The notes: generated by a model not told the origin, from the sequence alone. A DNA stretch of 64,000 nt from Alphaproteobacteria bacterium (GCA_963665325.3 OZ224045.1:1120001-1184000), one strand, 5' to 3'. Shown: positions 1 to 64,000, numbered from the stretch's first letter. Program-made: numbers and translations.

Positions 1-3000
1 CCGGTCCATGAGTGCCGCGCCGTCGACGATCCGGGGCTGCCGGCTCCTCAGCCACTCGACAAGCGAGCGCGTCTCCCGCAGGCGCCAGAACGACGGAATG
101 TCCTCATTGCCCATCTGCACCGGAATGCCCAGCGCCTCGCAACAGGCGCGGACCGGGACGAGATAGTCCCACTCGCGGGCGATGACGGCAGAGCGGGACC
201 AGTCCCAATCGGGCGTGAGTGCAGCCAGGCGCTGCAGTTCCGCCACCGCCGTCCGCGCCTGCGAGACCGCGTCGGCGCCCGCCGGCAGGATCTGCACCCG
301 TCCCCGCCCGACCGGGTCCAGCTGCTCCCATCCGCCACCCCGCGGCGCCCTGGCGCGCGCCCGGTCGATCTGGACGGGATGCTCTGCCTTCAACCGCTCG
401 CGCGCCGGCGCGATCGCTGCATTGGCCGCCGCCACGATATGGGCACTGGAACGGTAGTTTTCGGTCAGATAGGCCGGCCTCGGGCCGTAATCGGCCTCGA
501 ACCGCCTGATGAACTCCACCGAGGCGCCGTTGAAGGCATAGATGTTCTGGTCGTCATCGCCGACCGCGAACAGGGTGAGTTTGCCTTCCTCGTCTTCGCG
601 CGTGCGACCGGCAAGCGCCGATATCAGGTCGTACTGCTCCGCCGCTATGTCCTGGTATTCGTCGACCAGGATCCAGCGAAAGCCCGCGAGCAGCCGCTCC
701 CGGCGTTCGTCGGCGTCCTCCGACGGCAGGTCGGCGCCCTGCAGCACCTCGACGGCGCGCCGGACCACGTCCCTGAACATCTCCTCGTCGGGGCTCTCCG
801 CCCGGCCGGTGAAGCTCGCGCCGGCAAGGCGCATCGCGAGCGCATGGCAGGTCAGCACCGTCACGCGCCGCGCATCGTTGCCGACCAGCTCGCCCAGGCG
901 CCGCCGGATGTCGACCGCCGCATGGCGGTTATAGGCAAGCGCCAGGATGCCGCGCGGGTCTTCGCGCCTCACCCGGACGAGATACGCGATGCGGTGCACC
1001 AGCACGCGCGTCTTGCCGGATCCCGGACCTGCGAGCACCAGCACATTGGTCCGCTCCCGGTCGTCGGCCACGATCCGCTGCTGCACGGGGTTGTTCAGGC
1101 TCTCGACGATAGCCCGCCAGGAGGCGGGCGTGGTCTGCCGCCCGGTCTCCCGGTCGCGGCCGGGCAGCCAGCGCTTCAGGAAGTCCGCCTCGTTCAGGGC
1201 GAAGTAGTCCCCCGCCAGGCGAAGCGCGTCCCTCATCCTGACGAGGCCGCACTCGGCGAATGCCGCCATGACGTGGACCTGCCGCACCTGCCCGTCATAG
1301 TGGAGCGAGAGCGGCTCGAAATCGGCGTTGGTGAAGCCCCGGCGCTCTCCCCGGTCCAGGCGAAGGGTCATGGCCGGGCGGAACACCGTCAGTCCCTTGT
1401 TGAGGCGGATGACCTCCTGTTCGTGGAGCCACAGCAGGGCGCGTTCCAGCAGCTTCACGGGGAACCTGACCTTGCCGCTCAGGACCATGTCGTCCGCAAG
1501 CGCCCGGTTCAGCTTGCCGAGCGTGGTCTCCGCGAGCAGATCGGTGCCGCGGCTTCTTGCCGGCAGGCAGGAGAGCAGATGCTCCAGCAGGCAGGCTGCC
1601 GCCTCGCGCCGAAGACGGGCAGTCTCTTCCAGACTGTCCCATTCCCGCCTGAGCGTTATGCGCGCGGTCTCCGCATCCTGCTTGCGGACCGAGAGGCTCC
1701 CGGCCGCCCCGTCCTCGCCGCGGCCGTCATAAGCGATGCCGCGGACGATCCGCCAGAGGCGCTCGGGCAGCGGGTCGGCCAGTCCCCCGTCCCGCAGTGC
1801 CTGCGAAGCAATCCTGAGATGAAGCGAGGAGGTCTCGCCCCTTTCGAGTTCGGGCGCCGCCTCGCGCATATGCTCGATCAGCGCCGTCTCCAGCGCTCCG
1901 GCCGCCTCCAACCGTCGTCCGGACGCATGCTCGACCCCAACATGTACGAACGCGGTCAGGACCGTGTCGTTGCTGGCGATACCGAACCTTTCGAGGTCGA
2001 ACAAGGCCGCGCGCACGGCTTCGGAACCGAGGCCCGACACACCCATCAACTCATCGGTGGTCACCCCCTCGTCGGCGCCGGCCTCGATCAGGGCGCCTGC
2101 AATCCGCAGGAGCTGCTCGCGATAGGCCTCGTCCGTCGGCGCCCTTTGGAGCCGCGCCCGGGCTTCCTCGATCGAAGCCACGATCAACGAGGACGGGAAC
2201 ACGCTGACGCGGTTCTCCTCCCGGGTCAGCAGTTCGGCTTCCTCCAGCCATGAAATCGCGGTGCGCACACGCGTGTCGTCCGTGACCGCGTCCCTTTCGA
2301 ATGCCCGGTCCTCGTCCTCGCCCAGGATCTCGCCGACGGTCGCAATAACCTCCCCGTCGAGGCGCTTCCTGCGGTCGAGCCTCCTCAGCGCTCTCAGAAC
2401 GCCGCCGATCTCCCGCCGCGTAAGCCGCGAGCGCGCCGACATGCCGAACTGGCGTTCCACGTCGTCGGCGGCAAAGAGCAGAACGCAGGACGCCGGTTGC
2501 CGGTCGCGGCCGGCGCGGCCGGCCTCCTGCAGGTAGTTCTCCAATGAGCCCGGGATGTCGGCATGGACCACCAGGCGCACATCCGGCTTGTCGATTCCCA
2601 TGCCGAAGGCGTTGGTCGCCGCAATGACATCGAGTTCGCCCTCGATGAAACGCCGCTGTACGTCCTTGCGGATCTCCGGCGACAGTCCCGCATGGAAGAA
2701 GTCGGCCTTCGCTTCCTTCGACTGCAGGAACTCCGCGATCTCCTCGCACTGGCGCCGCGTCGCGCAATAGACGATGGCGCCGCCTTCCCCCGGAGACAGG
2801 TTGGCCTCCAGCGCCTGGTGGAGATGGGCGAACTTCTCGCCGCCCGTTGTCGGCAGGACCTGGAAATCGAGATTCGGCCTCTCGGCGCCGCCGTCGAATA
2901 CCCGGAGATCGATGCCGAGCCTCTCCCGGAAATGGCGCGCAATGTCGTCGGTCACATCCGGCTTGGCGGTCGCCGTCAGGCACAGGACCGGCGGTATCGG

Positions 3001-4356
3001 TTCCTTGCCTGCCTTCTCGCGGATGAACCGGGCCACGTAACGGTAGTCCGGCCTGAAATCATGGCCCCAGCGCGACAGGCAATGCGCCTCGTCCAGGACC
3101 CAGGCGCCGATCTCGCGCTGGTCGAGCGCTCGGCGCAGCGAGACGGAGCGCAGCTGCTCCGGCGAGGTGATGAGGATGCCCGCGTCTCCCAGGCGCACAC
3201 GGTCGAGCGCATCGGCCCGCTCCGGCATCGACAGCATCCCGTTGACCGTCACGCAGGACCCGATGCCTTGCCGTTCCAGCCCCGCGACCTGGTCCGCCAT
3301 CAGCGCCACCAGCGGTGAAATCACCACGGTCAGCGCTCCCGTCCTGTCATAGCGCGATAGCGCCGGGACCTGGTAGCAGATCGACTTGCCGGTCCCCGTC
3401 GGCAGGATGCAGAACACATGCTCGCCCGCCATTGCCGCCTCGACGATGGCCTGCTGCATCGGCTGCCCGTCCTCGCAGACGGGCTCCGGCCGGAACGCCT
3501 CGAAGCCGAACCAGCGCTTGAGTTCCTTCCGGGCGTCATGGCGTTCCCGGCACCACCGGCAGGCCGGATCGGTGCAGGCACTGTCCCGGAGCAGGCGGAC
3601 GATCCGTTCCGCTTCCGGGAACTGGTGCCTCACCCAGGGCGGCATGACGGAGTTGCCGCCCGCCACCGATATCCAGGCCAGCGCATAGGCGAGCGGCCAG
3701 CCCCGCAGGTCCCGGTCGGCCAGGACATCGCGCGCGCCCGTGCGGCATGCGTGTCCCCGCAACCGCGCAATGACCGCATCCCGCGCTTCGGCCCCGGACG
3801 GCCGCGGCGCGCCGCGAAGGTCCGCGAACAGGCTGTCCAGTGCGCGGTCCGCTCCTTGCGGCTCCGGCGTGCAGAGCCGGTGCCAGGCGGCCAGAAGGTT
3901 GGGCGGCGCCTGTTTCAGCGCGTGCAACTGGTCGGCAAACACGTCGAGCGCAAGGCGTGCGTCGAGCTCGGGGTCGTTCAGCTGCCCGCGCCTCAGTCCC
4001 CCGTCCCGGTAGTGCTTCACCAGGCGGTGATAGGGATTGCGCGGAAAGGCGAGCGGGCTGAGGCGCAGCGTGTCCACCGCCGGCAATGCGAGCAGGCGCA
4101 GGCCGGGATTCGTCGCCGCGAGATGCGGCAGGTCGAAGGCTATCAGGTTGTGGCCGAGGACGAACGCCGCACCTTCGGCAAGCCGGTCCAGCTTCGCCAG
4201 CGCCGCCCCAAGCCCGCCGCCCGCATGCACCAGGCGTTCGCCGGTATCGGCGCGCACCGCGCCGAACGCCCGGATGCGCCCGTCCTTCCTGCCGACCTCA
4301 AGGTCCAGCGACAGGCAGCGATAGGGGACGCTCCCGGTTGGCGCGCGTTCCGTCAT
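1..4356 (-). CDS. Large DEDD-type exonuclease-like + RecQ helicase + UvrD/Rep helicase fusion protein (3' end outside window, >=1452 aa)
   Basis: Motif regions hand-translated from ATG at 4356; the ORF track omits this ORF, consistent with no stop inside the window. N-terminal CLSLDLE...GHNLIAFD...DTL...NDPELD; RecQ motifs ILPTGTGKS (~3390), VLDEAHCLSRWGHDFRPDY (~3070), ATNAFGMGIDK, QEAGRAGRD; second Walker A LAGPGSGKT (~1020), ILVDEYQD (~660), VGDDDQNIY (~550) of SF1/UvrD type. Confidence 0.9.
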   Translation of the reverse strand, partial: MTERAPTGSVPYRCLSLDLEVGRKDGRIRAFGAVRADTGERLVHAGGGLGAALAKLDRLAEGAAFVLGHNLIAFDLPHLAATNPGLRLLALPAVDTLRLSPLAFPRNPYHRLVKHYRDGGLRRGQLNDPELDARLALDVFADQLHALKQAPPNLLAAWHRLCTPEPQGADRALDSLFADLRGAPRPSGAEARDAVIARLRGHACRTGARDVLADRDLRGWPLAYALAWISVAGGNSVMPPWVRHQFPEAERIVRLLRDSACTDPACRWCRERHDARKELKRWFGFEAFRPEPVCEDGQPMQQAIVEAAMAGEHVFCILPTGTGKSICYQVPALSRYDRTGALTVVISPLVALMADQVAGLERQGIGSCVTVNGMLSMPERADALDRVRLGDAGILITSPEQLRSVSLRRALDQREIGAWVLDEAHCLSRWGHDFRPDYRYVARFIREKAGKEPIPPVLCLTATAKPDVTDDIARHFRERLGIDLRVFDGGAERPNLDFQVLPTTGGEKFAHLHQALEANLSPGEGGAIVYCATRRQCEEIAEFLQSKEAKADFFHAGLSPEIRKDVQRRFIEGELDVIAATNAFGMGIDKPDVRLVVHADIPGSLENYLQEAGRAGRDRQPASCVLLFAADDVERQFGMSARSRLTRREIGGVLRALRRLDRRKRLDGEVIATVGEILGEDEDRAFERDAVTDDTRVRTAISWLEEAELLTREENRVSVFPSSLIVASIEEARARLQRAPTDEAYREQLLRIAGALIEAGADEGVTTDELMGVSGLGSEAVRAALFDLERFGIASNDTVLTAFVHVGVEHASGRRLEAAGALETALIEHMREAAPELERGETSSLHLRIASQALRDGGLADPLPERLWRIVRGIAYDGRGEDGAAGSLSVRKQDAETARITLRREWDSLEETARLRREAAACLLEHLLSCLPARSRGTDLLAETTLGKLNRALADDMVLSGKVRFPVKLLERALLWLHEQEVIRLNKGLTVFRPAMTLRLDRGERRGFTNADFEPLSLHYDGQVRQVHVMAAFAECGLVRMRDALRLAGDYFALNEADFLKRWLPGRDRETGRQTTPASWRAIVESLNNPVQQRIVADDRERTNVLVLAGPGSGKTRVLVHRIAYLVRVRREDPRGILALAYNRHAAVDIRRRLGELVGNDARRVTVLTCHALAMRLAGASFTGRAESPDEEMFRDVVRRAVEVLQGADLPSEDADERRERLLAGFRWILVDEYQDIAAEQYDLISALAGRTREDEEGKLTLFAVGDDDQNIYAFNGASVEFIRRFEADYGPRPAYLTENYRSSAHIVAAANAAIAPARERLKAEHPVQIDRARARAPRGGGWEQLDPVGRGRVQILPAGADAVSQARTAVAELQRLAALTPDWDWSRSAVIAREWDYLVPVRACCEALGIPVQMGNEDIPSFWRLRETRSLVEWLRSRQPRIVDGAALMDR

Positions 4357-4577
4357 CCTGGAGAACGGGGCGGATGCGCCATCTTCGCCGCAACTGGCGC
4401 CAGTCCACTGGCAATCGAAGAGCAAATCAGCATTGTCGAAAGCCGTTCTAGACCGGATTCCGCCCTTCCGCACTCAGCGCTTCCACGCGGGACGACAGGC
4501 ATATCGGCACCGGCGCCCAGAAGAAGGCCGAAGTCGGACCGGTCCGCCGACAGCGGCCTCCCGGCGCCTGCCCGGCG

Positions 4578-5390
4578 CTACTCGCAGACGACGCCGTCGC
4601 CGTCCCCGTCGCGCACGAAGCGGTAGGCGGGATGGCCCCGCGGCACCGGCGCGATGCCGTGGCGGCGGGCTTCCTTGCAGGTAATCCGCCCGTTGCCATT
4701 GTCGTCCCATAGCCGGAGCGCATCGACCCTTTCTCCCGAAGAGGAAGGGGGCGGCGGCTTCGGTATCCGAAGCGCTCCCGTGGACCGGCCGGCGGCAAAC
4801 ACCATGTCCGTGGACGTGCAGGCTGACAGCACCTGCTCCAGGGCCGCAGCCTCCCGGCGGTCCACCGTGAGGCCGTATTTGCGTTTCACGGAGACGATCC
4901 GATGGGCGAACCAGCAGCGGTTCATGGACGGCAGCCACTCGGCGGCATCGTGATGGCACTTGCCGGAGGCCCCGCAGCGGTTCACGGCGGGCGCGGCAAG
5001 GGTGAGGTTGAGGAGGTCGCGGGCGAAGCGCCGGCGGACCGTCCGGTCGGCGGCGCAGAGGCCGCTGTCATGCGCCTCCGAAACCGCGACGATGTGCTCG
5101 ATGTCGGTCTGCCGCCTGCTCGCGAAGTACCGCCCGGTATAGGGCCCGTAGATCCGCCCGCCCATCGACGCGACGATATCCGCCTCCACCGACTGCGGAT
5201 AAGGATAGTCGCCGCGCTCATAGGGCGTGCAGCGATATTCGCTCGCGACGGCGAGGCCGCGCCAGGTGTTGTCCTCTGCCCCCGCCGCGGTGTCTTCACA
5301 GACGATGAGGATCGCAAGGCCGGCAATGCAGGCCGAAGCACGGGCAATGGCTCTTGTCCGTCGCCTGTGCTTGCCGACAATTCCGTTCAT
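4578..5390 (-). CDS. Secreted HNH-type (DUF1524-like) nuclease with C-terminal Excalibur Ca-binding domain
   Basis: GGAGG/GAGG RBS before ATG 5390; signal-peptide-like N-terminus; DIEHIVAVSEAHDSG...FARDLLNLTLA..VN motif; C-terminal DGDGDGVVCE. Confidence 0.8.
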   Translation of the reverse strand: MNGIVGKHRRRTRAIARASACIAGLAILIVCEDTAAGAEDNTWRGLAVASEYRCTPYERGDYPYPQSVEADIVASMGGRIYGPYTGRYFASRRQTDIEHIVAVSEAHDSGLCAADRTVRRRFARDLLNLTLAAPAVNRCGASGKCHHDAAEWLPSMNRCWFAHRIVSVKRKYGLTVDRREAAALEQVLSACTSTDMVFAAGRSTGALRIPKPPPPSSSGERVDALRLWDDNGNGRITCKEARRHGIAPVPRGHPAYRFVRDGDGDGVVCE

Positions 5391-6210
5391 TGTCCTCGTC
5401 CTCCGTGGCCGGTCGACATGCCCGCGCCGACCGCACAGTTGCTTCGCTCCGCCGCGAAGAAAGCCACGGGCCAACCGTTGTCCTGCCATTGCTTCCCGGC
5501 ACTACCGACACCATGCGAAGCGGGAACGCGAAGGGCAAGACGAGCAAGTGACCGGGAGGGACGCCGGGCGCGGTCTTCTATTCGGGTTCGGGCGGGCTGT
5601 TCCGGGGCTCGTATTGACGGCGGAAGACGGTGGCGGCCGCGGACCCGGAACCCGCCACCGAGGCCGTCTCCTCGACCCTGATCGTGGCATCGACAACCCT
5701 GGCGCGAAGCTCCGCGAGGTCCTTCAGGGCGACCGTTGGCGGGAATCGTGTCACCTGCTCGTTCTTCATGTAGTGGGCTTCCCCGTTGGCTGCATCGACA
5801 AGTTTGTCGGCCTGTAGAGCCCCAATCGTACCTCTCCACTGGGGTCAATCGTACACGCATCTCCGCCGCGTCTTCTCCCTGCTCCGCCGAGACGAGAGCG
5901 CCGGCCGTAAGCGGGTCGGCCGTCACGTGTGCGGGGAGAGGCCGTCCCAGCCTCGTTCGGCAGTTGACCGCCCCGAACTCCAAAGCTGTCCACGATGCTC
6001 CATGCTGACCAACCCATGCCTTCCGGTTCAGGCCCCAGGGCGTCAAGCCCGACGAAGTCTCGCTCAGCGAGAACATCGGTCCCATCGCCAATTAAGCTGG
6101 CCGCCCGGCTCCGCTACCCCCTCTAGCGGACTAGCTTGGCCGAGAAGCCATCAATGCACTAGCATCAAGACTGGATCAGCCGGGACTTGCCCAATCAGCC
6201 AAGTAGCACG

Positions 6211-7269
6211 ATGCCGGAAGAGAACATCATAGAAATCAACAAATACACGGCTCGCGTGGGTCCGTGGCGCAGGATCGACGCGGTTGTATTCGTGCATGGC
6301 ATTGCTGGGCACTTCCGCGACACTTGGGGGGGGTTCCCCGAGCTCCTGCAATCAGACCCCGATCTGCCTGACCTGGACATCCTGCTTTGGGGCTATCGAA
6401 CAAGCTATCTGCCTCAAGACGTCCACGGCACAGGAACCCTCGCTCGCAATCTCGTCTCCGAATTGCGTGTTCGGCTCGAAAACGCCGCCGACGTGAGCCT
6501 CGTCCTCGTGGCCCATAGCATGGGGGGACTGATCGTGTTCGAAGGCCTGGTCGAAGAAATGAGCCAAGGCCGTGCAGAGCAGAAGCCAACGAGTTTGCTT
6601 CGCCTCATCTCGCTGTTCGCCGTGCCAACCAAAGGCAGTTCGGCGGCGGACACGGCGGCCACTGCAATTGTACGGTTTGGCCTGCCCGAAGGGTTCCTAA
6701 ACGAGCAGATAAGGTCTCTTCAAGGCAATGCCTGCGATTCGTTGATAGCTCATGTAGCACGACAAATCTATGATCCACCGGACAATGGACCACACTCCCG
6801 ACGGATTCCTATCCGCATGGTAATGGCAAGCCGCGACACCGCTGTTGACGTCGGTGACAGCGACATGACAAACGCACCTTTTCAAGAACCTCCTGCCCTA
6901 GAACTCGATTACGACCATCATGACGTGAAGCTGCCCAATTCGCATGAAGATAATCGTTACCTAGCCTTGGCACACGACATTCAGACGATGGTTGCCGAGC
7001 GCTTCGCCGAGCTTTGCCAACGCTGTCTGCATGGCGTCGGAGGCGATCGTACACTCGCGGAAACCGATCTGGAAATACGATATGGGGCAATGCTCCGCAA
7101 ACGTTTGGCTGACTCCATAGGCCGACCGGAAGTCGAGCAACGCGTCTACGGGCGCTATCTTCAGCTCGTGCTGCACGATTGCGCATCGCTCGGACGTCCA
7201 CCGTTCGATTCTGCGAACCGCGCCATTATCGTGCTGAAACGCAGTGGAAATCTGGACAGTGACAGTTGA
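6211..7269 (+). CDS. Alpha/beta hydrolase (lipase/PGAP1/DUF676-like) with helical C-terminal extension
   Basis: VVFVHGIAG oxyanion motif, LVAHSMGG nucleophile elbow, candidate Asp (RDTAV) and His (DHHDVK). Confidence 0.85.
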   Translation: MPEENIIEINKYTARVGPWRRIDAVVFVHGIAGHFRDTWGGFPELLQSDPDLPDLDILLWGYRTSYLPQDVHGTGTLARNLVSELRVRLENAADVSLVLVAHSMGGLIVFEGLVEEMSQGRAEQKPTSLLRLISLFAVPTKGSSAADTAATAIVRFGLPEGFLNEQIRSLQGNACDSLIAHVARQIYDPPDNGPHSRRIPIRMVMASRDTAVDVGDSDMTNAPFQEPPALELDYDHHDVKLPNSHEDNRYLALAHDIQTMVAERFAELCQRCLHGVGGDRTLAETDLEIRYGAMLRKRLADSIGRPEVEQRVYGRYLQLVLHDCASLGRPPFDSANRAIIVLKRSGNLDSDS

Positions 7270-7825
7270 CCACACTCAAGAGGTCCGCCGCAGACCGGAT
7301 AGCGAAACGGCGTGGCAAGACTGGGTCCGATTTGTCTATCCGCGTGTGTACTACACGGTCTATCGGGTTACCCGAGGCGATGTTCAGCAGACCGAGGATC
7401 TGACTCAATCTGCGATCGAAAGATTCCTTCGTTACCGAGCAATAGAGAGGGTAAAAGTAGACCAAGATTCAGTCGCTTATCTCGTGCGCATTGCGCGGCG
7501 ACTGAACCTCGATTTTGTTCGTGAACAAAAAATTCGGAATGAACTGCACGACGACATCGAGCGCACGACGGAAGACGTAGCAGTGCACACTGAAGACAAT
7601 GCCTCCACCGCCTTGGATTTCGAACGACTGATGAAGGGACTGGCAACACCTGACCGCCAACTGATCCGATGGCTGTGCGAAGGCCGGTCGGTGGTCGAAA
7701 TAGCGACGTATCTGGAGATTTCCTACACTGCGGCAGCGGCACGGATTCATCGAGCCAAGGCTCGGCTGAAAAAATTTGCCGAGGATGTGCAAAGAATCGA
7801 CCCCAGCGCCGGTTTAGATAAGTGA
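7244..7825 (+). CDS. ECF-type RNA polymerase sigma factor
   Basis: Region 2 (AWQDWVRFVYPRVYYTVYRV..GD...EDLTQ) and region 4 HTH (EGRSVVEIATYLEISYTAAAARIHRAKARL); 193 aa; start codon uncertain. Confidence 0.85.
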   Translation: MEIWTVTVDHTQEVRRRPDSETAWQDWVRFVYPRVYYTVYRVTRGDVQQTEDLTQSAIERFLRYRAIERVKVDQDSVAYLVRIARRLNLDFVREQKIRNELHDDIERTTEDVAVHTEDNASTALDFERLMKGLATPDRQLIRWLCEGRSVVEIATYLEISYTAAAARIHRAKARLKKFAEDVQRIDPSAGLDK

Positions 7826-9180
7826 TAGGGGAACAAGCTTCCATACCAGGGAGATGCACAATTAGCAGGCAACACGGCAAGACGGGCATAGGCCGAGAGT
7901 CCGAAGATATTGCCGCCTTCGACATGGATGACCTTCTGGGGCAGATGTCCGTTCTCGCGGACCAAGCAGGCGATTGGCGAGAGCACATCCCCTACGCCGC
8001 TGCGGTGGGATTCCTCGAGGACGAAGGGTACCAACAGCGGCACGGCGCCCATGTCAATAACTGTCAATATTGTCAACAGCTTATCGATGCGTTGCGTCCC
8101 AGCGAAGACATGGTGGCCAAGCTGCTTTCCAGAGTGCCAGAATTCTCACTTGGCTCCGAGGTCCAGATTGACGTTGCCGACGCCGTAACGGAAGCGCGCC
8201 GGAACCTCGACTCGTTACGAGATATCGTTCTTGCTCAATCGCATAGCGATCATCCCGGCGCACTCAGGGCTTGGGCAAGCGCGCAACAATACCTTGTACA
8301 CGCGAGCCAATCGTTTGGCAGTCCATATGGCGAAGCGCTAATGCCGTGGACAGCGACCGTAGCACTGTCGTTGGGCACACAGCCTCACGTGACTTCGGTA
8401 GAGAGAGGATGGGACCAGTTCGGGGAAGTCATAGAAGATGCAGTATCGCTTCTGCTTGCATCTGGTCTTCGAGTGGCAGTAGCAGGCGATCCGCAATCTG
8501 GAGGTATTTCTAAAAGGATTTGCAATCTAGCTCACCAGTTTGGACGTCGACGAGTCTCCACCCGACCAAAGAAATATCCTGTAAACATGAACGAATTGAC
8601 ATTCGGCATCACAGAATATTGTGCTTGGCCAGTACATATCAGTATGCCGTTGGTAGAAGTTGGTACATACGAGGCCAGTTTCGGCAAGTTTGGCATGATC
8701 CAATGGCTTACGCTTCACGGTGAATCACGTCCATATTCCGATTTCGAGAAAATGGCCCGCCATCAACCTGCTGCCGAAGAATGGAAGGAAGGGCTAACTG
8801 CACTGAGAAACACCATGATGCATGATAGCCTCGGCCAAATTACAATCGGAGGCAGCACAAACGTCAGCTGCGATGAAATGCCGCCGTTAGCACAGGACGC
8901 ATTGGTTTCTCTACGTAGCCAACACCCGCTATATGTTCTCGGAGGTTTTGGTGGCTGTGCGCAGGAAGTGGCCGCCGCCTTGCATTTGACAGAAAAACAG
9001 CCAACAGATAATTCTAATCGGCGTGGATTTGACGAATTTAGCCGCTACACCGGTGCCAAACATCTTCACAACGGACTTGATGCTTTGGAAAATCAAACGT
9101 TGGCAGAGACGACAAGCGTGGAAGAAGCGGTGCAACTAGTTGGCTTGGGAATGAGACGTGTTATTTCCCAGTTGGAATAA
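7822..9180 (+). CDS. Zinc-binding anti-sigma (HxxxCxxC) domain fused to a SLOG-family (LD_cluster2-like) domain
   Basis: GTGA overlap with the sigma stop; H-x21-HVNNCQYC at 8050-8073; C-terminal half has AWPVH, EWKEGLTALR, ITIGG, PLYVLGGFGGCA, LHNGLDALENQTLA as in TIR-associated SLOG proteins. Confidence 0.75.
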   Translation: MIGEQASIPGRCTISRQHGKTGIGRESEDIAAFDMDDLLGQMSVLADQAGDWREHIPYAAAVGFLEDEGYQQRHGAHVNNCQYCQQLIDALRPSEDMVAKLLSRVPEFSLGSEVQIDVADAVTEARRNLDSLRDIVLAQSHSDHPGALRAWASAQQYLVHASQSFGSPYGEALMPWTATVALSLGTQPHVTSVERGWDQFGEVIEDAVSLLLASGLRVAVAGDPQSGGISKRICNLAHQFGRRRVSTRPKKYPVNMNELTFGITEYCAWPVHISMPLVEVGTYEASFGKFGMIQWLTLHGESRPYSDFEKMARHQPAAEEWKEGLTALRNTMMHDSLGQITIGGSTNVSCDEMPPLAQDALVSLRSQHPLYVLGGFGGCAQEVAAALHLTEKQPTDNSNRRGFDEFSRYTGAKHLHNGLDALENQTLAETTSVEEAVQLVGLGMRRVISQLE

Positions 9181-9599
9181 CGATCTTGAGCGCTTTGCCA
9201 CACTGATGGTCTACTAATGAGGTTTCAGCCGCAAAGTATAGCGTTCCGCTTCCACTTCAGAAGCGGTCGTGATAGAAAACGCTGACTCCTTTCTGAACAA
9301 TGTGCGACAGCCGTTGCAGCTTAGACTGGAGTAGATCTGATCCACGTTCAGCAATCAATGCAGTCCCTTGAGCGATGGTCAGCCCTGCAGTCCATCAACT
9401 TCCAGGTGTGGCTAGACTGTAAGCGGGGCGACCGGGGCACCTTCCAGAAGGGTTTCGGATTTGAGATTCACGTCTGCGATTTGGGCAGGTGTTAACGGCG
9501 GCGGAATAATGCTCCACAGGAAGCGCCCGGTTGGTCGGGTCGCGGCGGCGCAAAATTGCGCCAGTGATGCCCCCTTGTCCGTTTGGTCGGGGGCGGGGG

Positions 9600-11102
9600 A
9601 TGTATGGGGTGGAGCTTTACGCAGCGGTACGACTTGCGGTTGTCGAGGAGGGTCTGAGCCATCATGAGGCCGGTCGGCGGTTCGGGATCGACCGTCGCAC
9701 GGTGAAGAAGATGCTGAGCTATTCGGCGCCTCCGGGCTATCGGCGCCGGAAGCCGGTGCGTCGTCCGAAGCTGGACGGGTTCACCGGGATCGTCGATGCG
9801 ATCCTGGAGGCGGACCGGGCGCCGGACGTGCCGGTCAAGCAGCGGCACACGGCGCACCGGATTTTCGAACGGCTGCGTGACGAGCACGGGTTCACGGGTG
9901 GCTACACCATCGTGAAGGACTATGTGCGCTCGCGGCGGCAGTCGACGCGCGAGGCCTTCGTGCCGCTGCATCATCCGCCGGGCCATGCGCAGGTCGACTT
10001 CGGCGAGGCGGTGGTCGAGGTCGGGGGCCGGCGCGAGAAGGTGGCTGTCTTCTGCCTGATCCTGCCGCATAGCGACCTGTGGTTCGTGAAGGCCTATCCG
10101 AAGGAGACGACGGAGGCGTTCCTGGACGGCCATGTCAGCGCCTTCGCCTTCCTCGGCGGGGTTCCGCTTTCGGTGCTTTACGACAACACGACCCTGGCAG
10201 TGGCGCGGATCCTGGGCGACGGCACGCGTCAGCGCACGCGGGCGTTCACGCCTCTGCAGTCGCACTACCTGTTCCGCGACCGCTTCGGTCGTCCCGGCAA
10301 GGGCAACGACAAGGGCAAGGTGGAGGCGCTGGTGAAGACGGCGCGGCGCAAGTTCATGGTGCCGATCCCAAAGGTGCCTGATCTGGATGTTCTGAACGAG
10401 CGGCTTCTGGCGCGCTGCCTGGAGCGGCTCGACGCGCTGCAGCAGAGCGCGCAGGCGGCGGCGTTGCTCGCCGATCTCGACACCCTGCGCGATCTTCCGG
10501 GCGCGCCCTTCGAGGCGTGCGAGCATGTGCCGGGCCGCGTGTCCTCGACGGCGCTGGTGCGCTACCGGTCGGTGGACTACTCGGCCCCGGCGATGCACGC
10601 CCACAAGAAGGTGACGATCAAGGGCTATGTCGACCGGGTCGAGATCGCGCTCGGCGCCGGGATCGTCGCCCGCCACCGGCGTTCCTATGTCCGCGGCGAC
10701 GTCGTTTACGACCCGCTGCACTATCTCTCGCTGCTGGAGAAGAAGCCGGGGGCGCTGGACCAGGCGGCGCCGTTGCGGGGCTGGAAGCTCGATCCAGCCT
10801 TCGACGCGCTGCGCCGCCTGCTCGAGGCGCGCTTCGGGCCGCGCGGCAAGCGGGACTACATCCAGACCCTGCGCCTGCTGGAGGACTTTCCGGAGCGCCA
10901 GGTGACGGCCGCGGTGCGGGACGCGGTGGCGCGCCGGCTGGTCGGCTTCGATGCAGTCAAGCACCTGCTGCTGGCGCGCATCGAGAAGCGCCCGGCCCAT
11001 CTCGACCTGACGCGCTACCCGCACCTGCCGCAGCCCCTCGTCGCCGCCACCCGGGCCGGCGACTATGCCTCCCTGCTGGCCGGAGGGGGCAGTCGTGGCT
11101 GA
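9600..11102 (+). CDS. istA: IS21 transposase IstA
   Basis: N-terminal HTH; AQVDFG, LYDN, KGKVE DDE motifs. Confidence 0.95.
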   Translation: MYGVELYAAVRLAVVEEGLSHHEAGRRFGIDRRTVKKMLSYSAPPGYRRRKPVRRPKLDGFTGIVDAILEADRAPDVPVKQRHTAHRIFERLRDEHGFTGGYTIVKDYVRSRRQSTREAFVPLHHPPGHAQVDFGEAVVEVGGRREKVAVFCLILPHSDLWFVKAYPKETTEAFLDGHVSAFAFLGGVPLSVLYDNTTLAVARILGDGTRQRTRAFTPLQSHYLFRDRFGRPGKGNDKGKVEALVKTARRKFMVPIPKVPDLDVLNERLLARCLERLDALQQSAQAAALLADLDTLRDLPGAPFEACEHVPGRVSSTALVRYRSVDYSAPAMHAHKKVTIKGYVDRVEIALGAGIVARHRRSYVRGDVVYDPLHYLSLLEKKPGALDQAAPLRGWKLDPAFDALRRLLEARFGPRGKRDYIQTLRLLEDFPERQVTAAVRDAVARRLVGFDAVKHLLLARIEKRPAHLDLTRYPHLPQPLVAATRAGDYASLLAGGGSRG

Positions 11103-11859
11103 GGCGCCCCGCATCCTGCTCGAACACCACCTGAAGAAGCTCAAGCTGCCGACCGTCCTGCGGGAATACGAGAAGCTGGCCCGCCAGTGCGCGGCCGAGG
11201 GGCTGGATCATGTGCAGTTCCTCGCCCGGCTGGTGGAGATGGAGACGATCGACCGCGAGCGCCGCCTGGTCGAGCGCCGCATCCGGCAGGCCCGGTTCCC
11301 GGTCGTCAAGCAGCTCGAGAGCTTCGACTTCAAGGCCATCCCCAGCCTGAACAAGATGCTGGTGCTCGACCTCGCGCGCGGCGACTACATCGAGCGGCGC
11401 GAGAACGCGATCCTGCTCGGCCCGAGCGGTGTGGGGAAGACGCACATCGCTCTGGCCCTCGGCCTCGCCGCCTGCCAGAAGGGCCTCGCCGTGCGCTTCA
11501 CCACCGCCTCCCAGCTCGTCCACGAGATGATCGAGGCGCGCGACGAGAAGAGGCTGCTCCGCCTCCAGGACCAGCTCGCCAGGGCCAGCCTGCTGATCGT
11601 CGACGAACTCGGCTACGTGCCCCTCTCGCAGAGCGGAAGCGAGCTGCTGTTCGACGTCTTCAGCCGCCGCTACGAAAACGGCGCCACCATCGTCACCTCG
11701 AACCTGCCCTTCCAGGAATGGACCTCGGTCTTCGCCAGCGAACGCCTCACCGGCGCGCTGCTCGACCGCATCACCCACCATGTCCACATCCTGGAGATGA
11801 ACGGCGAAAGCTACAGGCTCAAGCAAAGCCGGTCGCGACGACGGCCCCCCTCCGAATAA
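11095..11859 (+). CDS. istB: IS21 helper ATPase IstB
   Basis: GPSGVGKT Walker A, LLIVDELGY Walker B, TSN, ALLDR, GESYR. Confidence 0.95.
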   Translation: MAEAPRILLEHHLKKLKLPTVLREYEKLARQCAAEGLDHVQFLARLVEMETIDRERRLVERRIRQARFPVVKQLESFDFKAIPSLNKMLVLDLARGDYIERRENAILLGPSGVGKTHIALALGLAACQKGLAVRFTTASQLVHEMIEARDEKRLLRLQDQLARASLLIVDELGYVPLSQSGSELLFDVFSRRYENGATIVTSNLPFQEWTSVFASERLTGALLDRITHHVHILEMNGESYRLKQSRSRRRPPSE

Positions 11860-12035
11860 ACCGCTTGCCCCCATAGCCCACAGGTCCCTCCCACGCGCGG
11901 GCCGACGCCAGCCACGTGGAGGGCGCGCCGCCCCGCGCGCGGGGCCCTCCCATGGACTATGGGGACAAGCTACCGCCGAGACCCTGGTGCAATTTTACGC
12001 CGCCCCGCCGGTACATTTTTGCTCCGCCGTTGACA

Positions 12036-12834
12036 GGATAAAGCGCGAGGCGGCATCGACGCTGCAGCAGGACGTCATCTCGACCGTGCGGCGCTGGACC
12101 CGGCTCGGCCAGTTGACCATGAGCGACTGCGAGTCGATGGCGATGCCCATCTGCGTCGGGAGACGGCGTGCGCCGGTCAGGAAGGCCCGCGTGACGGCGC
12201 CGTTCATCTCCCGGCAGCGACGATGGATGAAATCGAGGATCTTGTAGTAGTCCTTGCAGCTGTTGAGCCCCGCGCCTTTCACCGTGCGGCGCATGGGCGA
12301 CTTGTTGGCGATGCGCGAGAACACGTCGGCGGCGAGCGACTGGTTCCTGGCGTGGATCCTGGGCGCCTTGCGCGAGACGGTCACGCGGCGCAGGCAGGCC
12401 TTGCACTGGTAGATCGGGTTTCCGCGGTTCTTGTAATAGCCATACCTCGTATAGTGCTGACGATGCTCGCCGACGGAACGCCCCTCATTGGGACAACCCG
12501 GGGTCTTGCAGGCGAAGCGGTATTCCAGCGGGCGGGCATAGTCCGCAATGCGCTCGATCTCCTCGGCGATGGCAGCGTTCGAACGGATGGCGCCCTTGCC
12601 CTTGCAGGCCTTGCACTCGATGGCGGGCTCCTGGCCCTTGGCGGTCGAGGTCAGCTTGTAGCGGAGATCGCGGTCCCTGCTCGGCCCGGTCTTGCCGCGC
12701 TTCGTGCGGGCCGGCACGCCGAAATTGGCGCAGCCCGGTGTGCGGCAGTGATTGGTCTGTATCGGGAACATATCGCCGAGAATCCTGGCATTGGCGGTCT
12801 CGGGGACCCGGAGCGTGCGGGGTGTCAAAGCCAT
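12036..12834 (-). pseudogene. Cys-rich putative transposase / insertion-element protein, truncated by the IS21 right end
   Basis: GAGGAGG RBS; HCRTPGC, CKAC, CKTPGC, CKAC zinc motifs, HTH-like segment, then IAIDSQ...SVDAAS; the reading frame runs into the IS21 terminus at 12035. Confidence 0.6.
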
Positions 12835-13527
12835 GGCTCTTCCTCCTCGAAGAGCTTCCCATTATAACGCCGGAGGGGCGTCATGTAAAGTCCTCTTTCT
12901 GATATTATTACATAATATCAACATGATATATGACATTGAATCCACAATGGAACCGAAGGCAAGGGGCACTCCGAAGGCCCGATGCCGACCGCACCTTCTC
13001 CAGCTGTGTCATCGGTGAATTGGGCATGAATATACTAGGAATATACATCTATGACTAGGCTAATCCGCTTGCCGGTTGACGAAACCCGGCAATGCACCCC
13101 CATCTGCCTGGAGCGGGATTTGTTGAAGGTCTTCTGGAACGGAAGCCAAGGCGTGGGGCGGCCCGGTATGGGCCAAGGGACGAGTACGGCCCGGGCCTTC
13201 CTGGACGAACGGAGCATGTCGAGGGTGCCTTTGTCCGTCATCATTCCCGGCCCGGAACGGGCCTTGAGCTGCGCGACGGTCCCAACGGCACGCGCGCGAC
13301 TAGTGACCCTGCCATACACGATCGACGGGCGCCGGGGGTCCGGTCCGGCTGTCGGAGGCCCTCGCGCTCCGGCCGGCCGATACGGACCTAGCCGCGGCCG
13401 CCATCCGAATCCGCACCCGCCCGGACGCTTGACCTGCGCGAGTTGGTGTAGATTATGCGCCCCTATGGCGTAGCGTCGAGCCACCGCTTGCTGGTGGTGA
13501 ATCGTCCGAGCGCCCGGGAGGAACGAC

Positions 13528-14280
13528 ATGCCCCAAGACTTGCTGACCAGGTGGCAGGTCCAGCATTTACGGTTCTCTGTGTTCTTGACGAATCCAGCTC
13601 AGCCAAGTCCGATTGACTCGTGGGTGGATGTCGTAGGCCAGGATGCCGACAACACACACATCAAGGGCACGGGCGATCAGCGCGTCGTCACGCAACAAGG
13701 CCCATTCCGTGATACGATGATGCGTGCAGATGTCCGGAGGGACCGAGTCGACTGGTTTCTTCTGCCGTCTCCTCCGGCAACACCGGACTCTAGCCTCACC
13801 GCAGGGCCCTATGATGGCCTCACCGTCCCGTTCAGCACGTGTATGCGGACATGGCTTGATGTAGCCGGTATCGTCGCAAACAGGATGGCATTCGGAGCCC
13901 AGCTCAGCCTTACGCCGGGAGATCGATCTGCGGCCCTCGCGGTTCTCGCTGAATTGGTTACCACGGTGCAGATAGACGTTCAGAACACTTGGGACTTTGA
14001 GTACGCCGTAAATAGGCGGAGAACGTCTAACACCATCGCTGATCTAATGATTAATCGGGTGGCCAAATGGACTTTGATCAGGCAGATCCTTAATGAAGTC
14101 GACTTGTCGTTAAATGGTAATCCGCCACGGATAGTTACCTCAACCGTATATCTTCCAGTTCTTACGCTGGACGTAAATACAATTCCGGAACATTCCGGAC
14201 CGCTAGATCAGCTTGAGGAACTCTTGGAAGAGCTTGCACGTCTTGGAACGGAAATCGCGCTGGAGGGAGATGTGCCATGA
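13528..14280 (+). CDS. Hypothetical protein, TIGR04255-like
   Basis: GGAGG RBS; NRMAFG...INRV..W...LTLDVNT pattern; ATGA overlap with next gene. Confidence 0.6.
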   Translation: MPQDLLTRWQVQHLRFSVFLTNPAQPSPIDSWVDVVGQDADNTHIKGTGDQRVVTQQGPFRDTMMRADVRRDRVDWFLLPSPPATPDSSLTAGPYDGLTVPFSTCMRTWLDVAGIVANRMAFGAQLSLTPGDRSAALAVLAELVTTVQIDVQNTWDFEYAVNRRRTSNTIADLMINRVAKWTLIRQILNEVDLSLNGNPPRIVTSTVYLPVLTLDVNTIPEHSGPLDQLEELLEELARLGTEIALEGDVP

Positions 14281-14921
14281 CTTTGGAGGACATTAAGGGG
14301 TTTACGAATAATAACAACACCACTCTACCTCCCCCGCAGGGTGGAGAAACGACGGTGTTTGAGAAACACACATCCGCCATGGGTAACCGAAGGGTCCTTT
14401 TCCCTCTGTTACTGCTTGGTATTATGGATACGAGCGTTGCTGATGCACTACCTCGGGGAGACTTTTCCTACAACTCTACTTCGGAGACGGGTCAGGTTGT
14501 GCCGTACGTTGCACGTCCGGCTGGCGACACCAGTCTCGCCAGTGTCACGCAACCAGTCGATCCTGCAACAAATGACCGCGTGGCGTATATGAATCGGATT
14601 GATCAACTTCGTTCGTTTGCCGAAGAAGACGGGATAGAGTTCAGCACAGTATCTGAGCACGACTTTCTCGATTTCGCCTGCACTGAGCCACGGACTAAGC
14701 GGGCGAGTCTCGTCCTGTTGGATAACGGGAACCTTCGAGCGGTATGGAGGATGGGTGAGCAGGAATTAGGTGTGCAGTTCTATGGCGATGGTGCGGTCCA
14801 ATACCTGATCTCGCAGAAAGGTGACGACGGCAGGATCACGCATACTGCGCAAAGAGGTATCTTCGATGATTTCTTGGACGCAACCGAAGCTGTGGGTCTC
14901 GGTCACCTGCTCTACGAATGA
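14277..14921 (+). CDS. Hypothetical protein (disordered N-terminus, alpha/beta C-terminal domain), putative antitoxin
   Basis: GGAGGGAG RBS; ATGA overlaps at both ends; C-terminal RIDQL...LLDNGNLRAVWR...LGVQF. Confidence 0.6.
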   Translation: MTLEDIKGFTNNNNTTLPPPQGGETTVFEKHTSAMGNRRVLFPLLLLGIMDTSVADALPRGDFSYNSTSETGQVVPYVARPAGDTSLASVTQPVDPATNDRVAYMNRIDQLRSFAEEDGIEFSTVSEHDFLDFACTEPRTKRASLVLLDNGNLRAVWRMGEQELGVQFYGDGAVQYLISQKGDDGRITHTAQRGIFDDFLDATEAVGLGHLLYE

Positions 14922-15367
14922 AGAAACGCAAAATTCTAGCGGATCAACGAGTTGTTCGGTATGTCAGGCCGAGACTGGTGCATTCCACGGGACGAATCGA
15001 CCCAGAAGCATTCGTGCTTCGGGTCTTTGAGGACAAGATTTGCGAAATTGGACTCTCTATCAACTGGCTTGACGTTTTCTCAGGCGATACCCAGAACCAA
15101 CTTCAGCACGTTACGACCCATATCCATTTTAAAGTAACAAGCAACGGTCGGTTTGCCGAGTTTACGGTGGAGGATTTGAAGATGCTCCTCGCGGAGGAGG
15201 GTGTAGAGGCTGCCGTCTGCCACGACCCCTTGGATGCGGATGAAAAATACCTCTGCGACCCGTCGCATGCAGAGCTTTACGGGTTGCCATCGCCGCTGAC
15301 CGACCGAGCTACGGAAGTCGGCGCTGTGCTTGCCCGTGCAGCGACACTTCATTCTCCTCCGAATTAG
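14918..15367 (+). CDS. Small ART/RES-like protein, putative toxin
   Basis: 149 aa with VVRY...AF.LR...GLSINW...SHAEL spacing (R-S-H) reminiscent of ADP-ribosyltransferase-fold toxins. Confidence 0.55.
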   Translation: MKKRKILADQRVVRYVRPRLVHSTGRIDPEAFVLRVFEDKICEIGLSINWLDVFSGDTQNQLQHVTTHIHFKVTSNGRFAEFTVEDLKMLLAEEGVEAAVCHDPLDADEKYLCDPSHAELYGLPSPLTDRATEVGAVLARAATLHSPPN

Positions 15368-15488
15368 CAGCGTCTTCTAGAACCACAGGCATAGCGATGA
15401 CATGGAGGCCCGCGCGGAGGTCTAAAGGCGCCTGGCGGCGTTTTGAAGGCTGAAATTCGTCCGTTAGTTGCGATTCAGGGGTCGGAAG

Positions 15489-15568
15489 TGTCAACGGGGA
15501 GCGGAAATGTACCGGCGACCGGGACAAACGGGCGCTTCCTGTGGAGCATTATTCCGGCGCCGTTAATA
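15489..15568 (-). mobile_element. 80-bp MITE made only of the two ends of the IS21 element
   Basis: TGTCAACGGGGAGCGGAAATGTACCGGCG matches the revcomp of the IS21 right end; GGGCGCTTCCTGTGGAGCATTATTCCGGCGCCGTTAATA matches the revcomp of the IS21 left end. Confidence 0.85.
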
Positions 15569-15765
15569 CTGGCGACTGTACCCGTTGCAGCATAGGCAAA
15601 AATTTGCCATTTCGCGATAATTTTCGACTACCGGACAGAAACAAACGAAGGCTGACTCTTGGATACAGGACATGGATACCGGTGACGGCGAGAAGTTCCA
15701 AAGGTCGATAGCAAAGCGGAAATTCATGGAGACGCTGTGCACGACCGGCAAAGGAAACACCATAG

Positions 15766-16644
15766 ATGACGAGTGAACTCACCGGCGGGACGATCAAGAT
15801 TGTTGGCTGGAACATCGGCAAAAGGGCTAACCCTTGGCGCGAACTTGTAGCGATGGCGGAACGTGGAGAAGCGGATGTTGCGCTGTTGCAGGAGGCTGCG
15901 AGCCCCCCGGGCGATTTGAGGTATCCGATCCACTACGAGGACGATGTCCATTGGGACCGATCCTATTTCGATCGCTGGCCTCTTGTCGTGCGATTGTCGG
16001 ACCGGGTTGAGGTCGAATGGTTTCTGCAGGTGCCACCGTGGAGCGAACTGGGCGAGCAGGAAATCGGCGCGAGCGGTATCGGGACCATGGCATGCGCCAG
16101 AATAGTCCCCGTCGACAGGCCGAAAGAAGCATTCGTCGCTGTCTCGATGTATGCACGGTGGATGACGGCTCATCCGTCATTCGGAAAAAGGCCGAGGATT
16201 TTTGCCGATCCCTCAGCCCACCGTATCCTTTCCGACCTGTCGGCCTTCATCGACCGCACCAAAGGCCCGTCTCGACATCGCATTCTGGCAGCCGGCGACC
16301 TGAACATGTTCTATGGAGCGACAGGTTCCTCCCTCTCGAAGCCTGGGCGCGAGCGGACGGTTTGGGACCGGTTTGCGGCGCTGGGACTCGAATTCATAGG
16401 TCCGCAAGTCCCGAACGGCCGTCCGTCGAAAACGCCTCAGCCCGACGTGCCGGCTGATACGAAGAATGTCCCGACATACTATACCGGGGCGCAGAAAGTA
16501 GCCTCGAAAGCCAATCGCCAGCTCGATTACGCTTTCGCCTCGCGCGGGTTCCACGAAACAGTGACCGTACGGGCTCTCAACGGCATCGACGAGTGGGGAC
16601 CGAGCGATCATTGCCGGCTACTGATCGAAATCAGACGCCACTGA
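15766..16644 (+). CDS. Endonuclease/exonuclease/phosphatase (EEP) family protein
   Basis: GWNI, LLQE, AGDLN, LDY, SDH motifs; AAGGA RBS. Confidence 0.9.
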   Translation: MTSELTGGTIKIVGWNIGKRANPWRELVAMAERGEADVALLQEAASPPGDLRYPIHYEDDVHWDRSYFDRWPLVVRLSDRVEVEWFLQVPPWSELGEQEIGASGIGTMACARIVPVDRPKEAFVAVSMYARWMTAHPSFGKRPRIFADPSAHRILSDLSAFIDRTKGPSRHRILAAGDLNMFYGATGSSLSKPGRERTVWDRFAALGLEFIGPQVPNGRPSKTPQPDVPADTKNVPTYYTGAQKVASKANRQLDYAFASRGFHETVTVRALNGIDEWGPSDHCRLLIEIRRH

Positions 16645-16758
16645 GCCTATACGGTGCAACCCGATTTGGCACGTACGGGCCTGATTGGGGTCGAAGCAGG
16701 CCGCGGAGCAATTTCTATGGCGCCAGAATCGTTTTGATCGGGCGGAGGAGGATTTTTC

Positions 16759-17487
16759 ATGTCTGACGTACGAACCGTGCTTCGGATCGGCACCTGGAAC
16801 ATCGATTGGGCGAAACCGGGCACGGAGCGGGGCCTATGTGTTGCCAAGCGCCTAGCCGCGCCCGGATGCGATTTGCTGTGCGTGACCGAGGGCTACGCCG
16901 GAATTCTGCCGGACGGAGGTCATCTGATCGATGCTGGCCCCGACTGGGGCTACGCCGCTGTGGAGGGGCGCCGCAAGGTACTGCTGTGGAGCAAGCGACC
17001 TTGGTCCGCCGTCGATCCGGTCGGCTCTGACGCGCTCCCCGGTGGGCGTTTCGTGGCGGGCACGACTGAGACCGATCTGGGGCCTCTGTCGGTCGTCGGC
17101 GTCTGCATTCCCTGGCGTGACGCGCATGTCCGCACCGGCCGCAAGGACCGGGCGGGATGGCAGGACCACGAGGCCTGGCTCTCCGGGTTCGCAACCCTGC
17201 CTTGGCGGGAAGCCCGGAATAGGACCGTTGTTCTCGGCGATTTCAATCAGCGGATTCCGCGATGGAGGCAGCCCAAGCGCGTTTACCAGGCAATGCGGGA
17301 CGCTTTCTCGGGGTTCTGCTTCGCCACAGCCGGCGAACTTGCTGGAACGGCGGAAAGGTCGATCGATCATATCGCCCATACCCCGGACTTGACGCTCGTG
17401 GGAGACATTCGAGTCTGGCCCAGGCGAGGCGCCCGGTTCAATCTCACGGACCACAATGTCGGGGTCTGGGGCGACTTCGCTCTTTAG
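16759..17487 (+). CDS. Second, divergent EEP family protein
   Basis: GGAGGAGG RBS; TWNI, CVTE, LGDFN, IDH, TDH motifs. Confidence 0.9.
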   Translation: MSDVRTVLRIGTWNIDWAKPGTERGLCVAKRLAAPGCDLLCVTEGYAGILPDGGHLIDAGPDWGYAAVEGRRKVLLWSKRPWSAVDPVGSDALPGGRFVAGTTETDLGPLSVVGVCIPWRDAHVRTGRKDRAGWQDHEAWLSGFATLPWREARNRTVVLGDFNQRIPRWRQPKRVYQAMRDAFSGFCFATAGELAGTAERSIDHIAHTPDLTLVGDIRVWPRRGARFNLTDHNVGVWGDFAL

Positions 17488-17711
17488 CCCGACGTCGGCA
17501 CTTGGCGCCGGGCCCGAAGGAAGCGCCCCGGCGAGACGTCCCCGCGAAGCCTTATGCTCCTGCGCCGCAGCGGCCATGATGTGCCGAGACAGACGGGGTC
17601 GGTTCCGGTAGGGAAAAAGGCTGGAAAATTGGCGTTCTAGTTCAAGCCGAGAGTTTGATTATTTGTCTGAAAAATCAACTAGTTATATACAGGGGAACAC
17701 TCGGCTCCCCC

Positions 17712-17739
17712 GGATATTTTCATCCCCTCTCCCACCGCC
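17712..17739 (+). other. Putative att site matching the tRNA-Ser(CGA) 3' end
   Basis: ATCCCCTCT-CCCACCGCC; the tRNA end reads CCCACCGCC-AGAGGGGAT (38251-38234, minus strand). Confidence 0.5.
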
Positions 17740-17891
17740 GCCCCAGAGCCCTTCGGAATTTAGTGGCACATCCCATTTCGTGGTGAATTGCGCTTGCCCT
17801 ATTCTGTTGATTGCATTGAATTAAATGACTGCGATAGCACCATACGGAGCCTCAATGCCCGTGCCGTTTTAGCACTTCAGGTCCACAGGGC

Positions 17892-18267
17892 CTAGCGTCT
17901 GATTTCGATCAGCAGCCGGCAATGATCGCTCGGTCCCCACTCGTCGATGCCGTTGAGAGCCCGTACGGTCATCGCTTCGTGGAACCCGCGCGAGGCGAAG
18001 GCGTAATCGAGTTGGCGATTGGCGTTCGAGGCCACTTTCTGCAGCCCGGTATAATGTGTCGGGACATTCTTCGTATCATCCGGCGCGCATCGGGCTGAGG
18101 CGTTCTCGAAGAACGGCCGTTCGGGGCTTGCGGACCCATGAATTCGAATCCCAGCGCCGCAAACCGGTCCCAAACCGTCCGCTCGCGTTTGGGCGCTGCG
18201 ATGGTGGAACGTGTCGCTCCATAGAACATGTTCAGGTCGCCGGCTGCGAGAATGCGATGTCGGGACG
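17892..18267 (-). pseudogene. Inverted, 5'-truncated and frameshifted copy of the 15766-16644 EEP gene
   Basis: Near-identical RHRILAAGDLNMFYG...GPSDHCRLLIEIRR; 2-bp GC expansion at ~18085; similarity stops at 18267. Confidence 0.9.
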
Positions 18268-18333
18268 TGATTCCTACGGTATTTGACCGAAGTTCTTAGA
18301 CATTTGACCGCGATTCCTGCGGTACTTGACCGC
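18268..18333. mobile_element. Putative IS terminus (family unassigned)
   Basis: Starts TG exactly where EEP similarity stops; GATTCCT(A/G)CGGTA(T/C)TTGACCG occurs twice, TTGACCG three times. Confidence 0.45.
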
Positions 18334-18482
18334 GCGGGCCGGCGGGATGCCGTCTCTCACGGCTCTCTGCGGGATCCTCCTTTGTTGGTTTCGAGGGGCT
18401 GGCCGGAGGCCAGCGGGTTGCGAGCGTAAGCGAGCCCTTTAGCAGGGTAGGCAATGGTGGCGCGAAGGCCTCGGCGAAATTG

Positions 18483-18966
18483 TCAGCTTGGAAGCGTTGG
18501 CAACTGCGAAATTACGCACCAGACGCCGAGGCTGAACAAGACCAACGAGAAAAATGCCAAAATCATTGCGATGAAGAGAACAGGGCGTCCTGATCTCGTA
18601 GCCCGAGGATATGGCGGAGGTCTCCCTTTGGTCAGAGAATGCACCGGAAAAGTCATTTGCCAACTTTAAGGCGGTCATGCCTTGACCGACGAGCGCAAGG
18701 AAGGCCGCCAATGCCGCAACGATAAGGCCTGAGAAGAACAGAATAGCTCCTGGAGCGCCGGCTAGTAAAGTCGTGGTAGTCATCAAGGCGATGAGTGCAC
18801 CTGCATTTAGGGTCATCACCATTTTGAGGATGAATACGCCGGTGTCGACGCCCGCGCGGTCAAGTTGCAAGAGGTGGGCATAGCCCGATTGGTAGAGGGC
18901 GATTCTCGATTCGCGCGATTGGCTGCTAATTATGTCGTCGTTCGTCATTTTGTCCTGATCCTGCAT
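18483..18966 (-). pseudogene. Three-TM membrane protein, frameshifted
   Basis: Two TM segments (LNAGALIAL..., AILFFSGLIVAALAAFL) in one frame; third TM (VLFIAMILAFFSLVLFSLGVWCVI*) in another frame; shift near 18630-18660. Confidence 0.5.
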
Positions 18967-19032
18967 TGGCGGGTTGGAAGTGCCGCCCTTGTATTTCGTT
19001 CGACGATCTTTGCAATGGCGGCTGCGTCCAAC

Positions 19033-19519
19033 GTAAGCGATGCGGGCGGAGCACCCCGCTTTCAGCTTGACGGAGGCCTGAAGTTCCAAGGCAGGAGTTC
19101 GTCGACGCGGCTGTTTGGATGGCCGGTGGCGATGGCTTCGAGAGTGGCTTTGAGCCAGGCGTAGTGCACGACACGGTTCAGTTTCGCCGTCTCGATGAGC
19201 GAGGCGATACGTCCCCATGCGGCGGCGCCTTCGTCGTGGCCGGCGAACAATGCGTTTTTTCTCGACAGGGCAATCGGCCGGGCGAGATTCTCGACACTGT
19301 TGCTGTCCATCTCGACGCGCCCGTCGGCAAGGAAGAGCCGGAGGCCGTCCCAGTGGCGGGCGATATAGGCGAGCTTCTCGCCGAGGCGGGACTTGGGCGA
19401 GACGCGGGCACGCTGCTGCCGGAGCGAGTCGCCGAAGGCCTGGACCAGAGGCACGGACCGCGCCTGTCGTTCGGCGATCCGGCGCTCGGGCGTGCTGGCG
19501 CGGATCTCGGCCTCAATGG
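19033..19519 (-). mobile_element. IS66-family remnant (tnpC C-terminus plus right end)
   Basis: DGRVEMDSNSVEN..RPIALSRKN.LFAG...SLIETAKLN...DELLPWN; terminal GTAAGCG at 19033. Confidence 0.9.
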
Positions 19520-19625
19520 CCATAGACCACAGGTCCCTCCCATGGACTATGGGGACAAGCTACCGCCAAGCCCGTGGTACATTCTTACGCCGCCGCGAGA
19601 AGTGGGCCCTTGGGGCCGGACAGTT

Positions 19626-20510
19626 TCATGCGGCGGATTTGACCGGGGTGCGGGGTTGTTCCTGTTCGAAACGGTCGGGGCTCAGATATCCAAGCGCCGA
19701 GTGTAGGCGTCTCTCATTATAGCTGTCGATGAAGCGCGGCAGGTGCTCGGCGACGTCCTCCGCACTCTCGAAGACCATGACGCCCTCGACCTTCAGCGTC
19801 TTCATGAAGCTCTCCATCATCGCGTTGTCGTAGGGGTTGCCACGCCGGCCCATCGAGCCGACCAGGCCGTGTTCGTCGAGCAGAGCTCGGTAGGCTTGGG
19901 CGGCGTATTGCGAGCCTCTATCGGAGTGATGGATGCAGCCGGGCAGCGGGTTGCGATGCTCGATCGCCGTCGCCAGCGCCGCAAGGGTCAGCCGGGCATC
20001 GATCCGTCGGCCGACCGCGTAACCCACGATGCGCCGCGACCACGCATCCATGATCGCCGCCAGATAGACAAAGCCGCCGAGGATCGCGATGTAGGTCAGA
20101 TCGGCGACCCAGAGCTGGTTCGGGCCATCGACCTCGCGGTCTCTGGAGCGATCGGGGAAGACGGGCTCGTCGTGATCGCTGTCGGTGGTGGCGACGAAAC
20201 GACGCCGGCGCGGCGGTTGCAGGGCATGCTCGCGCATCAGGCGCTTGATCTTCTTGTGGTTCACCACCCAGCCCCGATGCCTGAGCGCCGCCTGCATGCG
20301 GCGCCATCCGTAGGCCTCAAACTCGTCCTTGATCGTGTGCATGGCCTCGACCAGGGCGGTGTCGTCTGCCGAGCTCTTGGGCTTGTCGTAGTAGGTGGAG
20401 CGCGCGATCCCCATCAGTCGGCATCCTTCGGCGACGGAGAGGCCTTCGGGCCGGTGATGACGGACATGGGCGCGTTTCTCGGCCGTCGTCCGTGCCGCTG
20501 AGCCCCCTTT
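19626..20510 (-). CDS. IS3 OrfB DDE transposase, probably expressed by -1 frameshift at A AAG GGG
   Basis: WVADLTY, HHSDRGSQY, DNAMMESF..LKVE; CTAAAGGGGGCT at ~20501-20512. Confidence 0.88.
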   Translation of the reverse strand, partial: KGGSAARTTAEKRAHVRHHRPEGLSVAEGCRLMGIARSTYYDKPKSSADDTALVEAMHTIKDEFEAYGWRRMQAALRHRGWVVNHKKIKRLMREHALQPPRRRRFVATTDSDHDEPVFPDRSRDREVDGPNQLWVADLTYIAILGGFVYLAAIMDAWSRRIVGYAVGRRIDARLTLAALATAIEHRNPLPGCIHHSDRGSQYAAQAYRALLDEHGLVGSMGRRGNPYDNAMMESFMKTLKVEGVMVFESAEDVAEHLPRFIDSYNERRLHSALGYLSPDRFEQEQPRTPVKSAA

Positions 20511-20773
20511 AGGAACTCGAGCTCCAGGGCCTGCTTGCCGACCAGGCGCTCGAGGGCCGCGATCCGGGCCTCGTATTCCTGGATCGTGTCGGCCGCCTCG
20601 GCGTCCTCGTCGAAGGCGCCGGCCTCGTACTTGTCCACCCAGATCCGGATCAGGGTGCGGGAGAGCTCGTGCCGACGGGCCAGGCCGTGAAGCGTCTCGC
20701 CGGCGAGATACTCCTGAACGACCTGGCGCTTGAAGGCGATGCCGTGGGTGCGGTGGGTTCGGTGCTTGGCCAT
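20414..20773 (-). CDS. IS3 OrfA HTH protein
   Basis: FKRQVV...LARRHELSRTLIRIW plus leucine-zipper-like IAALERLVGKQALELEFLK. Confidence 0.88.
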   Translation of the reverse strand: MAKHRTHRTHGIAFKRQVVQEYLAGETLHGLARRHELSRTLIRIWVDKYEAGAFDEDAEAADTIQEYEARIAALERLVGKQALELEFLKGAQRHGRRPRNAPMSVITGPKASPSPKDAD

Positions 20774-20883
20774 GGGCGTCGATCCTTCGAATGCCCGACC
20801 CACCGGTCAAATCATTTCAAGCCGCCTGTCCGGCCCCAGGGGCCCACTCCAGCGCCGGTACATTTCTTGCTCCGCCGTTGACA

Positions 20884-21136
20884 CCCAACTCCCATCACAT
20901 GGCGATTCGGGCCGCCCGTTCTGTGAACGACTTCCACCATAGCCCAACAAAAGCGAGACATATCAATACGTTGCAACGCCGATCAGCGTCCTGTATGTCA
21001 GCCGAACAACAGCCTCGCAACGGTCGGCGCCTTGCTGCATGATCTGGCGGCCGATAGTGACGCGAAGTATGTCGCGGCCAAGCGTTTTCAGGTATCGTAG
21101 TCAATCCGTGGTCGTGCGATAATCTATTGAAAACAA
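20884..21136. repeat. 253-bp direct repeat, copy 1
   Basis: Ungapped alignment to 37919-38171, about 20 mismatches by hand count. Confidence 0.95.
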
Positions 21137-21194
21137 TCACGATGATCGGCGGGTTCGGACCTTGTCCGACAACCGACAGGCTGGCGGTTCCGAT

Positions 21195-22235
21195 TCAGGA
21201 GACGCCTCCGTTGCCGTCTTCGGGCTTGTTTGCTCTCGCCGCGATGCCGGCGCACTGCGCGATCAGGCGTTCGAAGGATTCGTCCGTGCCGAGCAGCATG
21301 CCGTCGGCGACCATCCTGGCGTAGTCGTCGGCCAGCACTTCGAGCGCCGATCCTGTCGGGACCAGTTGCAGTCCGCCTGCAACGGCTGCCTTGTAGTCGA
21401 TCCGGTCGCCCGCGGCGTCCTTCTCCGGAAAGAACACCGCCTTGTGACGCGCGACCGACAACGCAAGGCCGCGGTCAGCCAGTGCCCGGTCCGCCACGCC
21501 GGCGTCATCCAGTCTCGCCAGATCGTGCCAGTGCCGCGACATGCGCGCGCCGCGCCGACGCTCCTGGCGGCAATAGACATGGACGGCGGTGGCCTTTTCC
21601 CAGAATGTTCTCTCCGCCAGCATGACCGACGGACCGGCCTCCGGAAACAGAAGCTCTGGCAGGAAGCCGGCCGCATCGCACGAGACGCTCCGGACTGCTC
21701 TGGGCTCGCCGGTCGAGCGTGCGCCGAACTCGACCTTCACTTCCGGACGGACGAAGGCGTAATCCTCGAACAGGGGATCGTAGGAGACGTAGAGTTCCTC
21801 CGCTTCGGCGCGGACCCGAGCTGCGAAGCCCGCTTCCGCGAGGCTCTGCTCGACGATCGGCCGGGCTTCTTCCCGCACCCATTCCGCGAGGTGCGCCCGG
21901 ATCGCCCGTGTCCAGCGCCGTTCCTGGCTGCGTGTCGGCGGCAGGGCTTCCTTGCCCACACCGGCAACCAGGTCCGGGGCGAAAGCGCGGATGTCGTAAG
22001 TGATGTCGACATCTTCCGAAAATCTCCGGATGGCGCCATAGGCCTTCGAGAGCGACGTCCCGCCCTTGAACACGAGGTCCCTGCCGAAAGGAGCGTCGAA
22101 GAGGGCGCGTAGCGTCGCCACCACCCAGACGTCCTTTTCCAGCAGGAAAGCGCGATAGGGGCCCTTCTCCTGAGCAACCCTCAGGGCGTCGCGGCGATCC
22201 TCGGCCGGCAGGAACTGAAACCGCGTCTCAGCCAT
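21195..22235 (-). CDS. AbiEii/AbiGii nucleotidyltransferase toxin (type IV TA)
   Basis: LEKD.WV, LVFKGGTSLSK, RFSEDVD, RTFWEK, SRHWHD. Confidence 0.92.
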   Translation of the reverse strand: MAETRFQFLPAEDRRDALRVAQEKGPYRAFLLEKDVWVVATLRALFDAPFGRDLVFKGGTSLSKAYGAIRRFSEDVDITYDIRAFAPDLVAGVGKEALPPTRSQERRWTRAIRAHLAEWVREEARPIVEQSLAEAGFAARVRAEAEELYVSYDPLFEDYAFVRPEVKVEFGARSTGEPRAVRSVSCDAAGFLPELLFPEAGPSVMLAERTFWEKATAVHVYCRQERRRGARMSRHWHDLARLDDAGVADRALADRGLALSVARHKAVFFPEKDAAGDRIDYKAAVAGGLQLVPTGSALEVLADDYARMVADGMLLGTDESFERLIAQCAGIAARANKPEDGNGGVS

Positions 22236-22839
22236 GCACGAGACGTGCGCTGACTGGCTCGACCATCCATGCCGGCAGGACCGCTCTGGCATCCGCCAGT
22301 TCGGTCATGTCTTCCGGGGAAAGCCCGGGAAGAGCCGCATCCAGACTGTCGTCGGTCTCCTGCGGGCCGAGCCAGGCGAGGGCCCGAATGACGTCGCCGG
22401 CCTTGCGGTGTGGCGCCAGCAGTTGCCAGCGGGGCGCATGACGCAGTTCAACGGTGGTGTTGCCAAACGTCAGACGACGGTTCGGCCCGGACGTCAGGTA
22501 GACCTCCCGTACCGGATTCTGGGTGGTCAGACCCAGGCGGTTCGCTGCAGAGCCGCCACACGGGACGATGGTCTCGCCCCACAGGGCCGAGAGCCTCTCG
22601 ATTGCCTTGCCGGTGCTGGGCGCGCATCGTCCAAAACGAGTCTCGACGGGACGCATGTACACCCCTTGGCAAATGCGCATGAGGTGCCCGGCGCGTGCGA
22701 GGCGCGCCAGCGCCTGGTCCACTGCCGCCCGCCTGCCCAAGTGAAGGAGGGTGCCCGGGCAGATCGGTGCAGCTTCGGGCTGGGCCGACGCATGCTCCAT
22801 GATTTGTTTCGGAAGGCCGCGCATGGCTCGATTTGGCAC
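22228..22839 (-). CDS. AbiEi-type antitoxin (DUF6088-like)
   Basis: AAVDQALARL...RICQGVY, AANRLGLTTQNP...YLTSG; overlaps the toxin start. Confidence 0.88.
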   Translation of the reverse strand: MPNRAMRGLPKQIMEHASAQPEAAPICPGTLLHLGRRAAVDQALARLARAGHLMRICQGVYMRPVETRFGRCAPSTGKAIERLSALWGETIVPCGGSAANRLGLTTQNPVREVYLTSGPNRRLTFGNTTVELRHAPRWQLLAPHRKAGDVIRALAWLGPQETDDSLDAALPGLSPEDMTELADARAVLPAWMVEPVSARLVHG

Positions 22840-23142
22840 TCTCGTATGTCAGAAATATAATGGCGAAAATGTCGTAGGGCAATCGCGGTGCAGAAACCAT
22901 CCGCCCACGTCAGGCTACTGTCTCGCTCCGTTCCGCGGCCGGCAGGATTTTCGCAGGCCGCGGCAAGAATGTGCGGACAGCCAACATCTTGCCGGACGTG
23001 CTAGCTTGATGGGCTGTCGAGGTTTCGGAGCAGGAGCTCGTGGAGCCGGCTGTTCTGAAGGCCTGCATTGCCGGCTTCGAAGGAAGGATGTCCAAATCGC
23101 GTAATCGCAATCGGGAGTTCTGCATTGGTGCGGTGAGCCTCG

Positions 23143-24435
23143 ATGTCGGGTATCGCCGCCGCGGCTCCTCGCCAGGACCCGGATAACGGATCCGGTATCG
23201 TGATTGCACAGGCCATCGCGCAAAGGCCGCTGGTGCTGGTGGCCGTGATGTGCGTGGCCCTGGTGTTCGCGATGGCCGGCTTTTCGGCCTACTGGTCGCT
23301 GCAGCCCGTGCTTCAGCCGGCATGGCAGATGAGCAATGTTACGGCCGGCTGGCTCTCCGGCGCATTTTTCGGTGGCTACGTGCTGGCGGTTCCGTTCCTC
23401 ACCGCGATCACCGACCGGGTCGACGCCCGTTATGTCTTCATCTCGGGCGCTGTACTGTCTGCTGCGGCCCTGGTCGGGCTGGCGTTCATGGCTACGGGTT
23501 TCTGGTCCGCCCTGCCGTGGCGAGTGGTCGCCGGCGTCGGCATGGCCGGATGTTACATGCCCGGCCTCAAGGTGCTCACCGACCGTCTGACGAGCAAGGC
23601 GCCGCGCGCCCGTGCCGTCGCTTTCTACACGGCGTGCTTCAGCGGCGGGACAGCGGCCTCCTATGCGCTCGCTGGCTGCGCCCTGGAGTGGTTCGGCTGG
23701 CGGGGCGCCTTCCTGTTCACGGCGGCCGGCCCGGCCCTGGCCGGCATCGCGCTTGCGATGCTGGTCGTGCCCGGGAAACCGGAGGCGGCTGCGGTGGTCC
23801 GCAGTCACGTGCTGGACTTCCGCCCTGTCTTGCGCTCGCGGAAGACCATGAGCTTTATCGTCGGCTATGCGGGCCACGGGGCGGAACTGTTCGCCATGCG
23901 CTCCTGGATCGTGCCGTTCCTTGTGTTCTGCCTCGGAAGCAGCGCCGAATTCACGCTGAGCGCCACGCTACTGGCCGCCCTCACCTCTCTCGTCGCGGTG
24001 GCTTCGAGCATCGGCGGCGCAGAGCTGGCCCTGCGGATCGGGCGCGTGCGCCTGATTTCGTGCGTGATGCTGGCGACATTCGCGCTCAGCGTCGTCGTCG
24101 GCTTTTCCTCGTTGCTGCCCTTCGCCGTCGTGGCGCTCCTCTGCCTTGTCTATTCCGCCGCGATGCAGGCCGACTCGGCCGCGCTTACTGCGGGAGCCGT
24201 CAACACCTCTCCGGCGGGCCATCGCGGCGCGACGCTCGCGGTGCATTCGACATTCGGGTTCAGCGGGTCCCTGTTCGCGCCACCGCTTGTGGGTGCGGTG
24301 CTCGATCTCGCCGCACCGCTTGGCGGGACAATGGCCTGGGGGCTCGCTTTCGTGACGATGGGATCGATGGCGCTGATCGGTTTTCTCGTGTTCATGTTGT
24401 TGCGCCGGCGCCTGGCCCGGGCGGCGCCGCAATAG
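23143..24435 (+). CDS. MFS transporter
   Basis: ~12 hydrophobic segments; TDRVDAR and ALRIGR loop motifs. Confidence 0.9.
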   Translation: MSGIAAAAPRQDPDNGSGIVIAQAIAQRPLVLVAVMCVALVFAMAGFSAYWSLQPVLQPAWQMSNVTAGWLSGAFFGGYVLAVPFLTAITDRVDARYVFISGAVLSAAALVGLAFMATGFWSALPWRVVAGVGMAGCYMPGLKVLTDRLTSKAPRARAVAFYTACFSGGTAASYALAGCALEWFGWRGAFLFTAAGPALAGIALAMLVVPGKPEAAAVVRSHVLDFRPVLRSRKTMSFIVGYAGHGAELFAMRSWIVPFLVFCLGSSAEFTLSATLLAALTSLVAVASSIGGAELALRIGRVRLISCVMLATFALSVVVGFSSLLPFAVVALLCLVYSAAMQADSAALTAGAVNTSPAGHRGATLAVHSTFGFSGSLFAPPLVGAVLDLAAPLGGTMAWGLAFVTMGSMALIGFLVFMLLRRRLARAAPQ

Positions 24436-24468
24436 ACGCCGCTCCGCCTGCCGATGGTGCCACCCGCT

Positions 24469-25366
24469 CTATTTCAACCGCCCGACATCGAGAGAGAAGA
24501 TCAACGGGAAGTAGGTTTCCCAGTGGCGCCATCTGAGGCTGCCGGCCTCGGAGACGCTCCAGAGCATCCCCGCCTCGTCGAACGACAGGTCCTCGGTTCC
24601 GGCCGCCACCGTGAAGAGGTCGAGCAGGTCGCCGGTTTCGGCGTCGAGGCGTTGCACCACGCCGCCGTCGCCCCCGCTTTGCGAAAGCCACAGGCGCCCC
24701 TCGGCGTCGAACGCGGCGCCTTGGGTGCGGACGTCTATGGGGATGCTGTGCACATCGTCGGCGGCGGTGAGATAAACGGCGCCACCCTCCGGGAACACCT
24801 CGGCGACGGAATAGCGGTAGAGACGCGGTTCGCCATATTTCTCGTAAGCGCCGAACCAGAGATGGTCGGCATGCCAGGCGAGGAAGGAAGGGCCGATCTC
24901 GCGGTCGATATCCGCCCGTCCCAGAATCGCCGCTCCGGCATCGCCATCGGCAAGCGCCCGAGCCAGGTCGATGCGGTAGAGCTTGCCCCGGTCGGCGACG
25001 AAGAGCGTGCCCCGGCGGTCGCTGGCCAGTCCGCCCGGATGGCCGACATCGTCGGGGAGGCGGATCTCGCCGACAGCATCGCCGCTCTTCATGTCCACCG
25101 CGAATACCCGGCTCTCGCCGCGGGACCGCCGGTAGGAAGTGCTCTTGTAGGCCGCGACGAGGACAAGGTTTCCCGCCACGGTCAGACCCTGGGGCACAAA
25201 GCCCTCATCGAGCGCCGGCATCCAGATGCGGCTGACAATTGCATCCGTGTTCGGAACCCGGCTGAGTTCTCCCGGTTCGACCGTGGGCGCGGTTCCGAGA
25301 ACCGCCGTCGGCTCCGTCGCGGAAGCAGTCATCGCACCTACCCAGAAGAAAATCGCCCCTAACAGT

Positions 25367-25374
<8 letters not shown>
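24469..25374 (-). CDS. Secreted beta-propeller-like hypothetical protein
   Basis: Signal peptide; repeated FVPQGL, HPGGL, TQGAAFD, TEDLSFD blades; GTG overlaps the ugpC stop. Confidence 0.65.
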
Positions 25375-26458
<1,084 letters not shown>

Positions 26459-26474
26459 TTGCCCTCCTCGCCCC

Positions 26475-27389
26475 CTATTTTTCCCCGCCGAGCAGGCCCC
26501 GGACGAACCAGCGCTGCAACACCAGCACGACGACGATCGGCGGCAGCATCACCATCAGGGTGCCCGCCATGGCCACGTTCCATTCCGGCAGCTCGTCCTC
26601 CGAGGGGATCAGGTTCTCAAGGCCCATCACCAGGGTGCGCATGTCCGGCTCCGTCGTTATCAGCAGGGGCCAGAGATACTGGTTCCAGCCGAAGACGAAC
26701 ATGATGACCGAGAGCGCGGCGATGTTGGTCTTCGAAAGCGGCAGCAGGATCTGGAAGAAGAAGCGCAGCGGTCCAGCCCCGTCCATCTTCGCCGCCTCCG
26801 CCAGTTCTTCCGGAATCGTCAGGAAGAACTGGCGGAAGAGGAAGGTCGCCGTGGCGCTGGCGAAGAGCGGCAGGGTCAGCCCCCAATAGGTGTCGAGCAG
26901 GTTCCACTCCAGCGCAACCTCGACCCCGGAGAGCCAGGCGACGAGATCGGTGAGCCACAACACTTCCAGAAGCTGTTGCAACGGCAGCAGCGCGTTCCCC
27001 GCCACCTCGTAAGTCGGCACGATGCGCACTTCCAGCGGCAGCATCAGCGTGATGAAGATCAGCCAGAAGGCCAGCAAACGGAAGCGGAAGTTGAAGTAGC
27101 AGATGGCGAAGGCAGTGAGCGAGGCGCAGGCGATCTTTCCGAACAGGATGCCGAGCGTCATGACCACGCTGTTGACGCCCTGGGTCGCGAACTCGCCCCG
27201 CTCCCATGCCTTGGCTGCATTTTCGAGGAGTTCGCTTCCCGGAATGAGCGTCATCGGCACGTCGATCACCGCCTCGTAGGGCAGTGTGGCGGCGACGAAT
27301 GCAATCACCAGCGGAAAGCACATCACGAGCAGGCCGACCCCGAGGATCGTGTGGGTCACGGCGTTCAGTATGGGCGTGCGCTCGATCAT
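26475..27389 (-). CDS. ugpE: ABC permease UgpE (copy 2)
   Basis: MIERTP..., [28 protein letters not shown] motif. Confidence 0.85.
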
Positions 27390-27395
27390 CCCGGC

Positions 27396-28283
27396 TCACT
27401 CCGCATAGTGAATTCGACGTTCGATCCACTTGAACTGGACGAACGTCAACGCGACGACGAGGGCCATCAGCACGACCGACTGGGCCGACGAGCCGCTGAG
27501 GTCGAGGCCGACGAAACCGTCCTGGTAGATCTTGTAGACCAGGATGTTGGTGGCGCCGCCAGGCCCCCCCTGGGTCATCACGTTGATGATGCCGAAGCCT
27601 TCGGTGAAGGAATCGGTGACGTTGATGACGAGCAGGAAGAAGAAGGTCGGGCTCAGAAGCGGGAAGACGATGGTGACGAAGCGCCGGATCGGGCCTGCCC
27701 CGTCAAGCGCCGCAGCCTCCACGAAGGTGCGGGGAATCGCCTGCATGCCCGCCAAGAAGAAGATGAAATTGTAAGTGATGCTCTTCCAGGACGCGGCGAT
27801 GATGACCATCACCATCGCGTCTGCGCCGACGATGTTCGGGTCCCATATGCCCGGCCACATATCGTTGAGGAAGGCGAAGAAGCCCACGCCCGGCTGGAAG
27901 ATGAACTGGAAGGCGACGGCGGCCGCCGGCGCCGCCACCGCATAGGGCCACATCAGCACCGTCCGGTAGACCACCAGCCCCCGAAGCACCCGGTCCACGA
28001 AGATCGCCAGCAGCAGCGCGAGCCCCATGGAGATCAGCGTGGTCCAGAAGGCGAAGATGAGGGTGATGCCGGCGGATTCGTAATATTCGGGCGAGCTGAA
28101 GAGTTCCCGGAAATTGTCCAGGCCGACCCACTGGGCGACTCCCCCGAAAGGCGGCTCCAGGGTGAAGGACCAGAACAGCGCCTTCGCCGATGGCCAGTAG
28201 AAGAAGACGAAGACGATCAGGACTTCCGGCAATATCAGGAGATAAGGCAGAAGCCGGTTCCGGAAGAGAACGCGCTTGATCAT
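27396..28283 (-). CDS. ugpA: ABC permease UgpA (copy 2)
   Basis: WPYAVA, YNFIFFLAG.QAIP, GLDL..S.AQSV. Confidence 0.85.
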   Translation of the reverse strand: MIKRVLFRNRLLPYLLILPEVLIVFVFFYWPSAKALFWSFTLEPPFGGVAQWVGLDNFRELFSSPEYYESAGITLIFAFWTTLISMGLALLLAIFVDRVLRGLVVYRTVLMWPYAVAAPAAAVAFQFIFQPGVGFFAFLNDMWPGIWDPNIVGADAMVMVIIAASWKSITYNFIFFLAGMQAIPRTFVEAAALDGAGPIRRFVTIVFPLLSPTFFFLLVINVTDSFTEGFGIINVMTQGGPGGATNILVYKIYQDGFVGLDLSGSSAQSVVLMALVVALTFVQFKWIERRIHYAE

Positions 28284-28374
28284 CCGGTTAGGCGCTGTCG
28301 CTGTTCACGCATGGCATCGCGGCGCCCGACACGAAGCCGTCCGGGCGCCGCCGTTCCTTCGCCGGTTCCCGCGC

Positions 28375-29706
28375 TCAGGGCAGGGACTGGCCCTTGTACT
28401 GTTTCTCGAACCGCCGGAGCTGTTCGTTGCCGCGTTTCACTGCGTTGTCGAGCGCCTCCTGCGCCGTCTTCTTGCCGGCCAGCATCTGCTCCAGCTCGTC
28501 GCCGATAATCTTCTTGATCTGCCGGAAGTAGCCGAGGCGCAGTCCTCGCGAGAGCGGCGTGGGCGGCGTCCGGGTCAGGCTTTCGATCGCGACCTCCCGC
28601 CCGGCGTACTTCTCCTGCTTGTAGAAGCCCTTGGCGACGAGCGCGTCGTAACCGCTCCTGGTCGTCGGCACGTAGCCGGTGACGGTGCTCCAGAACTCCT
28701 GCGACTCTACCGACCGGATGAAGTCGAAGAATGCCGCGACGCCCTTGTACTCTGCCTCATCGAAGCCCTTCAGGATCCAGAAGCTGGCGCCGCCGACGAC
28801 GGTATTGTTGGGCGTAACGCCCTCATTGTGCGGCAGGGGGGCCACGTTCCACCTCATCTTGGCGCTCTTCAGCACCGTGCCGTGTGAGGCGATGGAGCCG
28901 AAATAGTGCCCGCACTTGCCGGTGGCGAAGGACTCCCGGGTGCCGACTCCGAACAGCTCCTTGGCGTAGCTTCCGAGCTTTTCGTCGTACCAGCGTTTCA
29001 GCCGTTCGACATGCTGCAGATACGAGGTCTGGTTGAAGACGAGTTCCGCGTCGAGACCGTCGAAGCCATTATTGCGTGTCGAAATCGGCTCGCCGTGCAT
29101 GTAGCTGAACTGCTCCAGATGAACCCAGAGATAGGTGGAGTAGGCGATCGGGCAGGCGATGCCCGAGGCCTTCAGCGTCCGCAGATTCTCCTCGAACTGT
29201 TCCCAGGTTTCCGCCGGCCCCTCGATGCCGGCCTGCTCATACATGTCGATATTGTAGTACATCACCGGCGTCGACGAGTTGAACGGGAAGGAATACAGCT
29301 TGCCGTCCGACGAGGCGTAGTAGCTCATGATCGAGCCGATATAGTCGCTCCAATCGACATCGTACCCGGCGTCTGCCATCAGCTGGTATGCCGGATAGAT
29401 CGCGCCCGAGAGCATCAATGTTCCCGTCGCGGTCTCGACCCCCTGCAGGATGTGGGGATGTTTCTTGGCCCGGTATGCGGCGATGCCGGCCTGGAGCGCC
29501 TGGTCGTAATTGCCCTTGCCGGTACAGACGATCTCGTAGTCGTCCTGCGCGGCGTTGAACCGCTCGCAGACCTTCTCGACCTGCTTGCCCAGATAGCCCT
29601 TGAGGCCGTACCAGAGGTTGATCTTGGTCTTGGCCTCGACCGGCATGGCAAGGCCCACTACCAGGAGACCCAGAACGGCGGCTGCCGTCAGCGTCTTGCG
29701 TTCCAT
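28375..29706 (-). CDS. ugpB: UgpB-like periplasmic binding protein (divergent copy 2)
   Basis: Signal peptide, PFNSSTPV, GGASFW, TGYVP, GLRLG. Confidence 0.78.
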   Translation of the reverse strand: MERKTLTAAAVLGLLVVGLAMPVEAKTKINLWYGLKGYLGKQVEKVCERFNAAQDDYEIVCTGKGNYDQALQAGIAAYRAKKHPHILQGVETATGTLMLSGAIYPAYQLMADAGYDVDWSDYIGSIMSYYASSDGKLYSFPFNSSTPVMYYNIDMYEQAGIEGPAETWEQFEENLRTLKASGIACPIAYSTYLWVHLEQFSYMHGEPISTRNNGFDGLDAELVFNQTSYLQHVERLKRWYDEKLGSYAKELFGVGTRESFATGKCGHYFGSIASHGTVLKSAKMRWNVAPLPHNEGVTPNNTVVGGASFWILKGFDEAEYKGVAAFFDFIRSVESQEFWSTVTGYVPTTRSGYDALVAKGFYKQEKYAGREVAIESLTRTPPTPLSRGLRLGYFRQIKKIIGDELEQMLAGKKTAQEALDNAVKRGNEQLRRFEKQYKGQSLP

Positions 29707-29952
29707 TGGGGGGTCCTTTCTCCGGTCGGCAGATCGACCGGATAGGGCAGTATCCTCCTTGGTCGCATGAGAGTCGATTCGGCGGACGCGAGTGGAGACG
29801 ACACGAATGCTGACAACTACCCCGTCTCCGGAAGGCCGTTGTGTTTTCGCGCCGGGATTTGCCCGGCCTTGACAGGGGATGCGGCCACCGGCTCTTCATC
29901 GGTTCGTCGGCCGGGAAGGCGCTTCGCTCGCCCGCAGGAAGGCTGCGCTCGA

Positions 29953-31470
29953 ATGGTTTCGGAAGGCCCGGCTCCGCGCGATGTGGACCTGCTTGTCATC
30001 GGCGGCGGCGTCAACGGCGCCGGCATCGCACGGGATGCGGCGGGACGCGGCCTTGAGGTCCTGCTGTGCGAACGCGACGATCTCGCTGCGCACACCTCAT
30101 CCGCCAGCACCAAGCTGATCCATGGCGGGCTTCGCTATCTGGAGCAGTACGACTTCCGGCTCGTGCGCCATTCGCTGCGCGAACGCGAAGTGCTGCTGCG
30201 CAACGCGCCGCACATAATCTGGCCGCTGCGTTTCGTGCTCCCGCACCATGCCGGGCTGCGCCCCTGGTGGATGATCCGGCTGGGCCTCTTCCTCTATGAC
30301 CGTCTGGGCGGTCGCGCCTCGCTGCCGCCCTGCGCGAGTATCGACCTTCGCCGGCATGAGAGCGGGGGGGCCTTGCAGCGCCGATACCGCCGAGCTTTCG
30401 AGTATTCCGACTGCTGGGTGCAGGACTCGCGCCTGGTGGTGCTGAACGCTCGCGACGCCTGCGCGCGGGGCGCGGAAATCCGGACCCGCACGGAATGCGT
30501 GTCGCTCTCTCCGGGCGCTTCACGATGGGAAGCCGTTCTGGAAGACCGGCTGTCGGGCGAGCGATTCACCGTCCTGGCGCGGAGCGTCGCCAACGCGACC
30601 GGCCCCTGGGTGAGCCGCACCCGTTCGCTCGCCGGCCGCGGCGGCGCGGAGCAGGAGGTGAGGCTCGTCAAGGGCAGCCATATCGTGGTGCGCAGGCTTT
30701 TCGACCACGCCCATCCCTACATCTTCCAGAGCGGAGACGGGCGGGTGCTGTTCGCGATCCCCTTCGAGGAGGATTTCACGCTCCTCGGGACGACCGATGC
30801 GGACTTCGAAGGCGAGCCGGGGCGGGTCGGGATTTCGCCCGGTGAAATCGACTATATCTGCGCGGCTGCCAATCTCTATTTCGAGGCGCCGGTCACTCCG
30901 GACGACGTGGTGTGGAGCTATTCCGGCATCCGTCCGCTGTACGACGACCGTGCGGAAAAGGCGAGCGAGGTCACGCGCGACTATGTGCTGGAGCTCGACC
31001 GCGTGCCGGCGCCGATGCTCTCTGTGTATGGCGGCAAGATCACGACCTACCGCAGGCTTGCCGAGCAAGCGGTGGACCTGCTGTCCCGGCCTCTCGGCGT
31101 CGACAGGCCGGGATGGACCCGCGATGCGCCGCTTCCCGGCGGGGATATTCCCGATGCGGACATCGCTTCATTCGCAACGGAGTGCGCGGCGCGCCATTCA
31201 TGGCTGCCCGAGCAGCTTCTCGGGCATTACATGCGCCACTACGGAACCGAGACGGATGCCCTGCTCGCCGGCTGCGCCAGCGTCGCGGACCTGGGAGAGC
31301 ATTTCGGAGCCGGGCTCTACGCGGCGGAGGTCGATTATCTGGTGCGTTGCGAATGGGCCCTGACCGCCGAGGACATCCTGTGGCGGCGCACGCGGAAGGG
31401 CCTTGGCGTCCCGGCCGAAGGAGCGGAGCGCCTCGGAGCCTATCTTCGAACGGTCTGCGGCGCTTCCTGA
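29953..31470 (+). CDS. glpD: FAD-dependent glycerol-3-phosphate dehydrogenase
   Basis: VIGGGVNGAGIARDAAGRG, TSSASTKLIHGGLRYLE, GGKITTYR. Confidence 0.95.
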   Translation: MVSEGPAPRDVDLLVIGGGVNGAGIARDAAGRGLEVLLCERDDLAAHTSSASTKLIHGGLRYLEQYDFRLVRHSLREREVLLRNAPHIIWPLRFVLPHHAGLRPWWMIRLGLFLYDRLGGRASLPPCASIDLRRHESGGALQRRYRRAFEYSDCWVQDSRLVVLNARDACARGAEIRTRTECVSLSPGASRWEAVLEDRLSGERFTVLARSVANATGPWVSRTRSLAGRGGAEQEVRLVKGSHIVVRRLFDHAHPYIFQSGDGRVLFAIPFEEDFTLLGTTDADFEGEPGRVGISPGEIDYICAAANLYFEAPVTPDDVVWSYSGIRPLYDDRAEKASEVTRDYVLELDRVPAPMLSVYGGKITTYRRLAEQAVDLLSRPLGVDRPGWTRDAPLPGGDIPDADIASFATECAARHSWLPEQLLGHYMRHYGTETDALLAGCASVADLGEHFGAGLYAAEVDYLVRCEWALTAEDILWRRTRKGLGVPAEGAERLGAYLRTVCGAS

Positions 31471-32360
31471 CGCCAGGGCGCCAGCGCCTCGATGGCGCGG
31501 TCGGGATAATCGGTAACGATGCCATCGACGCCAAGCCGGGCCATCGCCTGCATCTCGCGAACCTCGTTCACCGTCCAGACGATGACCTTGAGGCCGAGGT
31601 CCCGGGCTTCGGCCAACGATTCAGCCGTCAGTTCGGAATAGTACGGAGACCATACCGGTCCGCCGAATCGATGCACCATCCTCGGCACCGAGCCGCCATG
31701 CTCGTGGATATTCAGGCCCGCGGTCCAGGGAGAAGGTCCGGGCCGGTCGCGCAATATGTTATCGCGCCAGCTTTGCTCGGCCGTGAGGCAGGCGATGGGA
31801 AGGTCCGGCGCTAGCTTGCGAATCTCGACAAGCGCGCGCCAGTCGAACGCCCGGACGCTCGCCCGAGACATCATCCCCTCCGCCCTGAGCGCCGCCACGA
31901 CCGCCCTCGCGAACGTCGCCGGCGCCGCCGTCTCGCCCGGCGCCAGCGGCGACAGCTTGATTTCGATGCCGAAGCGGACGGCGCCGGCCCCGGGCCGCCG
32001 GCCCAACGCCAGGACTTCCGCCAGAGTTGGGATGCGCGCGCCGTCGCGCGGTTCCTGGTGCGGGAACCTGTTGGCGGTCGGGCCGCCTGTTCTGACTCTG
32101 CCGACATCGAAGCCCGACAACGCCGTCATATCCAGGTCCCGGAGGAGCGGCCCGGACGATGCCAGCCACGCTCCGCTGGCGTCGCGCGTGTGGTCCGGGT
32201 CGAGCGCCGGGTCGTGATGGACAACGGGAACGCCATCCCGGGTCAGCCCGATGTCGAACTCCAGCCCGTCGACTCCAAGAGCGATCGCACGCTCGAATGC
32301 CGGAAGCGTGTTTTCCGGCAACAGCCCGCGCGCGCCGCGATGCCCTTCTATTTCCAGCAT
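31440..32360 (-). CDS. ugpQ: Glycerophosphodiester phosphodiesterase
   Basis: GHRG..G..PENT, LEFD, HD, IEIK, WTVN, GVDGIVTDYP. Confidence 0.9.
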   Translation of the reverse strand: MLEIEGHRGARGLLPENTLPAFERAIALGVDGLEFDIGLTRDGVPVVHHDPALDPDHTRDASGAWLASSGPLLRDLDMTALSGFDVGRVRTGGPTANRFPHQEPRDGARIPTLAEVLALGRRPGAGAVRFGIEIKLSPLAPGETAAPATFARAVVAALRAEGMMSRASVRAFDWRALVEIRKLAPDLPIACLTAEQSWRDNILRDRPGPSPWTAGLNIHEHGGSVPRMVHRFGGPVWSPYYSELTAESLAEARDLGLKVIVWTVNEVREMQAMARLGVDGIVTDYPDRAIEALAPWRQEAPQTVRR

Positions 32361-32368
32361 CCGTGCGC

Positions 32369-33454
32369 TCAGACCAGGCGGCAGCCGCTATCGGGATCGA
32401 AGAAGTGGACATGCTTCGGCGCAACCGCCAGGGAGAGTGTCTCGCCGGCCGCGACTTGCCGGGCGCCGTCCACGCGCACCGTCACCGTCGCGCTCTCTCC
32501 GCCGTCGACCAGCTGTCCGTGGACCAGGCTGTCCGCACCGAGCGCCTCGACGAGTTCGGCGACGACCTCAAGCGCCGCTGCCTCACGGGAAACGGGCTCC
32601 AGATGCTCCGGGCGGATACCGACGACGATCCGGCCCCCTTCCGGGAAGACAGGCGGCGCAACGGGCATCGTCCCGCCCGAACCGTCCAGAATCGCGCCGC
32701 GCCCGTCTTCCGCGACCGTCCCCGGCAGGAAGTTCATCGCGGGCGATCCGATGAAGCCGGCGACGAACAGGGTGGCGGGCGCATCGTAAATCTCGAGCGG
32801 TGTGCCGATTTGCTCCGCCACTCCGGCATTCATCACGATCAGCCGGTCTGCGAGCGTCATCGCCTCCACCTGGTCGTGGGTCACATAGAGGCTGGTGGTT
32901 CCGAGAGCGCGCTGCAGCCGTTTGATTTCCAGCCGCATCTGCACGCGCAGCTTGGCGTCGAGATTCGACAGCGGCTCATCGAAGAGAAAGGCCTCCGGCT
33001 CGCGGACGATGGCCCGGCCCATCGCCACGCGTTGGCGCTGGCCGCCGGACAGCTGGGCGGGCCTCCGGTCGAGCAACCCTTCCAGCTGAAGGGTCCCGGC
33101 GGCTTCGGCCACCCGACGCGCGATCTCGCCCCTGGGGGTGCGCCGGTTGCGCAGGCCGTAGGCCATGTTGTCGAACACGCTCATATGGGGATAGAGCGCG
33201 TAGTTCTGGAACACCATCGCGATGTTCCGGTCTGCAGGCTCCAGGTCGTTGACGCGATTTTCGCCGATCCGCACCTCCCCGTCCGTCACCGTTTCGAGCC
33301 CGGCGACCATGCGCAGCAGGGTGGATTTCCCGCAGCCCGACGGACCGACAATGACAACGAATTCGCCGTCGCTGACCGTCATGTCGATTCCGTGGATCGC
33401 CTTCACCCCATTGGGGTAGGTCTTTCGCACACCGACGAATTCCAGCCCGGCCAT
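32369..33454 (-). CDS. ugpC: Glycerol-3-phosphate ABC transporter ATPase (copy 1)
   Basis: [28 protein letters not shown]. Confidence 0.93.
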
Positions 33455-33493
33455 GCCGTCAACTCCCTCGAACCGCCCGCCCGGCGCCGGCGG

Positions 33494-34342
33494 TCATTTC
33501 TCCTGCTCGATCAGCCCCTTCACGAACAGGCGCTGCATGAAGACCACGACCAGGACCGGCGGCAGCATCGCCAGCATCGCGGTCGCCATGATCTGGTGCC
33601 ATGCCGGCTCGGCATCCTCCGCCTGGAGCATGCGCTGAATGCCCATGACGATCGTGTAGAAGCTCTCGTCCGTGGTGACCAGAAGCGGCCACAGATACTG
33701 GTTCCAGCCGAAGATGAAGAGAATGACGAAGAGCGCCGCGATATTGGTCCGGGAGAGGGGCAGCAGGATGTCGCGGAAGAACTTGAGCGGCCCCGCCCCG
33801 TCTATGCGCGCCGCCTCGGCGAGTTCCTCGGGCACGGTCAGGAAGAACTGCCGGAACAGGAATGTCGCCGTCGCGCTCGCGATCAGCGGCACAGACAGGC
33901 CCCAGTAGCTGTTCAGCATATCCAGGCTGGCCACCACAGCGAAGGTCGGCAGGATGCGGACCTCGACCGGCAGCATGAGGGTGATGAAGATGACCCAGAA
34001 GCACGTCTTGCGCAGCGGAAAGCGGAAATAGACGATGGCGAAGGCGGCGATGATCGAGATCGCGATCTTGCCCACGGCGATCATCAGCGCCATGACGAGC
34101 GAATTCCAGAGCATCGTGCCGACCGGGATGCTGCCTGCGGCTTTCACGCCGGAACCGAGCACGGTCGCGTAGTTCTCGAGCATGTTGCCGCCCGGCAACA
34201 GCGGCGTCCGCCCCGACAGCATGGAGTCGGCCGGATGCGTCGAGGCGACGAAGGCAATCCAGATCGGGAGCGCGGTGACCAGCACGCCGAGACAGAGCAC
34301 GACATGCGAGAAAACCGTGAGCCAGGGGCGGTTTTCGACCAT
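33494..34342 (-). CDS. ugpE: ABC permease UgpE (copy 1)
   Basis: [31 protein letters not shown]. Confidence 0.93.
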   Translation of the reverse strand: MVENRPWLTVFSHVVLCLGVLVTALPIWIAFVASTHPADSMLSGRTPLLPGGNMLENYATVLGSGVKAAGSIPVGTMLWNSLVMALMIAVGKIAISIIAAFAIVYFRFPLRKTCFWVIFITLMLPVEVRILPTFAVVASLDMLNSYWGLSVPLIASATATFLFRQFFLTVPEELAEAARIDGAGPLKFFRDILLPLSRTNIAALFVILFIFGWNQYLWPLLVTTDESFYTIVMGIQRMLQAEDAEPAWHQIMATAMLAMLPPVLVVVFMQRLFVKGLIEQEK

Positions 34343-34355
34343 GATCCTCCGCCCC

Positions 34356-35237
34356 TCAGTAGGCCACTTTCCGCTCGATATAGCGGAACTGGAACACGGT
34401 GAGCGTTATGACGACCGCCATGAGCACGACCGACTGCGCCGCCGAGCCGCCGAGGTCGAGTCCGATGAAGCCGTCGCTGAACACCTTGTAGACGAGGATG
34501 GTGGTGGACTGCGCCGGGCCGCCGCTCGTGGTCGCGTGCACGATGCCGAACGTGTCGAAGAACGCATAGACGATGTTGACCACCAGCAGGAAGAAGGCGG
34601 TCGGCGAGAGCAGGGGAAAGACAATCGTCCAGAACCGCTTGAAGGGGCGGGCGCCGTCGATGGCAGCCGCCTCGACGAGGGATCGCGGGATCGCCTGCAG
34701 CCCTGCAAGGAAGAACAGGAAATTATAGCTGACCTGCTTCCAGGACGCCGCCAGGATGACCAGCATCATGGCGTCGGTACCATCCAGATAGTGGTTCCAG
34801 TCGTAACCGATCCCCTTGAGCAGGTAGGCGAGAATCCCGATGGACGGATTGAACATGAAGAACCAGAGCACGCCCGCCACCGCAGGGGCGACAGCATAGG
34901 GCCACACGAGCAGGGTTCGGTAGGCTGTGGCACCCTTCAGCACCCGGTCCGCCATTACCGCAAGAAAGAGCGCGACGCCGAGCGACAGACCCGCCGTTGC
35001 CGCCGAGAAGACGACCGTGCGGGCGAAGCTGTTCAGATAGTAGGGGTCGGAGAAAAGGGCGATGAAATTGTCGAGCCAGACGAACTGGCTCTTGAGGCCG
35101 AAGGCGTCTTCGAGCAGGAGCGACTGGTAAAGCGCCTGACTCGCCGGCCAGATGAAGAAAACCAGCGTGATGACGATCTGCGGGGCCACCAGAAGTATCG
35201 GCAGGCCCAGCTTGGAGAATACGACCCGTTTTTCCAT
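34356..35237 (-). CDS. ugpA: ABC permease UgpA (copy 1)
   Basis: [32 protein letters not shown]. Confidence 0.93.
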
Positions 35238-35320
35238 GGCGCGGCGGTGCAGGACGGCACGCCCGGTGGCTTCGCCCCCCTATTTTCAGGCGAAGCCGCC
35301 GGGCGAACGCGAAGTGCCGG

Positions 35321-36637
35321 TTAGCCTCCGGTCGCCGCCTCGAATTTGCGCAAGAGCGCATTGCCGCGCGAAACGGCGTCGTCCAGCCCTTCCTGCGCCG
35401 ACTTCGAGCCACCCCAGATCGATTCCAGCTCCTCATTGATGATGTCGCGGATCTGGACGAAGCTGCCGAACCGCAGGCCCTTGGAATTCTCGGTCGGGGC
35501 CTTGCCCGTCATCTGCTGGATCGCAACGTCCGTGCCGGGGTTCTTGTCGTAGAAACCCTGCGAGGCGGTCAGCTCATAAGCGGCCGTTGTGATCGGCAGA
35601 TAGCCGGTGAACTGGTGCCAGTCCGCCTGCACTTCCGCCGATGACAGATAGGAGAAGAAGCTGGCCACGGCCTTGTAGTCCTCCGCATCGTGCCCTTGCA
35701 GCACCCAGAGGGTCGCGCCGCCGATAATGGTGTTCTGCGTGGCGGCCCCGACATCCGGCCAGTGGGGCAGTGCGGAGACGCCGAACTCGAAGTCCTTGGC
35801 GTTGGCTCTCACGCCGGCATAGGACGCGGATGAGTTCATGTACATCACGCATTCCTGCCCGTAGAATTTCGGCGCGCTCTCCGAACGCCGGCCGCCATAG
35901 TCGAAAATCTTCGACTTCTGCCACTCGGCGAGCTGCCCGATATGCTTGGCATGCGCCGGGCTGTTGAACACGAACTCGGTATCGGTGCCGGCAAAGCCGT
36001 TGGCCTTCGTGCCGATCGGCAGGTTGTGCCAGGCCGAGAAATTCTCGATCTGCACCCAGGATTGCCAGCCCGTCGTGAAACCGCAGGGATAACCGGCGGC
36101 CTGCGCCTTCATGGCGGCGGCCTCGACCTCCGGCCAGGTTTTCGGGGGCGCGGCAATCCCGGCTTTCTCGAACGCGGTCTTGTTGTAGTAGAGCACCGGC
36201 GTCGAGCTGTTGAAGGGCATGGAAAGCATGTTGCCGTCGGTGTCGGTGTAGTATCCCGCAACCGAAGCCAGATAGTCCTTCGGATCGAAGGCCTCGCCCG
36301 CATCCGCCATCATGCTGTAAACCGGATAGATCGCGCCCTTCGCCGCCATCATGCTGGCCGTGCCGACTTCGAAGACCTGTACGATATGCGGCTGCTCCTT
36401 GGCGCGGAACGCTGCAATCGCGGCTGTCATGGTCTCGGTGTAGTTGCCCTTGTAAACGGGGTTCACCTTATAGTCGGACTGGGATGCGTTGAATCCCTCG
36501 GCGATTTCGACGACCTTCTCGCCGAGCTTGCCGCCCATGGCGTGCCACCATTGGACTTCGGTCGCGGCCAAAGCCGAGCCGGCATAGGCGACGGCCATCG
36601 TTGCGCCGACCGCGGTCAGCAGGAACTTGGGTTTCAT
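35321..36637 (-). CDS. ugpB: Glycerol-3-phosphate-binding protein UgpB (copy 1)
   Basis: GGAGG RBS; WWHAM, QVFEVGT, PFNSSTP, GWQSW, GGATLW, TGYLP. Confidence 0.93.
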   Translation of the reverse strand: MKPKFLLTAVGATMAVAYAGSALAATEVQWWHAMGGKLGEKVVEIAEGFNASQSDYKVNPVYKGNYTETMTAAIAAFRAKEQPHIVQVFEVGTASMMAAKGAIYPVYSMMADAGEAFDPKDYLASVAGYYTDTDGNMLSMPFNSSTPVLYYNKTAFEKAGIAAPPKTWPEVEAAAMKAQAAGYPCGFTTGWQSWVQIENFSAWHNLPIGTKANGFAGTDTEFVFNSPAHAKHIGQLAEWQKSKIFDYGGRRSESAPKFYGQECVMYMNSSASYAGVRANAKDFEFGVSALPHWPDVGAATQNTIIGGATLWVLQGHDAEDYKAVASFFSYLSSAEVQADWHQFTGYLPITTAAYELTASQGFYDKNPGTDVAIQQMTGKAPTENSKGLRFGSFVQIRDIINEELESIWGGSKSAQEGLDDAVSRGNALLRKFEAATGG

Positions 36638-37039
36638 CGGGACCTCCAAAGAAATCGTTCGCCGCGGCGGGGCCGGGGCTACGGACTGAGCACTCTACCG
36701 GACTCGAGTTTCCGGCGGTAGGCTTTGTCCTCCGCCCGAGGTGTTCCCGAAGAAACGGACAATCTGAGCATCGGTCCGGCATTCCGGTCCGAGATCGCGG
36801 TGTTCCTTCTCATCACCGAGATCGACAGCACACTACCGGGACGTCGGGCTATCGGAGATTCTTCCTTCGTGACGAAGTTGAACTCCGGGGCATCGCCGCA
36901 ACTGTCCGCCCTCGAGCGGACCCGCGCGTGGACGCGCAAGACTGTCAGCTATGGAGAACGCGCCGCGATCACGCGGTCCAACCAGCCTCACCAAAAGACT
37001 TCCGGAGCCTCGTTGTCCGTCCGTTAACTCCAGCCGTCC

Positions 37040-37930
37040 TCAGAAGCCATAGCGCAGCGACAGCCGCACGCCATGGCCCCGAAGCCTCGCCTCCGTCGGC
37101 GCGAGGTCGAGCGGCCTCGGATCCCTGCTTCCGTCGTGCCAGACCACTTTGCCGGGGCCCCGGTCCGTACGGACCTTCCCGAGATCCGTGTAGCGCCAGG
37201 CCAGATCGAGTGTCGCCCGCTCTCCCACCGCCATGGCGACCCCGGCCGTGACCATCCAGGCCAGCCCCGCGCGGCTCCCGCCCGGCACGGTCGTCGTCGT
37301 CGTGGGAAACGTCATGGTCGTCTTCCCGATCCGGGTATGGACGACGCCAACGCCGGCACCGACGAACGGCGCGAACAGGCCCCGCCTCGGTAGGCCCGTG
37401 CCGTCGAGGTCCACGAAGCCGGCCAGCATCCCGGTAACGGACGACAACTTCGCCGCAACATCCTCGCGGCTCCCCGGCGCCAGGAAGTTCGCCCGGCCCT
37501 CGAACGAATAGTCCGGACGATACTCGACCAGCACCTCGTAGCGCACCGGACCGTCCGCGTAGCCAAGCCCGAGTTCGATCGCAGGAACGGTCCCGAAATC
37601 GCCGACCGACCGGTAGGGCGCGCCGTCACCGCCGGTTCCGCACCCATAGAGCGCGGCCGGCGCGGTGCTGGAGCAATCGGTGTCGGAGAACGTCGTCCTG
37701 TCGGACCGATCCAGCCCGATGCCGCCACGGAGATAGAAGTCACCGGCCAGGGCCTCCATGGGGGCAAGCCATATACCCGCTGCAAACGCGATTGCCGTCA
37801 GGCGGATCGTCCGCGCGCGCCCGCTCGGCGAAGCGATGCGCGCCGACGTCCTCGTACCGTCGGGTCGGGGACAGGGCGCCGCCGGGCAATCCGTAGCTCG
37901 CGACGTGATCGACTTGGGCCCAACTCCCAT
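37040..37930 (-). CDS. Outer-membrane beta-barrel protein (opacity/porin-like); start uncertain
   Basis: Signal ..ALA|GDFYLRGGIG, PFVGAGVG, LDLAWRYTDLG, C-terminal LSLRYGF. Confidence 0.85.
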   Translation of the reverse strand: MGVGPKSITSRATDCPAAPCPRPDGTRTSARIASPSGRARTIRLTAIAFAAGIWLAPMEALAGDFYLRGGIGLDRSDRTTFSDTDCSSTAPAALYGCGTGGDGAPYRSVGDFGTVPAIELGLGYADGPVRYEVLVEYRPDYSFEGRANFLAPGSREDVAAKLSSVTGMLAGFVDLDGTGLPRRGLFAPFVGAGVGVVHTRIGKTTMTFPTTTTTVPGGSRAGLAWMVTAGVAMAVGERATLDLAWRYTDLGKVRTDRGPGKVVWHDGSRDPRPLDLAPTEARLRGHGVRLSLRYGF

Positions 37931-38171
37931 CACATGGCGATTTGGGCCGCCCGTTCTGTGAACGACTTCCACCATATCCCCGCAAAAGCCAGACATATCA
38001 ATATGTTGCAACGCCGATCAGCGTCCTGTATGACAGCCGAATAACAGCCTCGCAACGGTCGGCGCCTTGCTGCATGATCTGGCGGCCGATAGTGACGCGA
38101 AGTATGTCGCGGCGAAGCATTTTCAGGCATCGCAGTCAATCCGTGGCCGTGACGCAACTTATTGGAAACAA
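37919..38171. repeat. 253-bp direct repeat, copy 2 (leader region of the OMP gene)
   Basis: Matches 20884-21136 without gaps. Confidence 0.95.
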
Positions 38172-38241
38172 AGTGCTTTTAGGGATAACGGAGAAGCCGA
38201 ATAGCAGGAACCAAGGTTCCCACAGGATTTCCGATCCCCTC

Positions 38242-38331
38242 TGGCGGTGGGGGTGGGATTCGAACCCACGGTACGCTTGCGCGTACAACGGTTTTCGAGA
38301 CCGCCCCGTTCAACCGCTCCGGCACCCCACC
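38242..38331 (-). tRNA. tRNA-Ser (CGA)
   Basis: GGTGGGGTGCCGGAGCGG...GCGGT-CT CGA AA-ACCGT, long variable arm, GGTTCGAATCC, CCA end; 90 nt. Confidence 0.97.
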
Positions 38332-38426
38332 GCTGACGGGTCGTCGCGCGGGTTCTTATCAGGCAGGCCCGTATTCCGCCAACCTCTTTCTGTGCAGGCG
38401 GGCGGTGGGGGGAGTTGCGAGCGCTG

Positions 38427-38454
38427 TTGACAGTCTGCCCGGCGGCTGTATGTT
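38427..38454 (+). promoter_or_regulatory. Putative sigma70 promoter for rplU
   Basis: TTGACA-N16-TATGTT upstream of rplU. Confidence 0.5.
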
Positions 38455-38505
38455 GACCCGCCTTGCGCAGCGGGCGCGGTCGGTTTTCGGGCAGGTTCAG
38501 GGGTT

Positions 38506-38850
38506 ATGTTCGCGGTCATTCGCACGGGCGGCAAGCAGTATCGCGTTGCCGAGGGAGAAACCATCCGCGTCGAGCGGCTGGCGGGAGAGGCCGGTGACGG
38601 GCTCGTGTTCGAGGATGTGCTGATGCTCGGCGGCGAGGGAGCCGCGAGGGTTGGCACGCCGCTGGTCGCGGGCGCGCGCGTCTCCGCCACGCTGGTCGAG
38701 CAGGCGCGGGGCGCCAAGGTCATTGTGTTCAAGAAGCGCCGGCGCCAGAATTCGCGGCGCAAGAACGGCCACCGCCAACACTATTCCCTGGTCCGTATCG
38801 ACAGCATTGCGGACGACTCCCAACCTTCCGGAGGCAGCGATGGCGCATAA
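38506..38850 (+). CDS. rplU: 50S ribosomal protein L21
   Basis: [14 protein letters not shown]...KNGHRQ. Confidence 0.97.
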
Positions 38851-39097
38851 GAAGGCAGGCGGCAGCTCCCGCAACGGCCGCGACAGTCCGGGCCAGCGCC
38901 TCGGCGTCAAGAAGTATGGCGGCGAACTCGTCATCCCCGGCAACATTATCGTGCGCCAGCGGGGCACCCGATTCCATCCGGGCGACAATGTAGGCCTCGG
39001 GCGCGACCATACGCTGTTCGCGAAGGCAGAGGGGCGGGTGCAATTCCGCCGCCGCGCCGGCGGACGCCAATACGTCTCGGTGCTGCCCGAGGCGTGA
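38840..39097 (+). CDS. rpmA: 50S ribosomal protein L27
   Basis: [26 protein letters not shown]. Confidence 0.97.
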
Positions 39098-39119
39098 AGC
39101 TGCCGGGACAGCGGCGCCG

Positions 39120-40151
39120 ATGCGCTTTCTGGACGAAGCGAAGGTTTATCTGAAGAGCGGCGACGGCGGACCCGGCGCGATCGGCTTCAGGCGCGAGAAA
39201 TACGTTCCTTTCGGCGGACCGGATGGCGGTGACGGCGGGCGCGGCGGCGATGTGTTCGCCGAGTGTGTCGCAGACCTCAACACGCTGATCGATTTCCGCT
39301 ACCGCCAGCATTTCAAGGCGGCCCGCGGCGGTCACGGCGCGGGCGCCAGGCGCACCGGCCGCGACGGCGCGGGCGCGGTGCTCTCCGTGCCGCCCGGCAC
39401 CCAGATACTCGACGAGGACCGCCGCCTGCTGCTCGCCGACCTCACGCTGCCGGGCGAACGTGTGCTGCTCTGCCGGGGCGGCGCGGGCGGGCGCGGCAAT
39501 GCCCGCTTCAAGTCCTCGACCAACCGGGCGCCGCGCCGCGCCGAGCCGGGTTGGCCGGGCGAGGAGCGCTGGATCTGGCTGCGCCTCAAGCTGATCGCCG
39601 AGATCGGCCTGCTCGGCCTGCCCAATGCCGGCAAATCGACCTTGCTCGCCGCCGTCTCGCGCGCCCGGCCCAGGATCGCCGACTACCCCTTCACGACGCT
39701 CGTGCCGCAGCTCGGCGTGGTGGGCATCGACGATGACAGCTTCACGATGGCGGATATTCCCGGGCTGATCGAGGGCGCGCACCGGGGCGCGGGCCTGGGT
39801 CACCGCTTCCTCGGTCATGTCGAGCGGTGCAGCGGTCTGCTGCATCTGGTGGACGCGACGGGGGACGATCCGGTTGCGGCGTGGCAGACGGTTCGCGGAG
39901 AGCTGGAGGCTTATGGCGACGGCCTTGCCGGGAAACCCGAATTCCTGGCGCTCAACAAGTGCGACGCGGTGGACGGCACCACTGCGGCCGGGCTGACGGC
40001 GGCGCTGGAGCGGCATTCGGGGCGGGAGGTTCTTCGGGTTTCGGGCGCGGCCGGAACTGGCCTCAAGGCCCTCCTGCGCCGTTTGTCGGCAGCAGCGAAG
40101 GCGGGCAGAGTGGCCGCCGATGCACGCAAGGAAACCGCATGGACGCCCTGA
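39120..40151 (+). CDS. obgE: GTPase ObgE/CgtA
   Basis: Gly-rich Obg domain, [22 protein letters not shown]. Confidence 0.97.
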
Positions 40152-41248
40152 AGAATGCCCGGCGTATCGTCGTCAAGATCGGCTCGTCGCTGCTGGTGGA
40201 CGACCGGCGGCGTCTGCGCCGGGCGTGGCTCGACGGGCTCGCCGACGACATTGCGGCGCTCCGCCGGGACGGGCGGGAGGTGCTGGCGGTGTCCTCCGGC
40301 GCCATCGCGCTGGGCCGCGGCGCGCTCGGGCTGAAACGGGGGCAACTCCGGCTGGAGGAAAGCCAGGCCGCCGCCGCCATGGGCCAGATCGTTCTCGCCC
40401 AGGCTTGGCGCCAGGCGCTCGGCCGGCGCGAGGTGCCGGCGGCGCAATTGCTGTTGACGCCGTCTGATACCGAAGACCGTCGCAGCTACCTGAATGCCCG
40501 CAACACCGTCGCGACCTTGCTGCGACACGGCGCGGTGCCGGTCATCAACGAGAACGACACGGTCACGACCGAGGAAATCCGCTTCGGCGACAATGACCGC
40601 CTGGCCGCCCGCGTGGCCCAGATGGCGGGCGCGGACCTCCTGGTGCTGCTGTCCGATGTCGACGGACTTTATACGGCCGACCCGGCGCGCGACCCGAATG
40701 CAGACCATATCGCGCATGTCGATGCGGTGACGGACGAAATCGAGGCGATGGCGGGGCTCACCCGGTCCGATTACGGCAAGGGCGGCATGACGACGAAGCT
40801 CGCCGCCGCGCGCATCGCGCTCGGCGCCGGAACGGCGATGGCGATCTGCGACGGCCGCGCCGACCGTCCGCTCAGCCGTCTGGCAAATGGTGCGCGCGCC
40901 ACATGGTTCCGCCCGCAGGCGACGCCGCGCAGGGCCTACAAGGAGTGGATCCGGGCGACCCTCGGGACGGCCGGGAGCCTGACCGTGGACGACGGCGCGG
41001 CTGCCGCCCTCAGGCGCGGCACCAGCCTGCTGCCCGCCGGTGTCACCGGCATCAGGGGGGCCTTCAAGCGCGGCGACGCGGTTGCGGTCGAGGACGGACA
41101 GGGGCGCGAGCTGGCGCGCGGCCTGGTCGCCTACGATGCCGACGAGGCGCGGCGCATTCTCGGCCTCAGAAGCGCGGACATCGAGGCGGCCCTGGGCTAT
41201 CGTGGCCGCACCGAGATGATCCATCGCGACGACCTGGTGGTGACATGA
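40139..41248 (+). CDS. proB: Glutamate 5-kinase
   Basis: VVKIGSS, VSSGA, INEND, FGDNDRL, GGMTTK, PUA domain. Confidence 0.96.
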
Positions 41249-42501
41249 GCGAAGATGCAATCGAGATCGTGGCCCGGCTCGGCCGGGAGGCGCGGGCGGC
41301 GGCGGACTGCCTGGCGGTGACGACGGGCGAGACCAAGGACCGGGCGCTGAGAGCCGCAGCCCAGGCGGTGCGGGACCGGTGTCCGCGCCTGCTGGAAGCG
41401 AATGCGCGCGACCTGGAGAGCGCCGCCCATCTGCGCGCTTCGCTGGTCGACCGGCTCCGGCTCGACGAAGAGCGCGTGGAAGCGATCGCGCAGGGGCTGG
41501 AGGCAGTCGCCGGTCTGCCCGATCCTGTGGGGTCCGTGGCCGGTTCCTGGACGCGGCCCAACGGGTTGCGCTTCGAGCGCATCCGCACGCCGCTCGGCGT
41601 GGTCGGGATCATCTACGAGTCCCGCCCGAATGTGACCGCCGACGCCGGAGGCCTCTGCCTGAAATCCGGCAATGCGGCCATCCTGCGCGGCGGGTCGGAG
41701 AGCTTCCATACCAGCACGGCTATCGTCGAGGCCCTGCATGAGGGGCTGGAGGCGGCCGGCCTGCCGAAGGGCTGCATCCAGCTCGTGCCGACGCGGGACC
41801 GCGCGGCCGTCGGCGCCATGCTGTCCATGCGCGGCGCGATCGATGTTGTGGTGCCGCGCGGCGGCAAGGGATTGATCCAGCGTGTGCTGGACGAGGCGCG
41901 GGTGCCCGTGATCGGCCATCTGGAGGGCCTCTGCCATGTCTATGTTGACGGGGCCGCAGACCTGGAGAAGGCGCGGCGGGTCGCGCTCAACGCCAAGATG
42001 CGCCGCACCGGCGTCTGCGGCGCGGCGGAGACCATCCTGTTCGACCGCGCCTCCGTTGAAAGCCATATGCCGGCGATTCTCGACGACCTGATCGCGGCGG
42101 GCTGCGAGGTACGCGGCGACGCCGATGTGTGCGCCGCCGAAGGCCGGGCGGTGCCAGCCGAGGAGGAGGACTGGAACACGGAATATCTGGACGCCGTGAT
42201 TTCCGCCCGGGTGGTCGATGGCGTGGAGGGCGCGGTCAGCCATATCCAGCGCTACGGCTCTCGGCATACCGACACGATCCTGACCGAGAACGCGGCCGCG
42301 GCGGAGCATTTCCTCGCTCATGTCGATAGCGCCATCGTGCTGCACAACGCCTCCACGCAATTCGCGGACGGCGGCGAGTTCGGCTTCGGTGCGGAAATCG
42401 GAATTTCGACCGACAAGTTCCATGCGCGCGGTCCGGTCGGGGCCGAACAGTTGACGAGTTACAAATATGTGGTGCGGGGCGACGGTACGGTGAGGCCCTG
42501 A
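41245..42501 (+). CDS. proA: Gamma-glutamyl phosphate reductase
   Basis: [36 protein letters not shown]. Confidence 0.97.
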
Positions 42502-42504
42502 GCG

Positions 42505-43503
42505 GTGCATCCGGCGCATGTGCGCCTCGCGCCGTCGGCGGCGCGTGTCCGCCTCACGCCGGCGGCGGGGCGCATCGGCCTTCTCGGCGGGTCCTTCAAT
42601 CCCGCCCATGCCGGCCACCGGCATGTCTCGCTGGAAGCACTGAAGCGCTTGCGCCTCGACCGGGTGTGGTGGCTGGTGTCACCGCAGAACCCGCTCAAGG
42701 CGGAAGACGGCATGGCGCCGCTGGAGGAGCGCGAGGCAGTTGCCGCCGCCATCGCCGACCACCCGCGCATCGCCGTGTCCTCGCTCGAGACCGGCCTCGG
42801 CACCCGCTATACGATCGACACCGTAAAGGCGTTGAAGCAGCGGTTCCCGGCGGTCGATTTCGTCTGGCTGATGGGGGCCGACAACCTTCGCCAGATGCCG
42901 CGCTGGCGCCGCTGGCAGCAGTTCTTTCGCGAGGTACCGATTGCCGTCTTCGCGCGCTCGCCCTATCATTCGAATGCGGCCTACGGTATGGCGGCCGTGC
43001 GGTTCGCCGGGGCGCGGCTGCGTCCGGGGCGGGCCGTGCTTCTGGCCGGCGGCAAGCCCCCGCTGTGGTGCTATCTGCCGGTTCGCCGCCATCCGGCGTC
43101 CGCGACGGCCATAAGGAGTACCCGTTCGTCGATGCAGACATCCATTGCGACTGCCCCGGAGTCGCCCGGCAGCCCTGACCTGATGGGGGCCGTGCGCGCG
43201 GTGCTGGACGAAATGAAGGCGCTCGACGTGGTGGAAATCGACATGCGCGGCAAGACGGCCGTTTGCGATGACATGGTCGTCGCGTCCGGCGGCTCGCAGC
43301 GCCATGTCCAGGCGATTGCCGAAAAGCTGGTTGATGCGCTGAAGCCGATGCTCCCCGCCGTGCCGCCGGTCGAGGGCGCGGCCCAGGGGGACTGGGTGCT
43401 CGTCGACGGCGGCGATGTCATCGTCCACCTGTTCCGCCCCGAGGTCCGCGACTTCTACCGGCTGGAGAAGATGTGGGGCTCACTGTCTCTGGACCGCCCG
43501 TAA
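42505..43503 (+). CDS. nadD: In-frame fusion of nicotinate-nucleotide adenylyltransferase NadD and ribosome silencing factor RsfS
   Basis: GGSFNPAHAGH, LMGADN...W, then without a stop MKALDVVEID...SQRHV...DWVLVDGGDVIVHLF..E.R.FY.LEKMW. Confidence 0.88.
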   Translation: MHPAHVRLAPSAARVRLTPAAGRIGLLGGSFNPAHAGHRHVSLEALKRLRLDRVWWLVSPQNPLKAEDGMAPLEEREAVAAAIADHPRIAVSSLETGLGTRYTIDTVKALKQRFPAVDFVWLMGADNLRQMPRWRRWQQFFREVPIAVFARSPYHSNAAYGMAAVRFAGARLRPGRAVLLAGGKPPLWCYLPVRRHPASATAIRSTRSSMQTSIATAPESPGSPDLMGAVRAVLDEMKALDVVEIDMRGKTAVCDDMVVASGGSQRHVQAIAEKLVDALKPMLPAVPPVEGAAQGDWVLVDGGDVIVHLFRPEVRDFYRLEKMWGSLSLDRP

Positions 43504-43989
43504 ATGCGCCTTGCCGTGATCGCTGTCGGCCGGATGCGGGGCGATCCGGCGGCGGCGGTGTTCGAACGCTACCGCAAGCGGTTGCGCGCGCCGCTCGCGC
43601 TCACGGAAGTCGAGGTGGCAGCGGGGCCGGCGCGGGCCCGGCGCGAGGGCGAACGCCTGCTCGCGGCCGTGCCGGCCGGCGCGGCGGTCGCGGTGCTGGA
43701 CGAGGGCGGCGAGATGCTCTCGAGCGAGGGGTTCGCCCGACGCCTTGGAAGCTGGCGCGACGGCGGGCGGCGGGATTGCGCGTTCCTGATCGGCGGCGCC
43801 GACGGGCATGGGGAAAATGTCATGTCGAAGGCCGACTTCCGCCTCTCGCTCGGCGCGATGACATGGCCCCATCTTCTGGTCCGCGCTATGCTGGCCGAGC
43901 AGCTCTACCGGGCGGAGACGATCCTCGCCGACCATCCGTATCACAGGGCCGGACGCAAGCCCGCCTTCCGCAGCAGCGTCTGTCGATGA
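43504..43989 (+). CDS. rlmH: 23S rRNA pseudouridine1915 methyltransferase
   Basis: FLIGGADG, SLGAMTWPH, EQLYRA, HPYH. Confidence 0.95.
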   Translation: MRLAVIAVGRMRGDPAAAVFERYRKRLRAPLALTEVEVAAGPARARREGERLLAAVPAGAAVAVLDEGGEMLSSEGFARRLGSWRDGGRRDCAFLIGGADGHGENVMSKADFRLSLGAMTWPHLLVRAMLAEQLYRAETILADHPYHRAGRKPAFRSSVCR

Positions 43990-44074
43990 TGCGGCGGCGC
44001 GGCGTGCGACGCCTACGCATTCCGGGCCGGCCGAACCTCCGCATCGGCCGGTCGAGAAAGGACAGGTAACCGTC

Positions 44075-45316
44075 ATGGTCATTCGCTTTCTGGCCATCCT
44101 TGCCTTAGCGGCCTTCGCCGGCGCAGCTGCGGCGGAGGAGGATGACAACTACGAACAGATCTCGCTGTTCGGCACTGTGCTGGAACGGATACGGGCGGAC
44201 CATGTGGCCGAGCCCGAGGTCGAGGCGCTGATCGAGGCGGCCATCAACGGCATGCTGTCTTCGCTGGACCCTCATTCGGCTTATCTGTCGCCGCGCAGCT
44301 TCAAGGAAATGCAGGTCCAGTCGAAAGGGGAATTCGGCGGGCTCGGCATCGAGGTCACGATGGAAAACGGCCTCATCAAGGTGGTTTCGCCCATAGACGA
44401 CACGCCCGCCTTCAGGGCCGGCCTCAAGCCCGGGGACCTGATTACCCATATCGACGACGAGGTCGTGCTGGGCCTCACGCTCAGCCAGGCGGTGGACAAG
44501 ATGCGCGGACCGGTCGACGCGCCGATCACGGTTACCGTCAGGCGCGAGGGCGAGGCGCCCTTCGATGTCACCATCGTGCGGGCGGTGATCCAGATCCAGT
44601 CCGTCCGCCGCCGCGCCGAGGACGATGTCGGCTATGTCCGCATAACCTCCTTCAACGGCAACACGCTGACCGGCGTCGAAAACGCCGTCTCCCGCCTGAA
44701 GGAGGAGATCGGCGAGGGGCTGAAAGGCTATGTGCTCGACCTTCGCAACAATCCGGGCGGGCTGCTGGACCAGGCGATTTCGGTCTCCGACGCATTCCTG
44801 GAGCGGGGCGAGATCGTATCCACCCGGGGCCGGGACAAGGATTCCGCCCAGCGCTTCAATGCCAAGCCGGGCGATATCGCCGGCGGCCTGCCGCTGGTGG
44901 TTCTCATCAACGAGGGCTCGGCGTCGGCGTCGGAGATCGTGGCCGGCGCGCTTCGGGACCATCGCCGCGCGATCGTCATGGGCATGGGCTCCTTCGGCAA
45001 GGGGTCGGTGCAATCCATGATCCCGATTACCGGCCACGGGGCGTTGAAGCTCACCACGGCGCGCTACTACACGCCGTCGGGGGTGTCGATACAGGGCAAG
45101 GGCATCGAGCCCGACATCGAGGTGAAGCAGGCGGTGCTGTCCCCGGTCGAAGGCAGGCGCCGGGTGCGCGAGGCGGACCTTCCCGGCACGCTTGACAAGG
45201 TCGAACCGCCGGAGGGCGACGAGGAGCAGAAGCCGGCCGAGCGTTCCGACTACCAGTTGACGCGCGCGCTCGACCTCCTGCGCGCGCTGGCGTTCTACAG
45301 CAGCGCCTCGCACTAG
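44075..45316 (+). CDS. ctpA: S41 C-terminal processing protease
   Basis: LDPHS, PDZ domain, DLRNNPGG, SASASE, FGKGSVQ. Confidence 0.94.
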   Translation: MVIRFLAILALAAFAGAAAAEEDDNYEQISLFGTVLERIRADHVAEPEVEALIEAAINGMLSSLDPHSAYLSPRSFKEMQVQSKGEFGGLGIEVTMENGLIKVVSPIDDTPAFRAGLKPGDLITHIDDEVVLGLTLSQAVDKMRGPVDAPITVTVRREGEAPFDVTIVRAVIQIQSVRRRAEDDVGYVRITSFNGNTLTGVENAVSRLKEEIGEGLKGYVLDLRNNPGGLLDQAISVSDAFLERGEIVSTRGRDKDSAQRFNAKPGDIAGGLPLVVLINEGSASASEIVAGALRDHRRAIVMGMGSFGKGSVQSMIPITGHGALKLTTARYYTPSGVSIQGKGIEPDIEVKQAVLSPVEGRRRVREADLPGTLDKVEPPEGDEEQKPAERSDYQLTRALDLLRALAFYSSASH

Positions 45317-45319
45317 CTG

Positions 45320-45817
45320 GTGAACGTCCGTCCGCCTGCGGGCTACCGGGCCAATGTCGGGATCGTGCTGGTCAATTCAGCCGGCGAGATATTCGTAGGC
45401 CGGCGCCGCGATACGCCCGATGCATGGCAGATGCCGCAGGGCGGGATCGATGCGGGCGAGACGGTACGCGCCGCCGCGGCGCGCGAACTCTCCGAGGAGG
45501 CGGGAACGAACAAGGCCGAGCCGGTCGCCGAGACGCAGGACTGGCTTACATACGACCTGCCGAGAGGCTTGGCCCGACGCCTCTGGGGCGGGCGCTACAG
45601 GGGACAGGCCCAGAAATGGGTGCTGATGCGCTTTACGGGCGCCGACGCCGATATCGACCTGTTCCGGCACAAGCCGCCGGAATTCGATGCCTGGCGGTGG
45701 GTTTCGGTCCCGGAACTGCTGGCCAGCATCGTCGCCTTCAAGCGCCCCGTCTACGAACAGGTGCTCGCCGCCTTCGCCGACGATCTGGAGCTTCTGCGGG
45801 AACAAGGCAGCGCATAG
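45320..45817 (+). CDS. rppH: RNA pyrophosphohydrolase (Nudix)
   Basis: YRANVG, WQMPQGGID.GE....A.REL.EE, GQAQKW. Confidence 0.93.
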   Translation: MNVRPPAGYRANVGIVLVNSAGEIFVGRRRDTPDAWQMPQGGIDAGETVRAAAARELSEEAGTNKAEPVAETQDWLTYDLPRGLARRLWGGRYRGQAQKWVLMRFTGADADIDLFRHKPPEFDAWRWVSVPELLASIVAFKRPVYEQVLAAFADDLELLREQGSA

Positions 45818-45922
45818 GGGCAGCGGCCGCGCCCCTTGTTGACCCGCCCAGTCGGAGCGGGTTTGATCCTCGCGGTTTTTCCGAGGGTTGCGCGGTTGCA
45901 TCCTCGTAAGTGGAGGACACAC

Positions 45923-46714
45923 ATGACCCGGCGCATCGTCGATATTTCCGTTCCGCTGAAGGCGGGCATTGCGAGCGACCCGCCGCATATGCTGCCGGAG
46001 ATCGACTATCTCGATCACCACGACACCGCCCCCGCCATGGCCGAATATTTCGGCGTCGGCGTGGACGCCCTGCCGGATGGCGAGTATGCGGCGGTCGAGA
46101 ATGTGCGCATCTCCACCCATAACGGGACGCATCTGGACGCCCCCTGGCATTTCTTCTCGACGATGAACCACGCGCTGAAGGCAGGCGGCGAACCTTCCTG
46201 GCGGATCGACGAGGTGCCGCTGGAGTGGTGCTTCCAGCCGGGCGTCAAGCTGGATTTCCGCCATTTCGACGACGGCTATGTGGTGCAGCCGGAAGATATG
46301 GAGGCGGAGCTGGACCGTATCGGCCATGCGCTGCAGCCGCTGGAAATCGTGCTCGTAAACACCCGCGCGGGCTCGCGCTACGGGGAGGAGGATTTCATTC
46401 ATGCCGGCTGCGGCGTGGGCAAGGCGGCAACGCTCTGGCTGCTGGAGCGGGGCGTGCGCGTCACTGGCACCGACGGCTGGAGCTGGGACGCGCCTTTCTC
46501 GTGGACGAAGGAACGGGTGCAGGAAACGGGGGACGCCGGCCTGATCTGGGAAGGCCACCGGGCCGGGCGCGAGATCGGCTATTGCCACCTGGAGAAACTC
46601 AGCAATCTCGAAACCCTGCCGGCGGACGGCTTCCAGGTCGCCTGCTTCCCGGTCAAGGTGCACCGCGGCTCGGCCGGCTGGACGCGGGCCGTCGCCATCC
46701 TGGACGGAGGCTGA
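45923..46714 (+). CDS. Cyclase / kynurenine-formamidase-like metal hydrolase
   Basis: HNGTHLDAP motif; GGAGG RBS. Confidence 0.9.
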   Translation: MTRRIVDISVPLKAGIASDPPHMLPEIDYLDHHDTAPAMAEYFGVGVDALPDGEYAAVENVRISTHNGTHLDAPWHFFSTMNHALKAGGEPSWRIDEVPLEWCFQPGVKLDFRHFDDGYVVQPEDMEAELDRIGHALQPLEIVLVNTRAGSRYGEEDFIHAGCGVGKAATLWLLERGVRVTGTDGWSWDAPFSWTKERVQETGDAGLIWEGHRAGREIGYCHLEKLSNLETLPADGFQVACFPVKVHRGSAGWTRAVAILDGG

Positions 46715-46715
46715 G

Positions 46716-47474
46716 ATGGGCTTCGCCGACTCCCTGCGGCTGGACGGCAGGACGGCCGTCGTAACCGGTGCCGGGCGCGGACTCGGCCGGGGTTGCGCGC
46801 TGGCGCTGGCGGAACTGGGCGCGCATGTCGTGGCGGCGGCGCGCTCGGCCGGCGAACTGGAGGATCTGGCGGCCGAAATCCGCGCAGACGGCGGCACCGC
46901 CGAAGCCGCCGTGCTGGATGTCACCGACAGCGACGCCGTGCGGCGGCTCTTTGCCGGCCTCCCGCGGGTCGATGTGCTGGTCAACAATGCGGGCTGGAAC
47001 CGGCCCCAGCACATATTCGAGGTCGAGGAGGCGGTGCTTGACGCCATGCTCGCCCTCAATGTCAAGGCGGCCTTCATCGCCGCCCAGGCCGCGGCGCGGC
47101 GCATGGCCGAGGCGGGCGAGGGCGGCGCCATCGTCAACATGTCCTCGCAGATGGGGCATGTCGGCGGACCCGAGCGCACGGTCTATTGCGCGACCAAGCA
47201 CGCGCTGGAAGGCATGACCAAGGCGATGGCCATCGAGCTGGCGCCGCACCGCATCCGCGTGAACACGGTGGGACCGACCTTCGTCGAGACGCCGCTTGCC
47301 GGGCCCTTCCTGCAGAACCCCGAATTTCGCGAATTCGTGCTGGGCAGCATCCCGCTCGGCCGGTTGGGCGAAGTTGCGGAAGTGGCAGCGGCGGTGGCCT
47401 TCCTCGCGTCTCCGGCCGCCTCGCTGATTACCGGGACGAGCCTGCTGGTGGACGGGGGCTGGACCGCGAAGTAA
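46716..47474 (+). CDS. SDR family oxidoreductase
   Basis: TGAGRGLG, NNAG, YCATK. Confidence 0.93.
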   Translation: MGFADSLRLDGRTAVVTGAGRGLGRGCALALAELGAHVVAAARSAGELEDLAAEIRADGGTAEAAVLDVTDSDAVRRLFAGLPRVDVLVNNAGWNRPQHIFEVEEAVLDAMLALNVKAAFIAAQAAARRMAEAGEGGAIVNMSSQMGHVGGPERTVYCATKHALEGMTKAMAIELAPHRIRVNTVGPTFVETPLAGPFLQNPEFREFVLGSIPLGRLGEVAEVAAAVAFLASPAASLITGTSLLVDGGWTAK

Positions 47475-48051
47475 GCGCCGCAACCCGCGCCTGAAGTTCG
47501 GGCACGACCTCCGCCTCGAACCAGGGGTTGCGCTTCAGCCAGTTATTGACACGCCAGCTCGGATGCGGAGTGGGCAGGAAGTCGGGCAGGTAGCTGCGCC
47601 ATGCCGCCACGGTCTCGCCGAGCGTGCGCTTGCGCCGTTTCCCGAGATAGCGTGCCTGGGCATAACTTCCGGCGAGCACGGTGAGTTCGACCGCCGGCAG
47701 TTCGGCGCGCAGGCGCGGATGCCAGAGCGGGGCGCATTCCGGCCGGGGCGGGGCGTCGCCGCCGCGCGGCAGCCGGCCCGGATAGCAGAGGCCCATCGGC
47801 AGGATCGCCACCCGGCCCGCATCGTAGAAGTCCTCCGGCGCAAGACCCAGCCAGGCGCGCAGGCGCTGGCCGCTGGGATCGTCCCAGGGAACGCCGCTCG
47901 CGTGGACCCTGGTGCCGGGCGCCTGACCGACGATCATCACCCGCGCGGTCGCTTCGGCGCGCAGTACGGGCCGGGGCCCGAGCGGCAGATGTTCGGCGCA
48001 AAGGGTGCAGGCGCGCACCTCTTCCAGCAGCGCCCCAAGTCGTCCGCTCAA
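47428..48051 (-). CDS. Uracil-DNA glycosylase family protein
   Basis: CTLC, IVGQAPG, PHPS; TTG start overlaps the thpR stop. Confidence 0.88.
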   Translation of the reverse strand: MSGRLGALLEEVRACTLCAEHLPLGPRPVLRAEATARVMIVGQAPGTRVHASGVPWDDPSGQRLRAWLGLAPEDFYDAGRVAILPMGLCYPGRLPRGGDAPPRPECAPLWHPRLRAELPAVELTVLAGSYAQARYLGKRRKRTLGETVAAWRSYLPDFLPTPHPSWRVNNWLKRNPWFEAEVVPELQARVAALTSRSSPRPPAGSSR

Positions 48052-48596
48052 GGTGTGAACGCCTCGCCGCCGAAGGGGTAGCGGACCTCCTCGCGATAGA
48101 CCGGCGCCTCGCCGCCGAGCCGGCTCGACATGAGCGAGAAGCCCTCCACGGCGAAGGCGGGCAGACGGAAGGCGCCGCGATCCTCCAGCCAGGCGGCAAC
48201 GGCGCCGGGCCTCGCGCCCGCTGTGCGGGCGAGGGTGACATGCGGTGCGTATTTGCGCTCTTCCGGAGGAAGGCCGGCTCGCACGAGCGCCGATTCGACG
48301 CGCCGCCTGAGCGCGGTCAGCGGTTCCGCGCCGGCGACACCGGCCCAGACGAGACGCGGGCGCGCGCCGCCGAAGCTGCCGAGCGACTGGATCGCCAGTT
48401 CGAAGCCCTCGCTGTCCACATGCGAGAGCGCCTCGGCCAGTTCCTCCGCGAAAGCGCTGTCCACCTCGCCGATGAAGCGCAGCGTCAGGTGGTAGTTCTC
48501 CTCGGGCGACCAGCGCGCTCCGGGAATTCCGCCGGAGAGGCGGGCCAGCTCGCGGCGAACGCTCTCCGGAAGGAGTATGGCGGCGAACAGGCGCAA
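48048..48596 (-). CDS. thpR: RNA 2',3'-cyclic phosphodiesterase (2H family)
   Basis: MRLF.A, HLTLRF and PHVTLAR 2H motifs. Confidence 0.92.
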   Translation of the reverse strand: MRLFAAILLPESVRRELARLSGGIPGARWSPEENYHLTLRFIGEVDSAFAEELAEALSHVDSEGFELAIQSLGSFGGARPRLVWAGVAGAEPLTALRRRVESALVRAGLPPEERKYAPHVTLARTAGARPGAVAAWLEDRGAFRLPAFAVEGFSLMSSRLGGEAPVYREEVRYPFGGEAFTP

Positions 48597-48607
48597 ATCC
48601 GGCCCAA

Positions 48608-49747
48608 CTACTCGAACAGCGTGATGACGCCCGTATAGCCGTAGATTCGCCCGCCCGAGAACTCGCCATTGGCGAAGAAGCCGGCGAGCGGCAGGTCGCC
48701 GACCTCCTCGCGGACGATCTCGAGTTCGCGGTCCTCGCTGCCGAACATGTGCGGGCCGCGCGCGAGGCAGGAGACATAGACACCGCCCTGCGCCGGCCCG
48801 GAGAGGCGGGCCTTCGCGCCGCGCAGCATCCGGCGCAGGTCCGCTTCGGCTGCAGCCGGGTCGCGGCGCACGAAGATCAGGCGCTCGCCGGGGTCGATCA
48901 GCGCGCCGAGCGCAACGATGCCGTCCTGCGCGTCGAGGCCGATGATGTTACGGACCAGGTAGTCGGCCTCGGAGGAGCCCGGCACCGGCCGGGCGGCGTG
49001 GAGCCAGGGCGCCGCCTCGCGGATGCGCGCGACCGTATTGAAGCCGAGGTCGCTGCAGAGCACGTCGAAGGCGGGTTCCCCGTCGATCTCGACCACGAGA
49101 TTGTTGTGCGAGCGCGTGACCGTGCGCGCCGGCCCGATGGGCGTGCAGCCCTGGCTGAGCCCGGAGACGACCCTGACCGCCTCGCCGAAGACCAGGCCCG
49201 AGACCACCCCTTCCTCGACCGTGCCTGCTAGCTGTGCCGTGCGGCCTTCCGCCGAGGCGATGCCGCCGACAGTGAATGCACCCAGCGTTTCCGAAAGGTC
49301 GGCGACGATTTCTCCCATGCTCTGGTTGCGCGGGTCGGCGTGGAGCAGCGCTGTCGTGCGCGCCTGTCCGGCGGCCCATCCGGCAAGGCCCGCGCCCGCT
49401 TCTCCCGCGTCGTCCCGGACGCCGGGCACCAGCCGCACCGCGGCCTGCGGGAAGTCGAAGGCCGCCGCCGCGACCGCCGGACGGCCGAATGCCGCACGGC
49501 CCGTGCCGCAAACCCCCATACCGACTGTGCCGGCCCAGTCCGTAATGCCGGTATCGGCCGTCAGCGCCTCGACGATTTCGGGCAGTCGGTCGGCCACGTT
49601 GTCGCTGACATAGACGACGCCGGTTGTGGCTGTGCCGCCGGCTTCAGCCAATGCCGCCCGGACCTGGCCCAGCGCCTCCTGCCAGTCTCTGCCTTCGCCG
49701 AACCCGGCTGCTATCGCCGCCGGAGTGCCCTGTCCTGAGCCGCTCAT
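48608..49747 (-). CDS. FIST signal-transduction domain protein
   Basis: GG.AS, SQGC.PIG, YLVRN, SCLARG, GFFANGE, GYT. Confidence 0.88.
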   Translation of the reverse strand: MSGSGQGTPAAIAAGFGEGRDWQEALGQVRAALAEAGGTATTGVVYVSDNVADRLPEIVEALTADTGITDWAGTVGMGVCGTGRAAFGRPAVAAAAFDFPQAAVRLVPGVRDDAGEAGAGLAGWAAGQARTTALLHADPRNQSMGEIVADLSETLGAFTVGGIASAEGRTAQLAGTVEEGVVSGLVFGEAVRVVSGLSQGCTPIGPARTVTRSHNNLVVEIDGEPAFDVLCSDLGFNTVARIREAAPWLHAARPVPGSSEADYLVRNIIGLDAQDGIVALGALIDPGERLIFVRRDPAAAEADLRRMLRGAKARLSGPAQGGVYVSCLARGPHMFGSEDRELEIVREEVGDLPLAGFFANGEFSGGRIYGYTGVITLFE

Positions 49748-49748
49748 G

Positions 49749-50414
49749 CTACCCGCCTCGCTCCCGGCCGCTGTCGCCGGGCGCCTTTGAAGATAGTGCC
49801 AGCAGCCGCTTGACGTAAGTCTTCAGGCGGCCGGCGATTTCGGCGACGCCGCGCGCGTTGGGATGGATTCCGTCCGGCTGGTTGAGCAGCGGGTCCGCTG
49901 CCGCGCCGTCCAGGAGGAAGGGGTAGAAGACCACCTCGTAGCGCGTGGCAAGCCGGGGAAAGAGGCTGTCGAAGGCCTCCGTATAGGCCCTGCCCAGATT
50001 GCGCGGCGCCTTCATGCCGGCAAGCAGGACGGGAATGCCCTCGGCCGCCAGACGGTCGAGAATGGCAGCGAGCGAGGCCTCGGTCTCCGCCGGGTCGAGG
50101 CCGCGCAGCGCATCGTTGCCGCCGAGCGCCACGACGGCATGGCTCGGCCGGTCGGCGAGCATCCAGTCGAGGCGCGCAAGCCCGCCCGCCGCCGTGTCCC
50201 CGGAAACGCCGCCGTCGAGCACGGTCGCTGTCACGCCGTCCACGCTCAGCATCCGCTGCAACCGCGCCGCCAGGCCGTCCTCGGGCGCGAGGCCATAGCC
50301 TGCCGTAATTGAATCGCCCAGCAGCAGCAGGCGCGCCTCCGCTGCTGTGGCGCCCGATGTGTGGAAGAGCGCTGTGGCGAGAATGGCGAGGCGGACACAT
50401 AGGCGGGCGGGCAT
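49749..50414 (-). CDS. GDSL arylesterase (TesA-like)
   Basis: GDSITAG, GVSGDT, LGGND, DGIHPN. Confidence 0.92.
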   Translation of the reverse strand: MPARLCVRLAILATALFHTSGATAAEARLLLLGDSITAGYGLAPEDGLAARLQRMLSVDGVTATVLDGGVSGDTAAGGLARLDWMLADRPSHAVVALGGNDALRGLDPAETEASLAAILDRLAAEGIPVLLAGMKAPRNLGRAYTEAFDSLFPRLATRYEVVFYPFLLDGAAADPLLNQPDGIHPNARGVAEIAGRLKTYVKRLLALSSKAPGDSGRERGG

Positions 50415-50541
50415 GGAGCAGCTTTCCATCGGGCGGTCCGTCCGACGATAACCCCGACCCTGACGATTGCTGAGGCGACGGTCAATCTCCTGTACTATCT
50501 CGGTCCGATGGCATTGCTTGATCAGAAAGGAAGATATCCGC

Positions 50542-50720
50542 GAGATTTTTCCATGGTCCTTCGAATGGAAAGGATTTTTCCATTGCCTAGATAGATGGAA
50601 AAATTCCAGAGAGATTTTTCCATAGTCCTTCGAATGGAAAGGATTTTTCCATTGCCTAGATAGATGGAAAAATTCTAGAGAGATTTTTCCATGATCTTTC
50701 GAATGGAAAGGATTTTTCCA
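50542..50720. repeat. AT-rich tandem repeat, 69-bp unit x ~2.6, containing five TTTCCAT-N10/11-ATGGAAA palindromes
   Basis: Units start at 50542, 50611 and 50680; the array ends 2 nt before the Fic ATG. Confidence 0.95.
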
Positions 50721-50722
50721 AG

Positions 50723-51892
50723 ATGTCCGCCGAGCGCCGTCCGGGACGCCACATAGAGACCGTCGCCTTTGGCGAGACGGTCCGCGCGTTCGTGCCAGCA
50801 CCGCTGCCCCCAGACCCGCCGCTCCATCTCCATCCTCTTCTCAACAAGTTGGCCGATGCCGAGCGGAAGCTCGGGGCGTTGGATGCGATTTCCGACCTTC
50901 TGCCCGATCCGGAACTGTTCCAATACATGTATGCCCGCAAGGAAGCCGTGCTGTCATCGCAGATCGAAGGCACGCAATCCACCCTAACGACCTTGCTGCG
51001 CGCCGACGCCGAAGGAAGAACCCGCCCGCTGAACGACGACCTTCGGGAGGCTTTCAACTACACCGCGGCCATGGACTATGTCCTTGAACGGCTCGAAACC
51101 CTGCCCCTGTCGCTGCGGCTGATCCGTGAAGCGCACGAACAGCTGATGCAAAGCGTGCGCGGTTTCCAGGCGACCCCAGGCGAGTTTCGGCGCTCGCAAA
51201 ACTGGATCGGCGGCACGCGGCCCGGAAATGCGCGCTTCGTGCCCCCGCCGGTCCCGGAGATGCACGAGTGCCTGGACCGTTTCGAACGCTTCATACATAC
51301 AGAGACGCCCGACATGCCGCCTATTGTCCAAGCGGCCCTGCTGCACCATCAATTCGAAACGATCCACCCCTTTCTCGACGGCAATGGCAGAGTCGGTCGA
51401 TTGTTGATCGTCCTCTTCCTCTGCGCGCGCGGCGTCCTGCGCCGCCCGATCCTCTACCCAAGCCTTTACTTCAAGAGACGCAGAGACGAGTACTACGCCG
51501 GGCTTCAGAACGTGCGCGACCATGGCGACTGGGAAAGCTGGATCGCCTTCTTCCTCGAAGCTGTCGCTGAGAGTGCCGCCCATGCATTGGACATGACGCG
51601 CCGCATTCGGGCGATGTTCGAGGAACATCGCGGAACCATTGTCGGCGAGGGCGGTGCACGCGCCTCTTCTGCGCTGCGTGTGCATGACGCGCTCTGCCGC
51701 CGTCCATTCGCGTCGGTGTCGGACCTTGCCAGCGCCGCGCAACTCAGCAGGCCGACGGTTCGGAGTTGCCTGGAACGCCTCTCCGGGTTGGACCTCGTTC
51801 GGGAGGTCACTGGTGCGTCCTACGGCCGGCTGTATAGTTACTATCCCTATGTCGCGCTTCTCGACGAGGATTCCGATCGGCCCTTTGCGTGA
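50723..51892 (+). CDS. Fic family AMPylase (class II) with C-terminal HTH
   Basis: SSQIEG inhibitory motif; canonical HPFLDGNGRVGR; C-terminal SVSDLASAAQLSRPTVRSCLERL. Confidence 0.93.
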   Translation: MSAERRPGRHIETVAFGETVRAFVPAPLPPDPPLHLHPLLNKLADAERKLGALDAISDLLPDPELFQYMYARKEAVLSSQIEGTQSTLTTLLRADAEGRTRPLNDDLREAFNYTAAMDYVLERLETLPLSLRLIREAHEQLMQSVRGFQATPGEFRRSQNWIGGTRPGNARFVPPPVPEMHECLDRFERFIHTETPDMPPIVQAALLHHQFETIHPFLDGNGRVGRLLIVLFLCARGVLRRPILYPSLYFKRRRDEYYAGLQNVRDHGDWESWIAFFLEAVAESAAHALDMTRRIRAMFEEHRGTIVGEGGARASSALRVHDALCRRPFASVSDLASAAQLSRPTVRSCLERLSGLDLVREVTGASYGRLYSYYPYVALLDEDSDRPFA

Positions 51893-51983
51893 TTACCGGC
51901 CAATGCGGCATCCGGCGCGTTGAACGGGGCGGTTGCCGGGCCATATCCGTCGGGAGGAATCGGCCGGAAGAGAAAGCGCGCGC

Positions 51984-52661
51984 ATGGCAGGCTCGGACTG
52001 GGCGGTGGAGCTGGAGGATGTCCACCTCACTCTGGTGAGCGCCGCCGGGCCGGTCAATGTCCTGCGCGGCATCGACCTTGCGGCGGTGCCCGGCGAAACC
52101 CTCGCCGTGGTCGGCCCGTCCGGGTCCGGCAAGACCTCGACCCTGCTGGTGGCCGCCGGGCTGGAACGGGCCACGCAGGGCCGGGTGGCGGTCGCTGGGC
52201 AGGATCTAGGCGGGATGTCCGAAGACGAACTCGCCATGCTGCGGCGCGAGCGGATCGGCATCGTGTTCCAGTCCTTCCACCTTATGGCGACGATGACGGC
52301 GCTCGAGAATGTCGCTGTGCCGCTGGAACTCGCCGGGCGGCGCGATGCGCTGGACCGGGCGCGCGCCTGTCTTGAGGCGGTCGGCCTCGGCGCGCGCACC
52401 GGGCATTATCCGGGCGAGCTTTCGGGAGGCGAGCAGCAGCGGGTCGCGATAGCCCGCGCCTTCGGGCCGGCGCCGGCGGCGATCTTCGCCGACGAGCCGA
52501 CCGGCAATCTCGACGGCGAGACCGGCCGCCGCGCGCTCGACGCGCTGTTCGGCCTCGCGGCGGACGGCGGAACCACGCTGATCCTCGTGACCCACGATCC
52601 CGACCTCGCCGCGCGCTGTGCGCGCCAGGTTCGGATCGAGGACGGGCGCATTGCGAGCTGA
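51984..52661 (+). CDS. ABC transporter ATP-binding protein (YbbA/LolD-like)
   Basis: GPSGSGKT, LSGGEQQRVA, ADEPTGNLD. Confidence 0.92.
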   Translation: MAGSDWAVELEDVHLTLVSAAGPVNVLRGIDLAAVPGETLAVVGPSGSGKTSTLLVAAGLERATQGRVAVAGQDLGGMSEDELAMLRRERIGIVFQSFHLMATMTALENVAVPLELAGRRDALDRARACLEAVGLGARTGHYPGELSGGEQQRVAIARAFGPAPAAIFADEPTGNLDGETGRRALDALFGLAADGGTTLILVTHDPDLAARCARQVRIEDGRIAS

Positions 52662-55158
52662 TCCCGCGCTTGCCTGGCGGCTGGCGCGGCGCGAAATGCG
52701 CGGCGGGCTCACGGGCTTCCGGATTTTCCTGCTCTGCATCGCCATCGGTGTCGCGGCGATCGCGGCGGTCCACTCCGTCAGCAAGGCGGTCCAGACCGGC
52801 ATCGCCCGCGACGCCCGCGCGCTGCATGGCGGCGATCTTGCGGTCCGCATGACCTATGTGCCGGCGGATGGCGCCGCGCGAGCGGATTTCGCCGCCCTCG
52901 GGCGCGTCTCGGAAATCGTCGAGATGCGGGCCATGGCGCGCGGCGGCGGCGATGCGGCGCTGGTGGAGCTCAAGGCGGTGGACGGGGCCTATCCGCTCGC
53001 GGGCCGTCTTCGGCTCTCCGGCGGCTTGGCGCTGGAAGACGCGCTCTCCGACGGCGGCGCTGTCGTCGAAGCGACCTTGCTGGAGCGGCTGGGCCTCGCG
53101 GTCGGCGACCGGATCGAGGTCGGCGACGGGTCGTTTGCTGTGCGCGCCACCCTCGAACGCGAGCCGGACCGCGCGGTCGGCCTCTTTTCTTTCGGGCCGC
53201 GCTTCATGGTCGACCTCGATGGGCTCAGGAGAACCGGACTGGTGCAGCCCGGAAGCCTGATCCGATACAAATACCGCATCGCTCTGGACGATCCCGGCCG
53301 CACCGTTGCGGAATACCGCCGCCTCGCGCGGGAATATACCGACCGGGGCTGGCGCGTGACGGGCATCGGTTCGGCCGCCCCCGGGCTCCGGCAGACGATC
53401 CGTCGCCTCACGCTCTTCATGACGCTCGTCGGGCTGGCGGCCTCGATCATCGGCGGCATCGGCGTCGCCAACGCGGTGCGCGCGCATCTGGCGTCACGGC
53501 GGCCGGCGATAGCGACGCTCGGCTGCCTCGGCGCGACGCCCCGGTTGATCGGGCTCACATTCGGTCTCCAGGTCGCAGTCATGACGGTTCTGGCAATCGC
53601 GATCGGGCTCGTCCTGGGCGCGGCTGCGCCCTACCTCTTCGTCGGGTTGCTGGAGACCTATCTGCCCGTCGATCTCGCGCTCGGCGTCTATCCGGGGCCG
53701 CTGATTCTGGCGGCTGCCTTCGGGGCGCTGACCTCTGCCGTGTTCTCGCTGCCGCCGCTGGCCGCCGCCGCCCGCCGCCCGCCGGTTGCACTGTTCCGCG
53801 ATGTCGAGGCGGCGGGAGGAGAGGGAGCGGGGCTTGCCGCAATCCTCGCATCCGCCGGGCTGGCCGTGCTGCTCGCGGCGCTTGCGGTCGCCACGGCGCC
53901 GGATCGCGTGCTGGCGCTCTGGTTCGTGGCCGGAACGCTGGCGGCCTACGGCATTTTCTTCGCCGCGGCCACGGCGACTGTGCGTCTCGCGCGCGGGCTC
54001 AAGAGCGCCGGGCCGGGCGCGCTCCGCCGGGCGCTGGCGGCGCTCGCAAGGCCTGGGGGCGAGACCGGAGGCCTGCTTCTGTCGCTCGGTTTCGGCGTGA
54101 CCGTGCTGGTTGCCGTCGCCTCGGTCGAGGAGGGGCTTTCCCGCCAACTGAGCGAAGAGATTCCCGCCGATGCGCCGACGCATTTCTTCATCGACATCCA
54201 GCCCGACCAGGCGGAGCGCTTCGATGCCGTCATAGCTAAGACGCCCGGCGCGGTGCTGGACCGGCGCACGCCGCATCTGCGCGCCCGCATCGCCTCGATC
54301 GACGGCGTGCCGGCGGCCGACGCGCAGGTGCCCGAGAATGCGCGCTGGGCGATTCGCGGCGAACGCGGCCTCACCTGGTCCGCAGAGCAGCCCGAGGGGA
54401 CGGAGATCGTCTCCGGACGGTGGTGGCCGGCGGACTATCGGGGGCCGCCGCTCGTCTCCTTCGACGCCAATCTGGCTCACGCCTTCGGCCTGGAGCCGGG
54501 GGACCGTATCGCCTTCAACATACTGGGCCGCACCGTGGAGGCGGAGGTCGCCAATCTGCGCCGCATCGCGTGGCGGACGCTCAGGATGCAGTTCACCACG
54601 ATCTTCGCGCCGGGGGCGCTGGAACGCGCGCCGCAGACCTATATCGCCACCGTCCGCACACCGCCGGAGGCCGAGGCGGGCCTGACCGCCGCCATGGCCG
54701 CCGCGCTGCCCAATGTCTCGGCGATCCGGGTGAAGGAGGCGCTGGCGCTGGTGACGGAGCTGGTCGCGCAGATGGGCATCGCCATCCGCCTCGTCGCCGC
54801 GGTCGGGTTGGCGGCGGGCCTCGCCGTGCTGGCAGGCGCCATCGCCGCCGGGCGCCGCCGCCGCCAGCGCGATGCCGTGGTGTTCAAGGTGCTGGGCGCA
54901 ACGCGGGCCGACCTCGTGCGCAGCTACATGCTGGAATTCGCCATTCTCGGCGGCGTGGCGGCCCTGCTCGGCTGCCTGCTCGGCCTCGCCGCCGGCTATG
55001 TGCTGCTGGAGGAGGTCATGGATATCGCCTGGACCGCGCCCGTCGTAACTGCAGCGGCGACGGCGCTCGCCGCCATCGCGGTAACGGCGCTGTTCGGTTT
55101 CCTCGGCACCTGGCGGCTGCTGGGCCAGCCCGCCGCTCCGGCGTTGCGCGAGCCCTAA
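52651..55158 (+). CDS. ABC transporter permease (YbbP / FtsX-like)
   Basis: LAWRLARRE.R, GGDL, two FtsX-like TM blocks, FFIDIQ. Confidence 0.9.
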   Translation: MRADPALAWRLARREMRGGLTGFRIFLLCIAIGVAAIAAVHSVSKAVQTGIARDARALHGGDLAVRMTYVPADGAARADFAALGRVSEIVEMRAMARGGGDAALVELKAVDGAYPLAGRLRLSGGLALEDALSDGGAVVEATLLERLGLAVGDRIEVGDGSFAVRATLEREPDRAVGLFSFGPRFMVDLDGLRRTGLVQPGSLIRYKYRIALDDPGRTVAEYRRLAREYTDRGWRVTGIGSAAPGLRQTIRRLTLFMTLVGLAASIIGGIGVANAVRAHLASRRPAIATLGCLGATPRLIGLTFGLQVAVMTVLAIAIGLVLGAAAPYLFVGLLETYLPVDLALGVYPGPLILAAAFGALTSAVFSLPPLAAAARRPPVALFRDVEAAGGEGAGLAAILASAGLAVLLAALAVATAPDRVLALWFVAGTLAAYGIFFAAATATVRLARGLKSAGPGALRRALAALARPGGETGGLLLSLGFGVTVLVAVASVEEGLSRQLSEEIPADAPTHFFIDIQPDQAERFDAVIAKTPGAVLDRRTPHLRARIASIDGVPAADAQVPENARWAIRGERGLTWSAEQPEGTEIVSGRWWPADYRGPPLVSFDANLAHAFGLEPGDRIAFNILGRTVEAEVANLRRIAWRTLRMQFTTIFAPGALERAPQTYIATVRTPPEAEAGLTAAMAAALPNVSAIRVKEALALVTELVAQMGIAIRLVAAVGLAAGLAVLAGAIAAGRRRRQRDAVVFKVLGATRADLVRSYMLEFAILGGVAALLGCLLGLAAGYVLLEEVMDIAWTAPVVTAAATALAAIAVTALFGFLGTWRLLGQPAAPALREP

Positions 55159-55749
55159 TCGACGTTACCAGAAGGTAGGGGAGCGGACGTAAGCCAAAAG
55201 GGTCAGGGACACTTCTTCTTCAGCTTGGCCTCATAAAGCTGGCGTTCCCTGTCTCGGATTTTTTGGCGAGCGACATGTTCCAACTTCTCATCGGCCATCA
55301 CCGACCACAAGCCGCCCCAGAATATCTGCTTGGCTTGTCCGCTGGTGGCCTCCTCGTCAACACCTCTCTCGTGGCGCTGAAGCAACAAAAACTCCTGCTC
55401 AATGTCCTCGCATGACATAGCCCGTACCTTAGCCGCATCGAGCGGAGGCATTTTCTCGAAATCCTTCGTTGCACAACCGCCAAGTGCAAGGAGCGCTGCT
55501 GCGGCGACAAAGCAGATGGGGGTCTTTGCCTTCACCGAAACGGGAAAAAGCGGTGTTGAGCGCATAAGAATAGGACCTCTAGTTTAGGAAGCTGACGCAT
55601 TATGCATCTGCGTAATTGCCTTTAGGCATTCGACCCAAGCGTGTCAATCTTCGCCGCCGTCGAGGCCATCTGCAATGGCGCCATTCGGTTCCTTCGTTAC
55701 ACAACGACTGCTGGGCCAGCCCGCCGCTCCGGCGCTCAGGGAGCCGTAA
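55114..55749. repeat. 45-bp duplication of the permease 3' end (55114-55158 and 55705-55749) flanking an islet
   Basis: 27-bp identical core CTGCTGGGCCAGCCCGCCGCTCCGGCG; both copies encode RLLGQPAAPALREP*. Confidence 0.9.
55203..55565 (-). CDS. Small lipoprotein, hypothetical
   Basis: Hydrophobic stretch ending LALGG|C; lower GC; GAGG upstream. Confidence 0.75.
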   Translation of the reverse strand: MRSTPLFPVSVKAKTPICFVAAAALLALGGCATKDFEKMPPLDAAKVRAMSCEDIEQEFLLLQRHERGVDEEATSGQAKQIFWGGLWSVMADEKLEHVARQKIRDRERQLYEAKLKKKCP

Positions 55750-55818
55750 AGATTGCTTCCCGGCAGGCGGTGGCGCGCTATGCTGGTCCTGAAACGGGCG
55801 GAAGGGGGAGACGGGTTC

Positions 55819-56586
55819 ATGGCCGGAATGCTGGACGGCAAGGCGGCGCTGATTACCGGGGGCGCGAACGGCATCGGGCGGGCGACGGCGCTGCTCTTCG
55901 CCGAGGAGGGCGCGCGGGTGGCCGCCGCCGATCTCAATCTCGAAGGCGCGGAGGAGACCGCGGCAATGATCCGCGAGGCCGGCGGGGAGGCGGTTGCGCT
56001 CTCCGTCGAGGTGTCGGACGCCGAACAGGTCGAGGCGATGGTGGATGCGACCGTGGAGGCGTTCGGGCGGATCGACTGCGCGTTCAACAATGCCGGCATC
56101 GCCCCGGTCAATGTCGGCAACAATGCCAGGCGGACCCATAGTTGGTCGGAGGAAGGCTTCGACCGGATGATCGAGGTCAACCTCAAGGGCGTGTGGCTCT
56201 GTATGAAGAGTGAGATCGGGCGGATGCTGGAGACGGGCGGCGGCGCCATCGTCAATACCTCGTCCATCGCGGGGCTCGCCGGCCTGCCGACCTCGTCGGG
56301 CTATGTCGCCGCCAAGCACGGCGTCTCCGGGCTCACGCGCACCGCCGGCATCGAATATGCGACTGACGATATCCGCGTGAACGCCGTCTGCCCCGGCTTC
56401 ATCGCCACCGACATGACCCGCGAGGTCATGTCCCGGCGCGGCAATGAGCTCATGGCCCTGGTGCCGGCGCGGCGCATGGGCGATGCGCGTGAGATCGCGG
56501 AGATGGTCTGCTGGCTCTGCTCGGACCGCTCCGGCTTCGTCACCGGCGCCACCTACAATGTCGATGGCGGCTACATGGCGTCCTGA
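55819..56586 (+). CDS. SDR family oxidoreductase (tandem copy 1)
   Basis: TGGANGIG, FNNAG, YVAAK. Confidence 0.93.
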   Translation: MAGMLDGKAALITGGANGIGRATALLFAEEGARVAAADLNLEGAEETAAMIREAGGEAVALSVEVSDAEQVEAMVDATVEAFGRIDCAFNNAGIAPVNVGNNARRTHSWSEEGFDRMIEVNLKGVWLCMKSEIGRMLETGGGAIVNTSSIAGLAGLPTSSGYVAAKHGVSGLTRTAGIEYATDDIRVNAVCPGFIATDMTREVMSRRGNELMALVPARRMGDAREIAEMVCWLCSDRSGFVTGATYNVDGGYMAS

Positions 56587-56617
56587 CGGGCGGAACGGAA
56601 CGGGGGAGTAGAGCGAC

Positions 56618-57388
56618 ATGGTCGGAATGCTGGATGGCAAGGCGGCGCTGGTTACCGGAGCTGCCAACGGCATAGGGCGGGCGACGGCGCTGCTCTTCGC
56701 GAAAGAGGGTGCGCGGGTCGCGGCGGCCGACCTCAACCTGGAAGGCGCGGACGAGACGGCCGCCATGATCCGCGAAGCAGGCGGCGAGGCGGTAGCGCTT
56801 GGCGTCGAGGTGACCGAGGCGGAACAGGTCGAGGCGATGCTGGATGCGGCGGTTGAGGCCTTCGGGCGGATCGACTGCGCGTTCAACAATGCCGGCATCG
56901 GGCCGGCCAACCTCAACCATTTCGGCCGCCGCACCCATGAATGGACCGAGGAGAGCTTCGACCGCATGATCGCGGTCAATCTAAAGGGTGTGTGGCTCTG
57001 CATGAAGGGCGAGATCGAGCGGATGACGGCGGACGAGGGCGGCGGGGCCATCGTCAACACCTCCTCGGTCGCCGGCCTGCTCGGCCTGCCGGGCGGCAGC
57101 GCCTATGTCGCGGCAAAGCACGCCGTCTCCGGCATGACGCGCACCGCAGGCATCGAGTACGCCAGCGACAATATTCGCGTCAACGCCGTCTGCCCCGGCT
57201 ATATCGCGACCGACATGACGCGCGAGGCGCGCGCCCGGCGCGGCAATGAGCTCATGAACCGCGTGCCGGCGCGCCGCATGGGCGAGGCGCAGGAGATCGC
57301 GGAGATGGTCTGCTGGCTCTGCTCCGACCGCTCAAGCTACGTCACCGGCGCCACCTACAATGTCGATGGCGGCTACGTGGCTTCGTGA
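56618..57388 (+). CDS. SDR family oxidoreductase (tandem copy 2)
   Basis: TGAANGIG, FNNAG, YVAAK; closely similar to the upstream gene. Confidence 0.93.
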   Translation: MVGMLDGKAALVTGAANGIGRATALLFAKEGARVAAADLNLEGADETAAMIREAGGEAVALGVEVTEAEQVEAMLDAAVEAFGRIDCAFNNAGIGPANLNHFGRRTHEWTEESFDRMIAVNLKGVWLCMKGEIERMTADEGGGAIVNTSSVAGLLGLPGGSAYVAAKHAVSGMTRTAGIEYASDNIRVNAVCPGYIATDMTREARARRGNELMNRVPARRMGEAQEIAEMVCWLCSDRSSYVTGATYNVDGGYVAS

Positions 57389-57407
57389 TGCAACCGTAGT
57401 CTGGAGC

Positions 57408-57791
57408 ATGGAACCGCAGCCTCTCATTGCCGTGGCGGATGTGGAGGCGAGCAGCCTCTGGTACCGGCAGCTTCTCGGCTGCGAAAGCGGGCATGGCGGG
57501 CCGGACTATGAGCGGCTGGTATCGGGCAGCAGGCTGGTCCTCCAGCTCCACCGCTGGGACGCGCACGACCATCCGCATATGGGCGATCGCGCATCGCGTC
57601 CTTACGGCAATGGCGTGCTGCTCTGGTTCCGGACCGATGCGTTCGATGCGGCGGTTGGGCGGGCACGCGCGCTCGGCGCCGAAATCCTCGAAGAGCCGCA
57701 TGTGAACCCGAACGCCCGGCACCGCGAATGCTGGCTGCGGGACCCGGACGGCTATGTCGTCGTTCTGGCTGGGGCCGAGGGCGACATCTGA
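57408..57791 (+). CDS. VOC / glyoxalase family protein
   Basis: VADVEASS.WY..LLG, RDPDGY. Confidence 0.85.
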   Translation: MEPQPLIAVADVEASSLWYRQLLGCESGHGGPDYERLVSGSRLVLQLHRWDAHDHPHMGDRASRPYGNGVLLWFRTDAFDAAVGRARALGAEILEEPHVNPNARHRECWLRDPDGYVVVLAGAEGDI

Positions 57792-57909
57792 TCCTCCTCA
57801 ACAGGGTCTCCGGTCGCATTTTCCCCGTTTCGAGTCGCGTCCGGGCGCAAAAGCGTGCTTCGGGCCCGGCAGACTGGACCCTGCCCGGACCCGGCGGAGC
57901 GCCCCCGCG

Positions 57910-59022
57910 ATGAACGACCTGGCGAACGTGCTCAAGCCCATCGAAGCGGCCAGCGGCCTGCCGGGTCGCTGCTACACGGACGCCTTGGCGTTCGAGGAGG
58001 AACGGCGGCGGATCTTCGGCCGCGACTGGTTCTGCATTGGCTTCGCGAGCGACATTGCCGCCCCCGGAGACCTCATGCCGGTGGATGCGATGGGGACGGC
58101 GCTGCTTCTGGTGCGGACCGGGGACGGCGAAATTCGCTGCTTCCACAATGTCTGCCGCCATCGCGGCGTCCGCCTGGTGGAGGAGCCGGCGCGCGGACGC
58201 AAGGCGCTGCGCTGTCCGTACCACAGCTGGACCTACGACCTGGAGGGGCGGCTGCGCGCCACGCCTCATATCGGCGGCATGGGCCGCCACGAAGCGCCAG
58301 GATTCTGCAGGAGCGGGCGCGGGCTCTTCCCGGTGCGCACGGGCGTCTGGCTGGACATGGTGTTCGCCGACCTCTCCGGCGAGGCGCCCGCACTCGAAGA
58401 CTGGCTTGCGCCGCTGCTGGAGCGGTGGCGGGACTTCCCGCTGGCGCGCTACCGGCCGGCGGAGGCGGAGCCGATCCGCTTCCGGCTCCATGCCAACTGG
58501 AAGCTCGCTGTGGAAAACTATTGCGAGGCTTACCACCTGCCCTGGGTGCATCCGGGCCTGAACCGCATCTCGTCCCTTGCCGACCATTATCCCATTGTGG
58601 ATGCGGCCTTCTCCGGCCAGGGGTCATCCCGATATGCGGCCCGTGGCGGGCTGCCCTGCGCGGACGAGAGCGAACTGTCCGAATATGTGGCCCTCTATCC
58701 GAACCTGCTGCTTGGCGCGCATACGGACCATTTCTTTGCCATGCGCCTCGATCCTCTCGCTCCGGACGAGACCGTGGAAGAAGCCCGGCTATGGTGCCTC
58801 GAAGAAGCGGCGGCAGCGCCGGAATATGCGGACGCGCGTCAGCGGCTGCGGGCGCGCTGGGAAGAGGTTTTCCGGGAGGATGTCGACATTGTCGAGCGGA
58901 TGCAGAAGGGACGCCTGTCGCCGGCTTTCGACGGCGGCTGTTTCTCGCCTGTCATGGACGTGCCGAGCCATGCTTTCCACAGATGGGCAGCGTTTCGCCT
59001 CGTGGCGAAGGAGTCTGCTTGA
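57910..59022 (+). CDS. Rieske non-heme iron oxygenase alpha subunit (choline monooxygenase-like)
   Basis: NVCRHRG...CPYHSW Rieske motif; [12 protein letters not shown]...H; ED. Confidence 0.92.
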
Positions 59023-59048
59023 CGGCAACCGGACGGCGGTCCTATAAG
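59019..59048 (+). promoter_or_regulatory. Putative sigma70 promoter for rpsT
   Basis: TTGACG-N18-TATAAG, ~40 nt upstream of rpsT. Confidence 0.45.
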
Positions 59049-59087
59049 CCGCCCCAACCAAGACCGGAACGGAAACCGACCGACATC

Positions 59088-59354
59088 ATGGCCCATTCGA
59101 CCCAAGCCAGGAAGCGGGTTCGCCAGAACCTGCGCCGCGCCACACGCAACCGCGCCCGTGCCAGCCGTGTGCGGACCTTCATAAAGAAGGTCGAGGCCGC
59201 GATAGACAGCGGCGACCGGGAAGAGGCGCGGGCTGCACTCAGAAACGCCGAGCCCGAGATGGCGCGCGGCGCCCAAAAGGGAAAATTTCATCGCAACACG
59301 ATGCAGCGCAAGCTCTCGAGATTGTCGAAGAAAATCAAAGAGTTAAGTGCCTAG
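59088..59354 (+). CDS. rpsT: 30S ribosomal protein S20
   Basis: [13 protein letters not shown]...[15 protein letters not shown]...H.N...RK.SRL. Confidence 0.96.
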
Positions 59355-59380
59355 CGCGCGACCTGTAGCCGGACATGCCG

Positions 59381-59409
59381 CCGCCGCTTTCGAGCGGCGG
59401 ATTTTTTTT
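59381..59409 (+). terminator. Rho-independent terminator after rpsT
   Basis: CCGCCGCT-TTCG-AGCGGCGG followed by A and T8. Confidence 0.9.
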
Positions 59410-59640
59410 GTCAAAAAAATGTTACGCCTTGCTAAGGCTTTAGGGAGTTCGCAGGCCGGGTTCGCTGCTTGGCCCTCTTGCGAGGGGGACGGAGCCTAGT
59501 AGCCTTCTTCGTGTCCCATCAAGTCGGCCACCGGCCGGATCGGGTCGGACAGGAGCGGTTGTCGGGAGCGACCGCCTCTGCCGCCTCAGGGTCCGGCCGG
59601 CCGGTTGCCGGGCGGGGCGTCGGGAGAAGGAGCAGCACCG

Positions 59641-60051
59641 ATGACCTATGCCGGGGACCTCTCGCCGCGAGAAGCCTGGGAGATGCTGGAGACCGCGAAG
59701 GACGCGATCCTCGTGGATGTCCGCACCTTGCCCGAGTGGCAGTTCGTCGGCTTGCCGGACCTGGCGGCACTCGGGCGTCCGGCGTCGCTGATATCCTGGC
59801 AGGTCTGGCCCGGGATGGGGGTAAACGCGAATTTCGTCGATGAAGTGGCCGCCTCGTCGCGGGGCGGTCCACTGCTGTTCATCTGCCGGTCCGGCGTCCG
59901 GTCGGCCCATGCGGCGGCGGCGGTGACGGAGCGGGGCCTCGGACCCTGCTACAATGTTTCCGAAGGGTTCGAAGGCGACCGGGACGGCGAAGGGCATCGA
60001 GGCCGGGCAGGGGGCTGGAAGGCCGCCGGCCTGCCCTGGATGCAGGAGTGA
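59641..60051 (+). CDS. Rhodanese-like domain protein
   Basis: AGGAG RBS; LVDVRT..EW, ICRSGVRS, GFEG, GWKAAGLPW. Confidence 0.92.
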   Translation: MTYAGDLSPREAWEMLETAKDAILVDVRTLPEWQFVGLPDLAALGRPASLISWQVWPGMGVNANFVDEVAASSRGGPLLFICRSGVRSAHAAAAVTERGLGPCYNVSEGFEGDRDGEGHRGRAGGWKAAGLPWMQE

Positions 60052-61409
60052 CCGGCATGGCGGGCGCGAAACCCGACCGCCAGGTCGAATGGATGCGTAT
60101 CCGTGGGCAGCTTCAGGCCGAGTACGGGGACGGGATTTTCAAGAGCTGGCTGAAGCCGATGACCCTGGTGGACAAGGGCACGAACGGCATTGTCATCCAG
60201 CTCCCGACGCGGTTCATGCGCGACCGGGTCCAGGGCAGCTATGGCGAGCGCATCCGCGCGCTCTGGCTGGAGGCGGAGCCGGCGCTGTCCGAAGTCGGGT
60301 TCGAGGTCAATCCGGTACTGCAAGGGGCGCCGGCCCAGCCGGCCCAGCGTCCGGCTCCGGCCGGAAACGGCGTTCTGGACGAGTTCTCCACGCCGTTCCA
60401 GCCAACTCTCAACTTCGAGAACTTCATCGCCGGCGAATCGAACGCATTGGCGCATGGCCTCTGGCTCGGTGTGGCCGACGGCAACGTGCAGCCGACCGGC
60501 CCGCTTTACCTTTTCGGCGGCGTCGGCCTCGGCAAGACCCACCTCATGCAGGCCCTGGCGATCAGGCTTCGTCGGGACCGGCCGGATTGCTCGGTCCTCT
60601 ACTTCAACTCGGACGATTTTCGCCAGCATTACATCGACGCCGTGAATGCCAAGGGAGTTGCGGGCTTCAGGAGGAGAATCCGATCCTTCGACGTGTTGAT
60701 GATCGACGATGTACATCTCCTGCGCCGCAGTCCGGGCACCCAGGAAGAGCTGCTTCACACCATCAACGCGTTTGCGAACCGGAACCGCCTGATGGCGATT
60801 TCCGGGAACGAGTCGCCGGTCGGCCTCGAGGGAATCGACGAACGGATACGCTCCCGGCTCAGCATAGGCGTGTCGGCCCCGATCCTGCCGCTCGAGACGG
60901 ACTACCCGTTGCGCCTGGCCTATCTGGAGCGCAGGGCATTCGAGACAACGCTGCCCGCGCCGCAGGACGTGCTGGTTTTCCTCGCGGAGCGGATCACTTC
61001 CAACATGCGCGTGTTACAGGGCGCGATTAACCGGCTGGGATCGCATTACCGGCAGTTCGGCGGCGAGATATCGGTGGACCGCGCGGAGAAGGTGCTGGAG
61101 GACCTGTTGCCGGCCAATGACCGGACGCCAACGGTCGAGGCAATCAAGAGGACCGTATGCGAACGCTACAATGTCCGCCCGGCCGAGATGGATTCGCCAA
61201 GGCGCGCCCGTTCCGTTGCGCGGCCGCGCCAGGTGGCGATGTATCTCGCCAAGCAGCTCACCTCGCTGTCGCTGCCGGATATCGGCCGCAAGTTCGGGCG
61301 TGACCACTCGACGGTGCTCCACGGCGTTCGCAAGATCGAAAAGCTGATGGAAGACGACAAGGCGCTGGAAGAGGAAGTGGAGGCACTGCGCCGCAAGCTG
61401 GAGCTCTGA
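60048..61409 (+). CDS. dnaA: Chromosomal replication initiator DnaA
   Basis: Domain I (SWL.P), GGVGLGKTH, MIDD, SR finger, domain IV RPRQVAMYL...SLPDIG..FGRDHSTV. Confidence 0.94.
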   Translation: MTGMAGAKPDRQVEWMRIRGQLQAEYGDGIFKSWLKPMTLVDKGTNGIVIQLPTRFMRDRVQGSYGERIRALWLEAEPALSEVGFEVNPVLQGAPAQPAQRPAPAGNGVLDEFSTPFQPTLNFENFIAGESNALAHGLWLGVADGNVQPTGPLYLFGGVGLGKTHLMQALAIRLRRDRPDCSVLYFNSDDFRQHYIDAVNAKGVAGFRRRIRSFDVLMIDDVHLLRRSPGTQEELLHTINAFANRNRLMAISGNESPVGLEGIDERIRSRLSIGVSAPILPLETDYPLRLAYLERRAFETTLPAPQDVLVFLAERITSNMRVLQGAINRLGSHYRQFGGEISVDRAEKVLEDLLPANDRTPTVEAIKRTVCERYNVRPAEMDSPRRARSVARPRQVAMYLAKQLTSLSLPDIGRKFGRDHSTVLHGVRKIEKLMEDDKALEEEVEALRRKLEL

Positions 61410-61455
61410 GGACGCCTTGCCAGCCTTGGGCGGGTTGCCTATTTTGCGCGCCCGT

Positions 61456-61531
61456 GCCGCAGTAGCTCAGCTGGTAGAGCAGCGCATTCGTAATGCGCGG
61501 GTCGGGAGTTCAAGTCTCTCCTGCGGCACCA
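61456..61531 (+). tRNA. tRNA-Thr (CGT)
   Basis: GCCGCAG acceptor stem, GCGCA-TT CGT AA-TGCGC anticodon arm, GTTCAAG T-loop, CCA; 76 nt. Confidence 0.97.
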
Positions 61532-61668
61532 CCCCTCTTTCCCATAGCTGATCGCTGATCCTCATATATTATTGAAATAGCGCAGTATTTTTCTTTCTTG
61601 CATCTCACCGCCGAACACTGATATACGCTGATGCTCGGCATTTGGGGTGGTCTAAAAGGTGGCTTAAA

Positions 61669-62814
61669 ATGACGAAGAGTGCTGCACTCACACACGTGAA
61701 GGCCAAGTCGCTCAACAAAGGGAAATACGCTGACGGGCAAGGGCTCTGGCTCGTCAAGGCACGCAAGGATGCCGGTAGGTGGATGCTTCGTCTGTTGGTC
61801 AAGGGTAAACGGCGAGAAATGGGCCTCGGCAGATATCCCGATGTCTCCATTGCGGAGGCTCGGGAAAATGCCCGACAGGCGCGAACAATCCTCCGCTCCG
61901 GTCTCGATCCGATCAAGGAGCGGCAAAGACAACGGACGGGTCGTCTCTCCGTCCGTGATGCCGTGCATGGCTGTTTCAGTGCCAGACAGGCGGAACTCAA
62001 ACAGGACGGCAAGGCGGGACGCTGGCTCTCCCCTCTGGAAGTGCATGTCCTTCCTCGGGTCGGCGACATGTGCATTGAGGACATTGACCAGCATGACCTT
62101 GTCCGAGTCCTCCAAAGTATCTGGCACGACAAGTCTGATACTGCTCGAAAAGCTCTGAACCGACTGAACCTTACCCTACGCCATGCGGCCGCCCTTGGGC
62201 TCGATGTTGACCTGCAAGCGGTCATGAAGGCACGGGCTTTGCTCGGCAAGCAGCGGCACGAAGTCATTCATATTCCGTCTCTGCCATACCACGAGGTGCC
62301 GGCATTTTACCGTTGGCTGTGCACCAAATCGATGACTGCTCCACTCGCGCTCCGTTTCCTGATTCTCACGGTCGCACGGACAAGCGAAATCCGTTTCGCT
62401 ACCTTCGATGAAATCAAGGGGAACGTCTGGCACCTGCCGTCCAAGAGAACAAAGACCGGTAGGGAACACCGTATTCCGCTCTCGGAGGAAACACAGGTTG
62501 TTATCGCTCAGGCACGACATATGGATGACCAGGAACTGCTTTTCCCCACGTATCGCGGCAAACCGATGTCGGATGCCGCCATGTCACGGTTCATGGAACG
62601 GGAGGGCTATACCGCCAGACCGCACGGCTTTCGGGCAACCTTCCGCACCTGGGTGGAGGAGGCAACCGATACGCCTTTTGAGGTCAAGGAGAGTGCCTTG
62701 GGGCATCAGGTGGACGATGGCGTTGTTCGCGCCTATCAGCGCTCCGATCGTCTTGAAAAACGTCAGCACCTGATGGAGCAATGGGCTCGGTTCCTAACCT
62801 CGCCGGTCTCCTGA
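61669..62814 (+). CDS. P4-like tyrosine integrase with arm-binding domain
   Basis: GKYADGQGL.L, MGLG.YP.VS; catalytic ARTSE, K, HGFR, LGH, RAY. Confidence 0.95.
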   Translation: MTKSAALTHVKAKSLNKGKYADGQGLWLVKARKDAGRWMLRLLVKGKRREMGLGRYPDVSIAEARENARQARTILRSGLDPIKERQRQRTGRLSVRDAVHGCFSARQAELKQDGKAGRWLSPLEVHVLPRVGDMCIEDIDQHDLVRVLQSIWHDKSDTARKALNRLNLTLRHAAALGLDVDLQAVMKARALLGKQRHEVIHIPSLPYHEVPAFYRWLCTKSMTAPLALRFLILTVARTSEIRFATFDEIKGNVWHLPSKRTKTGREHRIPLSEETQVVIAQARHMDDQELLFPTYRGKPMSDAAMSRFMEREGYTARPHGFRATFRTWVEEATDTPFEVKESALGHQVDDGVVRAYQRSDRLEKRQHLMEQWARFLTSPVS

Positions 62815-62940
62815 TTCCCGACAAGCAGGATTGAGCGGCGGTATCATGCTGCCCGCGGCACAGCACACCATGATGGTCGGCAGGAACATGCACCAGAGCA
62901 TGTTGCTCCGTTCATTCCCACAACCGAGAAGGAAACCATC

Positions 62941-63246
62941 ATGGCTGCCCCGAATGTGACCGTACGGATATCGAGCACCTTTCTGACCCACTACTTCGGT
63001 AAGGGGCTTACCGACGAGCTCTACGCGATTGAACGCTACAAGACGACGATAGATGGCGAGATTCGCCGTCTTTCGAAGGGGCGGCAGGTAGACTGTCTGG
63101 CGCTCTCCCTCGCGGTCGTCCTTGAACTGCGGCCGGCAAGGAACGAGATAATCATATGCACGGGCAAGCGGCGTCGGGGTGGTATCCAATATTGGGGTGA
63201 CCTAGCGACGGGGCTTTTTGCCGAAGGCAAGCGGAAGCGGCAGTGA
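62941..63246 (+). CDS. Hypothetical protein
   Basis: AAGGA RBS; TGATG coupling to next ORF. Confidence 0.55.
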   Translation: MAAPNVTVRISSTFLTHYFGKGLTDELYAIERYKTTIDGEIRRLSKGRQVDCLALSLAVVLELRPARNEIIICTGKRRRGGIQYWGDLATGLFAEGKRKRQ

Positions 63247-63860
63247 TGTTGGTCATTCCGTTCCCGACGAAACGACGGAGACGACCACACCGTCCAGGTA
63301 TCCGAGCTCTCTTTGCCATGCGACGTGCCGCAGGGCTCTGTCCTGAATGCGGCACGGCTCCACCAGAGAAAGGGTATCCCCTTTGTGCCACGTGTCTCGC
63401 CATCCGGCGACACCTACAGAAAATGGATATGCGTGATCGGACCGCCCTTAGGCGCAAGAAGGGCCTCTGCACTCGCTGTGGCAATAATCCTCCCGAGCCA
63501 GATATCGACAGCTGCCTAGCATGTGCTACGAGGGATCGCGCAAAAGCATTGCGTAATTACCGCCGTAGTTCAGCCATGCGCAAAGCGAGCCGCCTCTGTG
63601 TCCGGTGCGGTAAGAGACCGCCGGAGCGGGGAACGGATGACTGCGGGCAGTGTCGCGATCAACAACGACACCTCCGTCATCGCGCCATTCCATGTTTTCC
63701 CACCCGGTACACCGTCATCGAGCGACGGACCGGTGAGGATCATGGAACCTGGGAGAGCCTTGCCGAGGTTGCTGCCGCTCTGGCATATGCGAAGCTCTCG
63801 GCTGCTGACGTAGAGATCTTCACGGATGCCTCGCCCGCATATCCGCTCACCCTGCACTAG
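63246..63860 (+). CDS. Cys-rich protein with three CxxCG...CxxC zinc-finger repeats
   Basis: CPECG..CATC, CTRCG..CLAC, CVRCG..CGQC with Arg-rich linkers. Confidence 0.7.
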   Translation: MLVIPFPTKRRRRPHRPGIRALFAMRRAAGLCPECGTAPPEKGYPLCATCLAIRRHLQKMDMRDRTALRRKKGLCTRCGNNPPEPDIDSCLACATRDRAKALRNYRRSSAMRKASRLCVRCGKRPPERGTDDCGQCRDQQRHLRHRAIPCFPTRYTVIERRTGEDHGTWESLAEVAAALAYAKLSAADVEIFTDASPAYPLTLH

Positions 63861-63970
63861 CAAGACTTATGTCCTAATGACCACCTTTGGGGGTGACACC
63901 GTGCGTGTCGCCCCATCATTTTGATAACGAATTATTTCCAAGGCGATCTTGCCTATTCGACATATATATA

Positions 63971-64000
63971 GAAAAGGGGCAACGGACGAATCCGTTGCCC
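63971..64000 (-). terminator. Putative terminator for a minus-strand gene beyond the window
   Basis: GGGCAACGGA-CGAA-TCCGTTGCCC hairpin; on the minus strand followed by CTTTTCTAT. Confidence 0.65.

Follow-up and report, generated by a model that had tools for sequence, protein, structure and literature searches.

A horizontally mobile ECF sigma factor cassette with a putative SLOG-fused anti-sigma factor

In bacteria, immune signalling through nucleotides is known to switch on enzymes that bring about the death or arrest of the cell, and to our knowledge the sole described route from such a signal to transcription is the CalpL/T/S system, which needs a separate protease. The locus described here, from an alphaproteobacterial genome (a stretch of 64,000 nucleotides, GCA_963665325.3 OZ224045.1:1120001-1184000, hereafter the window), raises the question of whether a single polypeptide could make that connection: behind a hydrolase gene and an ECF sigma factor gene stands a third gene, whose predicted product joins an anti-sigma-like zinc motif to a SLOG domain.

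The cassette and its surroundings

All three genes lie on the plus strand, with open reading frames at 6187/6211-7269, 7244/7259-7825 and 7822/7924-9180 (slashes separate alternative starts), and encode, in this order, an alpha/beta-hydrolase, an ECF-type sigma factor and a soluble third protein. A sequence-only reading of this DNA had noted three overlapping, co-directional genes of lower GC than the backbone, and this was borne out, their GC content being 0.50-0.57 as against 0.67-0.70 in the flanks (backbone about 0.69). The sigma factor has 188 aa when read from GTG 7259 (7259-7825; gene call P0040) and 193 aa from the alternative GTG 7244; it matches Sigma70_r2 (PF04542, 1.4e-7), Sigma70_r4_2 (PF08281, 1.7e-6) and TIGR02937 (57.8 bits, cut-off 42.9), and, with about 190 aa that hold only regions 2 and 4, it has the composition of an ECF (group IV) factor. 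The overlap of its start with the hydrolase stop is conserved, at 11 or 26 nt in the window compared with 29 nt in a related locus, L014. The proposed coupling of the sigma gene to the third gene through GTGA is doubtful: a GTG at 7822 does share bases with the sigma stop codon, but the 34 residues that it adds are poorly conserved and modelled at low confidence (pLDDT below 50 for residues 1-33, AF2), conservation across the family starts at M35 (ATG 7924), the gene call (P0001) is the 418-aa form from that ATG (7924-9180), and in L014 about 90 nt separate the sigma stop from the start of the third gene. Residue numbers of the third protein follow the 452-aa version from GTG 7822.

The block is horizontally mobile and self-contained. 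The DNA that the window has in common with a Paracoccaceae MAG locus, L001, comprises positions 6201-9411 only (blastn, 88-90% identity), starting 10 nt 5' of the hydrolase ATG at 6211 and delimiting a cassette of ~3.2 kb on the plus strand; the same three genes, whose recurrence the sequence-only reading had proposed to look for, were found again elsewhere at 44-54% identity, and neighbouring DNA differs among the window, L001 and L014. The cassette includes a non-coding tail (9181-9411) that is kept in L001, has no Rfam match, contains only short ORFs and folds without significance (RNA fold z-score -1.07). We found no terminal direct or inverted repeats at the borders (6201 and 9411) and, the DNA upstream of the hydrolase being unalignable among the three loci, no shared promoter there; scans for sigma-70 promoters and terminators stayed at chance level, and the generic ECF-like motif GGAAC-N15-18-CGT showed no enrichment, occurring 10 times against an expectation of 8.99. 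In L001 the cassette is breaking down: an IS lies inside the hydrolase gene, and the sigma gene has acquired a nonsense change (CGA>TGA).

That the cassette sits in a defence island, as had been suggested, is supported only in part. Its surroundings are variable and IS-rich and contain helicase and nuclease genes, but no recognised defence system was seen: among PADLOC models, the three cassette proteins yielded nothing save a match of the sigma region-4 HTH to CARF-HTH models, and the genes 5' of a DpdF-like helicase are housekeeping genes rather than a Dpd cluster. A role of the cassette in anti-phage defence is plausible. The DdvA/DdvS sigma/anti-sigma pair controls a defence island.

An anti-sigma-like domain in a conserved fusion

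The third protein belongs to a conserved family under purifying selection and is not a singleton. We recovered 28 cluster representatives of the fusion besides the window protein, 24 of which could be aligned over their full length, and comparison with L001 gives dN/dS values of 0.28-0.30 (hydrolase), 0.20 (sigma factor), 0.35 (anti-sigma domain) and 0.26 (SLOG domain). Its gene lies directly 3' of an ECF sigma gene in all three loci inspected (window, L001 and L014); taking identical longest-contig size as a proxy for a shared contig, which is not proof of adjacency, 10 of the 28 SLOG representatives co-occur with a sigma homologue and 11 with a hydrolase homologue (17 with either, 4 with both). 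The motifs read from the raw sequence were confirmed, namely H55-x21-H77-x3-C81-x2-C84 near the N-terminus and the C-terminal strings CAWPVH, GLTALR, IGG, PLYVLGGFGGC and NGLDALENQTLA. The apparent absence of a transmembrane segment also held, as the AF2 model is globular and the 19-aa Kyte-Doolittle maximum, only 1.59, falls inside the Rossmann-like core.

The N-terminal helical domain spans residues 35-103 (7924-8130; domain model pLDDT 85.9), and its HHCC motif (7984-8073) consists of H55 (7984-7986), H77 (8050-8052), C81 (8062-8064) and C84 (8071-8073), preceded by a signature, LAxEAGDWRxHLPY. H77, C81 and C84 are invariant in 25 fused sequences, and H55 is present in at least 90% of them; all four are invariant in an 8-sequence alignment of the domain, and in a 42-sequence alignment H55 is invariant and each of the others is kept in at least 90%. 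The available text of PMC11506125 gives the zinc centre of DdvA as C6/H28/C32/C35, a spacing identical to that found here, and describes RslA as HHCC-type. In fold comparisons of the domain, RslA, RseA and RsiW took ranks 1-3 of 48,161, and RslA was the sole Foldseek match (E 7.8); as a lead only, 25 of its 30 neighbouring clusters in a protein language model carry zf-HC2 (scores about 0.91). However, of zf-HC2 and LD_cluster2, both of which the sequence-only reading had expected, profile searches returned the latter alone: zf-HC2 (PF13490) was unmatched at E <= 0.1 with the whole protein and at E <= 10 with the domain alone, and no other Pfam family matched this part, so the domain is not filed under that family. 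Sequence searches of solved structures with profiles of the domain and of the whole family likewise returned nothing relevant and no anti-sigma factor, and none of 173 matches to the domain pattern in viral contigs was confirmed.

Homologues of the domain exist both standalone and membrane-anchored. In 15 of 20 mid-size homologues a hydrophobic helix follows straight after the domain (positions 108-152), which by prediction is the classic layout of a membrane anti-sigma factor. Standalone copies of 78-83 aa are encoded on six contigs of only about 1.0-4.1 kb, none of which shows a sigma gene; their neighbours are tyrosine recombinases, a transposase, a HEPN gene or a gene of the beta-lactamase family. 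With established ZAS/ZASD proteins (RslA, RsiW, ChrR, RsrA, DdvA) the window protein has in common the H/C-x21-H-x3-C-x2-C motif, the small helical N-terminal domain, the position of its gene after an ECF sigma gene and paralogues with a membrane helix past the domain; it differs in its lack of a zf-HC2 match, in its own LAxEAGDWRxHLPY signature and in its partner, which is a cytoplasmic SLOG domain where those proteins have a cupin or a sensor in the membrane or periplasm.

If the two proteins form a sigma/anti-sigma pair, they should contact each other. Complex prediction for the sigma factor with residues 35-170 of the third protein and Zn (three runs, 3 controls) returned a median score of 0.32 (0.31, 0.32 and 0.68), whereas the best control scored 0.00, with contact agreement of at least 13% and partner pLDDT of at least 49. 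Of 80 solved complexes that served as a benchmark, 58 attained the passing mark, compared with 2 of 110 mismatched pairs, and scores of 0.60 or lower comprised 7 of the 80 solved complexes and both passing mismatches; because sigma/anti-sigma complexes have already been solved, a pass may show mere likeness to them. The prediction therefore argues weakly for the interaction. The HHCC domain could instead belong to another kind of small zinc module, one that serves as an adaptor or binds DNA or protein, with the sigma factor controlled by other means; yet the ligand spacing equals that of a proven ZASD, the three best-ranked folds are anti-sigma domains, zf-HC2 recurs in the neighbouring clusters, membrane-anchored paralogues exist and a sigma gene lies immediately 5' in every locus inspected, and we regard such a module as quite improbable. 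Motif, fold ranking, embedding neighbours, paralogues and ECF linkage thus support the view that the N-terminal module behaves like a zinc anti-sigma domain, with binding of both sigma factor and zinc predicted. The sequence LAxEAGDWRxHLPY...HxxxCxxC marks it out as a distinct anti-sigma-like domain, rare and overlooked by current Pfam models.

The SLOG domain and its link to TIR proteins

A helical linker (residues 104-177, 8131-8352; AF2 helices at 118-131, 133-139 and 147-164) leads from the anti-sigma-like domain to the C-terminal domain and is the least constrained segment of the protein (dN/dS 0.87, versus 0.26-0.35 in the flanking domains). The C-terminal domain (residues 178-452, with the stop codon 8353-9180) had been read as SLOG, a set of families reportedly defined by Burroughs et al. 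in 2015 (NAR), and proved to be one: it matches PF18163 (LD_cluster2) over residues 208-414 with 99.8 bits against a cut-off of 25.3 (E 2.5e-28; a genome-wide search agrees) and has the Rossmann-like SLOG fold. Foldseek with the model of the whole protein returned no match at E <= 0.001 and surfaced SLOG folds by probability only, for which reason we used VIA-align, which placed the immune sensors of the ThsA type closest. Thoeris pairs a TIR protein (ThsB) with a ThsA effector in which SIR2 or Macro/TM is fused to the sensor, and in the comparison with Thoeris ThsA (SIR2-SLOG) sequence identity is 12-15%. The cassette differs from Thoeris in that its SLOG carries no fused SIR2 or other enzymatic effector, neither it nor its genome encodes a TIR, PADLOC finds neither ThsA nor ThsB, and it would act on transcription by way of a sigma factor.

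SLOG cluster2 domains outside the fusion are linked to TIR proteins. A TIR_2 gene lies directly 5' of SLOG cluster2 in three loci (L002, L005 and L016), and the two are fused in a fourth (L020). Three of five SLOG cluster2 matches on plasmids have a TIR annotated under the match; of the other two, one has a TIR gene beyond an IS3 and one overlaps an upstream gene of ~407 aa. All five plasmid matches are SLOG-only, with no anti-sigma/SLOG fusion in the collection. The SLOG proteins of such TIR modules have ~270-290 aa, lack the anti-sigma domain and are encoded 3' of a TIR_2 protein of ~400 aa, whereas the partners of the fused subfamily are a sigma factor and a hydrolase. Both groups are PF18163 proteins, and the AWPVH, GG, GGFGGC, NGL..EN..LA and Arg columns do not vary among the 3 fused and 13 TIR-linked or TIR-fused sequences compared.

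At three motifs, however, the fused subfamily has residues of its own (SxSES>SLDT, YGGD>[HV]AGD and AEE>AQD). The window protein reads VAGD for YGGD and MPPLAQD for MPG[IV]AEE (MPSLAQD in the subfamily), so that the altered YGG and MPGI.EE positions noted in the sequence-only reading are real when set against TIR-linked SLOG cluster2 sequences. These differences suggest that the ligand of the fused subfamily may differ from that of the TIR-linked domains. By analogy, the TIR linkage elsewhere fits a nucleotide or NAD-derived ligand. The search for TIR genes nearby, which the sequence-only reading had proposed, found none: TIR_2 and TIR domains are absent from the window's genome and from the cassette loci (0 of 3: window, L001 and L014), leaving no apparent local source of a TIR-type ligand.

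The cassette might also be an ordinary stress or metabolic ECF circuit, in which the SLOG domain senses housekeeping nucleotides (e.g., NAD, ADP-ribose or nucleoside monophosphates) or is a LOG-like enzyme, the zinc centre is perhaps redox-responsive as in RsrA/ChrR, and the hydrolase remodels lipids or esters. Such a circuit appears rather unlikely given how rare and patchy the cassette is, its N-terminal domain being absent from all 400 other genomes of the class that were searched, one of them of the same genus; moreover, its GC content is foreign, its flanks differ at each locus amid IS elements, its closest folds are those of ThsA immune sensors, and other SLOG cluster2 proteins go together with TIR. 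Full-text literature searches returned no SLOG-fused anti-sigma factor and no PF18163, and neither did term look-ups in ECF classification papers, the supplements of which could hold such a group. The cassette is a real and rare variant of the ECF sigma/anti-sigma switch, and probably an undescribed one.

The hydrolase and the proposed switch

The first gene (6211-7269, 352 aa from ATG 6211, with an alternative TTG at 6187) encodes an alpha/beta-hydrolase that exceeds the Pfam cut-offs of Abhydrolase_6 (1e-5) and DUF676 (1.1e-4). In its predicted catalytic set, H29-G30 form the HG oxyanion motif and H102-S103-M-G-G the nucleophile elbow (Ser103 codon 6517-6519), with D209 and H236 as the remaining members. 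Across 31 sequences none of the HG, HSxGG, Asp and His columns varies, which by sequence makes it a serine esterase/lipase-type enzyme with a Ser-Asp-His triad predicted to be intact. A conserved, helical C-terminal extension of ~110 aa has no Pfam match, and no homologue of the hydrolase was found in the plasmid collection. By the same contig-size proxy as above, 4 of 16 mid-size (non-SLOG) anti-sigma clusters (47481, 6559, 187625 and 11401) co-occur with the hydrolase. Because the hydrolase also accompanies non-SLOG variants, the core module is hydrolase, sigma factor and anti-sigma factor, with SLOG among at least two sensors that it can use. The anti-sigma-like domain thus comes alone, membrane-anchored or SLOG-fused, and at least the last two forms accompany the conserved hydrolase.

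Since it occurs with both classes, the hydrolase tracks the anti-sigma domain and not the sensor, and it could accordingly be the transducer of the signal: a peptidase or esterase that, once the sensor is triggered, cleaves or modifies the anti-sigma factor, probably in the linker. There is a precedent in the CalpL/T/S module, where, in the available description (10.1101/2024.05.08.593097), the protease CalpL cuts the anti-sigma factor CalpT and frees CalpS. The seemingly intact triad, the low constraint on the linker and a weak match to the S33 aminopeptidase-type fold (Hydrolase_4, E 0.027) are consistent with such a function. The best affinities of the protein, however, are to esterases and lipases (DUF676, PGAP1-like, PlaB phospholipase at E 0.0013, YbfF esterase) and not to peptidases, and we judge a transducer role unlikely. 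As far as that description goes, the cassette resembles the Calp module as a three-protein arrangement that putatively couples a nucleotide messenger to the release of an ECF-type sigma factor; it differs in that the Calp sensor (SAVED) is on a separate protease, whereas the presumed sensor of the cassette is fused to the anti-sigma factor, and in that the third Calp protein is a Lon protease of type III CRISPR systems, whereas that of the cassette is an alpha/beta-hydrolase with no CRISPR context.

The explanation that we favor overall, at a probability of about 0.55, is a mobile ECF switch with an SLOG-fused anti-sigma factor and the hydrolase as its output. The third protein would be a soluble class I zinc-type (HHCC) anti-sigma factor, the N-terminal helical domain of which, ~70 residues long, keeps the co-encoded ECF sigma factor inactive, and its SLOG cluster2 domain would be a cytoplasmic sensor of a nucleotide-derived small molecule, most likely one derived from NAD or ADP-ribose, as made by TIR enzymes. 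Ligand binding would bring about a conformational or oligomeric change in the third protein and free the sigma factor, which would then transcribe its regulon, probably including its own operon; we infer that the level of the hydrolase, the lipase/esterase-like and conserved output of the module, would rise as a result.

A more specific version, which we consider rather unlikely, is that of a one-polypeptide receptor through which an immune-type nucleotide messenger, either TIR-made and cADPR-like or phage-derived, releases the sigma factor to produce a membrane-attacking lipase, forming a free-standing transcriptional arm of Thoeris-like signalling. With no TIR in its host, the cassette may sense signals from other mobile elements or from an invader. 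If the mobile switch is as we propose, no wiring between a small-molecule signal and a sigma factor could be simpler than this direct fusion of an anti-sigma domain to an SLOG receptor, and SLOG cluster2, an uncharacterised and TIR-partnered family, would gain a readable output that could act as a transcriptional reporter for ligand discovery. Distant relatives of the hydrolase (P0111 and P0113) are themselves fused to TPR-S and TIR_2.

A three-gene cassette in a variable region

The best-supported reading of this locus, to which we assign a probability of about 0.55, is a switch in which an ECF sigma factor would be kept inactive by a soluble HHCC anti-sigma factor, the SLOG domain of that anti-sigma factor would sense a nucleotide-derived ligand, and a hydrolase would form the conserved output. 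As the sequence-only reading had noted, three co-directional genes of low GC content lie on the forward strand: the hydrolase (6187/6211-7269; Pfam Abhydrolase_6 and DUF676), the sigma factor (7244/7259-7825; Sigma70_r2 and Sigma70_r4_2, placed in the ECF superfamily by NCBIfam TIGR02937 at 57.8 bits, cut-off 42.9) and a fusion protein (7822/7924-9180) that matches SLOG cluster2 (PF18163, E 2.5e-28) over residues 208-414. These ORFs form a GC trough (0.50-0.57 versus 0.67-0.70 on both sides), and every protein motif string quoted in that reading was found in ORFs of the window. Of the gene overlaps it described, that between hydrolase and sigma stands, being present in the window and in a metagenome contig locus (L014), whereas the GTGA start of the third gene fares poorly: conservation across 25 fusion-family members starts at M35 (ATG 7924), the gene caller gives a product of 418 aa, residues 1-33 have a pLDDT below 50 in the structural model, and the third gene of L014 begins about 90 nt past the sigma stop. 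Neither upstream DNA nor motif scans identified a promoter for the cassette.

The same three-gene neighbourhood was found elsewhere: the hydrolase-sigma-fusion order recurs at two loci for which DNA was available, in a Paracoccaceae MAG locus (L001), with proteins 78-94% identical to those of the window, and in L014 (52%, 54% and 44% for hydrolase, sigma and fusion). For metagenomic homologues, co-location was judged from equal size of the longest contig listed per cluster, which is a proxy and not proof of adjacency, many contigs being too short for three genes; by this measure, 10 of 28 SLOG fusion representatives were matched by a sigma homologue, 11 by a hydrolase homologue, 17 by either partner and 4 by both. 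Because the DNA shared by the window and L001 is limited to 6201-9411 (from 10 nt before the hydrolase ATG to 231 nt beyond the third stop codon), the flanks in the window, L001 and L014 are unlike one another, the N-terminal domain profile matches nothing in 400 further genomes sampled from the class (one of the same genus included), and hydrolase and SLOG each occur once in the window's genome, the three-gene unit is a rare, horizontally moving cassette of ~3.2 kb. Its L001 copy is decaying and has been inactivated twice, by a DDE transposase gene interrupting the hydrolase gene (L001 5413-7076) and by a TGA nonsense codon replacing CGA at sigma codon 142 (about L001 7846-7848). Despite this decay, pairwise dN/dS between the window and L001 copies is below 1 throughout (hydrolase 0.28-0.30, sigma 0.20, N-terminal domain 0.35, linker 0.87, SLOG 0.26).

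The region around the cassette is variable and IS-rich and contains nuclease and helicase genes. Upstream on the reverse strand, a giant helicase of ~1746 aa (1-4473, extending some 770 nt beyond the upstream edge of the window; 15233-20000 of locus L033) has DEAD/Helicase_C domains at residues ~338-657 and a UvrD-type region from residue ~1129, with PADLOC matches to DpdF (8e-115) and, in its C-terminal part, to GajB-like proteins; beside it lies a gene for a 303-aa protein with GmrSD_C (DUF1524-type HNH nuclease) and C-terminal Excalibur calcium-binding domains (4578-5489, reverse). No Dpd cluster is present upstream of the helicase, where the genes are housekeeping ones (RidA, SDR, cold-shock, EEP, ABC transporter). 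About 120 nt past the cassette end, an IS21-family element (9531-11859, forward; istA with an rve/Mu-transposase C domain, istB at 9.2e-77) is followed directly by a gene whose 279-aa product is rich in cysteine, has several CxxC pairs and lacks any significant Pfam or PADLOC match (11995-12834, reverse), then by a second low-GC block (0.51-0.54) of three overlapping co-directional ORFs of 250, 214 and 149 aa that match neither database (13528-15367, forward), and by two adjacent EEP (Exo_endo_phos) family genes (15766-16644 and 16759-17487, forward). The second EEP gene is flanked by inverted copies of a near-identical 24-nt sequence (GGAACCCGCGCGAGGCGAA[A/G]GCGT) at 16529-16552 (reverse) and 17981-18004 (forward), and an IS3 transposase and unannotatable ORFs also lie downstream of the cassette. 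Given these surroundings, and with no PADLOC model match for the three cassette proteins beyond an HTH-level match of sigma, the proposed "defence island" is only partly supported.

An anti-sigma-like domain at the N-terminus

When 5.8 billion clustered proteins were searched with the fusion protein, 39 matched: besides the window's own protein (P0001), there were 28 related cluster representatives (P0002-P0029) at 35-81% identity, with query coverage mostly over 85% (54-74% for P0025, P0027 and P0029), and the others were SLOG-only proteins of ~270-290 aa. With 28 relatives and pairwise dN/dS below 1, the objection that the fusion might be a singleton or pseudogene loses its footing. When the window protein was aligned with 24 of these relatives (omitting P0011, P0025, P0027 and P0029), H77, C81 and C84 proved invariant and H55 was kept in at least 90% of sequences; the alignment also shows a distinctive LA[DE][EQ]AGDWRxHLPY signature, and numerous SLOG columns do not vary.

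The zf-HC2 match expected for the third protein did not appear in Pfam, even at E <= 10 with the N-terminal domain alone, and a sequence search of solved structures with this domain also gave no match. Even so, independent evidence of several kinds suggests a class I zinc anti-sigma domain. Its H-x21-H-x3-C-x2-C spacing is identical to that of DdvA, whose zinc centre (C6/H28/C32/C35) is experimentally proven, and RslA is described as HHCC-type, according to PMC11506125. The sole Foldseek match of a domain-only model (pLDDT 85.9) was RslA bound to SigL (E 7.8), and zf-HC2 occurs in 25 of 30 named clusters among language-model neighbours (scores about 0.91, a lead only). A profile of the domain retrieved 110 cluster representatives from 1.84 billion proteins (81 at E <= 1e-10), most of them in three length classes of ~50-130 aa, ~210-375 aa and 408-459 aa, the last being the SLOG fusions. 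The mid-size class (P0121, P0125, P0131 and P0197 among those aligned, about 285-375 aa; P0187 was seen separately) has the textbook layout of membrane anti-sigma factors: in 15 of 20 aligned sequences, a strongly hydrophobic 19-residue stretch comes after the domain, at positions 108-152, and the proteins end in a conserved domain without Pfam match (consensus ...FxAARIYLA...LAYxRIGEGL...).

Binding to the sigma factor, as the sequence-only reading proposed, receives weak support from complex prediction with sigma, fusion residues 35-170 and zinc: the median score was 0.32 (runs 0.31, 0.32 and 0.68) and the best of three controls 0.00, contacts agreed between runs in at least 13%, and partner pLDDT was at least 49. 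Of 80 solved complexes, 58 pass the mark used, as do 2 of 110 mismatches, and scores of 0.60 or under come from just 7 of the 80 and from both passing mismatches; because sigma/anti-sigma complexes have already been solved, the score may reflect likeness only. That the domain is something other than an anti-sigma seems quite improbable in view of the ligand spacing, the RslA match, the zf-HC2 neighbours, the membrane-anchored layout and, weakly, the complex score, although standalone copies of 78-83 aa, comprising only LAxEAGDWRxHLPY...HxxxCxxC (seven loci, L017-L019 and L021-L024), speak for it: the six short contigs (about 1.0-4.1 kb) that carry such copies show no sigma gene. These copies adjoin small tyrosine recombinases, a transposase, or a RiboL-PSP HEPN, beta-lactamase-family or pentameric ligand-gated ion-channel gene.

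The SLOG domain and its TIR-linked relatives

SLOG families reportedly go back to Burroughs et al. 2015. The assignment of the C-terminal domain to SLOG is borne out by the PF18163 match and by Foldseek, which, on an AlphaFold2 model built from the 25-sequence alignment (mean pLDDT 76), listed SLOG-fold proteins at a probability of about 1 and returned no match at E <= 0.001 for the whole model. Shorter SLOG cluster2 relatives are directly preceded by an overlapping gene of ~400 aa, which encodes TIR_2 at three loci (L002, L005 and L016; L003 and L006 share this layout, judged from ORFs alone), and both domains are fused in a single 692-aa protein at L020. All five plasmid matches are SLOG-only, three with TIR annotated under the match, one with a TIR gene beyond an IS3 and one with an overlapping 407-aa upstream gene. 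Because of these adjacent and fused genes, SLOG cluster2 is a TIR-partnered family, as had been suggested; searches for TIR_2 and TIR domains found none in the window's genome. An unlikely alternative, if the least unlikely of those we weighed, is that the circuit serves stress or metabolism without an immune role, or that SLOG is enzymatic.

When 3 fused and 13 TIR-linked sequences were aligned, AWPVH, GG, GGFGGC, NGL..EN..LA and a conserved Arg proved common to both groups. The departures from YGG and MPGI.EE pointed out earlier are features of the fused subfamily, which has [HV]AGD for YGGD and AQD for AEE, as well as SLDT for SxSES.

Three further observations concern nucleotide-related and SLOG genes. 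The window's genome has a single SMODS (CD-NTase-like) match (G000:C1:1655889-1656260, L034, in a 461-aa frame), a nucleotidyltransferase ~530 kb from the cassette and without evident link to it. At three related sphingomonad loci, a MazG_C-domain gene (1e-76; L002 6064-7266, reverse; same layout at L003 and L006 8855-10057, reverse) follows the TIR and SLOG cluster2 pair immediately, in convergent orientation; it may be a third component, or its position may reflect nothing more than synteny. At L004 (6199-8312), a gene with HTH_3 and Peptidase_M78 domains (ImmA/IrrE-like) and a 178-aa ORF without Pfam match precede a 118-aa C-terminal SLOG cluster2 fragment, which may be a relic or belong to some other architecture.

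The hydrolase and the sigma/anti-sigma core

Neither a SLOG-fused anti-sigma factor nor PF18163 turned up in the full-text literature searched or in term look-ups in ECF/anti-sigma classification papers. The ASDI classification was built on Pfam 31.0. That release predates PF18163. We see the locus as an ECF sigma/class I anti-sigma switch, a known kind of system, with a probably new cytoplasmic sensor domain and with a dedicated hydrolase partner.

The HG oxyanion pair, H-S-x-G-G elbow, Asp209 and His236 do not vary among 31 aligned hydrolases, and a conserved, helical C-terminal extension of ~110 residues has no Pfam match. Among solved structures, the nearest by sequence show only weak similarity (PlaB phospholipase, E 0.0013; YbfF esterase), TPR-S and TIR_2 or TPR domains occur in the distant relatives P0111 and P0113, and inspection of the N-terminus by eye revealed no signal-peptide-like segment. 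That the hydrolase acts on the anti-sigma factor, as in the protease/anti-sigma/sigma system CalpL-CalpT-CalpS, we consider doubtful, its likelihood lying between those of the two other alternatives. Of the 16 mid-size anti-sigma-like clusters looked up, 4 (47481, 6559, 187625 and 11401) share their longest-contig size with hydrolase homologues of 42-45% identity; the hydrolase thus appears tied to the sigma/anti-sigma core, with SLOG as one sensor module among two or more alternatives.
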